DNA of 64,000 bases. It comes from Candidatus Aenigmatarchaeota archaeon (GTDB lineage Archaea; Aenigmatarchaeota; Aenigmatarchaeia; QMZP01; QMZT01). Positions 1-64,000 of this stretch are shown here, piece after piece (within the stretch, counting starts at the first letter, position 1; each line of letters starts with the position of its first letter). The DNA is taken from positions 1 through 64,000 of the forward strand of contig JAPLVC010000004.1 of assembly GCA_026397315.1 (NCBI GenBank), written 5' to 3'. The position numbers and the translations under genes are program-made. The notes beneath the pieces are model-generated. The model was not told the origin of the DNA. It made no database searches and saw nothing but the letters and a program-made list of their open reading frames with translations.

Positions 1-2
1 AA

Positions 3-335
3 GGCTCATCATCAGACAGAGATTCCAAAGCCTTTTTTCGAAGAGGCATGAAGAGAATTTTCAACCTTGATAATGTACCCGACCGTTTTATAGATGACTT
101 TTACAAACAAGTTAGATGTGGCCTTTTTCATGATGGTATGACTAGGAAAAAAGTTATTTTATCTGGAAGTTTTGTTGATGCAATCAAAATCGAAATAGAT
201 AGTATTTCAATCAATACTCATAAATTTTTAGATAAAATAAAAGATGATTTAGCTAATTATCTATCTGATCTGAGAAATGACAAAAATCCCGAAAAAGACA
301 ATTTTGAAAGAGTCTTTTACTTCGGTCAAACCTAA
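3..335 (+). CDS. hypothetical protein, possibly 5'-truncated at window edge (frame is open upstream of the Met at 48)
   Basis: ORF 48..335 in AT-rich DNA; the reading frame stays open back to the window start; no recognisable motifs. Confidence 0.3.
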   Translation, partial: GSSSDRDSKAFFRRGMKRIFNLDNVPDRFIDDFYKQVRCGLFHDGMTRKKVILSGSFVDAIKIEIDSISINTHKFLDKIKDDLANYLSDLRNDKNPEKDNFERVFYFGQT

Positions 336-476
336 CGTGTCGATACCTTTTTAAAGTTTAATTCCAAGTAAAAATCGTCATGAAGAGTCGTTGTAAACCG
401 ACAGCTGGAAACGGTATACGACTTCAAACTCAAGGGTCTATCCCGGCCGGCGCATACGGCTTTTATTGCGTTTAAT

Positions 477-1310
477 TTAACCCATTTCAGCATTCTCTTC
501 TTCAATCGCGATTTTCTGTCCGAGCCTTTTCATGACGTTGCTCATGTATTTGTTAACTACACCGTATTTATCAGCGAGCGTGGTGTATTCGTTTCTCAAT
601 GCAACGGCGTCCGGTTCTTCCATCCCTTTAAGACGCCCGAATATGCCCGGGTCCCTTACAGCCGCCCGCCCTATCATCACGCCTTTGACGCCCATGTCCC
701 TCACGAAGGCGACTTTTTCGGCCGAGTCGATGTTACCGTTCGCTATGATGTCCTTGCCTGTCGCGACACAGTCAGGATAGACGGAATAGTCCGGTTTCGC
801 TTCGTAATGCTCTGAGCCGTGCCTTGCGTGGACAATGAAAAAATCCGCGTCGACGCCTCGAATGACGTTGAGGTACACCTTTCTCTGCTTCTCGAAAAGG
901 TTCATGCCGAGGCGCATCTTCACTGAGCACGGATACCCGTGATTCTTTACGGCGTTCACCATCCTGTTCAGCTTCGACACCCGTTTCATCATCGCGCACC
1001 CGAGGCCCTGTTTCACGTATTGCGGGCTTGGGCAGCCGATGTTGAAATTGAAGCCGGCAAACCCTCCAGTCGACTCGAACCGCCCAAGGAACGATTTCAG
1101 GTCGTCTTCCCGCAGGGCCACGAGCTGTATCTGCGATGGGACATCGTTGAGCAATTCTATTTTCCTTTCAGTGTTCCCGTTCCGCGCCGCCAGGCCGGAA
1201 AGCCTGGCCATCACCGTGAAAGTAAGGTCTGCGCCGTGCCGGAAGCACAGCTCCCTGAAGACGTTGTCAGTGATATCTTCCATGGGCGCCAGCATGAATA
1301 GAAGCTTCAT
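477..1310 (-). CDS. dus: tRNA-dihydrouridine synthase (Dus family, TIM-barrel flavoenzyme)
   Basis: N-terminus MKLLFMLAPMEDITDNVFR, NIGCPSP motif, typical Dus length. Start moved to the internal Met at 1310 from ORF end 1409, because the upstream 33 aa look like non-coding read-through. Confidence 0.8.
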   Translation of the reverse strand: MKLLFMLAPMEDITDNVFRELCFRHGADLTFTVMARLSGLAARNGNTERKIELLNDVPSQIQLVALREDDLKSFLGRFESTGGFAGFNFNIGCPSPQYVKQGLGCAMMKRVSKLNRMVNAVKNHGYPCSVKMRLGMNLFEKQRKVYLNVIRGVDADFFIVHARHGSEHYEAKPDYSVYPDCVATGKDIIANGNIDSAEKVAFVRDMGVKGVMIGRAAVRDPGIFGRLKGMEEPDAVALRNEYTTLADKYGVVNKYMSNVMKRLGQKIAIEEENAEMG

Positions 1311-1420
1311 CAAACGAGAATATGATGGCAGGCGTAATAAGCGTCGAGACGGCTTCTTACCTTGTTTGATGAGGATCACACTCTTCCGTTCAGTTATCGG
1401 CTGGCGCAAATATCATACTT

Positions 1421-2404
1421 CTAATATTTACCGCCGCTAGGGAAATTTCTGGCTGTTAATTCTCTATCCAGTTCGGTAAGTCTTCCTATGTTACCAAAAT
1501 TCGTTAAGTACAAACCGCCTATGCCTTTAAGGGCTTCTAGAAGATATGGCATCGCGGTCCCTGTACCTATTTTATCGGCGACTGCTTTTGCTCCCTCGGC
1601 CATACCTTCCATTCCCATTTTTGTGAATATTTTTTTTGTTACAGGGTGATCTGCTCCAAGATTGCTGCTGAAAAGTATGTACATCACATCTCTTGCGTCC
1701 GTTTTGAACGTTTCAGCTATTTCACCTGCCGCTTTTGCTATTATTCCCATGTACGCATTAAACGCTTCCAATTGCGGTGCAACTTGTGTTCTGTATACCT
1801 CTGCGTTGGCTTCAGCTCCTATAACTTTCACTTTTTTTTCTATCAGGGCTTTCATCGGTTCTATCATTTGTCGCATTTCTGTTTCGTATAGTTGCTTACC
1901 GAACTGCGTTACTTGTGGTGCTGTCGGTTGTTTTATTTTAATTGCGTCTATCTCAAAGCCCCAATCCGACAGAAATTCTCCCAAAAAATTCCGGGCATCA
2001 TCTTCTATTTTTTCTCTGCTTAGGAATATTTCTTCAAAACTCTTATTGTTGTAAATTTGCATTCCGAGCCTGGAATTCAATAATATACCAATCTGATTTT
2101 CTATATTTTCTGGCGATTTTATAATTACTTTTTCTGCATCGTTGGCCCTATATATCATCCCCATTGGCAAAACAACAGGATATTTGTCCGAACCGAAAAC
2201 CTCAAATGAAGTTTCATAGCTACGTGGTCTCAAATCCATTAATCTTATTTCGCTTATTCCCGGAACAGCTAGATGTAAACCGGGTTCAATTATGCCAGCT
2301 TTCTTTCCAAATCTGAATCTTACTCCCCTTTCAAACTCTTTGACTTTAATTACACCATTCTTCCTTTCAATCAAATTCATGATTACCACCACCTCTTTCA
2401 TCAA
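1421..2404 (-). CDS. SPFH/band-7 (stomatin/prohibitin-like) domain protein, apparently soluble (no N-terminal TM)
   Basis: ERGVRFRFGK...PGLHLAVPGISEIRLMDLR core typical of the SPFH domain; the coiled-coil-like middle region is Ala/Glu-rich; AT-rich codon usage unlike its neighbours. Confidence 0.6.
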   Translation of the reverse strand: MMKEVVVIMNLIERKNGVIKVKEFERGVRFRFGKKAGIIEPGLHLAVPGISEIRLMDLRPRSYETSFEVFGSDKYPVVLPMGMIYRANDAEKVIIKSPENIENQIGILLNSRLGMQIYNNKSFEEIFLSREKIEDDARNFLGEFLSDWGFEIDAIKIKQPTAPQVTQFGKQLYETEMRQMIEPMKALIEKKVKVIGAEANAEVYRTQVAPQLEAFNAYMGIIAKAAGEIAETFKTDARDVMYILFSSNLGADHPVTKKIFTKMGMEGMAEGAKAVADKIGTGTAMPYLLEALKGIGGLYLTNFGNIGRLTELDRELTARNFPSGGKY

Positions 2405-2412
2405 ATTTAATC

Positions 2413-3360
2413 TTATCGTCGTGAATCGCGTAAATCGAAATAATGCTCATTTACCGGATTGAGTGTTCCCATCAACTCCTTTATATCGAGTTCAAAACTC
2501 GCCGTCTCGGGTATAGCAAGAGTTATTTTATGATTAGCAACAAATTCCGATGCTGACGATTTCAAAAACAATTTGCATTTGGAAGAACTTCTATCATTTG
2601 GGTCAAAAAATACATCTGATATAAATCTGGAATATGGATTGCCGTGAAAACCATCAATAAAAACGGCGCCTTGCATGTGAAAAGGCAACGAGAAAGCAAT
2701 TTTTAAATTAGGTGTGCCTCCATAAAAGCCGATTTTACCATCATCATGACAAAGAATTGGTGGCGTATAAAAATTAAATTTCATACTTTTTTCCTGATGC
2801 ACTGGAATCTCAAATAGTGGTACATACCATATTTCACCATCACCTACGTTATGAGATATCTCTCTTATCAAGGCATTTTCGATTTCCGGTATCTTTTCAT
2901 CCTGCCATCCGAAAGATGGAAAACTTTTTATAAACGCGATGGTCGACGCTATGTTTTTATCCATATTATTTGAAAAAATGCTATTGTAACCATTGAGTTC
3001 TGGATAAAGGCCTACTTTGCCACAATGATAATCACCGGTTAAAAGATCTTTAGCTTCCGATACATGATGTTTTATTTTCACCGAAAACGGACGATATTCA
3101 AGAATAAGTGATCCTTTTTTTGCTTTTTCATCATCAACAAAATAAATACTTTCATGTTTAAATGCGGATGGAGGAAAATCACTAAAGTTCACACTGCGTC
3201 GTGAAAAATTAAATGTAGACTTTTTTATCTTCTCGAATATCTCTTTAAAACCTTCTTCAGATGAGCCAGTAACTCCGAGATTGTAATCTTTGTCGACTAA
3301 ATTTTTAGGGTCATATAGGATTTTCGCGACTTTATAATTCTTAGGCATGTCCATTGACAA
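2413..3360 (-). CDS. hypothetical protein (315 aa), co-oriented 8 bp downstream of the SPFH gene
   Basis: Long ORF in AT-rich DNA; no recognisable motif; tight spacing suggests an operon with the SPFH gene. Confidence 0.5.
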   Translation of the reverse strand: MSMDMPKNYKVAKILYDPKNLVDKDYNLGVTGSSEEGFKEIFEKIKKSTFNFSRRSVNFSDFPPSAFKHESIYFVDDEKAKKGSLILEYRPFSVKIKHHVSEAKDLLTGDYHCGKVGLYPELNGYNSIFSNNMDKNIASTIAFIKSFPSFGWQDEKIPEIENALIREISHNVGDGEIWYVPLFEIPVHQEKSMKFNFYTPPILCHDDGKIGFYGGTPNLKIAFSLPFHMQGAVFIDGFHGNPYSRFISDVFFDPNDRSSSKCKLFLKSSASEFVANHKITLAIPETASFELDIKELMGTLNPVNEHYFDLRDSRR

Positions 3361-3579
3361 TCCCCTTTGAAATGATAGATGTAGTCAGACATGTGCAGAA
3401 TAAGACCGTTCCCGTCATTTTCAGAGTTTGTATGGTATGAGTGTTCTCACTCATGAATAAAGATTCTCTATAAGGTTTTTAAGCACAGCGTGTCTATACG
3501 TTCCTTTATGCTGTCCGGCTAAATCTTAAATATCCTCTCGTGAGAAATAGAGAATAACAAAATTTTTAGGTCGCTGGTC

Positions 3580-4221
3580 ATGGTACTGAGGCATATCAGA
3601 AAGGTAAAGAACAGCTTTTCGTCGCTAGTCATGTCCATATTCAGAAAGCGGAAGAACCTGAAAATCGGCCTCTACGGTCCGGTCAATTCCGGCAAGACCA
3701 CGCTCGCGAACAAGATATGCATGGACTGGCTCGGCGAAGAGCTGGGCGTCGCTTCCGTCGTGCCGCACGAGACCCGCGAAATACAGATAAAGGAAAAGGT
3801 CACGATGAAGCTCGACGGGAAATCGCTGGCGTTCAACCTTGTCGACACGCCGGGCATTGCAACAAGGATTGACTTCGAGGATTTCATAAAGCACGGCATC
3901 TCCGAAGAGGATGCGAAACAGCGCGCGAAAGAGGCGACGCGCGGCGTGATCGAGTCGATAAAATGGCTCAACGACATGGACATGGTGCTTGTAGTTATGG
4001 ACTCGACCAGGAACCCGATGAGCCAGGTGAACATAACGATTCTCGGCAACCTCGACGCGAGGAAAATCCCGTTCATAATCGTCTCGAACAAGATAGACCT
4101 GAAGAAATCCGATACGACAAAAATACGCAACTCCTTCCCGGGCTACGACGTCATAGGCGTCTCGGCGAGGAACGGCGACATGATGAAAGAGCTTTACAGG
4201 ATGATGCTCAACGGGCTTTAA
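3580..4221 (+). CDS. small GTP-binding protein (archaeal Ras-like/Era-like GTPase)
   Basis: G1 GPVNSGKTT, G3 DTPG, G4 NKID motifs. True start may be the internal Met at 3631 (MSIFRKRKN). Confidence 0.8.
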   Translation: MVLRHIRKVKNSFSSLVMSIFRKRKNLKIGLYGPVNSGKTTLANKICMDWLGEELGVASVVPHETREIQIKEKVTMKLDGKSLAFNLVDTPGIATRIDFEDFIKHGISEEDAKQRAKEATRGVIESIKWLNDMDMVLVVMDSTRNPMSQVNITILGNLDARKIPFIIVSNKIDLKKSDTTKIRNSFPGYDVIGVSARNGDMMKELYRMMLNGL

Positions 4222-4234
4222 CGAGAGGAAATGC

Positions 4235-4573
4235 ATGATGAGGATAAAGTTCGTCCCATATGAGAAGCTGAAGAACAACCACGCAGCCGTTCTTGAAGAG
4301 CTTAAAGAGGGAATGATAATAGTGGTCGATGCGAAGCTCTCGCCTAAAGAGGAAGCCGAACTGATACAGGAGACCATGCGTGCCATAAACCAGCGCTTCG
4401 CGGGCATAGAGCTTGGCTCCATCGATTTCGCGCACGTCGACGGCGGCTGGAAATTCAGAAGCGCGCTGACGGAGAAGATTTCTGGCAAGAAGCGCGGCAT
4501 CACGCTGATAGGCCCGGCGAAGCTCATACGCAAGATAGAGCAGAAGCCGGAAGAGCTCATGCTTTACTTCTGA
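4235..4573 (+). CDS. conserved archaeal protein (DUF2073-like) co-transcribed with the GTPase
   Basis: 112-aa ORF 13 nt after the GTPase stop; this three-gene arrangement of GTPase, small protein and Zn-ribbon protein is recurrent in Euryarchaeota. Confidence 0.5.
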   Translation: MMRIKFVPYEKLKNNHAAVLEELKEGMIIVVDAKLSPKEEAELIQETMRAINQRFAGIELGSIDFAHVDGGWKFRSALTEKISGKKRGITLIGPAKLIRKIEQKPEELMLYF

Positions 4574-4663
4574 ATAGGAGCGCGGCGCGCGTTTTCTAAT
4601 ATATTAGCTTTTTGGCACATAATATCAAAATTACAAAATTTTTCATGAAAACCGTGATTAGCC

Positions 4664-5056
4664 ATGCCGAACAGGTGCACACGCTGCGGAAAGCTTCACC
4701 CGGACGAAGCTCCGTACCTGCTCAAGGCGGGATGCGATTGCGGCTCGAGATTCTTCTTCTTCGTCAAGGAAGAGTCGCTGGTCCAGGCCGAGAAAGAGAT
4801 AGATTCGCTCACGCCGGAAGACGTGAAGCACATAGAAAGCGACATCCGTTTCATCGTCTCTGAAACAGAGCGCGAAGTCGATGACGACGAGACCGTCGTG
4901 CTCGACGTCGAGGCGATACGCATCATAAAGCCAGGCAAATATCACATCGACCTGACAAACCTTTTTTCGCAGAAGCCCATCGTGATAAGGATAGGGTCCG
5001 GCAAATACAAGATAGACCTGTCCAGTCTCATGAAGGCGCGCATGCCCGTTGCCTGA
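4664..5056 (+). CDS. Zn-ribbon domain protein (CxxC...CxC) of the GTPase three-gene cluster
   Basis: N-terminal CTRCGK...CDCGSRFFFF zinc ribbon followed by an acidic segment. Confidence 0.55.
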   Translation: MPNRCTRCGKLHPDEAPYLLKAGCDCGSRFFFFVKEESLVQAEKEIDSLTPEDVKHIESDIRFIVSETEREVDDDETVVLDVEAIRIIKPGKYHIDLTNLFSQKPIVIRIGSGKYKIDLSSLMKARMPVA

Positions 5057-5082
5057 ATAAAACTGATTACATGGAGAAAAAA

Positions 5083-6015
5083 CTAAACGGCCTTGCCTAT
5101 TTTTATCCCGTCCTGTCTTACAGCGACGGTCATGAAATCGCGGGCCACAACGGAATTGTGGAAAACCTTTTTCGCCTCAGCTTCGATTTCCCTGAGATCC
5201 GTGTAGCGCCTTGAGAAATGTGTGAGTATGAGATTCTTGACACCAGCTTTCTTCGCGATTTCCGCGGCTTCCTTCGCGCCGGAATGCATCATGTCCTCCT
5301 TCGTCTCGATGAAGGTTGCGTCGTGTATGAGGACGTCCGCGTCTTTCGAGATAGCCAGCACGTTCTGGCAGGGCTCAGTATCGCCGGAATATACGACTTT
5401 TATGCCGGCCTTGCGGACGCCTACATCTTCGAGTTTTATTTTCTTCCCCTTGATCTCGACCTCTCCCTTGTCCTTCAGCGTGCCGACCATCTTGCCCTGC
5501 TTTAGGCCGTAAAGCTTTTCCGCTTTCTCTATGTCCACGTTGACCTTGTCCTTCTCGCGGAAGCAGTACGCCACCGACGGCACGGAATGCCTGGTCGGGA
5601 TGGAGGTTATCTCGAACTCGTCGTTCTCGAGGATTTTCATCTCCATGTTGCCCTCGGAAGGCACGTCTTTGGGAATGACCCTGAACCCCGAGCCCCAGTA
5701 ATCGAGGTCAAGAATGTCGCCTATGAAGCGCTCCGCGTCAGGGCCGTGGATATACAGCGGCCGCGACCGCCCTTCGAGGTTCATGGTATATAACAGGCCT
5801 ATGAGACCGACCCAGTGGTCCGCGTGCCAGTGCGTTATGAATATGTGGTCGAGCTTCATGAACGATATGCCGTTGGCTATTATCATCTGGCGCTGAGTCC
5901 CTTCTCCGCAGTCGAAGAGCATGTTGTGCGTGTCGTAGTGCAGGTAAATCGCGGAGTGGTTTCTCGTTTTTGTCGGCGGCCCGCTGCCCGTCCCGAGGAA
6001 CGTCATGTCAAGCAT
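5083..6015 (-). CDS. rnz: ribonuclease Z (tRNA 3' endonuclease, metallo-beta-lactamase fold)
   Basis: MLDMTFLGTGSG...HxHxDH motif ITHWHADHWVGL; length about 310 aa typical of the short tRNase Z form. Confidence 0.85.
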   Translation of the reverse strand: MLDMTFLGTGSGPPTKTRNHSAIYLHYDTHNMLFDCGEGTQRQMIIANGISFMKLDHIFITHWHADHWVGLIGLLYTMNLEGRSRPLYIHGPDAERFIGDILDLDYWGSGFRVIPKDVPSEGNMEMKILENDEFEITSIPTRHSVPSVAYCFREKDKVNVDIEKAEKLYGLKQGKMVGTLKDKGEVEIKGKKIKLEDVGVRKAGIKVVYSGDTEPCQNVLAISKDADVLIHDATFIETKEDMMHSGAKEAAEIAKKAGVKNLILTHFSRRYTDLREIEAEAKKVFHNSVVARDFMTVAVRQDGIKIGKAV

Positions 6016-6066
6016 AGAAATTAATTGTAGCCGTTATTTAATAATTCCGGACAAACCGGAAACCTT

Positions 6067-6429
6067 TCACAGCCGGATATTTTTCAAGTTCACTCCGTTC
6101 GCGGGTTCGCCCACTTCATGCTCATGCCTGAGAAAGTGGTCATAAGTTGTCTCGGTCGGGCTTTGCGGTGTTGGCGGATAGCATTTTACAGGTTCGAAGT
6201 CCGGGTGAGGCGCGCATGGCCTCGAGTCATTAGCTATCGCTGGAGCCAGATAGTCCCATCCGTCATCGCCTCGCAGAACCATTAAAGACATTTTTCCGAG
6301 GCCGAAGCCTTTATATGCTTTGACATGGCTGTTCTGTTTCCTCAGACTGTCGATTGCCGCTCCAAGGAAGGCGTTTTCAACCTGGTTGAATGACATGAAC
6401 AAGTCCACCTCTATTCGATTTATTAGCAA
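6067..6429 (-). CDS. hypothetical protein
   Basis: 120-aa ORF with an AT-rich promoter-like region upstream (6430-6550); no recognisable motif. Confidence 0.3.
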   Translation of the reverse strand: MLINRIEVDLFMSFNQVENAFLGAAIDSLRKQNSHVKAYKGFGLGKMSLMVLRGDDGWDYLAPAIANDSRPCAPHPDFEPVKCYPPTPQSPTETTYDHFLRHEHEVGEPANGVNLKNIRL

Positions 6430-6551
6430 TTATTATTGTGTTGACCTTTATATAGTTTTATATATATCATAGATAAAAAATATGTATTATAATACATAAT
6501 ATTTATTAGAATCATCGTGATATGCGCAGCAAAGCTCGTGTGCTTTGACGC

Positions 6552-7754
6552 CTACCATTCATTGAGCCTGAGGTCTACGTCTATCTTTTCATTAAATCTC
6601 ACGGCATCCGAATCGATCCTGACACCGTTCTTTATTTCGCATCCGTGTATTTTGGCAGCCTTTCCTATGAAAACACTGTCCATGGGGCTGTCAGAAACAA
6701 GCGAGTACTTTCCTATGACGCTATTTCTTATTTCCATGCCTTTCGCATCGTTCCCACCCGTTCTTAGTATGGTGTTCGTTCCCATCAGCACAGAATCCGA
6801 TATTTTCACGTCCGGCGCTATGGTGCAGTGATCGCCGACAACCGAGTGCCTGACGCTGCCGTATATCACTGGCTCGTCTTTGGATACGATTGAATTTTCT
6901 ATCAGGCCTCCGAAGCCCGTTTTAGCTCTGTCAACCTTTACCAGCGGTATCTTTATGCCCTTCACCCCGTCTATCAGCTCCATATTCGCTTTCAGCAGCA
7001 GTTGCGGCTGCCCCACATCGTTCCAGTAGTATTTTTCCCCGGGATAATAATGCACGTAAAGCAGACCTTTATCCATTACGTATTTCATCACGTGCTCGCC
7101 GAAATCAAAACCTCTCGACAGTTCTATGGCTTTAAGCATCGGCTCCACGGGGCCCGCGTAAATTCCAAGGCCCGCGAGATTGGAAATCGGCTCTTTGGGT
7201 TTCTCGGCCCATCCGGTTACCCGGCCGTTTTCGTCTATTTTGGGATTGCCGAAAGTCCCCTTTATCTCCTCCTCGGCCTTTGTCATCGCGCCTATCGTAG
7301 CTATCGCGCCATAGTTTTCCCAGTTGAATATTGCCCTTTTTATGAGTTCGCTGTAATCAACGTTGGTTATCTGGTCGCACGGGACGATTAACATGTAGTT
7401 GAAACCTTTAAACTTTTCCTCGGATTGTTTAACCGCGTCGGCAGTGCCCCTGAAATGCGGCCTGACGTCATTGGGAAAATACAACGGACTAGCTGTGGTA
7501 AATTCAAAGTTTTTTTCGAACCTGTAACCTTCAAACGTGAGCTTCTTGCGAACCTCATCACTGTTGAACTGAACCGGCACGACAAGACGGTCTATGTTCG
7601 CGTCATCTATCAAATCGGCGTTGTAGTATGCAAGCCTTTTGCCGGCGACTCTCAGCGTCGCCTTGGACTGCCATGGTCCGGTGTAGGGCCAGAGCCTTTC
7701 AGCCTTGCCTCCGACCAGCATGACAGCGACTACGCTATTTCCCTTGTATGGCAT
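6552..7754 (-). CDS. sugar-phosphate nucleotidyltransferase (glucose-1-phosphate adenylyl/thymidylyltransferase-like) with C-terminal left-handed beta-helix
   Basis: N-terminal VAVMLVGGKAERLWPYT nucleotide-binding motif; the C-terminal hexapeptide-like repeats are I/V-rich. Confidence 0.7.
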   Translation of the reverse strand: MPYKGNSVVAVMLVGGKAERLWPYTGPWQSKATLRVAGKRLAYYNADLIDDANIDRLVVPVQFNSDEVRKKLTFEGYRFEKNFEFTTASPLYFPNDVRPHFRGTADAVKQSEEKFKGFNYMLIVPCDQITNVDYSELIKRAIFNWENYGAIATIGAMTKAEEEIKGTFGNPKIDENGRVTGWAEKPKEPISNLAGLGIYAGPVEPMLKAIELSRGFDFGEHVMKYVMDKGLLYVHYYPGEKYYWNDVGQPQLLLKANMELIDGVKGIKIPLVKVDRAKTGFGGLIENSIVSKDEPVIYGSVRHSVVGDHCTIAPDVKISDSVLMGTNTILRTGGNDAKGMEIRNSVIGKYSLVSDSPMDSVFIGKAAKIHGCEIKNGVRIDSDAVRFNEKIDVDLRLNEW

Positions 7755-7867
7755 AATGTGTATCTGGAATCTAAGTTTTTAAAACTAAGTGGTGGTTAAA
7801 ACTGTCAAATCTGATAAGCGGGTCTTCTGCCAAAAACCGTTTTTAATACGCGAAACAAAAAACGAGC

Positions 7868-8917
7868 ATGGAACATGCGCATGCCAGGATACGCGAGGTT
7901 TCTGAGAGGATAACCAGCGCGGAATCCGGACGCAGGAAGCTGGCCGCTTTCCTCAGGAAGGCGGATGCAGGCTCCAGACTGGCACGCAAAGTCGCCATGG
8001 CGCTCCCGGACGGCATCAAAATCGCCGGCGTGGACGGCGGCATTGTCAAACGCTCGCTGCACGGCTTCGACCTGGTCATGGCGCGCGCCACGGGTGTGTG
8101 CTTCACATACGAAAATGGAAAAGTGAAGAAAGCCGAATATCATCCGGAGCGCATGCCGGAACCGGAACTTTTCGTGCTAGAAGCGCTTAATGAGCTCGAC
8201 TGGGTCCACTCCGCATCCATCATAAGGCAGAAGCTGGAGATACGCAATGCGCTCGAGACCGCGGAAAAATTCAGGCCCGCGCTCCTGCTGCTCGACGGAT
8301 CGATAGTCCCGCATTATTCGGACAGGCCGGCGAAGAACTCGAAGGTCCGCGAGAGCTTTGACGAGCTCATCTCGCTTTACAATAAGCTTTTCTCGTTCTG
8401 TTCTGAAAACGGCATAATGCTCGCGGGCGTGGTAGAAGATTCGAGGGGCACGAGATTCTGCGAGCTCGCGGGCGAGACGCTCGCTAGCGACGGCCAAAAC
8501 GAATGGGCGAGAAACGCCCTTGTAAACGCGAGGGACACTAGCCTGCTTTTTTGGATGCTTGAGGATGGAGAGCGCACGTTCGCTTTCCAGTATTCCGACA
8601 TCGACGAAAGCGGCGAGCACCCGCTCGCAAAAGAGTTCGGCAGCTTCGCCAGCAGGATATTCACGTTCTACCTGAAGACCGCAAAGTTCGACAGACCGGT
8701 CAGGGTCGACTTCATAGGTAACGAAAGCAACGCCGACACTTTCGCTAGTAAAATACTGGCTATATCTTCCCATCACTCAGGCTATGGCTTCCCCAGCGTT
8801 CTCATAGAGGCGGACCAGTCCGCGAAAATGGAGGAGAATGCCATAGAAAGCATATGCGACCAGATATCTGCGGCGTCAGGAGTCATGCGTCTCAGAAGGG
8901 ACAGCAGGCCATTCTGA
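7868..8917 (+). CDS. nurA: NurA-domain 5'-3' nuclease
   Basis: IAGVDGG and LLLLDGS motifs characteristic of the NurA fold; about 350 aa. Confidence 0.55.
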   Translation: MEHAHARIREVSERITSAESGRRKLAAFLRKADAGSRLARKVAMALPDGIKIAGVDGGIVKRSLHGFDLVMARATGVCFTYENGKVKKAEYHPERMPEPELFVLEALNELDWVHSASIIRQKLEIRNALETAEKFRPALLLLDGSIVPHYSDRPAKNSKVRESFDELISLYNKLFSFCSENGIMLAGVVEDSRGTRFCELAGETLASDGQNEWARNALVNARDTSLLFWMLEDGERTFAFQYSDIDESGEHPLAKEFGSFASRIFTFYLKTAKFDRPVRVDFIGNESNADTFASKILAISSHHSGYGFPSVLIEADQSAKMEENAIESICDQISAASGVMRLRRDSRPF

Positions 8918-8964
8918 ACCGATAACTTATTAAGAATGTTTCCAAAAATAAAAGTGGTGATAAT

Positions 8965-9558
8965 ATGACAGTCAAATTGGGTGAGGACATCAAACCGTCC
9001 GTCCAGCTTAAGAAATTGTATTATATGTATCTTTTTGCAGGCATGGCGATATTCGTGCTTTTGTTCGTCGTGCCGTTCCTGGCGTTTGGCACATACGATG
9101 CCTTGTTTGTCATTGCCATATTCCCGGGCATACCCGTGCTCATAGGCTTCGTCATAGCGCTGATATGGATACCGATGTATTACAACACCATATCATACAG
9201 GTTCAGCCACAGCGAGATGGTATGGAAGAGGGGCGTGTGGTTCAGGAAGACTGGCGTCGTCCCGTACAACAGGATAACCAACGTCGACATCGATCAGGGG
9301 CCGGTTTCCAGGAAGCTGGGCATAGCCTCCATAAAGGTGCAGACTGCCGGATACTCTTCACCCAGTGCAAGAGCGGCCGAGATACGCATAGACGGCATGA
9401 CGAATTTCGACGAAGTGAGAGACGTAATAATGACGTATGTCCGCGGCCAGAAGCCGATGGCAGTCGAAACTTACGATAAAGACGAGCCGGCGGACGTTGT
9501 CGGCGAGCTGGTGAAGATAAGGAAGCTCCTCGAGAAGCGCGGCGGCAGGAAGGGCTGA
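8965..9558 (+). CDS. membrane protein with bacterial PH (bPH_2/YdbS-YdbT-like) domain
   Basis: Two N-terminal TM helices followed by VPYNRITNVDIDQGPVSRKLGIASIKVQTAG, typical of the bPH_2 family. Confidence 0.65.
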   Translation: MTVKLGEDIKPSVQLKKLYYMYLFAGMAIFVLLFVVPFLAFGTYDALFVIAIFPGIPVLIGFVIALIWIPMYYNTISYRFSHSEMVWKRGVWFRKTGVVPYNRITNVDIDQGPVSRKLGIASIKVQTAGYSSPSARAAEIRIDGMTNFDEVRDVIMTYVRGQKPMAVETYDKDEPADVVGELVKIRKLLEKRGGRKG

Positions 9559-9588
9559 AAATTATTTAATCCCATTTTCCAATTCCTA

Positions 9589-10272
9589 GTGGTGAGTATG
9601 AAGATAAAAGCGATTCTATTCGACCTGGACAACACGCTGATAGACTTCATGCTGATGAAGCGCATGTCGTGCGAGGCCGCGATAGACGCGATGGTCAGCG
9701 CCGGCCTGAAGATGGACAGGCAGAAGGCGATGAAAATACTTTTCGAGCTATACGGAGCGAAGGGCATCGAATACAACCGCATCTTCCAGGAGTTCCTCAA
9801 AAAGACGACGGGCAAAGTGGACTACAGGATTCTTGCGGAGGGGATTGTCGCCTATCGCAAGGCACAGGTCTCTTACGTCAAGCCCTATGCGGGGACTGTC
9901 AGGACGCTCATGAAGCTCAGGGAAGCCGGCCTCAAGCTCGGCATAGTGTCGGACGCGCCGTCGATAAACGCGTGGATACGCCTCATAGAAATGAAGCTTG
10001 ACCACTTCTTCGACGTGGTCGTGACGTTCAACGACACTGGCGAGAAGAAGCCGTCGAAGTTCCCGTTCCTCAAGGCCGTTAAGGAGATAGGCGAGAGGCC
10101 GGAGAACATACTGTTCGTCGGCGACTGGCCGGAGCGCGACATACAGGGCGCGAAAGCGCTGGGGATGAGAACAGCATTCGCGAAATACGGCAGCATCAAG
10201 AAGCCGGGTCCGCAGCTGAGGGCCGACTACGTTCTCAGGAGCGTCGAGGACATACTGGAAATAGTGCGTTGA
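9589..10272 (+). CDS. HAD-superfamily hydrolase
   Basis: Motif I FDLDNTL, motif III K near residue 150, motif IV VGDWPERD. Confidence 0.8.
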   Translation: MVSMKIKAILFDLDNTLIDFMLMKRMSCEAAIDAMVSAGLKMDRQKAMKILFELYGAKGIEYNRIFQEFLKKTTGKVDYRILAEGIVAYRKAQVSYVKPYAGTVRTLMKLREAGLKLGIVSDAPSINAWIRLIEMKLDHFFDVVVTFNDTGEKKPSKFPFLKAVKEIGERPENILFVGDWPERDIQGAKALGMRTAFAKYGSIKKPGPQLRADYVLRSVEDILEIVR

Positions 10273-10353
10273 AAATAACGCGTGGAAACGCTTCTTTTAA
10301 CAATAAAAAGTTTTGCGTGCAAATAATATAATTGACACGATAGCGGTTTTCTG

Positions 10354-11124
10354 ATGAAAATCGATAAATATCAATACGGAGTACAATACGGACCAGTTCT
10401 TGACTTACAAGAATTTCAACATTACGATGGCCGCCGCGTAGAAACCATCAAACAGGAATTCTATAAAGGCAAAACCGTTGAAAAAATCGAAGATGTGGAA
10501 AAGCTTTTTTTCGAGAATCCTAATATCCCCGTGAACAAAAGATGGGTCGCACATAGCGCAATGGTCCATTATCTCGCCGAATGCATTGCTGAGTTCATGA
10601 CAATGGGACGGCAGGAAAGCATGGATTTGAGATATGCGGCACTGCTTCACGATGTCGGCAAAATATTATGTTACGATCCCAAGGCGCTCAACAGACGAGG
10701 CGGTCTAACTTCGGAGGAATCTGATGCCATGTTGTTTCACCCGGAAGTGGGCGTTGAAATACTGAAACGCCTGAACGAGGGAGACAGACTTGGGATAAAC
10801 GAAGCCATTCTGGCTGGCGTGGGAGACCATCATGAGCTTTACGATGGCAGCGGCTACCCGAGAGGTGCTGTGGGAAAGAAAATATCCAAGCCGGGCAGAA
10901 TATTGGCTATATTGGACAGTGTGGACGCCTGCTGCGGCGACAGGCCTTACAAAAAAGCACCCCTGAGCCCGGCACAAATCGCGCAGGACATAGAAGCCAA
11001 CAGCGGCATCAAATATGACCCTGACTTCTGCGACGCCTTCCTGGAAATGATAAGAAAGGACGGCAAGGCGTTCGATGCCATCAACACGAACAACCCCGTG
11101 CGCTCCCTTTTTTCGTTTGACTGA
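10354..11124 (+). CDS. HD-GYP domain phosphohydrolase
   Basis: LLHDVGK HD motif and DHHELYDGSGYP HD-GYP signature. Confidence 0.75.
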   Translation: MKIDKYQYGVQYGPVLDLQEFQHYDGRRVETIKQEFYKGKTVEKIEDVEKLFFENPNIPVNKRWVAHSAMVHYLAECIAEFMTMGRQESMDLRYAALLHDVGKILCYDPKALNRRGGLTSEESDAMLFHPEVGVEILKRLNEGDRLGINEAILAGVGDHHELYDGSGYPRGAVGKKISKPGRILAILDSVDACCGDRPYKKAPLSPAQIAQDIEANSGIKYDPDFCDAFLEMIRKDGKAFDAINTNNPVRSLFSFD

Positions 11125-11277
11125 CACGTTTTTTTGGCTGCCGTGAAATGCGTTTTTGAACGGAAGCTTTCCATTTCACTTCTATATAAAGGCCTCTTCT
11201 GTGGCCAATAAAAACCCCTGAAACAGTTAGTTCTCTCAATTCATGGGCGGCGAAAGCGGCCGCCGAGGAAGACCATC

Positions 11278-12096
11278 ATGGACAGCGCAGAATACAGCAA
11301 GGCCAATCCAAAAATCTCAGGAAATGGCATCGAGTATGACGACCCACTCATGTATAGCGATGAGAAGATAAAGGAAATATTGCGCTCGATGAAAGGGGAA
11401 ACTTTCAGGCAGCCTGAAGTTTTTCTCGACTGGCTTTTCAAAAAAATGGAAAGTTTGGGCGTTCATACGATGTGGCTAGGACACTCCGTAAAGGTCGGCG
11501 AGCTTGCCGAGGAAGCGATGCAGGAGCTGGCCGGATATGCCGACTTCAAGAAAAAGAAATACCCCTCGATCCGCATGGGCGGCATGCTGCATGACGTCGG
11601 CAAGATACTGGCTTTCGTGGGCGAGGACAGGGAATGCAGGTCGCTTAACGGCGAAATACGCATGACAGACAAGGACCTGAAATACATGAGACTGCATACT
11701 CTGGTAGGCCGGGGCTTCATAGAGGCGATGGATCCTAAAGGCAAGATTGGCATAAACAGAGATGAGATAAATGAATGCGTGCTCTACCATCACGAGGACT
11801 GGAGCGGCTCCGGATACCCGTCAAAGCTCAAGGGCGAGGAAATACCAAAATGCGCCCGTCTCCTGAGGGTCATCGACTTCATCGACGCTGCGGGTGACAA
11901 AACTAGGCTTTGGCATCCGACGCTCTCCCATCATGATATCAGGGAAAGGCTGAAAGCGGACGAAGGTGTTATGTACGATCCCGTTTTCGCAGGCATCTTC
12001 TACGGCATGCTTGGAAAAAAGCAGATCCACGACTACCTTCATTTAAGCAACGGCCACAACGGCAGCGGCGCGGGCGCCGTAAAACTTATTCAATAA
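11278..12096 (+). CDS. HD-GYP domain phosphohydrolase (paralog)
   Basis: MLHDVGK and YHHEDWSGSGYP signatures. Confidence 0.75.
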   Translation: MDSAEYSKANPKISGNGIEYDDPLMYSDEKIKEILRSMKGETFRQPEVFLDWLFKKMESLGVHTMWLGHSVKVGELAEEAMQELAGYADFKKKKYPSIRMGGMLHDVGKILAFVGEDRECRSLNGEIRMTDKDLKYMRLHTLVGRGFIEAMDPKGKIGINRDEINECVLYHHEDWSGSGYPSKLKGEEIPKCARLLRVIDFIDAAGDKTRLWHPTLSHHDIRERLKADEGVMYDPVFAGIFYGMLGKKQIHDYLHLSNGHNGSGAGAVKLIQ

Positions 12097-12715
12097 ACTT
12101 CTTGTCTATCTTCTTGATGCCCGGTATGAAGCCTATTCTCTCATCGATTTCGTGGAGGATGTTGTCGTAGAACTGGTGCGTATTCGGAAGCCTGAGCATC
12201 AAAGAGACGATGCCGCTCTTCGCGTCGAACTTTACGTCTTGGACGATGCCGACGGTCACTATGTCCTTGCCTATGCCGGGGTCCATGACGTGGCGTAATC
12301 GCGAGCGCAGAATGCTCTCGTTTATATCCTCTGGTTTCGCGATGCCGTGCTTTTCTTCATAGTTGCGTATCGCGGCCTTCAGCGCGTCTATCGCGAGGAC
12401 GGAACAGTGAATCTTCATGGGAGGCAGCCCGCCCAGCGCCTTCGTTACGTCGCTGAACTGCATCTTCTTGGCCTGGTCTATGGTCTTTCCTTTAGCCATC
12501 TCCGTCATTATGCTCGTCGTCGCGATGTTTGCGGCGCAGCCGTAAGACTTGAACTTGATGTCCTTGATGACCTTCGTTTTTGGGTCTATCCTGAGATACA
12601 GGTTGACCATGTCACCGCATGCCAGAGAGCCTTCCGTTACCTGAGCGTCGGCCTTCTGAATCTCGCCGACGTTCTTCGGCTTGGTGAAATATTCGATGAC
12701 TTTTTTCGAATACAT
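12086..12715 (-). CDS. Fe-S cluster scaffold: IscU/NifU-like N-terminal domain fused to a DUF59 (Fe-S assembly) C-terminal domain
   Basis: IscU Cys motifs LACGD, KSYGCAAN and HCSVLA; C-terminal HVMDPGIGKDIVTVGIVQDV typical of DUF59; divergent from iscS. Confidence 0.7.
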   Translation of the reverse strand: MYSKKVIEYFTKPKNVGEIQKADAQVTEGSLACGDMVNLYLRIDPKTKVIKDIKFKSYGCAANIATTSIMTEMAKGKTIDQAKKMQFSDVTKALGGLPPMKIHCSVLAIDALKAAIRNYEEKHGIAKPEDINESILRSRLRHVMDPGIGKDIVTVGIVQDVKFDAKSGIVSLMLRLPNTHQFYDNILHEIDERIGFIPGIKKIDKKFIE

Positions 12716-12867
12716 AACGCACCTCTAGAAAATTATAATATTAGTTATAAATGGATTACTTATATTTAAAGATTATAACGCCGTTATAACTTTTTAAACC
12801 CATGCAGACAATAATGAACATCACATCAAACATCACGTTTATCTGACCATGAAGATATGGTGATATT

Positions 12868-14025
12868 ATGGAAGCTTATCTCGACAACGGAGCGACCACG
12901 AAGGTCGACCCCCGCGTGCTGAAGGCGATGATGCCTTATTTCTCGACGGCGTATGGCAACGCGTCCTCGCTGCACAAACCCGGTAGAGATGCGAAGAAGG
13001 CGATGGACCTCGCGAGGGAAGCGATAGCGAAGAAGCTGAACGCCGAGGCGGGCGAAATAATTTTCACGTCCGGAGGCACGGAATCCGACAACCTGGCGAT
13101 ACGCGGCGCGGCATACGCGAACCGCGGCAAAGGCAAACATATCATCACGACCAAAATCGAGCATCCGGCCGTTCTCAACACGTGCCGTTCGCTAGCGAAC
13201 GACGGGTTCGATATCACGTTTCTCGACGTTGATGACGAAGGATTGGTCGATATATCGGCCCTTGAGAAAGCCATAAAAAAAGATACGATTCTCGTTTCCG
13301 TCATCCACGGCAACAACGAGGTTGGCACGATTCAGGATATCGCGTGCATAGGCGCTCTCTGCAGGCAGCGTGACGTATTGTTCCATACCGATGCCGTCCA
13401 GTCTTTCGGCAAAGTGCCGATAGATGTGAAGCGGATGAACATAGACCTGCTCTCGATTTCGGGGCACAAGTTCAACGGCCCCAAAGGCATCGGAGCGCTC
13501 TATGTGCGCAGCGGGGTGAAGCTGACGCCGCTCGCTTACGGCGGCCACCACGAATTCGGGCTGCGCCCGGGAACCGAAAATATTCCCGGTATCGTAGGCC
13601 TGGCGAAGGCCGCGGAGCTCATTGGCACGCGCGAGATAAAGCAAATGGCAAAATTGCGCGACACGCTTATCAAAGGGTTGCTCTCAATCCACGAATCGTA
13701 TCTCAACGGCCCTGGAATGAAAAATTCCGGCAGGCGCCTGTGCAACAACGCTAACGTCTCTTTCAAGGGAGTCGAGGGCGAAGCGCTGCTCATGTATCTG
13801 GACACGAAAGGCGTGCGCGTTTCTACGGGCTCGGCCTGCTCCAGCCGCGACGAGGGGCCGTCGCATGTTCTGAGCGCGCTAAACGTCGACCCGGAGTGCA
13901 TCATGGGTTCGCTCAGGTTCACGCTTTCCAAATTCACGACGCGGCAGGAAATCGATTACACGGTAAAGGCGACTAAAGAGACTGTCGCCCATCTCAGGAA
14001 GGTAAGCGGGCTGAGGAGCGCATGA
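12868..14025 (+). CDS. iscS: cysteine desulfurase (class V aminotransferase, IscS/NifS)
   Basis: PLP-lysine motif SISGHKFNGPKG, catalytic Cys in STGSACSS, about 385 aa. Confidence 0.9.
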   Translation: MEAYLDNGATTKVDPRVLKAMMPYFSTAYGNASSLHKPGRDAKKAMDLAREAIAKKLNAEAGEIIFTSGGTESDNLAIRGAAYANRGKGKHIITTKIEHPAVLNTCRSLANDGFDITFLDVDDEGLVDISALEKAIKKDTILVSVIHGNNEVGTIQDIACIGALCRQRDVLFHTDAVQSFGKVPIDVKRMNIDLLSISGHKFNGPKGIGALYVRSGVKLTPLAYGGHHEFGLRPGTENIPGIVGLAKAAELIGTREIKQMAKLRDTLIKGLLSIHESYLNGPGMKNSGRRLCNNANVSFKGVEGEALLMYLDTKGVRVSTGSACSSRDEGPSHVLSALNVDPECIMGSLRFTLSKFTTRQEIDYTVKATKETVAHLRKVSGLRSA

Positions 14026-14426
14026 ACACGAAAACAAGGCTTGCGATAGACGCGCTTATAGTGACGCAGGATAAGAAAGTCGTCCTCGTACGAAGGCGAT
14101 TCTTCCCGTTCATCGGCAGCTACGCGATTCCGGGCGGCTTCATAGAATTCGGCGAAGCCGTCGAGAAGACGTGCGTGCGCGAGGCCTTCGAGGAGACCGG
14201 CCTTAAAGTCAAGATAGTCAAGCTTCTGGGCGTTTATTCGAAGATGGGCCGCGACCCGAGAGGGCATACTGTTTCCATAATTTATCTTTGCAAGCCCGTC
14301 GGTGGCAGTATAATAGAAAGCTCGGACGAGACTTACGACGTCAAAGCGTTCAGCAGGAGCGAGCTGAGAAAACTCAAGTTCGCCTTCGACCACAAGAAAA
14401 TCCTGAAGGACGCGGGCCTTTTGTGA
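14022..14426 (+). CDS. NUDIX hydrolase
   Basis: Nudix box GGFIEFGEAVEKTCVREAFEETGL; overlaps the iscS stop by 4 nt. Confidence 0.85.
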   Translation: MNTKTRLAIDALIVTQDKKVVLVRRRFFPFIGSYAIPGGFIEFGEAVEKTCVREAFEETGLKVKIVKLLGVYSKMGRDPRGHTVSIIYLCKPVGGSIIESSDETYDVKAFSRSELRKLKFAFDHKKILKDAGLL

Positions 14427-14429
14427 AGG

Positions 14430-15542
14430 TTACAACCTCACGTCATCCTGAGTTTTGAAATTCCCGTTGTACTCGCCATTGCCCTTGCCGTTCAGCGACA
14501 GCGGCATCATGAAAGCGAATTCATCCCCCACGCTGAACATTTTACCGAGCTTGTGACGGGCCCTTCCCGAAAGCCTCCTGAGCGAGTTTTCGAAGACGGT
14601 CTTGTTCTTTGAGCCGTTGTGTATTATCCCGGAATTTCCAGTCACCAGTATGTCGTTGCAGAGGTTGAGAAACAGATTCCCTATTTTATAGTCGCTGACC
14701 AGGCCTTCGGTGATGTCGCCCATATACCCGCTGCCCAGCCTGAACTCGAAAACATACGCCGGACGAGACGCATCGACTCGCTCGTTGCTTGCAGACAGGT
14801 TGAAAGGGAACATTTCCGGGCGCATAACTATTTCGCTGAAAGAGCCGCTCTTCATGAGCTTTTCCGCGTCCTGTTTTCCCTCGCTCCATCTTATTTTAGC
14901 GCCTTTCTGTTTCTCCATGCCCAGAAAGTTTGGCGAAAGGGTGAACGCGTAGCCGTTCATGTTGCCAAGTCTTAACCGGTGGTATTCCGTAACGTCTTTT
15001 CCTTCGTAAAAAAGCTTGATGTCCCCGGTTTTCACATAAGTCGGCTTTTGGGCGTATTGCGTGACCATTAATTGCAGGAGTCTGGGCTGCTGGTCTATGA
15101 CGCATGGAACGCTTCCCTCGTTCGTTATGAACACCTTTATCCTACCATCTTCACCCATCTCAGCCATGTCATGCCTGTCCAGCGCGAGTGAGTAAATGCC
15201 GTTCCTGTTGAAGCCGATGACATTAAGACCCATCCTTGCCGCGCGGCTCCTGGTTTGCAGGCAAAGATACTCACCGTCGTTCAGCTCTGCGTTCACCGGA
15301 GTGTCGCCCGTCACGACCTGACCGGGCTCGATATCGAACGGCATTTTCAGCTTGTCTCCGTAGCGGCTGTAAAAGTCCGTGACAGGCACGTCTACGGTGA
15401 CTGGCGATTTGCCGTCCGTTATCTCGTAGTTTCCGAATACGGCCAGTTTGCCCAGCGTGGCTGAAGAAGGAAGGACCAAAAAATTCGATACGTCCAGATA
15501 GTGCCTGTCTTTCCAATGGCCCGTCTGCCTCGCGCCTATCAT
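14430..15542 (-). CDS. hypothetical protein (370 aa)
   Basis: Long ORF with GC-rich codon usage like the host backbone; no recognisable motif. Confidence 0.4.
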   Translation of the reverse strand: MIGARQTGHWKDRHYLDVSNFLVLPSSATLGKLAVFGNYEITDGKSPVTVDVPVTDFYSRYGDKLKMPFDIEPGQVVTGDTPVNAELNDGEYLCLQTRSRAARMGLNVIGFNRNGIYSLALDRHDMAEMGEDGRIKVFITNEGSVPCVIDQQPRLLQLMVTQYAQKPTYVKTGDIKLFYEGKDVTEYHRLRLGNMNGYAFTLSPNFLGMEKQKGAKIRWSEGKQDAEKLMKSGSFSEIVMRPEMFPFNLSASNERVDASRPAYVFEFRLGSGYMGDITEGLVSDYKIGNLFLNLCNDILVTGNSGIIHNGSKNKTVFENSLRRLSGRARHKLGKMFSVGDEFAFMMPLSLNGKGNGEYNGNFKTQDDVRL

Positions 15543-15652
15543 TTTACCACAAAATTCCTGAAGATTACAACTATCGCGGTAAGTTTTAAATCAGGATATT
15601 TTCCCACGCGTTTAAACGCGGGTATTTTAACCCGGACGTTCAAAATAATTTC

Positions 15653-16462
15653 ATGGCCAGGAAATTATTCTCTCTTTCAAGCGACTTCGGCGTCGGCACT
15701 CCCGGCATCGGCATAATGAGGTCCGTCATTCTTGAGATGTGCTCCGGCGCGGAGATAATAGACCTGTGGCACGGCATCCCGGGCTTCGAGATAACAGAGG
15801 GCGCGTGGACCATAGAAAGCGTCGCGCAGTTACCGGTGGGATATCATGTCTGCGTCGTCGACCCGGGAGTCGGAACGGAACGCAGGGGCATCATAATCAA
15901 GACGAAACGAGGCGATTACCTCATAGGGCCGGACAACGGCCTTCTGATACCCGCGACAAGAATGCTCGGCGGCATAGTTAAAGTAGTTGAAATAACGAAC
16001 GAGAAGTTCATGCGCAAACCAGTCTGCCCTGTTTTTCATGGTCGCGACGTCTTCGCGCCTGCAGCCGCGTGGCTCTCGAAAGGTGCCCGCATAGAGCAGT
16101 TCGGCCAGGAGATTGACCCGAAGAAGCTTGTCAAGGCGCCTTACGAGGAAGGGTCTGTCTCGAATGGCACCGTTTCTGGCGAAGTCATTCACGTAAACCA
16201 TTTCGGCAGCGTTGCTATTAACATCATCAATGACGAGTTCGCGAAATCGGGCATAAAATACAAGGACGACATCGAGATAGACACGAGCGTCAAGCGAATA
16301 AACACGAAATTCCTGAAAGCGTTCGGTGAGGTGACGAAGGGCGAGGTCATAGTCATTCCCGACGATTGCGGCAGAATTGAAATCGCCGTAAACCAGGGGC
16401 GTTTTGATGAAAAGTTCGGCGTCAAGGTCGGGGACAAGATAACGATAAAAAAATCATTGTGA
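15653..16462 (+). CDS. SAM hydroxide adenosyltransferase (DUF62; fluorinase/chlorinase-like SAM hydrolase)
   Basis: DFGVGTPGIG and VVDPGVGTERR motifs typical of the family, about 270 aa. Confidence 0.75.
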   Translation: MARKLFSLSSDFGVGTPGIGIMRSVILEMCSGAEIIDLWHGIPGFEITEGAWTIESVAQLPVGYHVCVVDPGVGTERRGIIIKTKRGDYLIGPDNGLLIPATRMLGGIVKVVEITNEKFMRKPVCPVFHGRDVFAPAAAWLSKGARIEQFGQEIDPKKLVKAPYEEGSVSNGTVSGEVIHVNHFGSVAINIINDEFAKSGIKYKDDIEIDTSVKRINTKFLKAFGEVTKGEVIVIPDDCGRIEIAVNQGRFDEKFGVKVGDKITIKKSL

Positions 16463-16480
16463 GAACCGAAGAGATACGTT

Positions 16481-17782
16481 ATGGTCAAAGGCGACTTGAA
16501 AATATTCGGCATGGCTCCTGAGTCGGGGAGATGGGTTCTTGTTATCGCCGGCCTGCTTATCGAGTTCTGCCTCGGCGCGGTTTACGCCTACAGCATTCTC
16601 AGCGTCCCGCTGAAGGAATTGTTCACGGCCCCCGTCGCCAGCGGCGGTTTCGGCCTGATAGTAAGCGCGACAGAAATGCAGCTGCCTTACATTGTTTCTT
16701 TGCTGGTATTCGCGCTCACCATGCCTCAGGTGGGCAAATACATAGAGAAATACGGGCCGAGAAAGATCGGCATGATAGGCGGAGTCGTCGTGGGCCTCGG
16801 CTGGTTCCTGGCGTCGTTCGCCACGTCTCCTATCAGCCTCGCGGTCCTTTATGGCATTGTCGCAGGCGTGGGAGTGGGCCTAGCCTACAACTGTCCCATC
16901 ACGACGATGGCCAGATGGTTCCCTGACAAGCGCGGTCTGGCGGTCGGACTGACACTCCTGGGATTCGGCTTCTCCGCTGCGGTCACGGGGCCGGTAGCAG
17001 ATTACCTTACGGCGAATTTCGGCGGCGTGTTCAACTCGTTCCGCATCATGGGTGTCGTTTTCCTTTTGCTCATAGTGGCGCTGTCCATGCTTTTGAAGTT
17101 TCCGCCTTCCGGCTGGTCACCTAAAGGATGGAAGCCTCCCAAGCCCAAAGCCAAGGTCGCAAAGACAGAATTCACTAGAAGCGAGATGACAAAGACCAGG
17201 GCATTCTACGCCCTGTGGATATGCTACACCATAGGCACGCTCGCGGGACTTATGGCCATAGGCCTGGCCAAGCCCGTCGGGCTCGAGATCGCTAACAATG
17301 CAGGCATGGCAGCCGTCGCAGCGTCCGCTTTAATGACGACTCTCATAATACCTTTCGCCTTCTTCAACGGCTGCGGCAGGCCGGTGTTCGGCTGGCTGAC
17401 GGACAGGCTCACGCCCCAGAGAGCTGTCATGATAACTTATCTGCTCATCATCGCCGCGTCGCTGCTGCTGTTCATGAACCCCGCGTCGCTGGCTGCTTAC
17501 ATGGTGAGCTTCGCCATGCTGTGGGCGTGCCTCGGAGGATGGCTGGCCATAGCGCCGACAGCCGCAGCAAGCTACTTCGGGACAAAGGACTACGCGAGAA
17601 ACTACGGCCTGATTTTCACAGCGTATGGCGCAGGCGCTGTCATCGGCAACCTGCTGGCAGGCCAGGCGAAAGACATTCTCGGCAGCTACGTGATGGTCCT
17701 GCCTTTCGTCGCAGTGATTGCGGCATTTGGCATGGTTATCGCTTTTGTGATGCTGAAACCGCCAAAACAGGCAGCAGGATAA
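16481..17782 (+). CDS. MFS transporter, oxalate/formate antiporter (OFA)-like
   Basis: 12 predicted TM segments; the MARWFPDKRGLAVG loop motif is typical of OFA-family MFS. Confidence 0.7.
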   Translation: MVKGDLKIFGMAPESGRWVLVIAGLLIEFCLGAVYAYSILSVPLKELFTAPVASGGFGLIVSATEMQLPYIVSLLVFALTMPQVGKYIEKYGPRKIGMIGGVVVGLGWFLASFATSPISLAVLYGIVAGVGVGLAYNCPITTMARWFPDKRGLAVGLTLLGFGFSAAVTGPVADYLTANFGGVFNSFRIMGVVFLLLIVALSMLLKFPPSGWSPKGWKPPKPKAKVAKTEFTRSEMTKTRAFYALWICYTIGTLAGLMAIGLAKPVGLEIANNAGMAAVAASALMTTLIIPFAFFNGCGRPVFGWLTDRLTPQRAVMITYLLIIAASLLLFMNPASLAAYMVSFAMLWACLGGWLAIAPTAAASYFGTKDYARNYGLIFTAYGAGAVIGNLLAGQAKDILGSYVMVLPFVAVIAAFGMVIAFVMLKPPKQAAG

Positions 17783-17832
17783 ATTATTTAAAAAACGCAA
17801 TTATTATTTCTATATTGATATTTCCGGAGAAT

Positions 17833-19815
17833 ATGGAAGTGATATTGATGAAAAATGTAAAATGGGTTGTCGAGGACGAAAAGAGGAAGCATGTTTACTG
17901 GCCTTCAGAACACATGAAAAAGAGGGCATGGGTTTCCGACCATTCCGTCTATCAGGAAGCTGAAAAGGATCCTGTGGCATTTCTTGCGAAAAAGGCGCAT
18001 GAAGGTCTTGACTGGAAAAAGAAATGGAACACGGAATACCATCACGACGAGCACAAGCCTTGGGATTTCAAATGGTTCATCGGGGGAGAGATAAACGCTT
18101 CCTACAACGCGCTGGACAGGCATGTTAAAGCCGGGAAAGCTGACAAGACGGCTTTCATATGGGTGCCAGAGCTGACCGAAGAGGCGCCGAAAAAAATAAC
18201 TTACAAGGAGCTCTATGACGAGGTAAACAAGTTCGCGAACGTGCTGAAAAAGCTCGGCGTCAAGAGAGGCGACAGGGTCGGCATATATCTGCCGATGATA
18301 CCGGAGGTCATAGTTTCAATGATGGCCTGCGCCAGGCTGGGAGCGGTGCACAGCGTCGTATTCTCCGCTTTCAGCGGCGAGTCGCTCAAGGACAGGCTCA
18401 TAGACGCCGACGCTAAAGTTCTGGTAACCGCGGACAGCTGCTACAGGAGAGGAAAGGTCTTGGACCTCAAGAGCAACGCGGACATAGGCGTCGCCGGGAC
18501 GGACGTGGAGCATGTCGTCGTGGTCAAAAGGACGGGCAACGCAATCACTTGGAACGATGCGAAGGACCAGTGGTGGCACGACCTCATGAAGGACGCGGAA
18601 GACTACTGCGAGCCCGAGTTCGTCGAGAGCAACGAGACTCTTTTCATACTTTACACGAGCGGCACGACAGGCAAGCCGAAGGGAATCGTGCACGATACAG
18701 GCGGCTATCTCACGCAGGCCTACTGGACGACTAAATGGAACTTCGACCTGCACGACGACGACATTTTCTGGTGCACGGCGGACATAGGCTGGGTGACAGG
18801 CCACACGTACGGCTGCTACGGCCCGCTGCTGGTAGGGGCGACGATGCTCATGTTCGAGGGAGCGCCGGACTATCCGGATCCGGGGAGATGGTGGAAGACA
18901 GTCGAGGATTATAAAGTGACGGTCTTCTACACCGCGCCGACCGCGATACGCATGTTCATGAAATTCGGAGACGAATGGGTGAAGAAGCACGACCTTGGGA
19001 CGCTGCGGCTGCTCGGCTCGGTAGGCGAGCCCATAAACCACGACGCGTGGATGTGGTATTTCGAAGTCATCGGCGGCGGACGCTGCCCGATAATAGACAC
19101 GTGGTGGCAGACCGAGACCGGCGGGACGCTCATCAACACGCTACCGGGCATCGGACCTTTCATACCCACGGTCTCCGGCCGCGACTTCCCCGGCAAGAAG
19201 CACGTCATCGTCAATGAGGAAGGCCAGGAAGTGAAGCCCGGTGAATCAGGATACCTCATTCAGAAACCGCCGTTCGCTCCAGGCATGTTCAGAGGCATAC
19301 ACAAGGACGAGAAAAAATACATCGAAAATTACTGGACCAGATTCCCCGGTCACTACGACACAAGTGACGGCGCGAGACTCAACGAGGACGACACCATCAG
19401 GATTACGGGAAGAGTCGATGATGTTATGAAGGTCGCAGGCCACAGGCTGTCGACAGGAGAGCTGGAGGACGCCATAAACAAACACCCGCTAGCGCGCGAG
19501 TCGGCGGTTGTTCCGAAGCCCGATAACATAAAGGGCGAGGTGCCGGTCGCCTTCATCATACTCAGGGACCCTTCGAAAGCGTCTGAAGAGCTGAAGAAGG
19601 ATATCGTGAAGCACATAGACAAGACCATAGGCCCGATAGCGAGGCCGTCTGAGATATATTTCGTCCACGACGTGCCCAAGACGAGGTCAGGCAAAATAAT
19701 GAGAAGAATCTTGCGCGCGTTAGTAAGGGGCGACGCTGACGTGGGAAGCACAATAACCCTGATGAACCCGGAGTGCGTCGAGGAGCTTAAGAAGATGGTG
19801 CAGCACCACGGCTAG
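17833..19815 (+). CDS. acs: acetyl-CoA synthetase (AMP-forming)
   Basis: YTSGTTGKPKG AMP-binding motif, WWQTETG, and the C-terminal PKTRSGKIMRR motif. The six-frame ORF extends upstream into the MFS gene, so the start was placed at the Met of MEVILMKNVKW. Confidence 0.9.
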   Translation: MEVILMKNVKWVVEDEKRKHVYWPSEHMKKRAWVSDHSVYQEAEKDPVAFLAKKAHEGLDWKKKWNTEYHHDEHKPWDFKWFIGGEINASYNALDRHVKAGKADKTAFIWVPELTEEAPKKITYKELYDEVNKFANVLKKLGVKRGDRVGIYLPMIPEVIVSMMACARLGAVHSVVFSAFSGESLKDRLIDADAKVLVTADSCYRRGKVLDLKSNADIGVAGTDVEHVVVVKRTGNAITWNDAKDQWWHDLMKDAEDYCEPEFVESNETLFILYTSGTTGKPKGIVHDTGGYLTQAYWTTKWNFDLHDDDIFWCTADIGWVTGHTYGCYGPLLVGATMLMFEGAPDYPDPGRWWKTVEDYKVTVFYTAPTAIRMFMKFGDEWVKKHDLGTLRLLGSVGEPINHDAWMWYFEVIGGGRCPIIDTWWQTETGGTLINTLPGIGPFIPTVSGRDFPGKKHVIVNEEGQEVKPGESGYLIQKPPFAPGMFRGIHKDEKKYIENYWTRFPGHYDTSDGARLNEDDTIRITGRVDDVMKVAGHRLSTGELEDAINKHPLARESAVVPKPDNIKGEVPVAFIILRDPSKASEELKKDIVKHIDKTIGPIARPSEIYFVHDVPKTRSGKIMRRILRALVRGDADVGSTITLMNPECVEELKKMVQHHG

Positions 19816-19840
19816 ATGCAAGGAAGCGCAAGGAATATGC

Positions 19841-20404
19841 ATGACTGTCATGAAAAATCTGGGAATCCCCAAAAGGGGCAGCGCATGCCTCGTCATAATC
19901 GACGTGCAGCAACGCTTCCGCGGGGCGATTTTCGAGTTCGGCAAAATGTCAGCCAGCGTAAGCAAGCTGGCCGAAGCGTTCAGGATGCTCGGCATCCCGA
20001 TAATAATCACCGAGCAGAACCCTGAGAAGCTCGGAAAAACGATTCCGGAAATCACCAATGAGCTTGGAGAGTTCAAGCCGGTCGCAAAAATGCATTTCTC
20101 CTGCTGCGACGAGAAGGATTTCATGAAAGCGCTTAAGGCGACGAAAGCGAAAGACGTCATTCTCTGCGGGCTCGAGACGCACGTGTGCGTGCTTAAAACG
20201 GCGTTAGATCTGATGAAAAGCGGCCGCAACGTCTACCTGGTCTGCGACGCAGTTTCGTCAAGAAAGGCGATGGATAGCGAAGTCGCCATAAAACGGCTCG
20301 TCCATTCTGGCGTTTTCCTGACAACTGTGGAATCAATAATTTTCCAGCTCATCGACAAGGCGGGCACGGAAGAATTCAGGAAGATTTTTCACCTGATAAA
20401 ATAA
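19841..20404 (+). CDS. isochorismatase-family cysteine hydrolase
   Basis: CLVIIDVQ N-terminal motif and catalytic Cys in LVCDAVS. Confidence 0.75.
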   Translation: MTVMKNLGIPKRGSACLVIIDVQQRFRGAIFEFGKMSASVSKLAEAFRMLGIPIIITEQNPEKLGKTIPEITNELGEFKPVAKMHFSCCDEKDFMKALKATKAKDVILCGLETHVCVLKTALDLMKSGRNVYLVCDAVSSRKAMDSEVAIKRLVHSGVFLTTVESIIFQLIDKAGTEEFRKIFHLIK

Positions 20405-20427
20405 AATTTAAAAAAGTACAACCGGTT

Positions 20428-21357
20428 TCACACGCTTATTCTTAATTTTCCCATCCCGCCCGTGTACAGGACGACTTTTCTGGCAGCGTCCTCGTTCATG
20501 ATGTAATCGCTCGACGGGCGAAAATCGCATCCAACGGCCCTGCCGATTTCAAGCTTCGGGTTCCCTAACATAAATCCGTTCTCGTATATCTCCACGAGCG
20601 GAGCCAGTGGGTTGGGCCTCGATGATGCGACAGCCGATTGGCCATCTTCCGAGCCCGGGCATGGTTTTAAATCAGATACCGCATCGTAAGCGGCAAACGT
20701 GGAAACTATGTCCTTTGCCCTTCCCGTCATCATGGCCGGCGTGTCTTTTACGTATTCGGCTTTTTCACAGTTTTTCAAATAGCTTATCGAACCGTCCTGG
20801 CCGCCCAGAATTGTATAATCCGGGCTTTTTCCCACCCTGACCATCCATTTTTTGTTTTTCCCGATGCCTTTGCCCACCAAAAAATTCACGAGCCTGTAAA
20901 CGCCTTCATGATGGCTGTTGCCCTGTCCCTTTTCTTTCTTGAGCCTTGCGTATTCGGTTATCAATCCCCATACACTGTGCGTGGCATGGCTCAAGCCAGA
21001 TTCAGTTATAAAACGATAATCATCCATGTCAGGATCGCTGCTCGGATAAAAGACTGGCGGATCCAGCACGTCTTTGCACCGGAGCAACTTATGCCTCATG
21101 TCCGCTCTTTTGAACAAAGAGAGGGCGTTAGCGCTGAGCCACGGTATTTCCATGACCCTTTGTGTGTTTTCAGCCACTTTCTCCCCGTTGGACAAGTCCA
21201 TGAAAATCTCATTCAGTATATTCATGCTGGTGCCGTGGGAAATGTTATGCAATTCCGAAAGAAGCCTCATTTCATTATTGTCAAAATCGGATGCGCTTGA
21301 AACCTTCGCTCTTATCTTTTTTATGCTTTCTGACAATGGCACATAGTTAGCTGTCAT
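20428..21357 (-). CDS. hypothetical protein (309 aa)
   Basis: Long ORF; no confident motif; C-terminal VVLYTGGMGKL is weakly reminiscent of sugar-kinase/ASKHA folds. Confidence 0.35.
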   Translation of the reverse strand: MTANYVPLSESIKKIRAKVSSASDFDNNEMRLLSELHNISHGTSMNILNEIFMDLSNGEKVAENTQRVMEIPWLSANALSLFKRADMRHKLLRCKDVLDPPVFYPSSDPDMDDYRFITESGLSHATHSVWGLITEYARLKKEKGQGNSHHEGVYRLVNFLVGKGIGKNKKWMVRVGKSPDYTILGGQDGSISYLKNCEKAEYVKDTPAMMTGRAKDIVSTFAAYDAVSDLKPCPGSEDGQSAVASSRPNPLAPLVEIYENGFMLGNPKLEIGRAVGCDFRPSSDYIMNEDAARKVVLYTGGMGKLRISV

Positions 21358-21519
21358 ATGTTATTCTAAAGTGGTAAATTTTAAATACTCAAGTTTTACC
21401 GCAGGCTTCCCCAGATCACTCACGGCGGTTTTTGGTATTTTCATCCCATATTTATATATTTCCGCTGCACGTTTATTTTCTATTAGGCTTTCAGTTTTCT
21501 TTAATTGTGAGTTGGTAAG

Positions 21520-22056
21520 ATGGACAAGATAACCGAGATTCGAATTCATGGAAGGGGAGGCCAGGGAGCGGTCACGACAGCAGAGCTCATGGCGGTCGCC
21601 GCGTTCAAAGACGGCAAGTTCAGCCAGGCCGTGCCCAAGTTCGGACCCGAACGCCGCGGCTCGCCTGTGGAAGCATACTGCAGGCTGGCGAAGGAATTCA
21701 TAACCCTGCGCACGCAGGTCTATGAGCCCGACTATGTGATAGTTCTCGACGAATCGCTAACGCACTCGCTCGACGTGACGACGGGTCTGAGGAAGGGTGG
21801 CGTCATACTCATCAATGCCGAAGGCAAGAAAGGCTTCGGCACATTCCCCACGTACACGGTCGACGCGAACAAGATTGCCATGGAAATTCTGGGCAGGCCG
21901 ATAGTCAACACCATAATGTTGGGAGCTTTCGCGAAGGCCACGAAACTGGTCACGCTGGAGAGCCTGGTAGAGGCGATAGGCGAGAGGTTCAGCGGCCCTG
22001 TAAAGGAAAAGAACATACTGGCGATAAAGCGCGCCTACGAGGAGACGAAAGCATGA
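21520..22056 (+). CDS. porG: pyruvate:ferredoxin oxidoreductase gamma subunit
   Basis: IRIHGRGGQGAVTTAELMAV N-terminus; 178 aa; first gene of a porGDAB cluster. Confidence 0.9.
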   Translation: MDKITEIRIHGRGGQGAVTTAELMAVAAFKDGKFSQAVPKFGPERRGSPVEAYCRLAKEFITLRTQVYEPDYVIVLDESLTHSLDVTTGLRKGGVILINAEGKKGFGTFPTYTVDANKIAMEILGRPIVNTIMLGAFAKATKLVTLESLVEAIGERFSGPVKEKNILAIKRAYEETKA

Positions 22057-22343
22057 CAGCCAAGGAGCATGACTTGAGCAGGGGCACCGTGTGCCCGAGC
22101 ACGAGCAACTCGAAGTCCAAGAAGACGGGCAGCTGGCGCTCCTTCAAGCCCGTTTTACTCAGCGACAAGTGTCGCGGATGCGGAATCTGCGCGCAGTATT
22201 GCCCGGAGGGCTGCATAGAGCTGCACGAAGTCGCCGGCAGCAAAACAAAAGTGGCGAAAGTTGATTATGATTATTGCAAAGGATGTTTGCTCTGCATGAC
22301 CCTTTGCCCGTTCAAGGCGATAGAGAAGAGCACGGAGAAGTAG
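22053..22343 (+). CDS. porD: pyruvate:ferredoxin oxidoreductase delta subunit (2x[4Fe-4S])
   Basis: [12 protein letters not shown] and [12 protein letters not shown] motifs; overlaps the porG stop. Confidence 0.9.
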
Positions 22344-22374
22344 TTGAGATAAATAATAATATAGGTAATGATAT

Positions 22375-23538
22375 TATGACAAAAAAAGTAATGGAAGGAA
22401 GCCACGCGATCGCTGAAGCCGTTAAATTGTGTGAACCGGGTGTAATAGCAGCTTACCCGATTACGCCACAATTATTCAATGAACTTAGCTTTATTGAATA
22501 GTGGATACTCACATAATCGAGCGGCTCTCGGAGATAATCGCGGACGGCGAGATGGACGCGAAATACGTTAACGTCGAGTCCGAGCATTCGGCCATGTCCG
22601 TCTGCCTGGGCGCGCAGGCGACAGGCGTGCGCACGTTCACCGCGTCTTCAAGCCAGGGCCTCGCGCTGATGTACGAGATGTTATATATCGTCTCAGGCAT
22701 GCGCCTTCCGGTCGTTATGGTCAACGCTAACCGCGCGCTTTCCGCGCCGCTTAACATATGGAACGACTGGTCCGACTCTTTCGGAGCCAGGGACTCGGGA
22801 TGGATACAGTTATACTGCGAGAGCGCGCAGGAAGCGCTTGATACGGTGATACAGGCGTACAAAATCGCGGAAGACGCTCGAGTGCGATTGCCCGTCATGG
22901 TCTGCATAGACGGCTTCTTCCTGTCTCATGTTTACGAGCCCGTCGACATACCCGACGCGCAAGCGGTGGGCAAGTTCCTGCCCAAGTTCGCCGGTCCTGT
23001 CATCGACTTTGACAAGCCGGTCAGCCAGGGCATGTGGGCCGGGCCGGAATGCTATCAGGATTTCAAGAAGGAGCAAAATGATGCCATGATCAGGGCGATG
23101 GAAGTCATACACGAGATCAACAAGGAGTTCAAGGAGCAGTTCGGCCGCGGCTACGGCAACGGGTTCATCGAGACGTACAACATGGAGAACGCCAAATACG
23201 CGCTGATAACCATGGGCTCGCTCGCAGGGACGGCGAAGCACGTCATCCGCGAGAACAAGATTCACGACGTCGGCCTCATACGCATCAAGAGCTTCAGGCC
23301 GTTCCCGTTCGCCGAGATAAAGAAGGCCATAAAGGACGTCCATGCCTTGGGTGTTCTGGAAAAGAATCTTTCACCAGGTTTGGGCGGGGCGCTGTGTCAC
23401 GAGGTCCGCGGCATGGTGAAGACGAAGAACGTCAGCTCGTTCATCGGCGGCCTCGGAGGGCGTGACGTCAAGATTGATGATTTCATGAAAATTTTCGATG
23501 ATATCCGCCATGAGAAAAAGGAGCTTGTCTGGGTGTAA
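22375..23538 (+). pseudogene. porA: pyruvate:ferredoxin oxidoreductase alpha subunit, interrupted after codon 41 by a 35-nt palindromic insertion that adds a frameshift and an in-frame stop
   Basis: N-terminal exon [32 protein letters not shown] (22375-22471, frame 2) is followed by inserted sequence up to the TAG at 22497-22499. The rest of PorA (THIIERLSEI...SEHSAMS...) continues from 22507 in frame 1 (GTG at 22501). The insertion 22472-22506 contains the inverted repeat tattcaat/attgaata. Confidence 0.7.
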
Positions 23539-23540
23539 CT

Positions 23541-24452
23541 ATGACGAATGAAACTAAGGCGAAAGGCTGCGAAGGATGCGCATTGTTCTTCCAGGGCGCG
23601 AGCAACTGTTCCGGATGCCCTGAGACAATTGCAGTCCGCACAATCCTCGGCGTCGCCGGCAGGAACACTGTGATAGTCAACGCGACGTCCTGCCTGGAAA
23701 TATTCAGCTCCCAGTATCCCAACACTTCCTGGGGCGTCAATTACATTCACGGAGCTTTCGAGAATACTGCGGCGATTGCTGGCGGCGTGTCGCTAGCCCT
23801 GGAAAAGCAGGGACGCGAAGCGAATGTGATTGCCATCGCGGGCGACGGAGGCACGCTCGACATAGGACTGCAGGCGCTGTCCGGCATGCTGGAGCGCGGA
23901 GAAAAGGTATGTTACATCTGCCTCGACAACGAGGCTTACATGAACACGGGCGTGCAGCGCTCGAGCGCGACGCCTTTCGGTGCGTCGACCACGACCAGCC
24001 CGTCGGGTTCGGTGAAACCCGGCAACCTGACCATGAAAAAATCGATAGTCGACATTGTTGCGGCGCATCACATCCCCTACATAGCGACCGCGACCGTCGG
24101 ACACGTCGACGACCTTAAGGCGAAAGTGGCGAAAGCGCTGAAGAAGGAGAACCAGCCGTCTTTCATCCACGTCCTGAACCCGTGCCCTCTGGGCTGGAGG
24201 TTCGACTCATGGAGAACCGTCGAAATGGCGAGGCTAGCTGTAGATACGGGCATGTGGATACTTTTCGAGAGCGAAAAAGGAAAGATGAAAATAACCAAGG
24301 AAGTCGTCGAGAGGAAACCGGTCGAGGAATATCTCAAGGCTCAAGGACGTTTTTCCCACTTATTTAAACCGGAGAACAATCATATTATAAAAAAGATTCA
24401 GGAGCACATGGACAGCGAATGGGAGCGGACTAACAAAATGTGTTCTGAATGA
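23541..24452 (+). CDS. porB: pyruvate:ferredoxin oxidoreductase beta subunit (TPP-binding)
   Basis: GCPETIAVRTIL, GDGG and LDNEAYMNTG TPP-binding motifs. Confidence 0.9.
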   Translation: MTNETKAKGCEGCALFFQGASNCSGCPETIAVRTILGVAGRNTVIVNATSCLEIFSSQYPNTSWGVNYIHGAFENTAAIAGGVSLALEKQGREANVIAIAGDGGTLDIGLQALSGMLERGEKVCYICLDNEAYMNTGVQRSSATPFGASTTTSPSGSVKPGNLTMKKSIVDIVAAHHIPYIATATVGHVDDLKAKVAKALKKENQPSFIHVLNPCPLGWRFDSWRTVEMARLAVDTGMWILFESEKGKMKITKEVVERKPVEEYLKAQGRFSHLFKPENNHIIKKIQEHMDSEWERTNKMCSE

Positions 24453-24497
24453 TCCGCCGGCAATCTGGCAATGTTTTCAAGACGGAGGTGTTTTGAT

Positions 24498-24689
24498 ATG
24501 TCTTTCAGAATAATACAGGACCACGGTGCGTGCATAGGATGCGGCGCGTGCGCAGCGGTATGCCCTGACAACTGGGCGATGGACGGAGCGAAAGCGAAGC
24601 CCAAGAAGACCGAAGTCAAGGAGCTTGGCTGTAACAAAGAAGCGATGGACGCCTGCCCGGTGCAGTGCATAAAGATGAAGAAACTCTGA
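24498..24689 (+). CDS. fdx: 4Fe-4S ferredoxin
   Basis: CIGCGACAAVCP motif plus a distal Cys (CPVQC); start placed at the Met preceded by GGAGGTG. Confidence 0.75.
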   Translation: MSFRIIQDHGACIGCGACAAVCPDNWAMDGAKAKPKKTEVKELGCNKEAMDACPVQCIKMKKL

Positions 24690-24720
24690 AGTTATTATAA
24701 AATTCCGAGGGGGAATTGAT

Positions 24721-25401
24721 ATGTTCGGTTTATTCAAAAAGAAAAAGGACGGCAAGCCAGTCTACATATTATCGGCTGCCCTGATAATAGCGGTCATAGC
24801 CATTTCGCTTTCGGCAATTTTCATATACAACATGAACAGGCCCGTAAACCCGAACGGCAACGGCAGCAATCAAACGGTCGGCGGCATCTCACTCGACAAC
24901 GACCCGATGCTCGGGCCAGCGGACGCGAAGGTCACGATAGTCGAATTCTCGGAATTCGTCTGCCCGTTCTGCGGGCGCTTCGCGCGTGATACTTTCCCGC
25001 AAATCAAGGCGAACTACATCGACACGAGCAAGGTGCGCTTCGTCTTCCGCGACTACATAGTCCATCCGACTGCACAAATCGCGTCGGAAGCGAGCGAGTG
25101 CGCGTATGAACAGGGGAACGACAAATACTGGGCCTACAACGAGAAGCTGTTCAACAACCAGGGCGCGCTGACCAGCGACGACCTTAAGGCGTACGCTAGC
25201 GCACTCGGCCTCGACACGGCGAAATTCAATGAATGCCTGGACTCCGGCAAGTACAAGGCCGACGTTGATAAAGACACGGCCGAAGGACGCTCGTACGGAG
25301 TGACAGGCACGCCGACGTTTTTCATCAACGGCAAGAAGTTCGTGGGCGCGCAGCCTTACGCAAAGTTCCAAGCTGAAATAGACGCGGCGCTAGCTGGCTG
25401 A
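24721..25401 (+). CDS. DsbA-family thiol:disulfide oxidoreductase, membrane-anchored
   Basis: N-terminal TM helix; thioredoxin-fold active site CPFC; TGTPTFFINGK motif. Confidence 0.8.
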   Translation: MFGLFKKKKDGKPVYILSAALIIAVIAISLSAIFIYNMNRPVNPNGNGSNQTVGGISLDNDPMLGPADAKVTIVEFSEFVCPFCGRFARDTFPQIKANYIDTSKVRFVFRDYIVHPTAQIASEASECAYEQGNDKYWAYNEKLFNNQGALTSDDLKAYASALGLDTAKFNECLDSGKYKADVDKDTAEGRSYGVTGTPTFFINGKKFVGAQPYAKFQAEIDAALAG

Positions 25402-25415
25402 TTGCACGCGGCAGC

Positions 25416-26717
25416 ATGCCGCTTCTTTTTATTTTAATTTTACAATTCCTTACCATGGAGCTCAGTCTTTCGGATTTCGACATCGAGATGCAGGATTACG
25501 AGGTCAGGAAAACCAGCAAGTTCGACAGGATATGGAAGATAGGCTTCGGCGGAAGCCTGAGCACGGTTCCGGAGTTCATGGGAAAGCTGGTTTATTTCGG
25601 CGCTTACGACCATTACATTTATGCCATCCGCAAAAATGACGGCAAGCTGGAATGGCAATTCAAAGGTGACGGCGGCTTCACTTTCGGCACGCTGGCAGAT
25701 GGCGGCATGCTGTATGCGGGCTCATATAACGGCACTTTTTACGCGCTTGACGCTTCGTCCGGAAAAATGGCATGGCATTTCAGGGCCGGCGACCAGATAA
25801 TGTGCATCCCCTGTTCTTACGGAAATAACGTTTATTTCGGTTCCAAGGACGGCTATGTTTACTGCCTTGACAAGAAGAACGGCAAGGAAGTCTGGAGGTT
25901 CAGAACAGGGGACTGCATAGCATCGGTCCCGACTATTTACAAAGGCACGTTGTTCATCGGCTCTTTTGACGGTTACGTTTATCAGATCGATGCCGTGAGC
26001 GGAAAGGAAGTCTGGAGGTTCAAGACGGGCGGTGAAATATGTAACAATTACCGGTTCACCATCAAAGACGACACGCTATACGTAAGCTCTTTCGACAACT
26101 ATCTTTACGCCATAAACATCAGGACAAAAAAAGTGATATGGCGCTTCAGAACCGGGCAGTACGGTAACGCCAGCAGCCCGCTGGCAACCGACAGCATGAT
26201 TTATCATGGCTCCAGGGATGGTGTGATGTACGCCATTGAAAACGGGACGGGCAGGGAGATTTGGAGATTCACGATCAACAGCCAGGAGATAATAGGCGGA
26301 ATACCGGTCCTACATCATGGCGTTTTGTACTTCAGCGCCGGCGACGGCAATGTGTATGCGCTCGTCCCGGAGACTGGAAAGGAGCTCTGGCGCTTCAAGA
26401 CGGGCGGGCAGATTTACGAGGGAGTGGGCATAGACGGTGACGTGCTTTACGTCGGCTCGTACGACTGCCACATTTACGCGGTTGACCTTGAAAGCAGGGA
26501 GGAAATCTGGAGATTCACCACCAACACGCTCCAGCAGTCGCAAATCCCCCCATTGAACGAGGGCTTCGAACTCGTCGTCAAGAAATCCGCTTCGGAAGAG
26601 AGCCTCGAAGAAAATGACAGGTATGAGGTCAACGTTTCCGCCGTTTCAGGCGGCGAATACAAGTCGGAAAGCGAGTATCAGATAAAAGTCGAATATCACC
26701 AGAAGATGAAATACTAA
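25416..26717 (+). CDS. PQQ-like beta-propeller repeat protein (no signal peptide)
   Basis: At least 8 repeats of the G-x-VY.GS.DG.[VL]YA[LI]D.x.[ST]G...W pattern; the C-terminal tail is rich in EY/KSEY. Confidence 0.7.
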   Translation: MPLLFILILQFLTMELSLSDFDIEMQDYEVRKTSKFDRIWKIGFGGSLSTVPEFMGKLVYFGAYDHYIYAIRKNDGKLEWQFKGDGGFTFGTLADGGMLYAGSYNGTFYALDASSGKMAWHFRAGDQIMCIPCSYGNNVYFGSKDGYVYCLDKKNGKEVWRFRTGDCIASVPTIYKGTLFIGSFDGYVYQIDAVSGKEVWRFKTGGEICNNYRFTIKDDTLYVSSFDNYLYAINIRTKKVIWRFRTGQYGNASSPLATDSMIYHGSRDGVMYAIENGTGREIWRFTINSQEIIGGIPVLHHGVLYFSAGDGNVYALVPETGKELWRFKTGGQIYEGVGIDGDVLYVGSYDCHIYAVDLESREEIWRFTTNTLQQSQIPPLNEGFELVVKKSASEESLEENDRYEVNVSAVSGGEYKSESEYQIKVEYHQKMKY

Positions 26718-26745
26718 ATAAAAACCCTTTTATCAATCTTATTTC

Positions 26746-28017
26746 ATGGATCAGTCATTCTCTTTCGAGGATTTTGCAATCGAGCTCGAGGAGTTCGAGA
26801 TCAATAAGAAACGCATGTTCGACCGCATGTGGAAAGTCGGCGAAGGCGGAAGCACATTGAACAGCCCGCTCGTTGTAGGGAGAACGGTTTATTTTGGCGC
26901 GATGGATTCTTACGTTTACGCGGTCGATGCTGAAACAGGAAATGAAAAATGGAGATACAAGACATCAAACCTCATATATTTCTCTTCACCCGTTGCCTGC
27001 AACGATGTCATCTACATAGGCAGCTACGATTACTGCCTGCATGCAATTTCCATGGAAGGCAAGAACATCTGGAAGTTCAGGACGGGCGGCGAGATCTTTT
27101 CGACGCCTTTGGTTTACGACGGCAAAATTTATTTCGGCTCGAGAGACGGATATGTTTATTGCATAGACGCGGCAAAAGGCAAGGAGCTCTGGAGATTCAA
27201 GACCGGCGGAGAGGTCGTGAGTTCGGCCACTGCAAAGGACGGGAGAGTTTTCATAGCCAGCTTTGACGGCAACATGTACTGCCTTGACGCCGAAACGGGC
27301 AAGGAAGTCTGGAGGTTCAAGACCGGGGAAGAGATACTGAGCTGTTCGAATTTTTTTGCCCACGAAAATATTTTGTACTTCGGTTCCATGGACAATTACT
27401 TGTATGCGGTCAACTGCAGAAACGGGAAGGAGATATGGAGGTTCAGAACCGGAAAATACGGAAATTCAGGCGTGCCCACGATACATAAAAACGTTCTCTA
27501 TCACGGATGCAGGGACGGCTATCTTTACGCGTTGAATCCTAATACCGGAAAGGAGATATGGAGGTTCAGGGCTGATGACGATGTGACAGGCTCGGACCCG
27601 TTTGTGTTCAAGGACAGGATATACTTTTGCGATGAAAGCGGGAACATATACGTTCTCAACACTGATGGCAAGCCGGTCTGGAGAGCAAAGATAAACGGTG
27701 CGAGCTGGGGGGTTCCCGCGATTTACAAAAACACGGTATTCTTCTGTTCCGCTGACTGTTATCTTCACGCATTAGATACCGATAGCGGAAAGGAATTATG
27801 GAGGTTCGCCACCTCGAATCTCATGAAAGCGTACATACCGCCTCCGCACGAAATCTTCGAGGCCACGGTCAAGAAGTCGCATTCTCAGGATGACGGGCAA
27901 GAGGCCGGCCGTAAATACGACTTCTCTCGCGCCGAAGCGGCGGACGGCAGCGAATATCATTTCAAGAGCGACTACCATTTCAAGTCCGAATATCAGCAGA
28001 AATCCGAGTACAAATGA
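26746..28017 (+). CDS. PQQ-like beta-propeller repeat protein (paralog of preceding gene)
   Basis: Same repeat pattern; the conserved C-terminal block IPP.E.FE..VKKS is followed by YHFKSDYHFKSEYQQKSEYK. Confidence 0.7.
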   Translation: MDQSFSFEDFAIELEEFEINKKRMFDRMWKVGEGGSTLNSPLVVGRTVYFGAMDSYVYAVDAETGNEKWRYKTSNLIYFSSPVACNDVIYIGSYDYCLHAISMEGKNIWKFRTGGEIFSTPLVYDGKIYFGSRDGYVYCIDAAKGKELWRFKTGGEVVSSATAKDGRVFIASFDGNMYCLDAETGKEVWRFKTGEEILSCSNFFAHENILYFGSMDNYLYAVNCRNGKEIWRFRTGKYGNSGVPTIHKNVLYHGCRDGYLYALNPNTGKEIWRFRADDDVTGSDPFVFKDRIYFCDESGNIYVLNTDGKPVWRAKINGASWGVPAIYKNTVFFCSADCYLHALDTDSGKELWRFATSNLMKAYIPPPHEIFEATVKKSHSQDDGQEAGRKYDFSRAEAADGSEYHFKSDYHFKSEYQQKSEYK

Positions 28018-29060
28018 GCACAAGCACCGGATTTAAAACTTTTACCGAATATTCAATCATGGGACTGTTCAGCAGCTACAATTTCAGGAAAAGCCTTTAC
28101 AAGAAACTGCTTGCCGATTACAAGACGCAGCTCATGGCGCACTGCGATTTCGATGCGCTACAGGCAGACAACTACATTACCGCGAACAGCGACAAGGTCG
28201 ATTTCGAGGTAAACAAAGCCGTTTTCATGAAGGCAGGCGAGTTCACGGAGACCGTGGCCAACAAGCCCGCGAACATGGAAGCCCTCAACGTGTCCCATAA
28301 GAGGTATGGCTACACCAAGCACGAAATTTTCGGCGACAGGGAAATACGACTCGAACTGACCCCCGTCAACGAGTTCCTCGATGATCCGCTGAGCATGGAA
28401 GAGCTGAACAAATACATCAAGGAAAAAGGCCTACCCAGCGACATCAAATTGCAGCAGGTACTCAGCGGCGATTTCAACGGACTTGTCGCGGAGTTCTACA
28501 GGCACTTCCTGGGCGACAAGCAGTTCAGACTTTACAAGCCGGATGCCCAGAACTTCACAGCCGAGAACGTTTACATGTTCCCGTGGCAATACCTGAGAGT
28601 CGCCGGAACAAAAGGAGGCGACTGCGAAGACAAGGCAATTTTCTTCACCAGGCTGACCACCATGCCCGCCAAGAACTCGCTTAGCCCGGAGGATTACAAA
28701 AGCATTCTTATGCCGCTCGTGCATGTGGTTGCCGGTGACCTGAAGAATTACGGCGGTCACGTGCAGGCGTCGTTCCTGGACACGGACAACCTCATGACGC
28801 ACAGGGTCGCGGAAACCACACTACATCCGCCCAGAGGCCAGAACGAGGACTCGTTTTTCAGCAGCCGCATAAGAAACGTCAGCAGCTTCGACGCGCTGCC
28901 CGTGCTGGGAAGAAGCGCAGAATGCGTGGAGAATTTGCACCTGGCCTTCAACGACGCGAGAATATGGAACAGGTTCAATCCAACACCGCCCAAGAAAGAT
29001 CGCAAACAGTTCGTTGCAGAGGCGGCATACGCTTTCGACGTTTCCAGTTTCAACTGGTAA
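28014..29060 (+). CDS. hypothetical protein, possible transglutaminase-like cysteine peptidase fold
   Basis: GDCEDKAIFF (G-x-C-x-x-x-A) followed by GGHVQASFLDTD (His/Asp candidates); overlaps the stop of the PQQ gene by 4 nt. Confidence 0.4.
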   Translation: MSTSTGFKTFTEYSIMGLFSSYNFRKSLYKKLLADYKTQLMAHCDFDALQADNYITANSDKVDFEVNKAVFMKAGEFTETVANKPANMEALNVSHKRYGYTKHEIFGDREIRLELTPVNEFLDDPLSMEELNKYIKEKGLPSDIKLQQVLSGDFNGLVAEFYRHFLGDKQFRLYKPDAQNFTAENVYMFPWQYLRVAGTKGGDCEDKAIFFTRLTTMPAKNSLSPEDYKSILMPLVHVVAGDLKNYGGHVQASFLDTDNLMTHRVAETTLHPPRGQNEDSFFSSRIRNVSSFDALPVLGRSAECVENLHLAFNDARIWNRFNPTPPKKDRKQFVAEAAYAFDVSSFNW

Positions 29061-29108
29061 TTTTACTTATTTATTCGGCTGCTTCCAACTATTCTATTAC
29101 TGGTAGCC

Positions 29109-30860
29109 ATGACCGAAAAGAAAGAAAAGAAAATGGACGTGCACAGTTCCAGCTTCAAGGAAATAGTCGAAGGCGAGGTTGTCAGGGAGTCCGAGCCTGT
29201 GCAAAAGAGAGTTAGGCCTGTCCCAAAGCCGATTCCGAGACCTGAGAAACCGAAGCTCGTTTTCTCGGATAAGGACGTTCAGGAAAAGAGCAAACAAAAA
29301 GAGCCGCACAGAAGTTCTGGTTTCAAAGTAATAGAGAACGGCGAATACATAGACGCAGAAAAGACGCCGCACGGCGACATAATAAACGCGCCAGAAGCGA
29401 AAAAACGCGAGAAGCCCGAACCGCCAGGGAAGCATGTCAAGGTCAAGATAACTGAAGGAGAGCCGGAGAAGGTTGACAGGAGCCTGAAAAATTCCATCGT
29501 CGAGGGCGTGTTCAACTCGGCTTCGGGAAGCATACAGACATCGTTCACCACGCCCCTCGCTCTCGCTTTAGGCGCCTCCAGCGTCCAGGTGGGCATACTC
29601 AATTCGCTGGAGAACCTGACGGGGACCGTTTCCCAGCTGCCCGGCGCCATGCTCACGAAATTCTGGAGCAGGAAGCACATATGGCTCATTGCGCAGGTGA
29701 TGGGCAAAATCCTGATATGGATTCCGATAATGTTGCTGCCACTATTACCGCTCGATAACAGGGTGTGGCTTCTCATCATACTGCTCGCAGCATCTAACTT
29801 CTTCATTTACGTGCGCTCGCCCGCGTGGTCGAGCCTCATGGGCGACCTCGTTCCCCCGAACGTCCGCGGCCGCTATTTCGGCAGAAGGAACATGTTCATC
29901 GCCGTTTCGGGTCTCTTAGCCACGCTGGCAGCGGGCTTCCTGCTGGAATACTGGGGCTTCCCTGGCATATTCCTGTTCTCGATAGTCCTGGCAGCTGTCG
30001 CGATATTCTTTTTCATGAGGATGTATGAGCCGCCGGTGGCGAAGGTTTTCCATTACAAATACAACTTCAGCTTCAGCCCCAGGGACTGGTGGACGAGCCT
30101 CAAAATAAACAAGGAGTTCGTAATATTCACCTCGTATCTCACGTTCATGAACTTCGCCGTCGACGTCGCCGCGCCGTTCTACGTCGTATACATGCTGAAG
30201 AACCTGAACATCGGCTACGAGTGGTTCGCCATAGCGATCGTCATAAGCGCCGTGTTCAGGGCGACGACGCAGCAGTACTGGGGCAGGATGGAGGATAAGT
30301 TCGGCAGCAGGAAGTTACTCATAATCTGCGGCATCATGAGCTGCTTCATCCCGTTCTTCTGGATGTTCGCCTCAAACATAATCCACGTGGTTCTGATAAA
30401 GATTTACGACGGCGTCATATTCTCGGGATTCGAGCTCGTCATTTTCAACTATCTCCTTGAGGTCACGCCCGCAAAGAACAGGCCGAAATACGTCGCAGCC
30501 CACAACTTCGTCACGGGATTCGGCACGGTCCTGGGCGACCTGTTCGGCGCTTTCCTCGTTTTCAACCTCGAAACTTCCAGCTTCATGTGGCTCGCCGGCC
30601 TGCAGATAGTCTTCCTTATCTCGTTCGGCCTCAGGATCGCATGCTGCTCCCTGCTGCTGGCCATAAGGAACATCGACATCAAGCAGAGCGATATCGTACC
30701 GGTTCGCTACGTGTTCTGGCAGGCGCTCGCCGTCGAACCCGTGCACGGCCTGAAGCATGCCATCACATTCACCTTCCGCTACCCGCCCAGGGTCGAGCGC
30801 GAGTTGCGCGACAGCGTGAAAAATCTGGAAAACAGAATAAAGCTCAAGATGAGCAGTTAG
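29109..30860 (+). CDS. MFS transporter with about 140-aa Lys/Pro/Glu-rich cytoplasmic N-terminal extension
   Basis: About 12 TM segments after residue 150; GRYFGRRN loop motif; the N-terminus is low-complexity (KPIPRPEKPK). Confidence 0.6.
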   Translation: MTEKKEKKMDVHSSSFKEIVEGEVVRESEPVQKRVRPVPKPIPRPEKPKLVFSDKDVQEKSKQKEPHRSSGFKVIENGEYIDAEKTPHGDIINAPEAKKREKPEPPGKHVKVKITEGEPEKVDRSLKNSIVEGVFNSASGSIQTSFTTPLALALGASSVQVGILNSLENLTGTVSQLPGAMLTKFWSRKHIWLIAQVMGKILIWIPIMLLPLLPLDNRVWLLIILLAASNFFIYVRSPAWSSLMGDLVPPNVRGRYFGRRNMFIAVSGLLATLAAGFLLEYWGFPGIFLFSIVLAAVAIFFFMRMYEPPVAKVFHYKYNFSFSPRDWWTSLKINKEFVIFTSYLTFMNFAVDVAAPFYVVYMLKNLNIGYEWFAIAIVISAVFRATTQQYWGRMEDKFGSRKLLIICGIMSCFIPFFWMFASNIIHVVLIKIYDGVIFSGFELVIFNYLLEVTPAKNRPKYVAAHNFVTGFGTVLGDLFGAFLVFNLETSSFMWLAGLQIVFLISFGLRIACCSLLLAIRNIDIKQSDIVPVRYVFWQALAVEPVHGLKHAITFTFRYPPRVERELRDSVKNLENRIKLKMSS

Positions 30861-30911
30861 TCGCTTTTCGCCGCGGTCAACAATTTATGTGAGCTCCTGC
30901 AATTCTCTATT

Positions 30912-31871
30912 ATGAAAACGATAATCCTGACGCATTCCGATTCTGACGGCATCTGCGCGGGCGCCATTGCCTTATCGAGATTCCCGGACGCAGAGGTCTT
31001 CTTCACCAAGCCCGTCTCTTTCATGGAAGATCTCAGGGCATGCGACGCGGACCGCATCATAATAACGGACATAGCCATCACGCACAAGGACATCCCCGAG
31101 ATTACCAGGATACTGGAGGACAAGGCCAGGGACGGCGATATTCTTTATTTCGACCACCACCCGCTGCCGGACAGCTCCAGAAAGCGGATGTCAGAAATAC
31201 TGAAGGAGTATGTTTTCGGCGAAGCCAGCGCCTCCGAGCTCATATACAAATACTACCAGGACGACATACCTGCCGAGCGCGTATGGCTGGCGATATACGG
31301 GGCGATAGGCGACTACGAGGAGAAGACAGAATTCGTACGAGAGCGCATGAACAACTGGGACGCGAGGGCGCTTCACTTCGAGGCCAGCATGATATTCCTC
31401 GGCATGAAGGACAATGACTTCGACGACTACGACTCGAAGAGAAAGATGGTCCAGACGCTCGCTTCCGGCAAAAACCCTTCAGACATCCCCGGCCTGATGG
31501 ACGCGGCGAGGCGCGCGGTGACGGACGAGTTTAGGCTTTACGAGCTCGTCAAGGACAATGCTGAAAAGTCGGGCGAAGTCGGATACGTGAAAGACGTATA
31601 TTCATTCGGCTTCCGAGGACCTTCCGCCCTCTTCGCGGCCACGGTCACAGACAGCCGCGTCGGGCTGGCGGCTTTCCTCAGGAAGAACAAGCTCGACATA
31701 ACCATGCGCTCCCGCGACTATTCGGTCAAGCTCAGCGAGCTGGCGGAAAAGGCAGGCGAAGCCGTCGGAGGCGCTGGTGGCGGACACTCGCACGCGGCCG
31801 GGGCGCGCATACCGCTCGACAAATTCGAGGATTTCGTCAGGGAAGTCAACAGGCTTCTCAAGACAATGTAA
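30912..31871 (+). CDS. DHH-family phosphoesterase (DHH-DHHA1; NrnA/RecJ-like)
   Basis: HSDSDGICAG motif I, DHH in YFDHHP, DHHA1 GGGH motif near the C-terminus. Confidence 0.75.
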   Translation: MKTIILTHSDSDGICAGAIALSRFPDAEVFFTKPVSFMEDLRACDADRIIITDIAITHKDIPEITRILEDKARDGDILYFDHHPLPDSSRKRMSEILKEYVFGEASASELIYKYYQDDIPAERVWLAIYGAIGDYEEKTEFVRERMNNWDARALHFEASMIFLGMKDNDFDDYDSKRKMVQTLASGKNPSDIPGLMDAARRAVTDEFRLYELVKDNAEKSGEVGYVKDVYSFGFRGPSALFAATVTDSRVGLAAFLRKNKLDITMRSRDYSVKLSELAEKAGEAVGGAGGGHSHAAGARIPLDKFEDFVREVNRLLKTM

Positions 31872-31896
31872 CGCTTAAGCATTTACGTGTGATGAG

Positions 31897-32553
31897 ATGA
31901 GGCGCAGTTTCGGCTTCTCGGAAAGGGAGCGCAGGATTCTTTCGAGACTGGACACTACTGCCAAAATACAGGATTTTCTCGACGGGCTCGAATATAACCT
32001 CGAGGAAAAGGGAGACACTTACTATTCCCCGAAGATGGTTCTCAAAAACATGAAGGCCAACTGCATCGAAGCCGCGATTTTCGCCGCGGCCGCGCTGCGC
32101 TTCCACGGCTTCCCGCCGCTTCTCCTCGACCTCACTTCGTCGAAGGAAGACACAGACCACGTCATCGCCGTCTTCAGGCATAAAGGCCACTGGGGCGCGA
32201 TAGGCAAGTCGAAATACACTTTCTTCACATACCGCGAGCCTGTTTACAAAACGATACGCGAGCTGGCCATGTCGTATTTCGACCTATACTTCAACTACTG
32301 GGGCAAGAAGACCATGCGCGGCTTCTTGAAGAAACCGCTCAACCTGAAAATTTTCGACAGGAAGAACTGGATGAATTCTGAAAAGCGCGTGTTCTACATC
32401 GCCACTTACCTGGATAAAATACCGCATGAAAAAATCCTCAGGAAAGGCATGGCAGTGAGCCTGCGGAAGGTGACGGATATCGACAGGGAAGCTGGCGAAC
32501 TCTGGATACGCAGAAAAGGCGTCATGAAGAAGCTGAAGAAAAAGGGATACTGA
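31897..32553 (+). CDS. transglutaminase-like superfamily protein (putative cysteine protease fold)
   Basis: KANCIEAAIFAAAALRFHGFPP (Cys motif) and DHVIAVFRHKGHWGAIG (His motif), resembling the transglutaminase-like core. Confidence 0.5.
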   Translation: MRRSFGFSERERRILSRLDTTAKIQDFLDGLEYNLEEKGDTYYSPKMVLKNMKANCIEAAIFAAAALRFHGFPPLLLDLTSSKEDTDHVIAVFRHKGHWGAIGKSKYTFFTYREPVYKTIRELAMSYFDLYFNYWGKKTMRGFLKKPLNLKIFDRKNWMNSEKRVFYIATYLDKIPHEKILRKGMAVSLRKVTDIDREAGELWIRRKGVMKKLKKKGY

Positions 32554-32586
32554 AGCTTTTTCTGCTGACGAAAGCAAATTATTATT

Positions 32587-33177
32587 ATGAACGCCTCACA
32601 GGGAGAGTTCGCCGTGAAGCTTGCGAGAAAAGCGCTGGAAGCCTGGACGGCGAAAGGCGAGATGGTCAAAAGGCCGGACAAGATTAGCAGGGAATTTCTC
32701 GATAAGTCAGGCGTCTTCACCACGCTCCACACGTATCCGGAGCGCGAGCTGCGGGGCTGCATAGGCTTCCCGACGCCGGTCATGCCGTTGGTCGACGCGA
32801 TAATCGAGTCCGCCGTGAGCGCGGCGCAGGACCCGCGCTTCCCCGACTTGGAGAAGGAAGAGCTGAAGAAGATAATAGTCGAGGTGTCAATCCTGACCAA
32901 GCCGCAGAAGATAAACGCCAAAAAACCCGAGGATTACGCGAAGAAAATAATCATAGGCCGCGACGGCCTGATAATACGCAAGGGCTTCCATTCAGGACTT
33001 CTTCTGCCGCAGGTCGCGACCGAATACGGCTGGGACGCCAGAACTTTTCTCGAGCATCTGTGCATGAAAGCCTCGCTGCCATCGGACGCGTGGCTGTCAC
33101 CAGCGACTGAGATATTCAGCTTCCATTCGGAAATATTCAGCGAGAAAAAGCCCAACGGCAAAATAGAAAAGACATGA
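32587..33177 (+). CDS. AMMECR1 domain protein
   Basis: GVFTTLHTY...LRGCIGFPTP motif characteristic of AMMECR1. Confidence 0.85.
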   Translation: MNASQGEFAVKLARKALEAWTAKGEMVKRPDKISREFLDKSGVFTTLHTYPERELRGCIGFPTPVMPLVDAIIESAVSAAQDPRFPDLEKEELKKIIVEVSILTKPQKINAKKPEDYAKKIIIGRDGLIIRKGFHSGLLLPQVATEYGWDARTFLEHLCMKASLPSDAWLSPATEIFSFHSEIFSEKKPNGKIEKT

Positions 33178-33231
33178 TTTTCCCTCTTACAGCCTTTTTA
33201 TAACACTGCACCAATTTCTTACAGATAGGCC

Positions 33232-33513
33232 ATGGCAAAACTTGTCATAAAAAAGAACATGTCGAAGGAGAAATTCGACAGGAAAAAAATAGCGAGAGGT
33301 ATAGAGGAAGCTTCCAAGAGGGCGAAGCTGAAGGGATTCAAGGCGAAGTATATCGCCACAAAGGTTTCAAAGAGGGTAGAGAAAGAATTCAGCAAATGCG
33401 CGGAAATAAGAACATCCGAAATCCGCACGTGCGTCCTGAAAGAACTGGAGAAGGAAGACAAAAAAGCCGCAGAAGAGTTCAGGAGCCACAGGAAAGACAT
33501 ATTGTTTAAATAA
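33232..33513 (+). CDS. ATP-cone domain protein
   Basis: VIKKNMSKEKFDRKKIARGIEEA matches the ATP-cone pattern (V.KR.G..E.F...KI...I..A). Confidence 0.5.
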   Translation: MAKLVIKKNMSKEKFDRKKIARGIEEASKRAKLKGFKAKYIATKVSKRVEKEFSKCAEIRTSEIRTCVLKELEKEDKKAAEEFRSHRKDILFK

Positions 33514-33594
33514 ACCCTCTAACATCGCTGCCCGAAAAGATTTTATCAGGATTTTTTACATCCATTCATGCCCGCCTTTTTCAAAGAAAATTAG

Positions 33595-33862
33595 CGCCGG
33601 GAACAGGATTCGAACCTGTGTGGGCCTGCGAGCGAAAGACGCGCTTTCCGCGTCGTTTACTTTTCGCCCACCGGATCTCCTGAAAGGATTACTGGGGTTG
33701 CTCCTCATATTCCGCCGATCAGAGTCAAGCCATGAAGTCATCGCAAGCGAATGGCATGCTCACGCATGCCGACTGCCCGCTCTTAAGATCCAGTTTTCAA
33801 GTCCGGCGCGTGCGTAGGCCAGCAAAGTTTCCTTTACCGGTTTACCACTCCGCCATCCCGGC
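33595..33862 (-). tRNA. tRNA-Ser(UGA) candidate (type II: 3-bp D stem, long variable arm) with a roughly 120-nt canonical intron at 37/38 and two further putative insertions; CCA not encoded
   Basis: Minus strand reads 5' GCCGGGA-TG-GCGGAGTGGTAAACCGG...CCGGA-CTTGAA | about 120 nt | A-TCCGG-TGGGCGAAA[~36 nt]GCCCA-CACAGG-TTCGAAT-CCTGT-TCCCGGC-G. The acceptor 7/7 pairs perfectly, the T-arm is canonical GGTTCGAATCC, and the anticodon loop is CTTGAAA. Confidence 0.55.
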
Positions 33863-33885
33863 GTAATTCTAATTAAGTAAAGCTT

Positions 33886-33897
33886 TGCTTTAAATGT
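33886..33897 (-). promoter_or_regulatory. putative archaeal TATA box (TTTAAA) about 30 nt upstream of the tRNA 5' end
   Basis: The minus strand reads ...CATTTAAAGCAAAGC... 28-33 nt upstream of G1 of the tRNA. Confidence 0.3.
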
Positions 33898-34024
33898 TTT
33901 CCGGGAATCCGTGGTCAAAATCCCGAATTCGGGTTACCCTGACGATGTGAATTGAACATATGCGTTTCTGGGCATATTCCTGATCATAATATGTGTTTAA
34001 ATAGTTTACTACGATATAGTAATT

Positions 34025-34597
34025 ATGTTTAAGACTACAGACATGTACTCCGTCTTAAAAACCAGAATTAGAAATCCAATTTGCAGATACAGATACCTAG
34101 ATAATAAACTATATGAACCAAGTTCATTTTATATTAACCTCGGTAAAGGAAGTGTTGGTTTGGATGGTTATCATCCAGATAAAAAAGTGTCAAGGCCGCG
34201 CAGATTCCTTCCCGGCACAGTTGTAGAAGAAGTTCCCGACACGGATACCGTAAAACGACTGAGAGCTTATACTGGTCAAGTCGAAATTCCACTGATGAGA
34301 GAGTTCGTTCCCATGGCCATCAAAGGTTTAGGTAGAATAGGAGAAACTGCTGCTTGTAAATATGGATTTAAAGGCGACGTTGAATTAGATATCAGACACG
34401 ACGCTGGGATTATCCGTAACTCTCCTAACAAAAATTTCTATGGAGAGGTTGAAGCAACAACGGATAAGCTTCAGCTGGTCATGCCCATGATTGATACGGT
34501 TCAGACAATGCAAGAAGCTTTAATTGGTTACAGAGAAGGTGCGGAACAATTTTTAACGGATTTCGTATCCGGAATGAACCGTAAAATTTTTGTATAG
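34025..34597 (+). CDS. hypothetical protein (190 aa) in an AT-rich segment next to the tRNA
   Basis: ORF with AT-rich codon usage; no recognisable motif. Confidence 0.4.
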   Translation: MFKTTDMYSVLKTRIRNPICRYRYLDNKLYEPSSFYINLGKGSVGLDGYHPDKKVSRPRRFLPGTVVEEVPDTDTVKRLRAYTGQVEIPLMREFVPMAIKGLGRIGETAACKYGFKGDVELDIRHDAGIIRNSPNKNFYGEVEATTDKLQLVMPMIDTVQTMQEALIGYREGAEQFLTDFVSGMNRKIFV

Positions 34598-34634
34598 GTT
34601 AAATTTTAATTTGCGCCCAAGAGCGCGGCTTGCC

Positions 34635-34841
34635 TTATTCTATTTTCAGGTCGTGCTTGAAGTCGTTCTTTTCGGCTTTCTGCAGCGGCCACGCTTCGTC
34701 TATTATCATGTCGGGTATGCTTTGGTCCAGGACCGGAAAAGCGAGCTCGCATCTCCTGCACAGGACGAACATGCCTTTTTCGTGTATGTCTCCCTTGCAC
34801 CTGGGGCACGCCATCAGCTCGAACAGCTTGGAATCTATCAT
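34635..34841 (-). CDS. Trm112-like Zn-ribbon protein (methyltransferase activator family)
   Basis: LMACPRCKGDI...VLCRRC; 68 aa; matches the Trm112/UPF0434 LxCPxCKG pattern. Confidence 0.6.
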   Translation of the reverse strand: MIDSKLFELMACPRCKGDIHEKGMFVLCRRCELAFPVLDQSIPDMIIDEAWPLQKAEKNDFKHDLKIE

Positions 34842-34887
34842 ACCATTTAAAAATTAGTTGGCGGTTTTAAATGCGTTTTTAAGGCGT

Positions 34888-35187
34888 TTAAACATCCAAA
34901 CCGGAGCTTTTTTCGAGCTCTTTCTTCGCCTGCTTCTTTTCCTTCTTTATTTCTTCCTTGAGCTTGGGTAGCTTCATCAGGAAACCGCACTTCGGGCATG
35001 TGAAAGAGAACGGTCTTATCCAAGGCGTTTCCTCGTGCTTCGCCAGGCCGCACTCCGGACAGACGTAATCCATGTGCGCGGTTTCAGTCCCGCTGGGCAC
35101 CATCACGCGCATCTTGCCCTTTTCCTCGCCTTTCGAGTTCTTCATTACCCTGTTGCTGACGAACTTGTATTTGTTCATAGTAATCAT
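34888..35187 (-). CDS. Zn-ribbon domain protein (CPECG...CPKCG), Lys-rich C-terminus
   Basis: Two CxxC pairs 22 residues apart; C-terminal KLKEEIKKEKKQAKKELEK. Confidence 0.4.
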   Translation of the reverse strand: MITMNKYKFVSNRVMKNSKGEEKGKMRVMVPSGTETAHMDYVCPECGLAKHEETPWIRPFSFTCPKCGFLMKLPKLKEEIKKEKKQAKKELEKSSGLDV

Positions 35188-35210
35188 TATTGCGTTGCCT
35201 TCTTAAAAAT

Positions 35211-36620
35211 TCATGCGGTTTCCTGGGGCACGAAACTGTGCAGCTTTCTCCTGTGCCTCAGCCAGTATCCTGACTTGAACAGCACGTATGCCAGCAGGAA
35301 ACCAGCGAAGTTTCCTATCGGGAAGCCGAGCCACACGCCGTCGAGCCCCATAAACGAGGCGAAAAAATACGACATGGATATGACGACAATCCACCGCGTT
35401 ATGTTTATCACCAGCTGGAGGTCTGTCCTCCCTGCCGCCTGCAGCGCGCCGCCGAGGACGAAATTGAGACCCATGAAAACGTAGCCGAGAGCTATTATCC
35501 TGAAATACATCGCGCCCGTAGCAAGGATTGCCGGGTCGTTCGTGAACGGGGCGAAAAGCATTTCCGGCGAAAAAAACCATATCGCCGAGAAGAAAAGCAT
35601 GAAGAGTATCGTGGCGTAAGAAGCCTTCTTCACTCCCTCGTGCGCCCTGTCCGGCTTCTCCGCGCCGAGGTTCTGGCCGACGAACGGAATGAGTGCTATC
35701 ATGAGGCCTATCGAAGGAAGGATGGCTATAGATTCCAGGCGTATGCCCACGCCGAAAGCCGCTATCGCAGACATCCCGAACGTGCCGACGAGCCCCATCA
35801 GGAGGAACATGCCTATGCTGTTGAACGACTGGCTTATCGACGAGGGAAGGCCTATGGAGAATATTTTTTTCACCAGCTTCGAGTCGAATTTGAAGCACTC
35901 CATCTTTATGCACAGCGACGTCTTGCCTGAGAATATGTGGTAAAAATTCAGCACAGCGACTATCGCTATCGTCGCAACCGTCGCTATCGCAGCGCCTGCG
36001 ACGCCCATGGCGGGGACCGGCCCGAAGCCGAATATCAGGAGCGGGTCGAGTATCACGTTCGCTACGACGCCGGCAACGAGGTTCTTCGTCGGCGTGATCG
36101 TGTTGCCGTCCGCCTGTATTATGCCCTGCGATATCATGCCCAGGAACTGCAGGATGAAGCCGAAGAATATGATGTTCATGTACTGCAGCGTCATCTCGAG
36201 CGTGGAACCGCTTATGCCCATCAGGCCGAATATCTGCCTCGAGAACAATAGTCCCACGGCCGCCACGGCCGCGCCTGAAGCGAGAGCCATCACTATCGCG
36301 TGCATCGATATGTTGGCCGCATCTTTATTCCTGCCCGCGCCTATGGAATGGGAGATAAGCGCCGTCGAGCCGATGTTAAGCCCGGACGCTATGGCTATCG
36401 AGATGAAGAATACCGGGAACGTGACGCTTATCGCAGCGAGCGCGTCGGAGCCCATCATGCTCACGAAGAACGTGTCCGTGAGATTGAAGGCTATCTGCAG
36501 CGAAGTGCCTATTATCACGGGAAGGGCGAGCATGAAAAGCGTTCTTGTCGTGTCGCCTTTAGTCAGATCCCTTTCGCCTCTTTTCATATTCCTGAGTTTT
36601 CCCAGCACAATCGCACCCAA
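35211..36620 (-). CDS. MATE-family multidrug/oligosaccharidyl-lipid efflux transporter
   Basis: 469 aa, 12 TM segments, two internal repeats with GLP/GLG motifs typical of MATE. Confidence 0.8.
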   Translation of the reverse strand: MGAIVLGKLRNMKRGERDLTKGDTTRTLFMLALPVIIGTSLQIAFNLTDTFFVSMMGSDALAAISVTFPVFFISIAIASGLNIGSTALISHSIGAGRNKDAANISMHAIVMALASGAAVAAVGLLFSRQIFGLMGISGSTLEMTLQYMNIIFFGFILQFLGMISQGIIQADGNTITPTKNLVAGVVANVILDPLLIFGFGPVPAMGVAGAAIATVATIAIVAVLNFYHIFSGKTSLCIKMECFKFDSKLVKKIFSIGLPSSISQSFNSIGMFLLMGLVGTFGMSAIAAFGVGIRLESIAILPSIGLMIALIPFVGQNLGAEKPDRAHEGVKKASYATILFMLFFSAIWFFSPEMLFAPFTNDPAILATGAMYFRIIALGYVFMGLNFVLGGALQAAGRTDLQLVINITRWIVVISMSYFFASFMGLDGVWLGFPIGNFAGFLLAYVLFKSGYWLRHRRKLHSFVPQETA

Positions 36621-36686
36621 TGCCTTGAATTATACTTGTATTGCGGAACTTCCTTATTAAATTGAGGTTCGCTATCCGAACCATCG

Positions 36687-37646
36687 TCAGAAAATGACCC
36701 CTGCAATGAAAGCTACCATGGCTATGAACATCCCTATTTTCAAACGCCTGCTTATGCGCGTGTAGCCCTTTTTCTTTCGCTGCTCTCTCAGCACGGAGTA
36801 GATGCAGGAGACGAACAGCGCGTCCGCCACAAGGACGACAACAAAGTAGCTTGCCCTGAGATAGCCGAAATAATAGGGAATCGCTGAAAGCACGACGGCC
36901 ACCAGCAAACAGAATAGGGCTATGACTATCATCATCCTCTCGTTGTAGCGCAGCCTGGCTCCGTCGTCTGTCATGCTGAAGCGCTCGCCGCGTTTTTTCT
37001 TCCCGGAAGACGCGATTCTTTTCAGGAAGCTCTTCCTGTCGCCTTCCATGTCCTCCATGTCCTTGACTATCTCCCTCGATACGTTCACCATCATCGCGAG
37101 CGCGGTCAGGACGAGCGCGAAGCCTATCCTGTCATTGAAGAAAGCGGCCGCGCCGAAAAAGAACACAGACCCCACAAGATAGCCGATCGTTATGTTGCCT
37201 ATGAAAACCTTGTGCTGCAGCGTCCACGAGTAGACGACGAGCAGCGCGGTGTTTAAGATGGCTATGAAGAAGCAGGCCCAGCTTATGGTGAGCGCGCAGA
37301 AGTTGCCTAGCACGAAGAGCAAGACAGCAAACACGAGCGCCCCGCGTCTCGATACCGCGCCTGAAGGGATTGGTCGGCGCGGCCTGTTGACCTTGTCCGC
37401 CTCGACGTCGAAGTAGTCGTTTATCACGTTGCCTGCGCCGGTTATCGCGACGACGGCCAGCGCAACCAGCATGAACTGCGCGCTGAACAGGCCGTTAATG
37501 CCTCCGATAGCGATGAGCGCGCCTATCAACGCTCCAGCAGCCGCCATTAAGCAGTTGCCCGGCCTCATCATGCCCAGCATCTCGACTAAGTCCATAATAT
37601 AATCTTTGAGCCAATTCGTATAAAAATCCGGAAAACGATCGCGCAC
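36687..37646 (-). CDS. UbiA-family prenyltransferase (digeranylgeranylglyceryl phosphate synthase-like)
   Basis: NDYFDVEADKVNRPRRPIPSG (NDxxDxxxD) motif; 8-9 TM helices. Confidence 0.7.
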   Translation of the reverse strand: MRDRFPDFYTNWLKDYIMDLVEMLGMMRPGNCLMAAAGALIGALIAIGGINGLFSAQFMLVALAVVAITGAGNVINDYFDVEADKVNRPRRPIPSGAVSRRGALVFAVLLFVLGNFCALTISWACFFIAILNTALLVVYSWTLQHKVFIGNITIGYLVGSVFFFGAAAFFNDRIGFALVLTALAMMVNVSREIVKDMEDMEGDRKSFLKRIASSGKKKRGERFSMTDDGARLRYNERMMIVIALFCLLVAVVLSAIPYYFGYLRASYFVVVLVADALFVSCIYSVLREQRKKKGYTRISRRLKIGMFIAMVAFIAGVIF

Positions 37647-37649
37647 GCC

Positions 37650-37832
37650 TTAAACTGTCTTGCGCTCTTTCTTGATTGCCCTCAGCTGCTTCTTGCGGCA
37701 TTTCCTGCACTTGATTTTCTTCGCCTTCACTTTCACCGGGTCGGCCCTGATGCGCGCGCCGCATGCCTGGCAGATGAATATGTGCGTGAAAAGCCTCGCC
37801 TCAGCCTCGGGGAATTTTAGTTTGCTCATCAA
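37650..37832 (-). CDS. rpl40e: 50S ribosomal protein L40e
   Basis: KFPEAEARLF...CQACGARIRA...KCRKCRKK; 60 aa; zinc-binding L40e signature. Confidence 0.8.
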   Translation of the reverse strand: MMSKLKFPEAEARLFTHIFICQACGARIRADPVKVKAKKIKCRKCRKKQLRAIKKERKTV

Positions 37833-37899
37833 AACACCATAATATACACATATACTCCATGTATATATTTAAATTTATGTCGGACTTCCGGCCGGACCT

Positions 37900-39426
37900 T
37901 CAGAGCTTCAGGAATCCCTTGCCAGCCCTCTTCAGCGAGATGTGCCTTTCCCAGTCTTCCGTCTTCTCCGGGTAGTCCTCCCTGAAGTGGCAGCCCCTCG
38001 ATTCGGTGCGCGCAAGAGCGGCGCTAACGACGAGCCTCGCCGCCAGAAGTATGTTGTTTATCTCGATTATCTCTTCGTTGACGCCTTCTTTCTTGGACAT
38101 GTAAGCCTGCATGAGCGATATCTCCCTGAGCGCTTTTATCAAATCTTTCTCGTTCCTCACTATGCCCGCGTGCTTCCACATAACCGACTTCAGTCGCGTC
38201 TTCAGCTCCGTCGGGCGGTCGCTGGCGACGCTCATCTGCCTGGTATTTACAAAGCCAATCTCCCTGCCGACGTTGTAGGCATGCGCCGATTCCGCCGCTC
38301 GCGATGAGAACACAAGCGACTCGAGAAGCGAATTCGACGCGAGCCTGTTCGCGCCGTGCACGCCGGTGCACGCCACTTCGCCAAAAGCGTAAAGCCCTGG
38401 GACGTTCGTTTTTCCGTCGATGTCCGTCTTCAGCCCGCCGCAGGTATAATGGGCGACAGGCTCGACGGGTATCCTATCTTTAGTGATATCGATGCCGTTC
38501 TCGAGGCACGTCCTGTAAATCGTCGGGAATCGTTCTTTCACGAACGCCTTGCCAATATGAGTCATGTCAAGATAAACCGTGCCGTTTCTCAGCTCACTGA
38601 ACATCGCGCGCGACACCTCGTCCCTGCGGGCAAGCTCCTCGACGAAGCGCTTCCCGTCATCGTTAACCAGCTTCGCGCCCTCGCCGCGGACCGCTTCGGA
38701 TATCAGAAAGAAAGGCTTTCCCTTGCGGCGAAGCGCCGTGGGATGGAACTGCACGAACTCGATATCCTCCACGTCACAGCCTGCGCGGAAGCCCATAGCC
38801 AGCCCGTCGCCGGTCGCGATTTCGGGATTCGAAGTGTTCTCGTAAATCTCGCACAATCCGCCAGTCGCGATAGCGACGGCTTTCGCGAAGAATTCAACCA
38901 TCCGTTTTTTGCCGACGTCGAAGACACGCGCGCCTATGCACGCGCCGTCCTTGAGTATGAGGTCGAAGGCCACGTGCTTCTCGAAGATGCGGATGCCGTT
39001 CCTGCGCGCGTTCTCGATCATCGCCTTCTCGATTTCCGCGCCCGTCATGTCGCCGCGGTGGACGATGCGCTTTCTCGAATGCCCGCCTTCTTGCCCTAGT
39101 TGCAGGCCGCCCGCTTTCGCGTCCTTGTCGAACGTCGCTCCCAGCGCCATCAGATTCTCGATCTCGTCTGGCGCCTGCTTCACCATAATCTCGACTGCGT
39201 ACTTGTCGCATAAACCATCGCCGGATTTCAGCGTGTCGCGCACGTGCAGATTGAAGCTATCGGTTTTAGAAAACACGGCCGCAATGCCGCCCTGGGCGAA
39301 GTTAGTGTTCGATTCGACGGCGTCTTTCTTCGTGACCAGACAGACACTGCCATACTCCAAGGCCTGCAGCGCGAAGTTGAGTCCTGCAATCCCGGAACCT
39401 ATGACCAGAAAATCAGACTTTATCAT
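37900..39426 (-). CDS. nadB: L-aspartate oxidase
   Basis: FAD-binding DFLVIGSGIAGL; succinate dehydrogenase/fumarate reductase flavoprotein-family motifs; about 508 aa. Confidence 0.9.
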   Translation of the reverse strand: MIKSDFLVIGSGIAGLNFALQALEYGSVCLVTKKDAVESNTNFAQGGIAAVFSKTDSFNLHVRDTLKSGDGLCDKYAVEIMVKQAPDEIENLMALGATFDKDAKAGGLQLGQEGGHSRKRIVHRGDMTGAEIEKAMIENARRNGIRIFEKHVAFDLILKDGACIGARVFDVGKKRMVEFFAKAVAIATGGLCEIYENTSNPEIATGDGLAMGFRAGCDVEDIEFVQFHPTALRRKGKPFFLISEAVRGEGAKLVNDDGKRFVEELARRDEVSRAMFSELRNGTVYLDMTHIGKAFVKERFPTIYRTCLENGIDITKDRIPVEPVAHYTCGGLKTDIDGKTNVPGLYAFGEVACTGVHGANRLASNSLLESLVFSSRAAESAHAYNVGREIGFVNTRQMSVASDRPTELKTRLKSVMWKHAGIVRNEKDLIKALREISLMQAYMSKKEGVNEEIIEINNILLAARLVVSAALARTESRGCHFREDYPEKTEDWERHISLKRAGKGFLKL

Positions 39427-39458
39427 TAAGGGTTAATTGTTTGCATGGGTTTAAAATA

Positions 39459-40361
39459 TTACTTGAGCTTCAGCATCCTGTCGAGAGCGCGTCTCGCCTT
39501 CTCCGCGATCGCTGCATCAACCTTAACTTCATTCGTCCCGTCACGGAGGCAAGCGTATACTTTCTCGAGCGTCGTCTTCTTCATGTTCTGGCACGCGCCG
39601 GCAGCTGGATAAAATTTCTTCCCCTTGACCTCGCGGCGCAGCCGCTCGCACATCCCCTCTTCGGTCACGACTATGAATTCCTTCGCTTTGGACGTTTTCG
39701 CGTATTTTATCATGCCGCCCGTGCCGCACACATGATCAGCCAGCTTCAGCACGTCCTCCGGGTTTTCAGGATGGGCCATCACCTTCGCTTTCGGATGTCG
39801 CCATTTGAGCTTCTTCACGGCCTTCGGGTCGACTGCGTCGTGCACGACACAGAAGCCCGGCCACGGTATTATCTTCTTCCTCGTCTTCGTCTGCACGTAT
39901 TTCGCCATGTTGTAGTCCGGCACGAATATGATCTCGTGCGCGGAGACCTCCTCGACGGCTTCCTTGAAGTTCGCCGATGTGCAGCACACGTCTGATTCGG
40001 CCTTCGTCGCGGCGTTCGTGTTTATGTATGCGACCACGCCCGCCCGCGGGTACTCGGTCTTTTTCTGGCGCAGCTTTCCGGCAGTAGCCATCGCGGCCAT
40101 CGGGCATTTCGCTTCGACGTCCGGAATCAGCACGCGCTTCGCCGGGTTCAGCAGTTTCGCCGATTCGGCCATGAAATCCACTCCGCAGAAAACAATGACT
40201 TTCGCTTTCGTTCGCTTCGCTCGTATGGCCAGCTCCAGGGAATCTCCTATGAAATCAGCAACATCATAAATCTCGGGGCGCTGGTAGTTGTGGACGAGGA
40301 TTATCGCATTCTTCGCCTTCTTCAGCTCTTTGATCTTCCTGATGAGCTCCTGAGTTTTCAT
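39459..40361 (-). CDS. nadA: quinolinate synthase A
   Basis: Three-repeat NadA fold with conserved Cys residues; about 300 aa; immediately upstream of nadB on the same strand. Confidence 0.9.
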   Translation of the reverse strand: MKTQELIRKIKELKKAKNAIILVHNYQRPEIYDVADFIGDSLELAIRAKRTKAKVIVFCGVDFMAESAKLLNPAKRVLIPDVEAKCPMAAMATAGKLRQKKTEYPRAGVVAYINTNAATKAESDVCCTSANFKEAVEEVSAHEIIFVPDYNMAKYVQTKTRKKIIPWPGFCVVHDAVDPKAVKKLKWRHPKAKVMAHPENPEDVLKLADHVCGTGGMIKYAKTSKAKEFIVVTEEGMCERLRREVKGKKFYPAAGACQNMKKTTLEKVYACLRDGTNEVKVDAAIAEKARRALDRMLKLK

Positions 40362-40444
40362 GATGGCACCTGACCTTTTGATATTCTGGCTTCAGGATAC
40401 ATAAATAAATTAATTGCTAACTCCCAACGCATTATCGTGAGACA

Positions 40445-40963
40445 ATGGAGGTAATGGAGTCCGCGGCAGCATCGCTGCCCAAATATCCGCGCATAAAATG
40501 CAACCAGAACAGCATACACCTTCTTTACGGCGGGGGCTTCATGCCGGAAGAAAACGCGAACGCAGAATATCTGGGCAGGCTCATAGTCAAAACGCCGACC
40601 ACCGAGCTTTACAGGGCTATGTTCTTCAAACCGCTGGAAGGCACGCCCCGACTTTTCATGATCGACTCGAATATCCTCGGGTGGCACGCGCAAGGTTCGG
40701 ACATACGCGACCTTGCCTTGGATCCGCCGCTGAACAAATATTACAGGAACGCCAGTTTGATAGTCGTTGGCCCGGACGAGGCTCTCGTGGAAAAATATTT
40801 CGAATTTTTCAAGGGAGACTCGGGCTTCATAGAGGACTCGTTCCTGCAGTCAGGCACGGACAGGCATTTCGCCATAATAGACTTCACACTGAAGCACACG
40901 CTGATTTCCTACGAGAATACAAGGGAAGCCCTGCTCAAAAAGGGGCTTAATCATTCAATCTGA
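40445..40963 (+). CDS. hypothetical protein (172 aa)
   Basis: ORF with host-like codon usage; no recognisable motif. Confidence 0.4.
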   Translation: MEVMESAAASLPKYPRIKCNQNSIHLLYGGGFMPEENANAEYLGRLIVKTPTTELYRAMFFKPLEGTPRLFMIDSNILGWHAQGSDIRDLALDPPLNKYYRNASLIVVGPDEALVEKYFEFFKGDSGFIEDSFLQSGTDRHFAIIDFTLKHTLISYENTREALLKKGLNHSI

Positions 40964-40997
40964 TTGTTTTTCAAGAAACAATAATCCAACGGCAGTT

Positions 40998-41360
40998 CTA
41001 AAGCTTTTCCTTCCCGGACTTCAGCGTGCCCGAGACGCGCACGGTCTGGAATATCGCCTTCGAATCGCCTATCTGGCGGACGAGCGCTAAAGCGAACTTC
41101 ACGTCGTCCACGTATTTGTGCGAGCACTGGATGACGCCTTCCCTGTCGCTCCACAGGTTGCGGATGACCCACGGCTTCGCCTTCGCCATGCCGCTCTCGC
41201 CCATCCAGCCGAGCATCGAGCCCATGATGGCATTGCGCGCTTCGGAAAAATCGAGCCTCATGCTGGACTGGATCCTGAAGAATACGTATCGTTTCCGCTC
41301 GACCTGGCTGGGCATGTGCTTCAGCCTCGACGGCTTCTTTGCATGCGTCTTTTCGGCCAT
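40998..41360 (-). CDS. rnp2: RNase P protein component 2 (Pop5/Rpp14 family)
   Basis: RKRYVFFRI...AKPWVIRNLWSDREGVIQCSHKYVDDVKFALALV...VRVSGTLK aligns closely to archaeal Pop5. Confidence 0.8.
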   Translation of the reverse strand: MAEKTHAKKPSRLKHMPSQVERKRYVFFRIQSSMRLDFSEARNAIMGSMLGWMGESGMAKAKPWVIRNLWSDREGVIQCSHKYVDDVKFALALVRQIGDSKAIFQTVRVSGTLKSGKEKL

Positions 41361-41503
41361 GTTTGATTATTCTCCTCCGTTGTTATTATATTGCATATAT
41401 AATCTGTAATATAATCTGTAATATATAATTAGGGGTTTGTTCCTACTTATGAGTATTTAAAACCTATCTACATATAAAAAGTATCAAAAATAATTACTTA
41501 GGA

Positions 41504-41971
41504 GTGTTAAAAAAGCAACAATTTAATTTGATGAAATTTCCAGAGGACTTTTATATGATCGCTGCCGATTACAGGGAGCCGGTGAACCTGGACTCGATTG
41601 AAATCAACCTTACGGCGAGCATGATATGCTCCAACATGAACCGCCTCTGCATACTCTACCTTCTCAAGAAATCTGACAAAAACTGCATGCAGGCCGAGAA
41701 GATCGCCTCGACTCTTGGAATCTCGCACCGCACTGTTCTTTACCATCTTGACATTCTCAAGGACTACGGCCTGGTCGAGGTAAGAGAGTTCAGAAAAAAG
41801 GGTGCGAAGCTGCTGCGTTCCGTGTGGGGACTCAGCGAGGAGAACGGGACCAGCGTCGAAAAGGTATTCGGCCGCATCTGCAAGAAATTCGACATTAAAG
41901 AGATAGAAAAAATGCTCGGCGAGAACTGCGGTGCCACACTATCCAGGAAAAGAAACCCGATGGACAACTAA
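41504..41971 (+). CDS. ArsR-family winged-helix transcriptional regulator
   Basis: ASMICSNMNRLCILYLLKKSDKNCMQAEKIASTLGISHRTVLYHLDILKDYGLVE HTH. Confidence 0.7.
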   Translation: MLKKQQFNLMKFPEDFYMIAADYREPVNLDSIEINLTASMICSNMNRLCILYLLKKSDKNCMQAEKIASTLGISHRTVLYHLDILKDYGLVEVREFRKKGAKLLRSVWGLSEENGTSVEKVFGRICKKFDIKEIEKMLGENCGATLSRKRNPMDN

Positions 41972-42315
41972 GATAAAATCATCCAAGCCAGTCTAATTTT
42001 CATGCAAGCCTCATTTTAGTTCTAAAATATTATCGGGCACAAGCGGCTTGGTATCAAACCAGTTTCATACTGGTTTCAAATAACCTACAACCATCCCGGG
42101 AATTTTTTTCATGGATGTTTTATTTTCCTATTTGTGAGTGAATACACTTTTTGCAACATTTTTCTTGGAACAAAGTAGGTTTATAAACGTTTCGAAAATT
42201 TTCGGTAAGTATATAAAGATTCATCCGAACGTCAAAGCAATGCATGAACTTTTAGTACACGATTTAGCAGGTTTTGAGTTAGAGTTTTATAATATAGAAA
42301 AGGATTTTTGGTGAG

Positions 42316-45300
42316 GTGAGTCAGATGAATACGAATAAGATGAAGGCATACGTCGGCGCCGTAGGCGCGACGAAACTGACTGCCATAATCGTTATGGCTT
42401 GTATTCTGGGGGTTTTCGCTGTCTCGATGGCTAGCGTTTTTGCCGAATCCAATGCTCAAATCTACACAACGGATATCGAAGGTATAGCGAAATTAGATTT
42501 CACCCCTGATTCAATAGTATATATACACGGCACGAGTTTCTCACCTAACTCGTCAATAAGCATCACCCTCACCAGGCCAGGCCAATATTCATATTCAGAA
42601 TCCTGTGGTCCAGAATATTGCGATATATCGAACATTTTTGGCGGTCCACCTGAAATAGAAACAGGTTTCGACGCACCACAGACCTCGAATGAAGAGGGAG
42701 ATTTCGTTTATAGATATGACTTAGACGGTATAGTCGGAGAATACACAGTCACAGTCACCGATGGCGCAGATGTAAAGACTTTTGTTTTCACCGACGCGAG
42801 AAATATTAACTGGGCCAAATTGAACGGAACAAGTACTGTAACAGTTCTACCCAGCACTAGCATCACAGCTTCTGTGAATGTTACAACAACCAGTACAGAT
42901 CATGACTGGAAATGCACAAAATATAAAATAGAGGGTGGAAGTAACATCACTGTAAATCACGGAAACCATTATGGACAAGGTACATACATAGAATCATTTT
43001 CTATAACAGCACCTGCGACACCTGGCATCTATGATGTCAGTTTTTGGGCCTTTGATGATAATGATTGCACAAGTGGCCAAAGTATTGAAAAGAAATTGGT
43101 AGATGGCATAACAGTCACATCACCTGCTATTTGCGGTAATGGTGTAAAAGAAGGCTCTGAAGGATGCGACGATGGTAACACAGCAAATGGCGATGGTTGT
43201 AATTCCGGTTGTCAAGTAGAAACTGGATGGGCATGCACAGGGACACAGCCGAGTGTTTGCACTCCTGCCTGTGGTAATGGTATTATAACTTCACCTGAAA
43301 CCTGCGACGATGGCAACACGGCCAGTAGTGATGGATGTAGCAATGTTTGTCAGACAGAGAATGGCTGGACGTGCACAGGCACTCCAAGCGTTTGCACTGT
43401 AGCAAACCAGAATCTTACGCAGTCCTGCGGCATAGACATGGCGCTTGTGATAGACGTTTCCGGCAGCATAGACAGCACAGAACTTGCACAGATGAAGACG
43501 GCTCTTAATAGTTTTGTTGACGCATTCCTTCCGAACACACCGACGAAAATAGCTGTCATCAAGTTCGATACGACAGCAACAGTTATTCACGCATACTCAA
43601 ATGATGCCACATCCCTGAAGAACGCCATTAATGGCGCAAGTGGCGGTGGATACACCAACTGGCAGGATGCTCTTCTTGACACCCATTCATTGTATGACCA
43701 CAGGATTGACAAGCCTGATTTGTACGTTTTCGCTTCTGACGGAGAACCGAACAGATACGGCGACCCGGCAGTAAGTGCCACGACACCTGTAGCTGTCGCA
43801 CACGCTGTTACTGAAGCGAACCACATAAAACTTCACGGCATCAGAATAATAACGCTTGGAATAGGAACAGGAGGCAGCTCATCTCTTATAAACAACCTCA
43901 AGGCGATTTCAAGCAATGACGCTTATTACGACACGAATTTCGAAACTATTGCAGATGACCTCGCCGACCTTGCCAACGATTTGTGCGGCGGGACAATAAA
44001 CGTCCAGAAATTCGTTGACGGCAACACCGCTGCCGACTGGCAGTTCGCTGTCACTGGCGGAACTTCGAACCCACCGTCAGGTTACACAGGAACTGACGGC
44101 TTTATCACTTTTGACATAGACACCAGCGGCGGAAATGCGACCGTCAGCGTGACGGAAACAGTACAGAACGGTAATAGTTTCACGAGCGCCCACTGTTATA
44201 GTGATTCGCAGCACCAGAACGAAGTCGGAACACCGGGACAGGGAACAGTGGTCAGCATACAAGTCGGTGCGAACGACGCGATTTACTGCGAGTTCAACAA
44301 CCACCACAACGTTTGCTCTGAATACTCGACAGAAGGCAGCTGCAACGCGCAGACTGGCCTTTGTACATGGTGCCCGCAGTGTAATCAGCATCATCAATGG
44401 AGTAGCCTGCTTGGCGGAGACCAGTGCGTCCCTGCAGGTGCATGCCCGAACCCCTACACATGTGAATACGGGGAATGCGGCGCCGAATGCGAAGATGACG
44501 AAAGACCTTGCACGGCATACTGCGACCAGAGTCTGAATTATTATGGGGCAGGAATTTGCGGAAATGATTGCACCTGCAATTATCCATCACCAACTCCCTG
44601 CGACGATGGTGACAAATGCACGACAGACGGATGTAGTAATGCTAATGGATGCGCACCACATGAACCAGTCGACTGCAACGACAATAATATATGCACGATA
44701 GATTCATGCGACCCATCAGTCGGCTGTTCTAACGTAAGGATACCTACCGAAACTTCTTGCACCGACCAGATAGACAACGATTGCGACGGCAAGACAGACT
44801 GCGCTGACACCGATTGTGCGGGAACTCCTACATGCTTCTACCAGAGACCGTGCGATGCCCCAACCGATATCTGTCAATGGAACAAAGTTCTTCCGCTTGG
44901 CTCAGAGAACTGCTGCGGCTGCAATCTCGGTTTCAATACCTATTGGCCGCTTAACACTCAAGCAAGCGCAGAATGCACTTTCACTGCTGATGCAAACATG
45001 AAACAGAAACTTTACATCTCGGTGAACAACGATGTGATAAGATGCACGCTTAACGGAAACGTAATTTTCGAAAACCAACAGCACGAAGGCTGTGCGGAAA
45101 TAAATCCTAGAAACGGTTATACCGTTCCTATTAGTCCGACTGCCGGTGTAAACACAATAATTTGCGAAATAAATGACAGAGGTTCGATGACGCACTTCGA
45201 TGCATGCGTTGTTGAAAAACAATGTTTTAACAACGCTGATTGTGACAATGGTTTATACTGCGACGGCATTGAATATTGCGATCAAAACAATCAGTGTCAG

Positions 45301-48300
45301 CCAGGAACTCCTGCTGACTGTTCAGACCAATTTTTCTGCACCGTTAATGAAAGATGTGAAGAAGGAACGAGTACATATGAATGTTTATCTGACCCACTTG
45401 ACTGCTCCGGAAACGACATCCAAGGAATAGCGACTTGCACGAACGACCCTGACAACTACGCATGGACTTTTGATTTCAGAAGCCTCTTCACAAGCATCTG
45501 CGATGACGATAACAATGTTTGTACGAGTGGTAGTGAAGACATATCACACACATGCGCAGATGCTAATGCGACCGACGGCGGACCGGTTATTCTGCCTCAG
45601 GGAGGCGTGAGCACATGCACGGCTGAGTGCGATAGCTATGGAACGGAATGCCAGCCGTACCTTAACCCAGCGAATGATTATTGTTATTACAATGGACAAT
45701 GTAACACGAATCCGACAGTATGCCAGTGTGCTTATTCAGGCGTGCCATGCCCGGACCCTGGTTACATAGATGAAAATAGGATCTGCCACTATGGCGAGAG
45801 ATCCTGCACCGCAAACGGATGTGTTTATCGATACAACGACCCAATGGGCTGCAAGGACATCTGCGATCCGGTTTTGGGACCGCAGGACACGACAGGCCCG
45901 ATCACCGACATTCTTAAGATAACGCCGAACCCGACTTGCGGTAAGATAAGCTTCAACGCGACCATAACCGAGAACTGCACCAACATCTCGGACGGACTAT
46001 ATGCGATAGATATTGGGATAGATTTCTGCCCGTTTCCGGGTTACGGAGGCTATCAGGTTCTTCCGCTTGACGACAGCTCATATGATGGAGACAAAATGCA
46101 GGAGCTTGTAGGCAAGATTAACCTGATGCTGACGGGCTACAACGACGGACGCCACACCCTTTACGTCAGGGGCAAGAACACTGACGGCACATGGGGCAAC
46201 TGCGATTCATACGGCTTCGCCTTGGACACTCTGGCGCCCGCGACAGAATCGCAGAGCATAACGCCCAACATGGCGTGCGGCAGCAATCCTTACTTCGTAG
46301 CGAGAATTTGCGACCCATTCAACGAGTCAGGCATGTGCGGCGCGGAATACTACATAGATGATTTCACACAGGGAAACGGCGAAGGAATACCGATGTACCC
46401 GGTCGACGGACAGTGGAACGACGCATGCGAGTACGTTTACGCGTGGGTTGACATAAGCCAGGTTTCTGAAGGGACGCATTACATAAAGGCTCACGGCATT
46501 GACTGCACAGGATGCAACTGGGGCAAAATTGAGAACTTCGCTCCGGTATGGTTCATAAAAGACACTGTAGCTCCGGTATCGACAAAGACTGTCGGAACGC
46601 CGAAGATACAGTGCAGCAGCGACGTGGGAGAGTGCTGGTTCATAACCCAGGGCACTGAGATAACCATGAACGCCCAGGACTCTGATCCGGGCTTCGGCGA
46701 ATACTCAGGAAACCTGAACATATCTTCGCACTACCCGTACTACCAGGGATACGTTAACATTTATTACAGACAGAGATGGAAGGAGAACTACGATTCAGAA
46801 GAGTGGGGAACGTGGAGCAGCTGGACTCTTTACACGGGTCCGTTCAAGTTCACGGAAGACTCACTCCACGAGATAGAGTACTACTCTACGGACGCCTGTG
46901 CCAACAACGAAACATCGAAATTCGAGCTTGACATAGTCGACACTCAGCCACCCGAGACCGCAAAAGACGTCTTGGGCCCGAAAGTCGCAGGCGACGGCAA
47001 CCCGATACACTACTACATAACAGATGACAGCACGATAAAACTTACATGCACAGACCCGCAGCCTCACCCGGTAGACCAGGTCACTCTTAACTGGGCGGTT
47101 TACTACAGTGAGAACTGCACGAACCCGACATGGAGCAGCGAGCCGATAATGAGCGGCCATGAGCAGGGCGGCTACAAGGAGATAACGAACCTTCAGGACT
47201 CGTGCCACAAGATTGTTTACAGCTGCGTCGACGCGCTCAACAACGTTGAAACAGAGCACGTCGAGATAGACGCGGTCGACAACAAGTATCCGCTTGTAGA
47301 AAAGGCGGTAGACGAGCCGAAGGTGCCATACACACTTCCCATCCAATACATGGGCACGGAACCGTTTGATGTGGCAGACCAAGCATGGTATGTCAACCAG
47401 AACACGCTGATAACGCTGACATGCACCGACCAGCTGCCTCATCCGGTCGACGATGTCAAGATATACTACAAATATTATGTGGACGGCGTGCAGCATCAGA
47501 ACTGGACGGAATACACCGCACCATTCACATACAACGAGGACACGTACCACAATCTCTACTACTACTGCGTTGACGCCCTTGGAAACAAGGGACCGACGCA
47601 CGTCGAATTGGACGTGGTTGACACGCAGGCTCCGACCTCGGTGAAAACGCTGACAGGCGCGAAGCACGCATGCACACCTGAAGAGGCGAGCATGTACGGC
47701 ATAGCGGACTGCTCGTTCATAACGCACGACACAAAAGTCGAGCTGTCCTGCACCGACGGCAACCCGCACCCGGTTGATGACGTCGAGCTTCACTACAAGA
47801 TTGAGTGGAAGCTGAACTGGGAAGGCAGCTGGCAGACCCTTAGGGACCAGACAGTAGAAGACAATTACACGAGCTTCTACTACGAGGATCTTCCGGTAGA
47901 ATACCAGGATTCGTTCCACAAGCTCACTTGGTACTGCGTAGATGCGCTTGACAACACGGAGAGCCAGCACGTAGAATTGGACATTGTTGATACACAGGCG
48001 CCGCAGACCGTGAAGACGGTCTCGATGCCGAAATACGCAGGCCCGATAGGCAGCGGCATAGACTACTACATAACCAAGGATACTGTAATCAATCTGACAT
48101 GCACAGACGGCAACCCGCACCCGGTTGACCATGTAACCCTTAACTGGAAAATTTACTGGAGCAGCGAATGCGGACCAAACGCTGTCTGGAGTATAGATCC
48201 GATAGCAAGCGGTGCAGAGGGAGACGGCAACGTTCTGATAACCAACCTCGGCGATTCATGCCACAAGCTTGTCTACAACTGCGTCGACCAGCTCGGCAAC

Positions 48301-51300
48301 GCTGAAAACACACAGGTCGAGATAGACGCGGTCGACAACCAGGCGCCAATCGGAACAAAGAACGTTGGCCAGCCTAACGTGCCCTGCGTCGGCGAAGTAG
48401 AATGCACGCAGTTCGACTACTGGGTTCGTGACCACGTCACGACGGTAACGCTTGACTGCACCGACGCACAGCCGCATCCGATCGGCGGAGAGCTGATGTG
48501 CTACAAGATGGGCTACGACGTCCCAGCGACGCCAGACCTTACACAGCAATATTGCACGCAGTTCGGCGGCAAAATGGAAGCTGACGGATACTGCTGCGTA
48601 GACGTCGATGGCAGCAAGAACTATGTATTCAATTTCACGGAAGATTCCGTGCACACACTGGGTTACTACTGCAAGGACGCATTCGGAAACGCCAACGGCC
48701 TTGACACGGAGACGTTCAAGGTAGACTCGATCGCTCCTAACACAACAAAGACTTATGAGGGACCGTTCTACACCGATGGCAAGTCAGACTGGATAGACAC
48801 CGTATCAACGGTAAAACTTACTGCAACTGATGGCGGAGAGATATGCCACGTAGACGGCACGACCACATACTACGCGGTCACACAGGTGAACGAATCGTTC
48901 TGCTACGATCCGGCAGCGAACTGCCAGCAGATGCACACATACGAGCAAGGCGTCTGGAACACATACACTAGCGCATTCCCGGTCGCTGAGTCATGCCACC
49001 TGATAGAGTTCTACAGCGTGGACGTGCTCGGCAACAAGGAACCGATAAAGCACCAATGCGTGTTCTCAGACCACACAGCTCCAGCCACAAACAAGACTTA
49101 CGGAACACCGCTAGTGGAAGCTGTCACAGGAGGTTATCCGAAGTGGATAACTTCAGCGACACCGATAACCCTTACAGCTGAGGACCAGCTGCCGCACCCG
49201 TCCGGACTGAAAGAAACAAAGTACAGGGTGACGCTTGTGAACGACCTGAACTGCTACGAAGCGTGCAATGCAGAAAGCATCGGCGCATGGAACACCTACA
49301 CGGTGCCGTTCACAATCACGGAAGACTCCTGCCACATGATAGAGTACTTCAGCATAGACAACGTCCAGAAGACCGAGCCGGTCAAGAAGCAGTGCATATT
49401 CGTGGACAACAAGGCGCCGATATCGAACAAGACGTTCGACGGCTTCAACGTCCCGTGCAGCGAACTGACTTGCAGGACTGAAGGCAGCTGTGATTACTAC
49501 ATAAACCAGAACACGAAGATAATACTCAGCTGCACCGACCAGCTCCCGCACCCGGTCGACGACGTCAAGATATACTACAAATACACTGTTGACGATCAGC
49601 CACACGAATCATACTCGGACTGGACGCTATACACTGCTCCAATACAATATAATGAAGATTCGAAACACACTCTCGAATGGTACTGCGAGGACGCCCTTGG
49701 AAACAGGGAGCAGACTCACACCCAGATAGAGAGAGTAGACACAACACCTCCGACGACAGTCAAGACGTTCAGCAAACCGACATACCCTGAAGATTTGAAC
49801 CAGAACGGAACAATAGACAACGAGCAGGAACAGAATTACTGGGTCACTTCGGACACTGCGATAACGCTGACCACGACTGACGGCGGACCAATATGCGCAG
49901 CAGGCTCTTCAAAGCTTTACTACACGGTAAAGTGGGACAAGAACTGCGACGGCGACTTCAATGATTTCGGCGAAGTCGTGATAAATAATCAACACGTGCA
50001 TGTGAACGCAACCACGTGCGAACTCAAGAAGACCTTGTATCTGGAAGGCGAGTGCCTGCATGAGATAAGATGGCATGCAGTCGACGCTCTTGGAAACGTT
50101 GAAACAGAACACGTGCAGCAGCACAAGGTCGACAACAGTCCTCCGCACATACTGATACTTAAGCCGGTCGACGGCTGGTATTCGAAGGGCGAGGACATAC
50201 CCGCGATAGCTGAAGTCAAGGATCTCAACAGTGCGGACAGCCCGTGCGAGCAGTTCAGGAACAACTGCAACGAGCTCGGCGAGAACTGTGCGGTAGGCAT
50301 CGAGGACGGAGCGCAGTGCTACGCCTTCCTTGTGAACCTTGAGTTCCTTAACATGAACCCGATGGAAATATTCGACCTGAGCGACGTGACGAGATATAAT
50401 CTCGAAACGAACGGAACGCTCCTTTACAATGCGGCAGCGCAGGAATGCCAGGGCTATGCAGTAATCCCCGAGAACAGCGACGTGCAGAGCGGCATCCACA
50501 TATTCGTCGTCGAAGCTGAAGACAGCCTCGGCAACTACGCCAACAGCATCGACGAGATAAGGCTTGCGATAGACCAGGCATGCGGCGGCGGCTGCTGGAG
50601 CAGCGACCCGTACGACCTGTGCGAGCCACAGTGCGTTGAGGACGTCCTTCAGGACATAATAACGACATGGAACCTGCCGAAGATAGGCATAGACACGAAC
50701 GCACCGGAAGTTGTGATAACGGCACCGGTTGACACAGAGGGCTATTACGTTGACAAGGGACAGCTTGCTGTCTCGGCTGACGTGACCGAGTCCGGCATAA
50801 CGTGCGCGATAACTTCAGGCACGCCGTGCTACGTGAAAATCGACGGGACATCAATCGGAACTCTGTACTATGATAATAACGAGAAGGAATGCACTGGTAC
50901 GCTTGTGGTGCCCGAGGATGTGCCTAACGGCATGGAAGTTCCATTGACAGTCGAAGTCTCCGACAACTGCGGCAACATCGGAAAGGGAGTGGTTTATGTC
51001 ACGGTTGACACCATGAACCCGGCACCGGTGATACTTGCAGCGGAGGACGTCGAGAACCCGCCATACGACACTGATGGCAACTACGACCTTGTATGGACTG
51101 GCGGAACCGACACGAACTTCAAACAATTCGATATAGTAATAGATGGCACGACCTACTACGACGTGACGCAGCCTTACGAAGGCCTTTCGGCCGAGGGCAG
51201 GCACACGTACAAGGTCATCGCTACCGACGAAGTCGACAAGATTGCAACTTCCAACGAAGTGGTAGTCTGGGTCGACACTGTAGCACCTGGACTGGACGTG

Positions 51301-52425
51301 ACGGGAAGCACACCCAACATGGGATTCTTCCTGTTCACATACACCGCGATTGATCCAAACCCGAGCTCCGGCATGCAGCCGCTTCAGGTGATTGGCGGTT
51401 TCGGAGGCATCTGCTCGAACACGCTTCCGGCAGGCTTCTGCATGGTCGCAGGCACGAATGATGCAATACTTAAAGCATGCGACAACGCGGGCAACTGCGT
51501 CAGCCACTCGACTGAAGGCACTGAAACCGACGTGACCCCGCCTTCGATAATCTACTCGAGCCCGAGCGGCAAGATAGAGCAGAACGAAGAGCTTAAACTG
51601 GAAGTAACGACAAACGAGCCGGCATACTGCTATTACGGCACGGAAGACAACTGGGCCACGATGACACAGATGAGCACATCTGTAAACATAGACCATTCGA
51701 TTGACCTTCCAAGCCCGCTTGCAGACGGCCTTTATGTCTACCACGTCCAGTGCAGGGACTTCGCAGGCAACATAATGGACAGCTCGAAAACGATAGTGTT
51801 CTACGTGAACACTGACGGCCAGTACTGCTACAGCACGGACATGACTGCAGGATGGAACACGTTCTTCCTGCCACAGCTGATACTGGACGACATCAACTTC
51901 AACTGCGGCTATGAGCCGTACGAGACAGCTGATGTACTGGGCTCGCTTGAAGGCAAGTACAGCATAGTGTGGTACTACGATGAGAGCGAAGGGTGGCTGT
52001 TCTACACGCCACAATATCCGGAGTTCTCGACACTGACGCAGTTCAGCGACCAGACAAGCAATCCATACTACATAAAGATGACCGGGCCGGCAAAGCTCGG
52101 ACTCCAGTGCGAGGATGAATGTGTCAGCAACTACTGCGGTGATGGCCAAGTCAACGGCGACGAGCAGTGCGAACTTCCTGACGATAATAACAACGAATAC
52201 TGCACCCAGACGACGCAGCAATGCTACCAAGATACTCACAAGACGCAATACAGGGACGCATACGGCTACTGTGATGAATCGTGCGGCTGCATGGAAGATC
52301 AGGAGTGGGGATCGCCCCAGTGCTTAAAGGACAGCTGCGGAGCGACGTGTGGCGGCGACAGCGACTGCTCGCAAGGACAATACTGCAACACAGAAATTTG
52401 CCAGTGTATGAACATACCTGATTAG
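42316..52425 (+). CDS. giant secreted/surface protein (3369 aa). It has an N-terminal signal/anchor helix, two Cys-rich repeats (CGNG..EGCDDGN..DGC), a VWA domain with MIDAS motif, a Cys/Asp-rich block, about 12 tandem modules of roughly 130 aa, and a Cys-rich C-terminus
   Basis: A single uninterrupted ORF preceded by GGTGAGGTGA. VWA motif is LVIDVSGSID...TNWQDAL. The repeated module consensus is VDTQAP..VKT...C...I..DT.I.L.CTDG.PHPVD.V...YK......Y..PF.Y.EDS.H.L.YYCVDALGN.E..HVELD. Confidence 0.85.
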   Translation: MSQMNTNKMKAYVGAVGATKLTAIIVMACILGVFAVSMASVFAESNAQIYTTDIEGIAKLDFTPDSIVYIHGTSFSPNSSISITLTRPGQYSYSESCGPEYCDISNIFGGPPEIETGFDAPQTSNEEGDFVYRYDLDGIVGEYTVTVTDGADVKTFVFTDARNINWAKLNGTSTVTVLPSTSITASVNVTTTSTDHDWKCTKYKIEGGSNITVNHGNHYGQGTYIESFSITAPATPGIYDVSFWAFDDNDCTSGQSIEKKLVDGITVTSPAICGNGVKEGSEGCDDGNTANGDGCNSGCQVETGWACTGTQPSVCTPACGNGIITSPETCDDGNTASSDGCSNVCQTENGWTCTGTPSVCTVANQNLTQSCGIDMALVIDVSGSIDSTELAQMKTALNSFVDAFLPNTPTKIAVIKFDTTATVIHAYSNDATSLKNAINGASGGGYTNWQDALLDTHSLYDHRIDKPDLYVFASDGEPNRYGDPAVSATTPVAVAHAVTEANHIKLHGIRIITLGIGTGGSSSLINNLKAISSNDAYYDTNFETIADDLADLANDLCGGTINVQKFVDGNTAADWQFAVTGGTSNPPSGYTGTDGFITFDIDTSGGNATVSVTETVQNGNSFTSAHCYSDSQHQNEVGTPGQGTVVSIQVGANDAIYCEFNNHHNVCSEYSTEGSCNAQTGLCTWCPQCNQHHQWSSLLGGDQCVPAGACPNPYTCEYGECGAECEDDERPCTAYCDQSLNYYGAGICGNDCTCNYPSPTPCDDGDKCTTDGCSNANGCAPHEPVDCNDNNICTIDSCDPSVGCSNVRIPTETSCTDQIDNDCDGKTDCADTDCAGTPTCFYQRPCDAPTDICQWNKVLPLGSENCCGCNLGFNTYWPLNTQASAECTFTADANMKQKLYISVNNDVIRCTLNGNVIFENQQHEGCAEINPRNGYTVPISPTAGVNTIICEINDRGSMTHFDACVVEKQCFNNADCDNGLYCDGIEYCDQNNQCQPGTPADCSDQFFCTVNERCEEGTSTYECLSDPLDCSGNDIQGIATCTNDPDNYAWTFDFRSLFTSICDDDNNVCTSGSEDISHTCADANATDGGPVILPQGGVSTCTAECDSYGTECQPYLNPANDYCYYNGQCNTNPTVCQCAYSGVPCPDPGYIDENRICHYGERSCTANGCVYRYNDPMGCKDICDPVLGPQDTTGPITDILKITPNPTCGKISFNATITENCTNISDGLYAIDIGIDFCPFPGYGGYQVLPLDDSSYDGDKMQELVGKINLMLTGYNDGRHTLYVRGKNTDGTWGNCDSYGFALDTLAPATESQSITPNMACGSNPYFVARICDPFNESGMCGAEYYIDDFTQGNGEGIPMYPVDGQWNDACEYVYAWVDISQVSEGTHYIKAHGIDCTGCNWGKIENFAPVWFIKDTVAPVSTKTVGTPKIQCSSDVGECWFITQGTEITMNAQDSDPGFGEYSGNLNISSHYPYYQGYVNIYYRQRWKENYDSEEWGTWSSWTLYTGPFKFTEDSLHEIEYYSTDACANNETSKFELDIVDTQPPETAKDVLGPKVAGDGNPIHYYITDDSTIKLTCTDPQPHPVDQVTLNWAVYYSENCTNPTWSSEPIMSGHEQGGYKEITNLQDSCHKIVYSCVDALNNVETEHVEIDAVDNKYPLVEKAVDEPKVPYTLPIQYMGTEPFDVADQAWYVNQNTLITLTCTDQLPHPVDDVKIYYKYYVDGVQHQNWTEYTAPFTYNEDTYHNLYYYCVDALGNKGPTHVELDVVDTQAPTSVKTLTGAKHACTPEEASMYGIADCSFITHDTKVELSCTDGNPHPVDDVELHYKIEWKLNWEGSWQTLRDQTVEDNYTSFYYEDLPVEYQDSFHKLTWYCVDALDNTESQHVELDIVDTQAPQTVKTVSMPKYAGPIGSGIDYYITKDTVINLTCTDGNPHPVDHVTLNWKIYWSSECGPNAVWSIDPIASGAEGDGNVLITNLGDSCHKLVYNCVDQLGNAENTQVEIDAVDNQAPIGTKNVGQPNVPCVGEVECTQFDYWVRDHVTTVTLDCTDAQPHPIGGELMCYKMGYDVPATPDLTQQYCTQFGGKMEADGYCCVDVDGSKNYVFNFTEDSVHTLGYYCKDAFGNANGLDTETFKVDSIAPNTTKTYEGPFYTDGKSDWIDTVSTVKLTATDGGEICHVDGTTTYYAVTQVNESFCYDPAANCQQMHTYEQGVWNTYTSAFPVAESCHLIEFYSVDVLGNKEPIKHQCVFSDHTAPATNKTYGTPLVEAVTGGYPKWITSATPITLTAEDQLPHPSGLKETKYRVTLVNDLNCYEACNAESIGAWNTYTVPFTITEDSCHMIEYFSIDNVQKTEPVKKQCIFVDNKAPISNKTFDGFNVPCSELTCRTEGSCDYYINQNTKIILSCTDQLPHPVDDVKIYYKYTVDDQPHESYSDWTLYTAPIQYNEDSKHTLEWYCEDALGNREQTHTQIERVDTTPPTTVKTFSKPTYPEDLNQNGTIDNEQEQNYWVTSDTAITLTTTDGGPICAAGSSKLYYTVKWDKNCDGDFNDFGEVVINNQHVHVNATTCELKKTLYLEGECLHEIRWHAVDALGNVETEHVQQHKVDNSPPHILILKPVDGWYSKGEDIPAIAEVKDLNSADSPCEQFRNNCNELGENCAVGIEDGAQCYAFLVNLEFLNMNPMEIFDLSDVTRYNLETNGTLLYNAAAQECQGYAVIPENSDVQSGIHIFVVEAEDSLGNYANSIDEIRLAIDQACGGGCWSSDPYDLCEPQCVEDVLQDIITTWNLPKIGIDTNAPEVVITAPVDTEGYYVDKGQLAVSADVTESGITCAITSGTPCYVKIDGTSIGTLYYDNNEKECTGTLVVPEDVPNGMEVPLTVEVSDNCGNIGKGVVYVTVDTMNPAPVILAAEDVENPPYDTDGNYDLVWTGGTDTNFKQFDIVIDGTTYYDVTQPYEGLSAEGRHTYKVIATDEVDKIATSNEVVVWVDTVAPGLDVTGSTPNMGFFLFTYTAIDPNPSSGMQPLQVIGGFGGICSNTLPAGFCMVAGTNDAILKACDNAGNCVSHSTEGTETDVTPPSIIYSSPSGKIEQNEELKLEVTTNEPAYCYYGTEDNWATMTQMSTSVNIDHSIDLPSPLADGLYVYHVQCRDFAGNIMDSSKTIVFYVNTDGQYCYSTDMTAGWNTFFLPQLILDDINFNCGYEPYETADVLGSLEGKYSIVWYYDESEGWLFYTPQYPEFSTLTQFSDQTSNPYYIKMTGPAKLGLQCEDECVSNYCGDGQVNGDEQCELPDDNNNEYCTQTTQQCYQDTHKTQYRDAYGYCDESCGCMEDQEWGSPQCLKDSCGATCGGDSDCSQGQYCNTEICQCMNIPD
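46228..50160 (+). repeat. in-frame tandem array of about 12 divergent modules of roughly 330-390 nt each within the giant gene (protein-level repeats)
   Basis: Module starts recognisable at about 46228, 46561, 46940, 47275, 47614, 47983, 48328, 48721, 49066, 49404, 49738 and 50130 (V-D-[TN]-x-[AP]-P motif). Confidence 0.6.
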
Positions 52426-52526
52426 ATGGGCCAAAGAGGCCCTTTCCTCTTTTATTTACTATTCAGGAGGAAAAAGAACCCAAAAGGTATATAAAGATAG
52501 ATTACATATAAAAAGTAAGGTAAACT

Positions 52527-53699
52527 ATGAAAAATAACTTCGCATTATCCGGAATCGTTTTTGTATCTTTGATTTTTGTTTTAGCCCAGTCCGCTTACGC
52601 CACCAGTTTTCCATGCGCTTTCGGCGGAACAGTCACAGTCAACGGTAATCCGATTGCCGGAGAACAGGTTACAGCATATCTGAACGGAACTGGAGTGCTT
52701 GTGGGCGAAGGCAAAAACACGAGCGCCGGATATGGCATCTCGATAGTCGATGCCAGCGACCAGTATGTCTTTTTCAAAGTCATGGGCACGCTTGCCAATG
52801 AAGGTTTGCAAAACTGCGTTGAAGGAACTTTCACACAGCTTAACCTTACGGTGGATGACGGTGATAACGATGGCTACAATGTTCTTGAAGATTGCAACGA
52901 CTCGAATGCGGCTGTGAACCCAGGCGCGGCCGAGATTTGCAACGGCATAGATGACAATTGTAATGGTGTTATTGACGAAGGTTTCAGCGACCTCAACACT
53001 TCATGTACTGTAGGCATAGGAGGCTGCGCGAGAACCGGAGTCAAGATATGTTCTGCTGACAAGCTTTCAGTTGTCTGCAGCGTCACTGCTGGAGCACCGA
53101 GCTACGAAGCATGCGGTGACGGCATAGACAACGACTGCAACGGCCTCACCGACGAGATCTGCGGCGGCGGTGGCGGCGGTGGAGGCGGTGGCGGCTCAAG
53201 CGCTTACTGTGGCGACGGCAATCTCCAGAAATACAGGGGCGAAGAGTGCGAGCTGAACATCGCATGCAACGGCACGGGCCTGACATGCAACCTTACAAGC
53301 TGCAAGTGCGTCGAATGCACCGAGAGCTGGGCATGCGGAGAGTGGGGACAGTGCGCTGGCGGCGTTCAGACGAGGACTTGCGTCGACGCGAACACGTGCG
53401 GCACGGTCCTGCAGAAACCATCCGAGAGCCAGACCTGCACCGGAAGCGGCAGCAGCGGCACCCAGATAACGAATCTTGGCGCGATAGTGTGCGGCAACGG
53501 CGTGTGCAACGACGGCGAAACATGCGAGAACTGCCCGGCGGACTGCCAGTGCGCTGGAGCGAACGCGCAGGAAAATCAGGGCTTCAACATATTAGGCGTA
53601 TTCACCGGAGCGCCCGGCTTGAGCCTGCTTGGCCTGCTTGCGCTGGCAATAATCATAGCGATTCTGTTCTTCACGACGCGCAAGAAGAAAAAGAAGTAA
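52527..53699 (+). CDS. secreted Cys-rich surface protein with MopE-like putative metal-binding repeats, a poly-Gly linker and a PGF-CTERM-like C-terminal anchor
   Basis: Signal peptide ends at AQSAYA; DCNDSNAAVNPGAAEICNGIDDNCNGVIDEG and CGDGIDNDCNGLTDE motifs; GGGGGGGGGGGSS linker; C-terminus GAPGLSLLGLLALAIIIAILFFTTRKKKKK. Confidence 0.7.
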   Translation: MKNNFALSGIVFVSLIFVLAQSAYATSFPCAFGGTVTVNGNPIAGEQVTAYLNGTGVLVGEGKNTSAGYGISIVDASDQYVFFKVMGTLANEGLQNCVEGTFTQLNLTVDDGDNDGYNVLEDCNDSNAAVNPGAAEICNGIDDNCNGVIDEGFSDLNTSCTVGIGGCARTGVKICSADKLSVVCSVTAGAPSYEACGDGIDNDCNGLTDEICGGGGGGGGGGGSSAYCGDGNLQKYRGEECELNIACNGTGLTCNLTSCKCVECTESWACGEWGQCAGGVQTRTCVDANTCGTVLQKPSESQTCTGSGSSGTQITNLGAIVCGNGVCNDGETCENCPADCQCAGANAQENQGFNILGVFTGAPGLSLLGLLALAIIIAILFFTTRKKKKK

Positions 53700-53700
53700 A

Positions 53701-54132
53701 TTATTTTTCTTCTTTTGCTTTTATTTCATCTTCAGTCTTTACTTTAATCCCGTTCTTCTTCAGCAGCGCGGCCGTTATGCCGTCGCCTTTCACCAGTTTT
53801 CCTGAGAACGAGCCGTCGTAGATTTCGCCTGAGCCGCACGAAGGCGATTTGGCCTTTAGTATCGCTTCCTTGCATCCGGCGAGTTTCGCTATTTTCAGCA
53901 TTTCTGCAGCGCCTTTCGCCAGCGCTTTCTTCACATCCCTGCCGTCGCATGCGAAGGCGCGGCCGTTTATGAGTTCGGTTGCCAGCCTGGGAGTGGTCAG
54001 GCCTCCGAGCTGCTCGGGGCAGACTGGAATCGCCTTGCCTTTCCTGACCATTTCCATGACTTTTTTGCTGGATTTGGAATTGCCGTCATACCTGCATTTC
54101 ACGCCCGCGAGGCATGCGCTCACAAGTTTCAT
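53701..54132 (-). CDS. DUF523 (TudS-like) [4Fe-4S]-binding protein
   Basis: SACLAGVKCRYDG N-terminal motif characteristic of DUF523. Confidence 0.7.
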   Translation of the reverse strand: MKLVSACLAGVKCRYDGNSKSSKKVMEMVRKGKAIPVCPEQLGGLTTPRLATELINGRAFACDGRDVKKALAKGAAEMLKIAKLAGCKEAILKAKSPSCGSGEIYDGSFSGKLVKGDGITAALLKKNGIKVKTEDEIKAKEEK

Positions 54133-54142
54133 TGAATCACCG

Positions 54143-54721
54143 TCAAATCATTTTTCTTATCTCTTCGTTGAACCTCTTCGCCCTTTCGAGAGACGTTTTT
54201 GCCTTGTTTTGCATGGCAGACAAGCCCATCTCGTAAGTGAACCTGGCCCTTTTCCTTCTTTCGTGAAAATAATCGTCCATTAATCCCTTGGCTTTTTCCC
54301 TGCCGAGCATCTGGGTCGCGTCTTCCTCCGCGTCGGCGAAGTCTTCCACAATCTTCTTCTGAAGTTTGCCCGTGAGGTAGAAATAATAAACGAACGCGTC
54401 GAACGTAACGGCATGGATCGAATCCTCGGTCTTTATTTTAACTCCTTCATTTTCAAGCAGTGCCCTCGCCATGTAAAACATCGAATAATAACTCGCGTTT
54501 ATCACCCACAGGAAGCCGTTGAAATCCCGGAAGCCGGTTGATTCTTTCAGGTTTTTGTCGGTCGAAACTCCAAAAAGCAAAAGAGCTGACTCCAGCGAAT
54601 TTCTGGCGTTGTCCAGGAAGAACTGCACGAACCTGCTGTCGCCTCCCTTCGTTATGACGCCTCTTCTTATGCAACTCTCGGCATTCCTTTTCGCTTCCCC
54701 TATTCTTTTATCATCTAGCAT
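54143..54721 (-). CDS. HEPN-domain protein (putative toxin of a HEPN/MNT pair)
   Basis: All-alpha 192-aa protein immediately downstream of, and overlapping, the MNT gene; Rx4-6H-like motif near HERRKRARF. Confidence 0.5.
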   Translation of the reverse strand: MLDDKRIGEAKRNAESCIRRGVITKGGDSRFVQFFLDNARNSLESALLLFGVSTDKNLKESTGFRDFNGFLWVINASYYSMFYMARALLENEGVKIKTEDSIHAVTFDAFVYYFYLTGKLQKKIVEDFADAEEDATQMLGREKAKGLMDDYFHERRKRARFTYEMGLSAMQNKAKTSLERAKRFNEEIRKMI

Positions 54722-55319
54722 TTTTCAGCAACCTGTAATAATTTTCAGCGCCGAACAATAAAATATGGCTGTCCAAAGACTCGTTCATGACGTTTGCCTG
54801 ATCCCTTTTGGCGAGCATTTCGCAAGCGCTTTCGACGGATATCGCATTGCAGTCGAATTTCAGGCTGAACCTGGAAGATATCGTATCCATGAATTTTTCC
54901 GCGGCTTCGGTTTTGTTCCCGTCTTCCAATATGATCAGGGTGTCGACGTCCGAGCCTTTCGTTTCCTTGCATTTCGCGTAAGAGCCGAAAAGCAGCATCG
55001 TAAAGTAGTCCATCTTTATCCCTTCAAGCGCGTCCTTTACGAAAAGTCCGATAGTTTTGTTCTTTTCGAGGAATTCTGCCATCCTAAGGCCTTCCACGTA
55101 GCTTAAAATGGAATGATTTTCCTTGTAGTTCAAAGACACCAGGTTGTGGGTATCCTTTTCCAGCAGCTTGTTCTCAATGAGAGCTTTCACGGATCTGTGC
55201 ATAAGCGGATATGGCTTGCCTGCCGTTTCCGCGACCTGTCTTACGCTAAATTTCTCAGTTATTTTCGAGACAAAAATTTTCATTATTGCCAGCTGAGTCT
55301 TGGTTAACATCACTATCAC
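54711..55319 (-). CDS. minimal nucleotidyltransferase (MNT) with N-terminal winged-helix domain (putative antitoxin)
   Basis: LFGSYAKCKETKGSDVDTLIIL (GS-x9-13-DxD) motif; N-terminal HTH; 11-nt overlap with the HEPN gene. Confidence 0.7.
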   Translation of the reverse strand: MIVMLTKTQLAIMKIFVSKITEKFSVRQVAETAGKPYPLMHRSVKALIENKLLEKDTHNLVSLNYKENHSILSYVEGLRMAEFLEKNKTIGLFVKDALEGIKMDYFTMLLFGSYAKCKETKGSDVDTLIILEDGNKTEAAEKFMDTISSRFSLKFDCNAISVESACEMLAKRDQANVMNESLDSHILLFGAENYYRLLKNAR

Positions 55320-55451
55320 TATTTTGATATAATATTATATCTTTTTAGTTATATTTAAGCTTTCATGTTTTTAATATCGCAAAGTATACGCAGGTTATAA
55401 AAAAATATAACCCTGGTATAAAATAAGCAGATTTGAAGGTGACAGTCTCGA

Positions 55452-56144
55452 TTACTCCACTTCCACGCCGGGCATGATCCACTTCCCGCCCAATCGCTTT
55501 CGATTCTCCAGCAGCATCTTGCCGGATATGGCGATTTTGGAGTATTTCGGGTTGAGGCCCAGCAGCCTCGCGAACGAGAGGAGTTCCGACGGCGCCCGCA
55601 GGTCGTACGGGTCGACAGCGCCTGACGTAAGAATGAAGGGAGGCTTGTATTTCCTGACCAGCTTCGCGTTCTCCAGCATGCTCGAGAAAACGTCCGCTCG
55701 CGTCTTCCTGTTAGATATAAGCACGTTCCTCATGTTGAATTCGATAGCTACGTTGTTCTTTTTCGCGAGCTTGGCCATCACAAGATCGATGCCGCCATCG
55801 TTCCTGCCCATTTCCGGGTGCGCTAAAACGTCGATTTCAGGCGTTTCACAAGCGACTCTGTTGACCTCTATGTTGCCTCCGTGGACGAGAATCACTTCGA
55901 CTGCCTTCCGCGCCTTCCTGGCGAGCTTCTGCATCTGGTCGGGGTGGCTGGTCTCGATCTTGAGGCCGAAAGACACGTCTAAGGGGGATTTGGAAGGCAT
56001 GGAGGCGAACTGGTCGCGAAGGGCGGAAACGTCTTCGAGCGACTTGCTTACGAAGCATACGCCTTTCCATCCCATGCGTTCGAGAAGCGTGAGCATGCCG
56101 TTCACGTCGACCTCGGCGTGCACATGATATTCGTAGAAACTCAT
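55452..56144 (-). CDS. rnp3: RNase P protein component 3 (Rpp30, TIM-barrel)
   Basis: MSFYEYHVHAE start; GIDLVMAKLAKKNNVAIEFNMRNVLISN...AKLVRKYKPPFILTSGA aligns to archaeal Rpp30. Confidence 0.7.
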   Translation of the reverse strand: MSFYEYHVHAEVDVNGMLTLLERMGWKGVCFVSKSLEDVSALRDQFASMPSKSPLDVSFGLKIETSHPDQMQKLARKARKAVEVILVHGGNIEVNRVACETPEIDVLAHPEMGRNDGGIDLVMAKLAKKNNVAIEFNMRNVLISNRKTRADVFSSMLENAKLVRKYKPPFILTSGAVDPYDLRAPSELLSFARLLGLNPKYSKIAISGKMLLENRKRLGGKWIMPGVEVE

Positions 56145-56199
56145 GAAACCCCTAATCTATAATTGGTTTAGCGGGGTTTTAAAATAATCAATACAATAA

Positions 56200-56856
56200 A
56201 TGAACGTTATGGCTGGCATGGACGCGGCAACGGACGAATTCTACGAGCGGCGGGAGCGTATGGTATCGGAGCTGGTCACGCAGGGCCTGCTCAGGACTGA
56301 GAAAATAATAAAGGCGTTCCTCGAGGTCCCGAGGCACGTGTTCGGGGGCGAGCAGAACGAACGCTTCGCCTATGGCGATTACCCGATACCCATCCCGGAC
56401 AGCCAGACCGTGAGCGCGCCTCACATGGTCGCGGCCATGACAGAGCTGCTGAGACCTGAAAGGAAGGATAAGGTGCTGGAAATCGGCAGCGGCTCAGGCT
56501 ACCAGGCGGCAATCCTGTCGAAGCTGGTGAAAAAGGTATACACGACGGAGATAAGCCCTGAGCTCGCAGCTTTCGCCAGGTCGAATCTCAAAAAAGCCGG
56601 CGCCAATAACGTCGAAGTCATGCTCGCGGATGGCAGCGAGGGCTACGCTAAAGCGAAGCCATACGATAAGATAATAGTCACCTGCGCCACGCCAGAGATA
56701 TTCGACGCGTGGCTGGCGCAGCTCAAGGTCGGCGGGATTCTGATAGCACCGCTAGGGAGCGGATTCTACCAGGAGCTGATACACATAAAAAAGACTGCCA
56801 AAGGCATTGAAAAAAATAACTACGGCAGCGTGGCTTTCGTGCCGCTGAGAAGGTAA
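56200..56856 (+). CDS. pcm: protein-L-isoaspartate O-methyltransferase
   Basis: VLEIGSGSGYQAAIL SAM motif, DSQTVSAPHMVA motif, about 218 aa. Confidence 0.9.
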   Translation: MNVMAGMDAATDEFYERRERMVSELVTQGLLRTEKIIKAFLEVPRHVFGGEQNERFAYGDYPIPIPDSQTVSAPHMVAAMTELLRPERKDKVLEIGSGSGYQAAILSKLVKKVYTTEISPELAAFARSNLKKAGANNVEVMLADGSEGYAKAKPYDKIIVTCATPEIFDAWLAQLKVGGILIAPLGSGFYQELIHIKKTAKGIEKNNYGSVAFVPLRR

Positions 56857-56861
56857 AAAAT

Positions 56862-57191
56862 TTATTGTAAAGTGTATTTTTCTGGCATGGCGTTCTCAAA
56901 GTTTATGCTCTGTGCTAAAAAGGACATCGAACCGTTTCTATTTGGCACCAAAGACCCTGGCATTATGTCCAGATCTTTTACATCTCCTTTTTGCAAGCCT
57001 CTCATCATGGATGAATATTCTTCAGAACTTAATTCCGTGAGTTTCATCACACCGTTCAATGATTCAGAGCCAATATAAACAGTTTTTGTGGATATGTCCG
57101 CGACTAGATAATTTTGCTCGCCTGTTCTTTTGAAACCTCCGAAAACAAAAACTCTCCTGGCAGATATCGATTCTTCCCTAGTCATTTCCAT
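56862..57191 (-). CDS. hypothetical protein (109 aa)
   Basis: ORF only. Confidence 0.3.
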   Translation of the reverse strand: MEMTREESISARRVFVFGGFKRTGEQNYLVADISTKTVYIGSESLNGVMKLTELSSEEYSSMMRGLQKGDVKDLDIMPGSLVPNRNGSMSFLAQSINFENAMPEKYTLQ

Positions 57192-57204
57192 CTTTACACC
57201 CTAT

Positions 57205-57768
57205 TTATAACTGAACCGTCGGTCTGGCCTTTCCGGCGCTTATCTGAAACGCCTTTTTACCCTTTTGCCCGTAGAAATCAGTCCAGTACGTCCTGCCATA
57301 TTCGGCCTCGTGAAAAGGTCTCGCTTCAACGCCGTCAAAGCCTGCGTTTTTCAGCATCTCAATGATTATTTTTTTATTCATTGCGCCATTGCCGTTTGAA
57401 ACAGCGTTATCTTCATGTATGGAGAATGAAAATTTACCGCCGGATGCCAGCTTTTTCAGAACCAGCTCGAACAACCTCTGATGGTAATCGCCAGAGTTGA
57501 AACCGTTGTTGTAATAGCCCACGGCCATGTTTGAGTAAACGCCATTTACAGAGCCGTCAGGTATTTTTCCCAAACCCTCGATGAAATCCCCTTCCATGTA
57601 TGCGCAGTTTCCTACGCCTTTGGATCTGGCGTGCCTTTGAGATATTGACTCGTTGATGCCCTTGCTTATGCTGTAAAAATCAATCTGAGGAAATCTTGAG
57701 GCATATTGAAATGCCTTGTCATCCCTGGAGCTGTCTCCTAGATGAACCATTTTGTATTTTCCCATCAT
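57205..57768 (-). CDS. hypothetical protein (187 aa), weak methyltransferase-fold resemblance
   Basis: ORF; LFELVLKKLASGGKF is weakly similar to a methyltransferase motif. Confidence 0.3.
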   Translation of the reverse strand: MMGKYKMVHLGDSSRDDKAFQYASRFPQIDFYSISKGINESISQRHARSKGVGNCAYMEGDFIEGLGKIPDGSVNGVYSNMAVGYYNNGFNSGDYHQRLFELVLKKLASGGKFSFSIHEDNAVSNGNGAMNKKIIIEMLKNAGFDGVEARPFHEAEYGRTYWTDFYGQKGKKAFQISAGKARPTVQL

Positions 57769-57934
57769 ACCAACCCTTAATATTAACTACTTTATAGTAG
57801 TATTCTATTACTTATAAAGCTTTTTCCGCCCGTTTCTGGACTAAAAAATGGCGATTTTTATTGCTTACGGGTTAGCCGAAGCTATCCGATTTATGAGAAT
57901 AAAAACAGAGAACAAAAAGAAAGGTGCGGCGCCT

Positions 57935-58162
57935 TTACGCGCCTCCGGCCATGCCGATTATCTGCAACGCCACGACCAGGCCGAAAATGATTATGGTTTC
58001 CGGGATGACCGTAATGATAAGACCCTTCGCGAAGAGACTTTCCTTCTCCGCCATGGCGCCTATCGCCGACGTTCCCAGCTCTTTTTCAGCCCACGCCGTC
58101 GCTATCGCACTTATGCATATCGTCGCTGCTGCTGCGATTACTGCTATATCAGACATATTCAC
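57935..58162 (-). CDS. atpK: A/V-type ATP synthase proteolipid (subunit K/c), stand-alone
   Basis: Two-TM 75-aa protein; AIGAMAEKESLFAKGLIITVIPETIIIFGLVVAL carries the conserved carboxylate in PET. Confidence 0.65.
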   Translation of the reverse strand: MNMSDIAVIAAAATICISAIATAWAEKELGTSAIGAMAEKESLFAKGLIITVIPETIIIFGLVVALQIIGMAGGA

Positions 58163-58332
58163 ACCTCCGTTTGAACATTATCGCGTTGTTTTTCAGTGCC
58201 GGATACCGTTGAACAATATCCAGATTAATAATTATCACGCATATTTATATACTTTACTTTTGTTACTATTTAATAGTTATTATAGTTAGTCGCATTTAAT
58301 TCGCAAATACGGCCCCTCATGCGCATTTGCTT

Positions 58333-58800
58333 TCAGTATTCCGGATCCTTCTTAATGAATTTGCGCAGCTCGCCCGTTCCTCCGGCCTTCAGCTTGAAAA
58401 GGAGCGTGCTTACCTCTGCCGGCTTCAGTTCCCTGACATCGTCGCCCGTTCCGACAAAAATCGCAGGTTCGGTCTGGTATTCGTCTGCGGGCCGGCTTAA
58501 TGGCTGATCGCCGATGAATTCATAGAAAGGGCCGTTCTCATTGAGCCTCTTGATATCCGTCATGAAGTCTCTCAGCATGACATCATCTGCTATCAGGCCT
58601 TCCCACGCGCTTATGCGGTCCCTTTTTCCTACGCTCCTGCGTTTCCCGTCAGTAAGCCTGACGCAGCTTACGGGCGTTTCCCCGTCGAACTCCAGAACGT
58701 ATCTTTTGCCGTTCTGGTTGTATGCAAAGTGACCCAATAACCCGATGCTGTTTTGGACGGCTTTCACGTATTCGTTTTTGTCGTAGTGGAACTCCGCCAT
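58333..58800 (-). CDS. hypothetical protein (155 aa)
   Basis: ORF only. Confidence 0.35.
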   Translation of the reverse strand: MAEFHYDKNEYVKAVQNSIGLLGHFAYNQNGKRYVLEFDGETPVSCVRLTDGKRRSVGKRDRISAWEGLIADDVMLRDFMTDIKRLNENGPFYEFIGDQPLSRPADEYQTEPAIFVGTGDDVRELKPAEVSTLLFKLKAGGTGELRKFIKKDPEY

Positions 58801-58884
58801 GTTTTATATTTGTGAAAAAATCTTAAAAAACGGCAGTTATCCAAAAAATTGAAAACAAATAAAAAAAGAGAAAAATGGGGTTGT

Positions 58885-59097
58885 TCACCCCTGCTGCAAA
58901 AGCTCGGTTTCCATGTCTTGGACCGTCATGCCTTCAAGCGCCTGGTCCAGTTCTTGGTCGACCGTGTTGAAAGCCTGGCCTTCAGCGCTTGCCGTTGTTT
59001 TGGCCGTGCCTCCGCCGGTCGCCGGCGTCTGCGTGCAGCCGCTTACCATGACTGTCGCCACGAGCGCCACTAACGCGAGTGCCAGTAGTATTTTCAT
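58885..59097 (-). CDS. small secreted lipoprotein-like protein
   Basis: Signal peptide with lipobox-like VSGC; Thr/Ala/Gly-rich. Confidence 0.4.
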   Translation of the reverse strand: MKILLALALVALVATVMVSGCTQTPATGGGTAKTTASAEGQAFNTVDQELDQALEGMTVQDMETELLQQG

Positions 59098-59106
59098 TTT
59101 ATCACC

Positions 59107-60024
59107 TTACTGGCCCTCCGAGTTCAGATCTGGCGCGTTGTCGACGTTCTCGCCTCTCTGAAGCCTGTCCTTGACCCTTTCCCTGACGTTCTTCAGCCAT
59201 TCCGGCGCGTTGTTCATGACGTCAGCGCGCTTCTCCGTGTACTTGTTGTACATGTTGGCGAGCTTGTCGCATATGGCGTTGTCGCTGCTGATGGTGCCGT
59301 TGGTGATGTTCTTGCACTTCTCTATTATGTCTGCCCTGCAGTTCGCGTCGTCCAGATGGAGCTTGCAGTAAGCCCAGTTCACAACCTTGCACCTGTTGTC
59401 AGTTGGGTTCTGCTCGCAGAAGGTCTTTATTTTATCAGCGCAGCTTATGCCTTCCTTCTCCGGGTCGCAGATTATGCCTCCGACAGCCTTTATTGTCGCC
59501 TTGCATTTGACGGGGTTGTTCTTGCAGTAATCCTTGACGTTGTCCGCTACCTCTTCGGCTTTCCAGACTTTCGGCGCCTGTATGACGTACGCGTTGTAGG
59601 TCACGCCGTTAAGCGTAAGCGAACCAGCCCACACCTCGCCGTTGCCTTTGACGTAGGAGTTCAGCGAAAGCGAGCCCAGCTGAGTCGTGCCGTTGACGTC
59701 GTACACGTTCGCCGTGGCCGTGCCGTTGCCTATCACCACGTCCTTGAGCCTGTATTTGGTTTCCCCGAAGTGAAGCACGCCAGTCTTTACTATCGTCTCG
59801 GTGCCATTCGCGTCAGTGACGCTCACCCCGGCTATGCCGACTTTTATCATCTCGAAGTCCATCGCATTCGATTGCGACGTCGCTATGCCGTAGCCGAGCG
59901 CTCCCATGGTGTGTATCTTTACGCGCGCCTGGCCCTGAGACCCCAGCGTTTCGTCCGCCATTACCGCCGCTCCTGTCACGCCTATGACCAGAAGGGCGAT
60001 TGCCATTACGAATAATTTTTTCAT
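59107..60024 (-). CDS. secreted protein with Cys-rich C-terminal domain
   Basis: N-terminal signal peptide; 12 Cys in the last 120 aa; 9 nt downstream of the small lipoprotein gene. Confidence 0.5.
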   Translation of the reverse strand: MKKLFVMAIALLVIGVTGAAVMADETLGSQGQARVKIHTMGALGYGIATSQSNAMDFEMIKVGIAGVSVTDANGTETIVKTGVLHFGETKYRLKDVVIGNGTATANVYDVNGTTQLGSLSLNSYVKGNGEVWAGSLTLNGVTYNAYVIQAPKVWKAEEVADNVKDYCKNNPVKCKATIKAVGGIICDPEKEGISCADKIKTFCEQNPTDNRCKVVNWAYCKLHLDDANCRADIIEKCKNITNGTISSDNAICDKLANMYNKYTEKRADVMNNAPEWLKNVRERVKDRLQRGENVDNAPDLNSEGQ

Positions 60025-60151
60025 TTCAATTGCCTCCTATTTTATATTCAAATATTCTGCTGCGGAACCGCCGTGGCGACTCCGTGGAACATTTATGCTA
60101 ATACTATACCGTTTCGCCTATTAGAAAACTCGCTGCAACAATGTGAAACAA

Positions 60152-61006
60152 TCATTTTTTGTAGAAGAGGCGGTTCGTCCTGCCGACGCGTTCTTTCTCG
60201 ACGAGGCCTTTCTTCTCCAGCTTCATGATTATTCTGGTCATCTTCGCCCGCGAGAAGCCCAATTCCTTCTCTATCTTTTTCTGCATTATTCTTCCTTCTT
60301 TCGACAGGATGAAAAGGACCTTGCGCTCGTCCTCCGAGAAGCCGCGCTCGAATTCGCATTTCATCTTCTTCCTGTAATGGCCGACAAGATACGTCACAAC
60401 TGCGATGAAGACTATCGAGATTATTATGCCAGTCGCTAGCGAATAGTCGCTGCTGGTGTTGTAGAACTTGAACGAAAGCATGACGCTCTGCGGGTTTTCC
60501 AGCGTCCAGCTCAGGCAGATTCTCTGGCCGTCGCTTAGCGTCTCGTATCCGTCCGGATAAATCACGTCCCTGTAGACGGCGAAACCCTCAGGCAGGTAGG
60601 CCTTCATGTTCATTACGCTGGTGACGGGAGGCTTGAGGCTCGTCGAAAAGCTGTATATGCCGTTGCCTGCGAAAACAAGGTCATGCGCGACGAAGCTTAT
60701 GACCAGCGTCTTCGTCCCCTCGGGCGCGGTAAACCTTACATTGTATTCGCTGCCTGTCTTTTCGAGCGAGTAGTCCAGGACATTCCCGTCCGCGGTCACG
60801 TAAAGCCCGCTGACGTCGCCGAGCACCGCGTAGTTCAGGGAGCTCGCGTTAAGCGGCGCAGCAAAGCGCATGGATATTCCCTCCTGCACGCTCGCGTCCG
60901 GCATTACGTTGAACGTGATGTTGTATTCGGAAATGTCAAGGGCGCTGACAGTCTGTGCCAGTGAAAAAAACAGCATGATGAGGACGCATAGTTTTAACGG
61001 GTTCAT
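60152..61006 (-). CDS. membrane-anchored transcriptional regulator: signal peptide, extracytoplasmic domain, one TM helix, cytoplasmic winged-helix (MarR/TrmB-like)
   Basis: TM helix GIIISIVFIAVVTYLV; C-terminal VLFILSKEGRIMQKKIEKELGFSRAKMTRIIMKLEKKGLVEK. Confidence 0.55.
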   Translation of the reverse strand: MNPLKLCVLIMLFFSLAQTVSALDISEYNITFNVMPDASVQEGISMRFAAPLNASSLNYAVLGDVSGLYVTADGNVLDYSLEKTGSEYNVRFTAPEGTKTLVISFVAHDLVFAGNGIYSFSTSLKPPVTSVMNMKAYLPEGFAVYRDVIYPDGYETLSDGQRICLSWTLENPQSVMLSFKFYNTSSDYSLATGIIISIVFIAVVTYLVGHYRKKMKCEFERGFSEDERKVLFILSKEGRIMQKKIEKELGFSRAKMTRIIMKLEKKGLVEKERVGRTNRLFYKK

Positions 61007-61039
61007 GAGTGAATTTTGAGCCGCATACTTAAAAATATT

Positions 61040-62149
61040 TCATGGCTTCGCGCCGATGTCTATGTCGCTCAGCTTGGCCTTTTTCCCTGCTTTTATCCTG
61101 AGCTCGGTCAGAAGCGTTTCTCTCCAGTTTTCCACAATGCCACCGACCTGGCTTTTGATAAGTCTCCTGGTTTCCCTCTCGCCTGATTTTTTGGAGAGAT
61201 TTTCGTATAATTCACCCAAAGGCTTGCAGAAATATCCGCATTCCTCTCCCATGTACGAAAGCCTCAAGAAGTTGGTTATGAGCTGCTGCTTTTCCAAAGA
61301 GTCGTCGCCCAGCTGCGATAATACTTTGGAGAGGCCCATGATCATGCGGTATTCATTCTCCCCCGGGTTTTCTCCGAGAACGAACCTTATGGTTTTTTGA
61401 GCCAGCCTGTAATTCGCCCCAAAGCTTCGATTTATGATTTTCATGGCAGTGCTCATATAATTATGTTTCTGGTAGATTTCCTGGAAGTCTCCCTTGTAAA
61501 AAACGCCTCTTTCCAAGTCTCTTCTGGCAGGAGAGTCTGAAGCATCTTCGATTATTCTCATGAGGCAGATGTTTTCTTTGTCAAGCCCGTCCATTCTCCC
61601 TTCCAGTTTCCTGAGCCTTATTTTCATTGCAATCATGTTTTCTTTGCTCAGGTCGCATCCTCTGAAGGCGTTTTCCACTTTTATCTCCTGGAATTCCCCT
61701 CTTATCTGGCGGTATACTTCCCTGGGAACAAAAGGATCGCCTTTTACGTATAATATGTCCTCCCCCCATTCCGACGTTTCAATGTCAAAAACCGCATTGT
61801 TTTTCCTGAGATATTCTTTCACTGTTTCAAGCGGAATCAGCTGGCCGTATATTTCACTGTTTTTGGCCGGCCGGTGCGGCGTGCCGGAGAGATTCTCATT
61901 TCTCGGAATTTTTCTGTCACGCGCGCCAAGTTTTCTTTCAGCTAAGCCTTCATAATGTTCTTTTATCCTTTCAAACGTTTCTCCGCTGAAATAGAGAATC
62001 CTGTGACCGTCTCCATTCGCGCTTAAAAGTTCTTTGTGAAATTTCGAGCTTCGTGTTGATGGATTAAAATTAACATTGTATTCTTCTTTCATGTATTTTC
62101 TGACATCGGCTAGAGTAGTAGAATCTTCCGGCAAAGCGACAGAATGCAT
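61040..62149 (-). CDS. hypothetical protein (369 aa)
   Basis: ORF only; no motif recognised. Confidence 0.4.
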   Translation of the reverse strand: MHSVALPEDSTTLADVRKYMKEEYNVNFNPSTRSSKFHKELLSANGDGHRILYFSGETFERIKEHYEGLAERKLGARDRKIPRNENLSGTPHRPAKNSEIYGQLIPLETVKEYLRKNNAVFDIETSEWGEDILYVKGDPFVPREVYRQIRGEFQEIKVENAFRGCDLSKENMIAMKIRLRKLEGRMDGLDKENICLMRIIEDASDSPARRDLERGVFYKGDFQEIYQKHNYMSTAMKIINRSFGANYRLAQKTIRFVLGENPGENEYRMIMGLSKVLSQLGDDSLEKQQLITNFLRLSYMGEECGYFCKPLGELYENLSKKSGERETRRLIKSQVGGIVENWRETLLTELRIKAGKKAKLSDIDIGAKP

Positions 62150-62215
62150 TAAAAAAGTAGGGTAAAAAATTTTAAAAAGGGGACTTGTTCTCAGTCCGTC
62201 CCCCTTTCAAAGCAT

Positions 62216-62806
62216 TTATTCCTTTTTGTGCTCTTTCGCCTCGGCATGCTCAGGCTTGTGCTCTTTGTGCTCGTGCGCCGCTTCAGTGTGAGCTTCCTTG
62301 TGTTCCGGCTTGTGCTCTTTCGCTTCAGTGTGCTCGGCTTTGTGCTCTTCGTGCTTGTGCTCAGCCTTCGCTTCGTGTTTTTCCTCGTGCTTCGCTTCTT
62401 TATGTTCTTCCGCCTTGTGTTCGGCCTTTGCTTCCTCTTTGCCGAAAAGCTTCGCGAGCGAGTCCTTGCCGTAAACGACGGCTTTCATGTTTACCTGGAC
62501 TATGTCTTCCGAGAACGTATTGCCTCTAATAAGCTTCCTGCGCCTCTCGCCCTTTTCCGTCGGGTGGAAACCAGGACCGCTCGTAAGCAGCATCTTTTTC
62601 CTGATGGCTCCCGGTATGTCCTGTCTCATGGGGAAGCCCTGCTTGTCAGAACCGCCGGTCAGCTGGAATTCGTAGCCGTGCAGCCCGAGAAAATCGCCCT
62701 TGACTTTTTCGCCGATTCTCCTGCCGATAAGGCCGGATTCCTTCTCACCGACTTCTTTCTGGAACGTATGCTTCGTCTTCGGATCCGATACAACTATCTT
62801 GAACAC
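62216..62806 (-). CDS. rps6e: 30S ribosomal protein S6e with a roughly 65-aa His/Glu/Lys-rich repetitive C-terminal extension
   Basis: MFKIVVSDPKTKHTFQKEV...TGGSDKQGFPMRQDIPG is the S6e core; the tail is KAEHKAEEHKEAKHEEKHEAKAEHKHEEHK... Confidence 0.8.
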   Translation of the reverse strand: MFKIVVSDPKTKHTFQKEVGEKESGLIGRRIGEKVKGDFLGLHGYEFQLTGGSDKQGFPMRQDIPGAIRKKMLLTSGPGFHPTEKGERRRKLIRGNTFSEDIVQVNMKAVVYGKDSLAKLFGKEEAKAEHKAEEHKEAKHEEKHEAKAEHKHEEHKAEHTEAKEHKPEHKEAHTEAAHEHKEHKPEHAEAKEHKKE

Positions 62807-62864
62807 ATTTTCACCTCTCCTCAGGCCGGCCCATACTGCGAGCCATTCCGAGTTGACAATTACT

Positions 62865-63215
62865 TCACTGGTCGCCTTTAAAAAGCTTCACCAGCTGCTC
62901 TCCGAGCCACGGGTGCTGGCTGTAAATTTCCGGAGTGCCATTGTTTAAAAACAGTTCTTTTAGTTTCGCCGCATCAATTTGTCCTACGCGGCCGTTTTCC
63001 ATGTCGAGCAGTGTTTGCTGGCCGCCTTCGATAAAACTAGTGACGGTTATTTTATTGTGACTCAGGGGTTTGCTGTTTTTTACCTGGTTTTCGCTTCTTT
63101 CATATTGTATGCTGCCCACCAGCTTGCCATCGTTGTATATGCCCAAAAGCGCCGCTTCGCTGTGCGCATTTGGCACTATCTGATAGCCTGTCTTTTTATC
63201 TTTTTCTGGTGCCAT
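62865..63215 (-). CDS. hypothetical protein (116 aa)
   Basis: ORF only. Confidence 0.35.
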   Translation of the reverse strand: MAPEKDKKTGYQIVPNAHSEAALLGIYNDGKLVGSIQYERSENQVKNSKPLSHNKITVTSFIEGGQQTLLDMENGRVGQIDAAKLKELFLNNGTPEIYSQHPWLGEQLVKLFKGDQ

Positions 63216-63255
63216 GAAATAAATCTTGAAAACAAGTTTTTTATAGGGCGCCTGT

Positions 63256-64000
63256 TCACACTTTCTGGGGAATTTTCCTCACGACTGGCGGTTTCCTGGC
63301 CAGTGGAGAGGCGAGCTTCTGCCTCACCTTCTGTGCGTGCATGTCCACCGCGCGCGCGTATTTCTCGCCGTTGTAGGCTCTGAGCGCCTTCATTATGTCT
63401 TTGCGGCCGCCCTTCTTCCACAGCATGTTGGCGCATGAGCCTATGGCGTCCTCTATGCCGTCCGGCTCGAACCCGTCGCCGTCAAGGTCGTATGAATATT
63501 TCCTGAGGCTTGTGGGCATGAGCTGTGCCGGCGTCGAAGCGCCAGTGAATGAGCCTTTAAGCGCGAAAACGTCGGTTATGCCTTTCTCCCTGACAAACTT
63601 CAGGAACTCTGTCGTGTATTCGTAGAAAAGGTCTTTCCTTTCAGTGAAAACGTAGTTGGACATCACGGCGTTTAATATGGGACAATCTCCCTTGTTTTTG
63701 CCGAAAAGCGATTCCACGTTAAGAACGGCAGTTATGTATTCCCTTTTTATGCCCGGGAAAAGCTTCTCCGCCTCGTCCAGCCACTCTTTACGCTTTTCCA
63801 TGAAGTTTATGCTGTCCTGCGTGGACTCGTTCCTCATGTACCTGTGCTCCTTGGGGTTGGTCAGGTCGATTTTATTGTACTTTTTCCTGAGCGGGTTCGG
63901 GTCGAACAGCCTGAACTGGGGATCTTTTACCAGTTCAACAATCTCTTTGTAGCCGTCCTTGTCCAGCCTCTCAATCAGCTTCGCAGTCTCCGCCAGGTAT
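63256..64000 (-). CDS. lytic murein transglycosylase B-like protein (partial, N-terminus beyond window end)
   Basis: YSYDLDGDGFEPDGIEDAIGSCANML resembles the MltB family EF-hand-like YDFDGDG...ALAS.ANYL block; the reading frame is open to position 64000. Confidence 0.5.
   Translation of the reverse strand, partial: YLAETAKLIERLDKDGYKEIVELVKDPQFRLFDPNPLRKKYNKIDLTNPKEHRYMRNESTQDSINFMEKRKEWLDEAEKLFPGIKREYITAVLNVESLFGKNKGDCPILNAVMSNYVFTERKDLFYEYTTEFLKFVREKGITDVFALKGSFTGASTPAQLMPTSLRKYSYDLDGDGFEPDGIEDAIGSCANMLWKKGGRKDIMKALRAYNGEKYARAVDMHAQKVRQKLASPLARKPPVVRKIPQKV

Follow-up and report, generated by a model that had tools for sequence, protein, structure and literature searches.

How DPANN archaea hold on to the cells on which they live is poorly understood, giant surface proteins being the usual suspects. 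Among these giants, DPANN proteins that carry Ig/FN3 domains in tandem, such as the 'SPEARE'-type proteins of Nanohaloarchaeota, have already been proposed as host binders (PMC10266531). In bacteria, Leptospira OmpL47 (LIC13050; NF047441), after which the OmpL47-type domain is named, is surface-exposed and binds weakly to laminin, fibrinogen, fibronectin, collagen III and elastin (PMC2935396). Gram-positive pilus-tip adhesins of the RrgA/SpaC type, which combine VWA-MIDAS with CnaB/SpaA-type domains, and giant non-fimbrial adhesins made of Ig-like domains in tandem, such as SiiE of Salmonella (PDB 2yn3) and the RTX-type adhesins, provide two further terms of comparison.

We analysed a 64-kb window (the whole stretch of DNA considered here, 64,000 nt) from a small-celled archaeon of the Aenigmatarchaeota (DPANN), in which a single giant gene, with the probable coding sequence 42325..52425 (+), encodes a protein of 3366 aa plus stop. 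Like the SPEARE-type proteins, the product is a giant DPANN surface protein with tandem Ig/FN3-like domains and predicted Sec export (PMC10266531); it differs from them in carrying a VWA and Cys-rich head, in its size (3.4 versus 5-9 kaa), in having no VirB4/TraG-like ATPase domain, and in being followed by a gene for a MopE-motif membrane protein rather than an ATPase. No sequence relationship between the two was detected, and a literature search brought up nothing on VWA or adhesin proteins of Aenigmarchaeota. With OmpL47 it shares a curated domain, NF047446, to which ten of its modules are homologous, whereas it is archaeal, ten times longer and predicted to form FN3/Ig-like sandwiches rather than a membrane barrel. 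It resembles the RrgA/SpaC type in that its VWA domain, which has the full MIDAS motif and is presumably the distal binding unit, directly precedes a borderline SpaA-type domain; in contrast to these, it has no LPXTG, sortase signal or C-terminal TM helix, and it would not be a pilus subunit, its stalk lying within the same polypeptide. Compared with SiiE and the RTX-type adhesins, sequence identity is ~12%, and the giant protein would use an N-terminal Sec signal; Pfam and NCBIfam searches gave no C-terminal T1SS signal, RTX nonapeptide repeats or BIg Pfam domains in it.

We regard the locus as a well-defined attachment candidate: signal peptide, FN3-like stalk and orphan foot domain make up a conserved chassis, the VWA head is apparently exchangeable, and the membrane-anchored neighbour is conserved. 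As a system it is not new in kind: the protein is deposited and annotated, the repeat has a curated NCBIfam model and its predicted fold is ordinary. What is new here is the anchored neighbour, found at seven of eight loci, and a conserved C-terminal domain of ~100 aa that has no solved-fold match.

Predicted export signal, head and stalk

The protein begins with a predicted Sec-type signal peptide (42325..42444, +), delimited from hydropathy and from the termini of 17 orthologues, which consists of a basic n-region, a 23-residue h-region and a cleavage-like site, S-V-F-A↓E. The N-terminal hydrophobic segment noticed in the first-pass annotation is indeed present (aa 8-42 of the deposited protein P0001) and is the only one in the protein. 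At its end, a ..FA↓D/E pattern is kept in the 17 orthologues, and the putative cleavage site (V-F-A↓E) fits the -3/-1 rule, as do those of the orthologues; Sec export with subsequent cleavage is predicted. The next ~225 aa (42445..43116, +) are kept in nearly all orthologues (BLAST coverage 0.8-1.0); this region has no match in Pfam or NCBIfam and probably comprises two beta-sandwich domains.

The head spans about aa 44-1190. Its two Cys-rich acidic repeats of the DUF4215/myxo type (43117..43395, +) pass the cut-offs of both PF13948 (two copies, 43.6 bits versus 27) and TIGR02232 myxo_disulf_rpt (two copies, 74.8 bits versus 20.8), and the DNA of this region contains an 88-nt repeat at 43157/43295, 72% identical. 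They are followed by a VWA domain (43435..43995, +) that matches PF00092 at 50.5 bits (gathering score 23.8) over aa 374-546, covering profile positions 1-169 of 174. Read by eye from the sequence, the MIDAS residues are complete (D380-V-S-G-S384, the T in GGGYTNW and the D in FASDGEPN); the metal-site motif is intact, and metal binding is predicted. A PDB sequence search gave a weak match for this domain, 9no5. Immediately after it lies a candidate SpaA-type prealbumin-like (Cna-B-like) domain (43996..44304, +), which is borderline, PF24514 SpaA_4 scoring 26.8 bits (E 9e-6), just under its cut-off of 27.3. The remainder is a Cys-rich region of ~520 aa (44311..45882, +) with Dicty_CTDC repeats (33 bits when this sub-region is scanned by itself), DNDCDG motifs and an EGF-like stretch. 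The two CGNG..CDDGN..DGC repeats, the VWA domain with its MIDAS motif and the Cys/Asp-rich block, all initially recognised from the letters of the sequence, are borne out, the MIDAS motif by its residues and the rest by profile searches. Neither Pfam nor NCBIfam detects a catalytic, ATPase or toxin domain anywhere in the giant protein. A lectin-like stretch at aa 880-1000 is mostly unique to this protein and is not kept in orthologues. Two orthologues (P0007 and P0010) have neither the VWA nor the SpaA block despite the same gene order, Rpp14/HTH/giant/MopE-anchor, and because these syntenic orthologues retain stalk and foot, the head would seem to be exchangeable.

The stalk consists of 2 + 10 + 5 beta-sandwich modules. 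The central ten form a tandem array of FN3-like, OmpL47-type modules (46558..50127, +; aa 1415-2604), starting at residues 1415, 1541, 1654, 1768, 1891, 2006, 2136, 2251, 2363 and 2474 and carrying the signature VDxxxPxxxK ... TxIxLxCxD..PHPVD ... EDSxH..YYCVDxLGNxE. An HMM built from five modules recovered the other five at E values of 1e-8 to 1e-26, the protein identity between modules being 26-60%. The tandem array announced in the first-pass annotation is real, with ten modules instead of about 12 and a module length of about 119 aa (110-131 aa) instead of 130; the module given there as an example (nt 47614-47985) is module 4. The repeat family, then taken to be undescribed, is a described one, which was the outcome set beforehand as refuting its novelty: scanned as a whole, the protein passes NF047446 (OmpL47-type beta-barrel domain) at 126.2 bits against a cut-off of 40 (E 4.8e-37, 5 stretches), and the orthologue P0017 is named by NCBI 'OmpL47-type beta-barrel domain-containing protein'. 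Pfam alone has no model for it, giving only chance-level matches to the ten modules even at E<=1 (fn3, Big_x, PKD and Cadherin unmatched). Against single modules, NF047446 matches seven of the ten at E 1.3e-8 to 1.4e-4, with scores of 22-35 bits that are all below 40; modules 2, 4, 5 and 6, taken as full modules, give no match at E<0.01, yet their homology by the custom HMM is clear. Note that the model has only 68 positions, whereas the modules of the giant protein have an extra VDxxxPxxxK strand at the N-terminus as well as insertions that vary. The match to NF047441 (Lepto_OmpL47; 102.7 bits, E 3e-29, 7 stretches) lies under the equivalog cut-off of 250, and on these sequence matches the giant protein is classed as a domain-sharer, not an orthologue, of Leptospira OmpL47.

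A PDB search with the module profile gave nothing significant (top match Hoc, E 3.7), whereas a confident structure model of the modules superposes on solved FN3/Ig tandem domains. The check for an Ig/FN3-type fold thus came out positively, and the modelled fold is an ordinary FN3/Ig-like sandwich. A co-varying Cys pair occurs in about half of the family modules: across 188 modules, both columns hold Cys in 94, the first only in 2, the second only in 12 and neither in 80, counts that are inflated by shared module ancestry. By FN3 loop topology, near-invariant Asp, Asn and His residues would lie in loops facing the module junctions, and this placement and their conservation make metal binding at the junctions possible. 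An exhaustive search of cluster representatives finds the module in 3,986, many of which have 8-48 copies, its genome matches are almost exclusively to DPANN, and it is a very common repeat in DPANN surface proteins. Positional orthology between the modules of different orthologues, expected of a strict 'ruler' array, holds for the last two positions only, the rest being shuffled.

The array is flanked on the N-terminal side by two beta-sandwich-like modules starting with D-T-x-x-P (45883..46557, +). Their inclusion in the array, which would give 12 members, was rejected, profile comparison showing no homology to the ten-module family (hhalign probability 0.3-11%). On the other side are five Ig-like, Big_13-like domains (50128..51825, +) starting at aa 2605, 2792, 2897, 2986 and 3071; PF19077 Big_13 scores 27.5 and 34.4 bits on sub-regions, and the starts were set by motif positions. 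By hhalign these domains, too, show no homology to the ten modules, the probability being 11% or less on either side of the array.

The C-terminal end and the downstream gene

Beyond the stalk, an orphan alpha/beta domain of ~100 aa (51826..52125, +), with the motif GWNTFFLP...WYYD..W..Y.P...L..F.D..S.PYYI, is found in nine orthologues at or near the C-terminus. It has no solved-fold match, and a PDB sequence search with its profile gave no significant match. The Cys-rich C-terminal region seen at first reading is a tail of 99 aa with 14 Cys and a DUF4215-like CGDGQVNGDEQCE stretch (52126..52422, +); it occurs in only three orthologues, two of which (P0003 and P0009) have a similar segment near the N-terminus too. 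The giant protein ends ...CQCMNIPD and has no LPXTG or PGF-CTERM sorting signal with a TM helix.

The gene that follows (52527..53699, +) encodes a protein of 390 aa that, we propose, anchors the giant protein in the membrane or acts as its partner. It is composed of a signal peptide, a beta-rich N-domain of ~100 aa (PCAFGGTVTVNG...), MopE-type Cys repeats (Pfam Cu-binding_MopE, 68.8 bits), a Gly run, a TM helix and a KKKKK tail. At seven of the eight loci, a gene in the same orientation lies downstream of the giant gene and encodes a small protein with this common N-domain and a C-terminal TM anchor; apart from the locus described here, the homologues lie directly downstream in L002, L003, L081, L082 and L084, and two genes on in L004. 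The exception is L083, which is syntenic with L003 (S8 peptidase 81% identical) and in which the giant protein itself (P0011), alone among the orthologues, has a TM helix and basic tail at its C-terminus, preceded by a G/T-rich linker. C-terminal domain and neighbour do not correlate perfectly, since P0015 has the neighbour gene and no C-terminal domain.

The two genes are probably not on one transcript, because in this genome they are set apart by a terminator-like hairpin and a TATA box of its own for the second gene. The hairpin, seen in the sequence as GGGCC-aaaga-GGCCC followed by a T-rich run (52428..52457, +), begins 3 nt past the stop codon, and a TATA-box-like 12-mer, GTATATAAAGAT, is located 40 nt 5' of the neighbour ATG (52487..52498, +). 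This 12-mer has two exact copies in the 64 kb, versus 0.17 expected, the other being 113 nt 5' of the giant-gene ATG (42209..42220, +). Upstream of the giant gene lies a 155-aa ArsR/SmtB-type HTH regulator gene (41504..41971, +; Pfam HTH_20/HTH_5), the NCBIfam HTH_metalloreg match of which, at 32.7 bits, is under its cut-off; such a gene adjoins the giant gene in the syntenic L081 and L082 also.

Proposed function and orientation on the cell

We propose that the giant protein is a secreted, non-enzymatic, rod-shaped surface protein and most likely an adhesin, a reading that we hold with fair confidence. The earlier suggestion of an adhesin stands in so far as the giant, secreted, multi-domain architecture is concerned; the adhesin role itself is deduced from that architecture, i.e. 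a VWA/MIDAS head, a beta-sandwich stalk and no catalytic domain. In this proposal, the signal peptide would be removed after export, while the C-terminal end would stay at the cell, gripped by the small membrane-anchored neighbour protein. Disulfides, and possibly metal ions bound by the Asp/Asn/His loops at the junctions, would stiffen the stalk, which, with 17 sandwiches of ~4 nm each, could project the head outward by some 60-70 nm. There the head would bind its ligand, a protein or a glycan of a host cell or of a matrix, through the MIDAS site and Cys-rich modules, and heads would be swapped on a retained stalk and foot.

A more specific version is a two-component system in which the C-terminal domain docks non-covalently, in a cohesin-dockerin-like manner, on the ectodomain of the anchored partner, the spacer of about ten modules sets the distance between symbiont and host, the heads (VWA, ice-binding-like or none) are swapped, and the module serves as a DPANN-wide building block of host-contact fibres. 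Taken as a whole, we consider this version conceivable and rather unlikely.

The orientation could also be the reverse, with an uncleaved N-terminal signal anchor holding the VWA head by the membrane, the C-terminal domain and tail forming the distal ligand-binding tip, and the neighbour being unrelated or a separate surface component. The h-region is long (~23 residues), the C-terminal domain, being without a known fold, could be a binding module, the hairpin terminator and separate promoter divide the giant gene from its neighbour, and P0015 has a neighbour without the C-terminal domain, all of which would suit this arrangement. Against it, a small-residue site (-3 V/I/A, -1 A, then D/E) closes the hydrophobic segment in the 17 orthologues, and the head is the variable part, as expected of a distal binding end. 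Moreover, P0011 has its C-terminal TM helix and basic tail exactly where its syntenic relative has a separate anchor gene, an indication that the C-terminus is the end nearer the cell. We thus judge the reversed orientation improbable.

A structural role in the envelope or matrix, for instance in a sheath, in a biofilm scaffold or as a strut associated with the S-layer, where the protein would shape or protect the cell rather than bind a partner, appears quite improbable as well. Exchangeable heads on a conserved stalk, with a VWA domain whose MIDAS motif is complete, are the hallmark of adhesins, not of lattice proteins, and the gene is present as a single copy in the 64 kb. Typical S-layer subunits are also much shorter, 3,366 aa being far above their usual size.

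Coding sequence and assembly

An artefact of assembly, with the repeat array collapsed, expanded or chimeric, is scarcely credible as the origin of the giant ORF: the source is a short-read metagenome-assembled genome and internal repeats are present, but Tandem Repeats Finder reports no tandem array at the DNA level in the gene, direct DNA repeats are <=109 nt and 60-84% identical, the modules are divergent as protein, the identical gene is present on a separately assembled Logan contig, and 16 orthologues found in other samples, 2,500-4,000 aa in length, have the same architecture, most of them with 10 modules. Misassembly is accordingly unlikely, given the lack of a DNA tandem repeat, the divergence of the modules and the architecture common to the orthologues.

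The DNA repeat searches gave no DGR-like pair of template and variable repeats anywhere in the window, and tRNA and Rfam scans of the 64 kb gave no matches. The single giant ORF first reported is real and intact; counted from a GTG, it covers 42316..52425 (+), 3369 codons without an internal stop, and its length becomes 3366 aa if translation starts at the ATG at 42325. The ATG is the more likely start, since it sits 6 nt past a Shine-Dalgarno-like run seen in the sequence, GGTGAGGTGA (42310..42319, +), which overlaps the GTG of the longer ORF. The 3366-aa product is identical to protein P0001 in NCBI and Logan.

Architecture and transcription of the giant gene

The open reading frame at 42316..52425 (+) runs for 3,369 codons without a stop. 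Its opening GTG lies within a Shine-Dalgarno-like GGTGAGGTGA, and the start codon is probably the ATG at 42325, 6 nt past GGTGAGGTGA, which gives a protein of 3,366 aa identical to one already deposited (P0001). The window also carries archaeal markers, including the RNase P subunits Rpp14 and Rpp30 and NurA. Apart from the number of array modules, all parts named in the first-pass annotation were recovered: a single N-terminal hydrophobic segment with no second one, two Cys-rich repeats (DUF4215/TIGR02232), a VWA domain (50.5 bits, DVSGS...T...D present), a Cys-rich block of Dicty_CTDC-type repeats and a Cys-rich tail (14 Cys in 99 aa). The hydrophobic segment reads as a Sec-type leader, and no catalytic domain was found in the giant protein. 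Behind the VWA and Cys-rich head, the stalk comprises 17 sandwiches, ten of them FN3-like OmpL47-type modules, and an orphan domain forms the foot at the C-terminal end. The array is flanked by beta-rich modules starting with D-T-x-x-P, at aa 1190-1414 before it and aa 2605-3170 (Big_13-like) after it, which display no homology to the ten array modules by profile comparison. A further stretch at aa 880-1000 (window 44953-45315; CTFTADANMKQKLYISVNNDVIRCTLNGNVIF...THFDACVV) resembles a small beta module of lectin or PA14 type; this stretch has no family match and is missing or poorly conserved in most orthologues.

Right after the giant gene stop, at 52428-52457, a terminator-like hairpin (GGGCC-aaaga-GGCCC) is followed by TTTCCTCTTTTATTT. 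The TATA-box-like 12-mer GTATATAAAGAT lies upstream of the giant gene (42209-42220) and again upstream of the small downstream neighbour (52487-52498), these being its only exact copies in 64 kb, with 0.17 expected by chance. The shorter TATATAAA, with seven copies in the window versus 0.95 expected, is probably the TATA consensus of this organism. Given the hairpin and T-run after the stop and a GTATATAAAGAT for each gene, the two are probably transcribed separately, from promoters that resemble each other in their core.

Proposed membrane anchoring and head exchange

The giant protein contains no C-terminal anchor. Directly downstream and on the same strand, the gene at 52527-53699 specifies a protein of 390 aa that comprises a signal peptide, a conserved ~100-aa N-domain, MopE-type Cys repeats, a Gly run and, at its C-terminal end, a TM helix followed by a KKKKK tail. 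Homologues of this putative anchor gene, all keeping the same N-domain and linker-TM-basic tail, directly follow the giant gene at five orthologous loci (L002, L003, L081, L082 and L084) and stand two genes later at L004. The only locus without it, L083 (5001-13481, encoding the orthologue P0011), is syntenic with L003 (8001-18770, encoding P0006 and its anchor), the next gene, an S8 peptidase, being 81% identical; the C-terminus of P0011 itself consists of an FN3 domain followed by a G/T-rich linker, a TM helix and a basic tail. The giant and anchor proteins are connected by this fusion/fission pattern. The complementarity across loci between an anchor gene and an own C-terminal TM helix suggests that the C-terminal end is cell-proximal and that the small neighbour gives the membrane anchor; we consider an inverted topology, with the N-terminal signal anchor left uncleaved, unlikely.

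The gene order Rpp14(-)/ArsR-HTH(+)/giant(+)/MopE-anchor(+)/Rpp30(-) is the same in the window (40998-56144), at L081 and at L082. Despite this shared synteny, the L081 and L082 orthologues (P0007 and P0010) lack the VWA and SpaA block, and P0007 displays an Ice_binding-like match in place of this head. The head of the giant protein thus appears modular, its domains swapped on a conserved stalk. In the mechanism we propose, the protein would be exported and then held at its C-terminal end, the stalk would hold the head out some 60-70 nm (17 domains of ~4 nm, the length of an FN3 domain), and the head would use its MIDAS site to attach to a ligand on a host cell or matrix. A purely structural role in the envelope seems slightly less probable still than the inverted topology.

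The ten-module array and its family

The divergent tandem array noticed in the first-pass annotation is present but consists of 10 modules, not about 12 (aa 1415-2604, each 110-131 aa): an HMM from five modules recovers the remaining five at E 1e-8 to 1e-26, with no further matches elsewhere in the giant protein or in other frames of the window. A second assembly of the gene exists as a separately assembled 13.7-kb Logan contig. That the giant ORF is an assembly artefact is highly improbable, since there is no tandem array at the DNA level (direct repeats of <=109 nt, 60-84% identical), the modules are only 26-60% identical as protein (mean 37%), and the architecture is common to sixteen orthologues from other metagenomes (2,500-4,000 aa, 33-41% identity), 11 of which have exactly 10 modules. 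Across orthologues, module order in the stalk is kept at the last two positions only.

The repeat family looked undescribed in the first-pass annotation; the NCBIfam model NF047446, "OmpL47-type beta-barrel domain", already covers it, with 126 bits on the giant protein versus a cut-off of 40, and there is no Pfam model for the repeat. Scanned singly, seven of the ten modules match NF047446 (E 1e-4 to 1e-8; 22-35 bits each, all below 40), and the orthologue P0017 already carries the NCBI name "OmpL47-type beta-barrel domain-containing protein". By sequence, these scores and this name point to a longer, divergent archaeal form of the curated domain. With the Leptospira OmpL47 equivalog profile the giant protein scores 102.7 bits over seven stretches, well under the cut-off of 250, and we rejected it as an OmpL47 orthologue on this score.

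Over 188 modules from the giant protein and its relatives, the signature reads VDxxxPxxxK ... TxIxLxxxD ... EDSxH ... DxLGNxE, with three near-invariant positions, D (97%), H (95%) and D (98%). The Cys columns LTC.D and YYC.D co-occur (94 CC, 80 neither, 14 mixed), which is consistent with roughly half of the modules holding an intradomain disulfide; shared ancestry, however, inflates the statistic. FN3 topology would place the conserved D/N/H in the BC and FG loops, facing the D-x-V-D linker at the C-terminal end of the preceding module, making a metal-stabilised junction, as in SiiE or cadherins, plausible.

Distribution, related systems and neighbouring genes

Searched with the module profile, the cluster representatives gave 3,986 matches at E<=1e-3, of which 538 reach E<=1e-30; many are 1,300-5,300 aa long with 8-48 module copies. 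The 76 loci recovered from GTDB species genomes are nearly all DPANN (Aenigmat-, Micr-, Nano-/Woese-/Pace-, Iain-, Undin-, Nanohalo- and Altiarchaeota), so surface proteins in DPANN are commonly built with this module. A few MAGs labelled Methanosarcinales, Saccharibacteria or Pseudomonadota (L016, L026, L043, L045, L057) also carry it; possible explanations are contaminated bins, wrong labels and genuine transfer between symbiont and host lineages.

The giant protein is nearest to OmpL47-type domain proteins in sequence, to tandem-Ig adhesins such as SiiE in fold and arrangement, to VWA-plus-CnaB/SpaA pilus-tip adhesins in head composition, and to giant surface proteins of other DPANN in biology. 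In Leptospira, OmpL47 is exposed at the surface and binds ECM weakly (PMC2935396). Nanohaloarchaeal giant surface proteins, proposed as host-binding devices, have tandem Ig/FN3-like domains and a VirB4-like ATPase (PMC10266531), the latter absent here. The giant protein is already deposited and every recognisable domain falls under curated models; modestly new are the spread of the module across DPANN, its assignment to an FN3-like fold rather than a barrel, the conserved giant and anchor gene pair together with its fused form, the swapping of heads while the stalk stays constant, and the orphan C-terminal domain.

Elsewhere in the window, an overlapping HEPN/minimal nucleotidyltransferase (MNT) pair (54143-54721 and 54711-55319, both -) is toxin-antitoxin-like, and similar NTase or HEPN genes lie within a few kb of the giant gene at L003 and L004. 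Adjacent paralogous PQQ-like/BamB-like beta-propeller genes (25416-26717 and 26746-28017, +) have blades visible as 87-nt direct repeats, 61-70% identical. At 37900-40361 (-), NadB (L-aspartate oxidase-like FAD protein) adjoins NadA (quinolinate synthase), both belonging to de novo NAD biosynthesis and here found in a DPANN archaeon, with UbiA prenyltransferase and MatE genes adjacent. A 63-nt direct repeat (62219-62365; 78% identical, 84 nt spacing) lies within a 196-aa ORF without annotation (62216-62806, -), whose reverse-strand reading appears His/Lys/Glu-rich.
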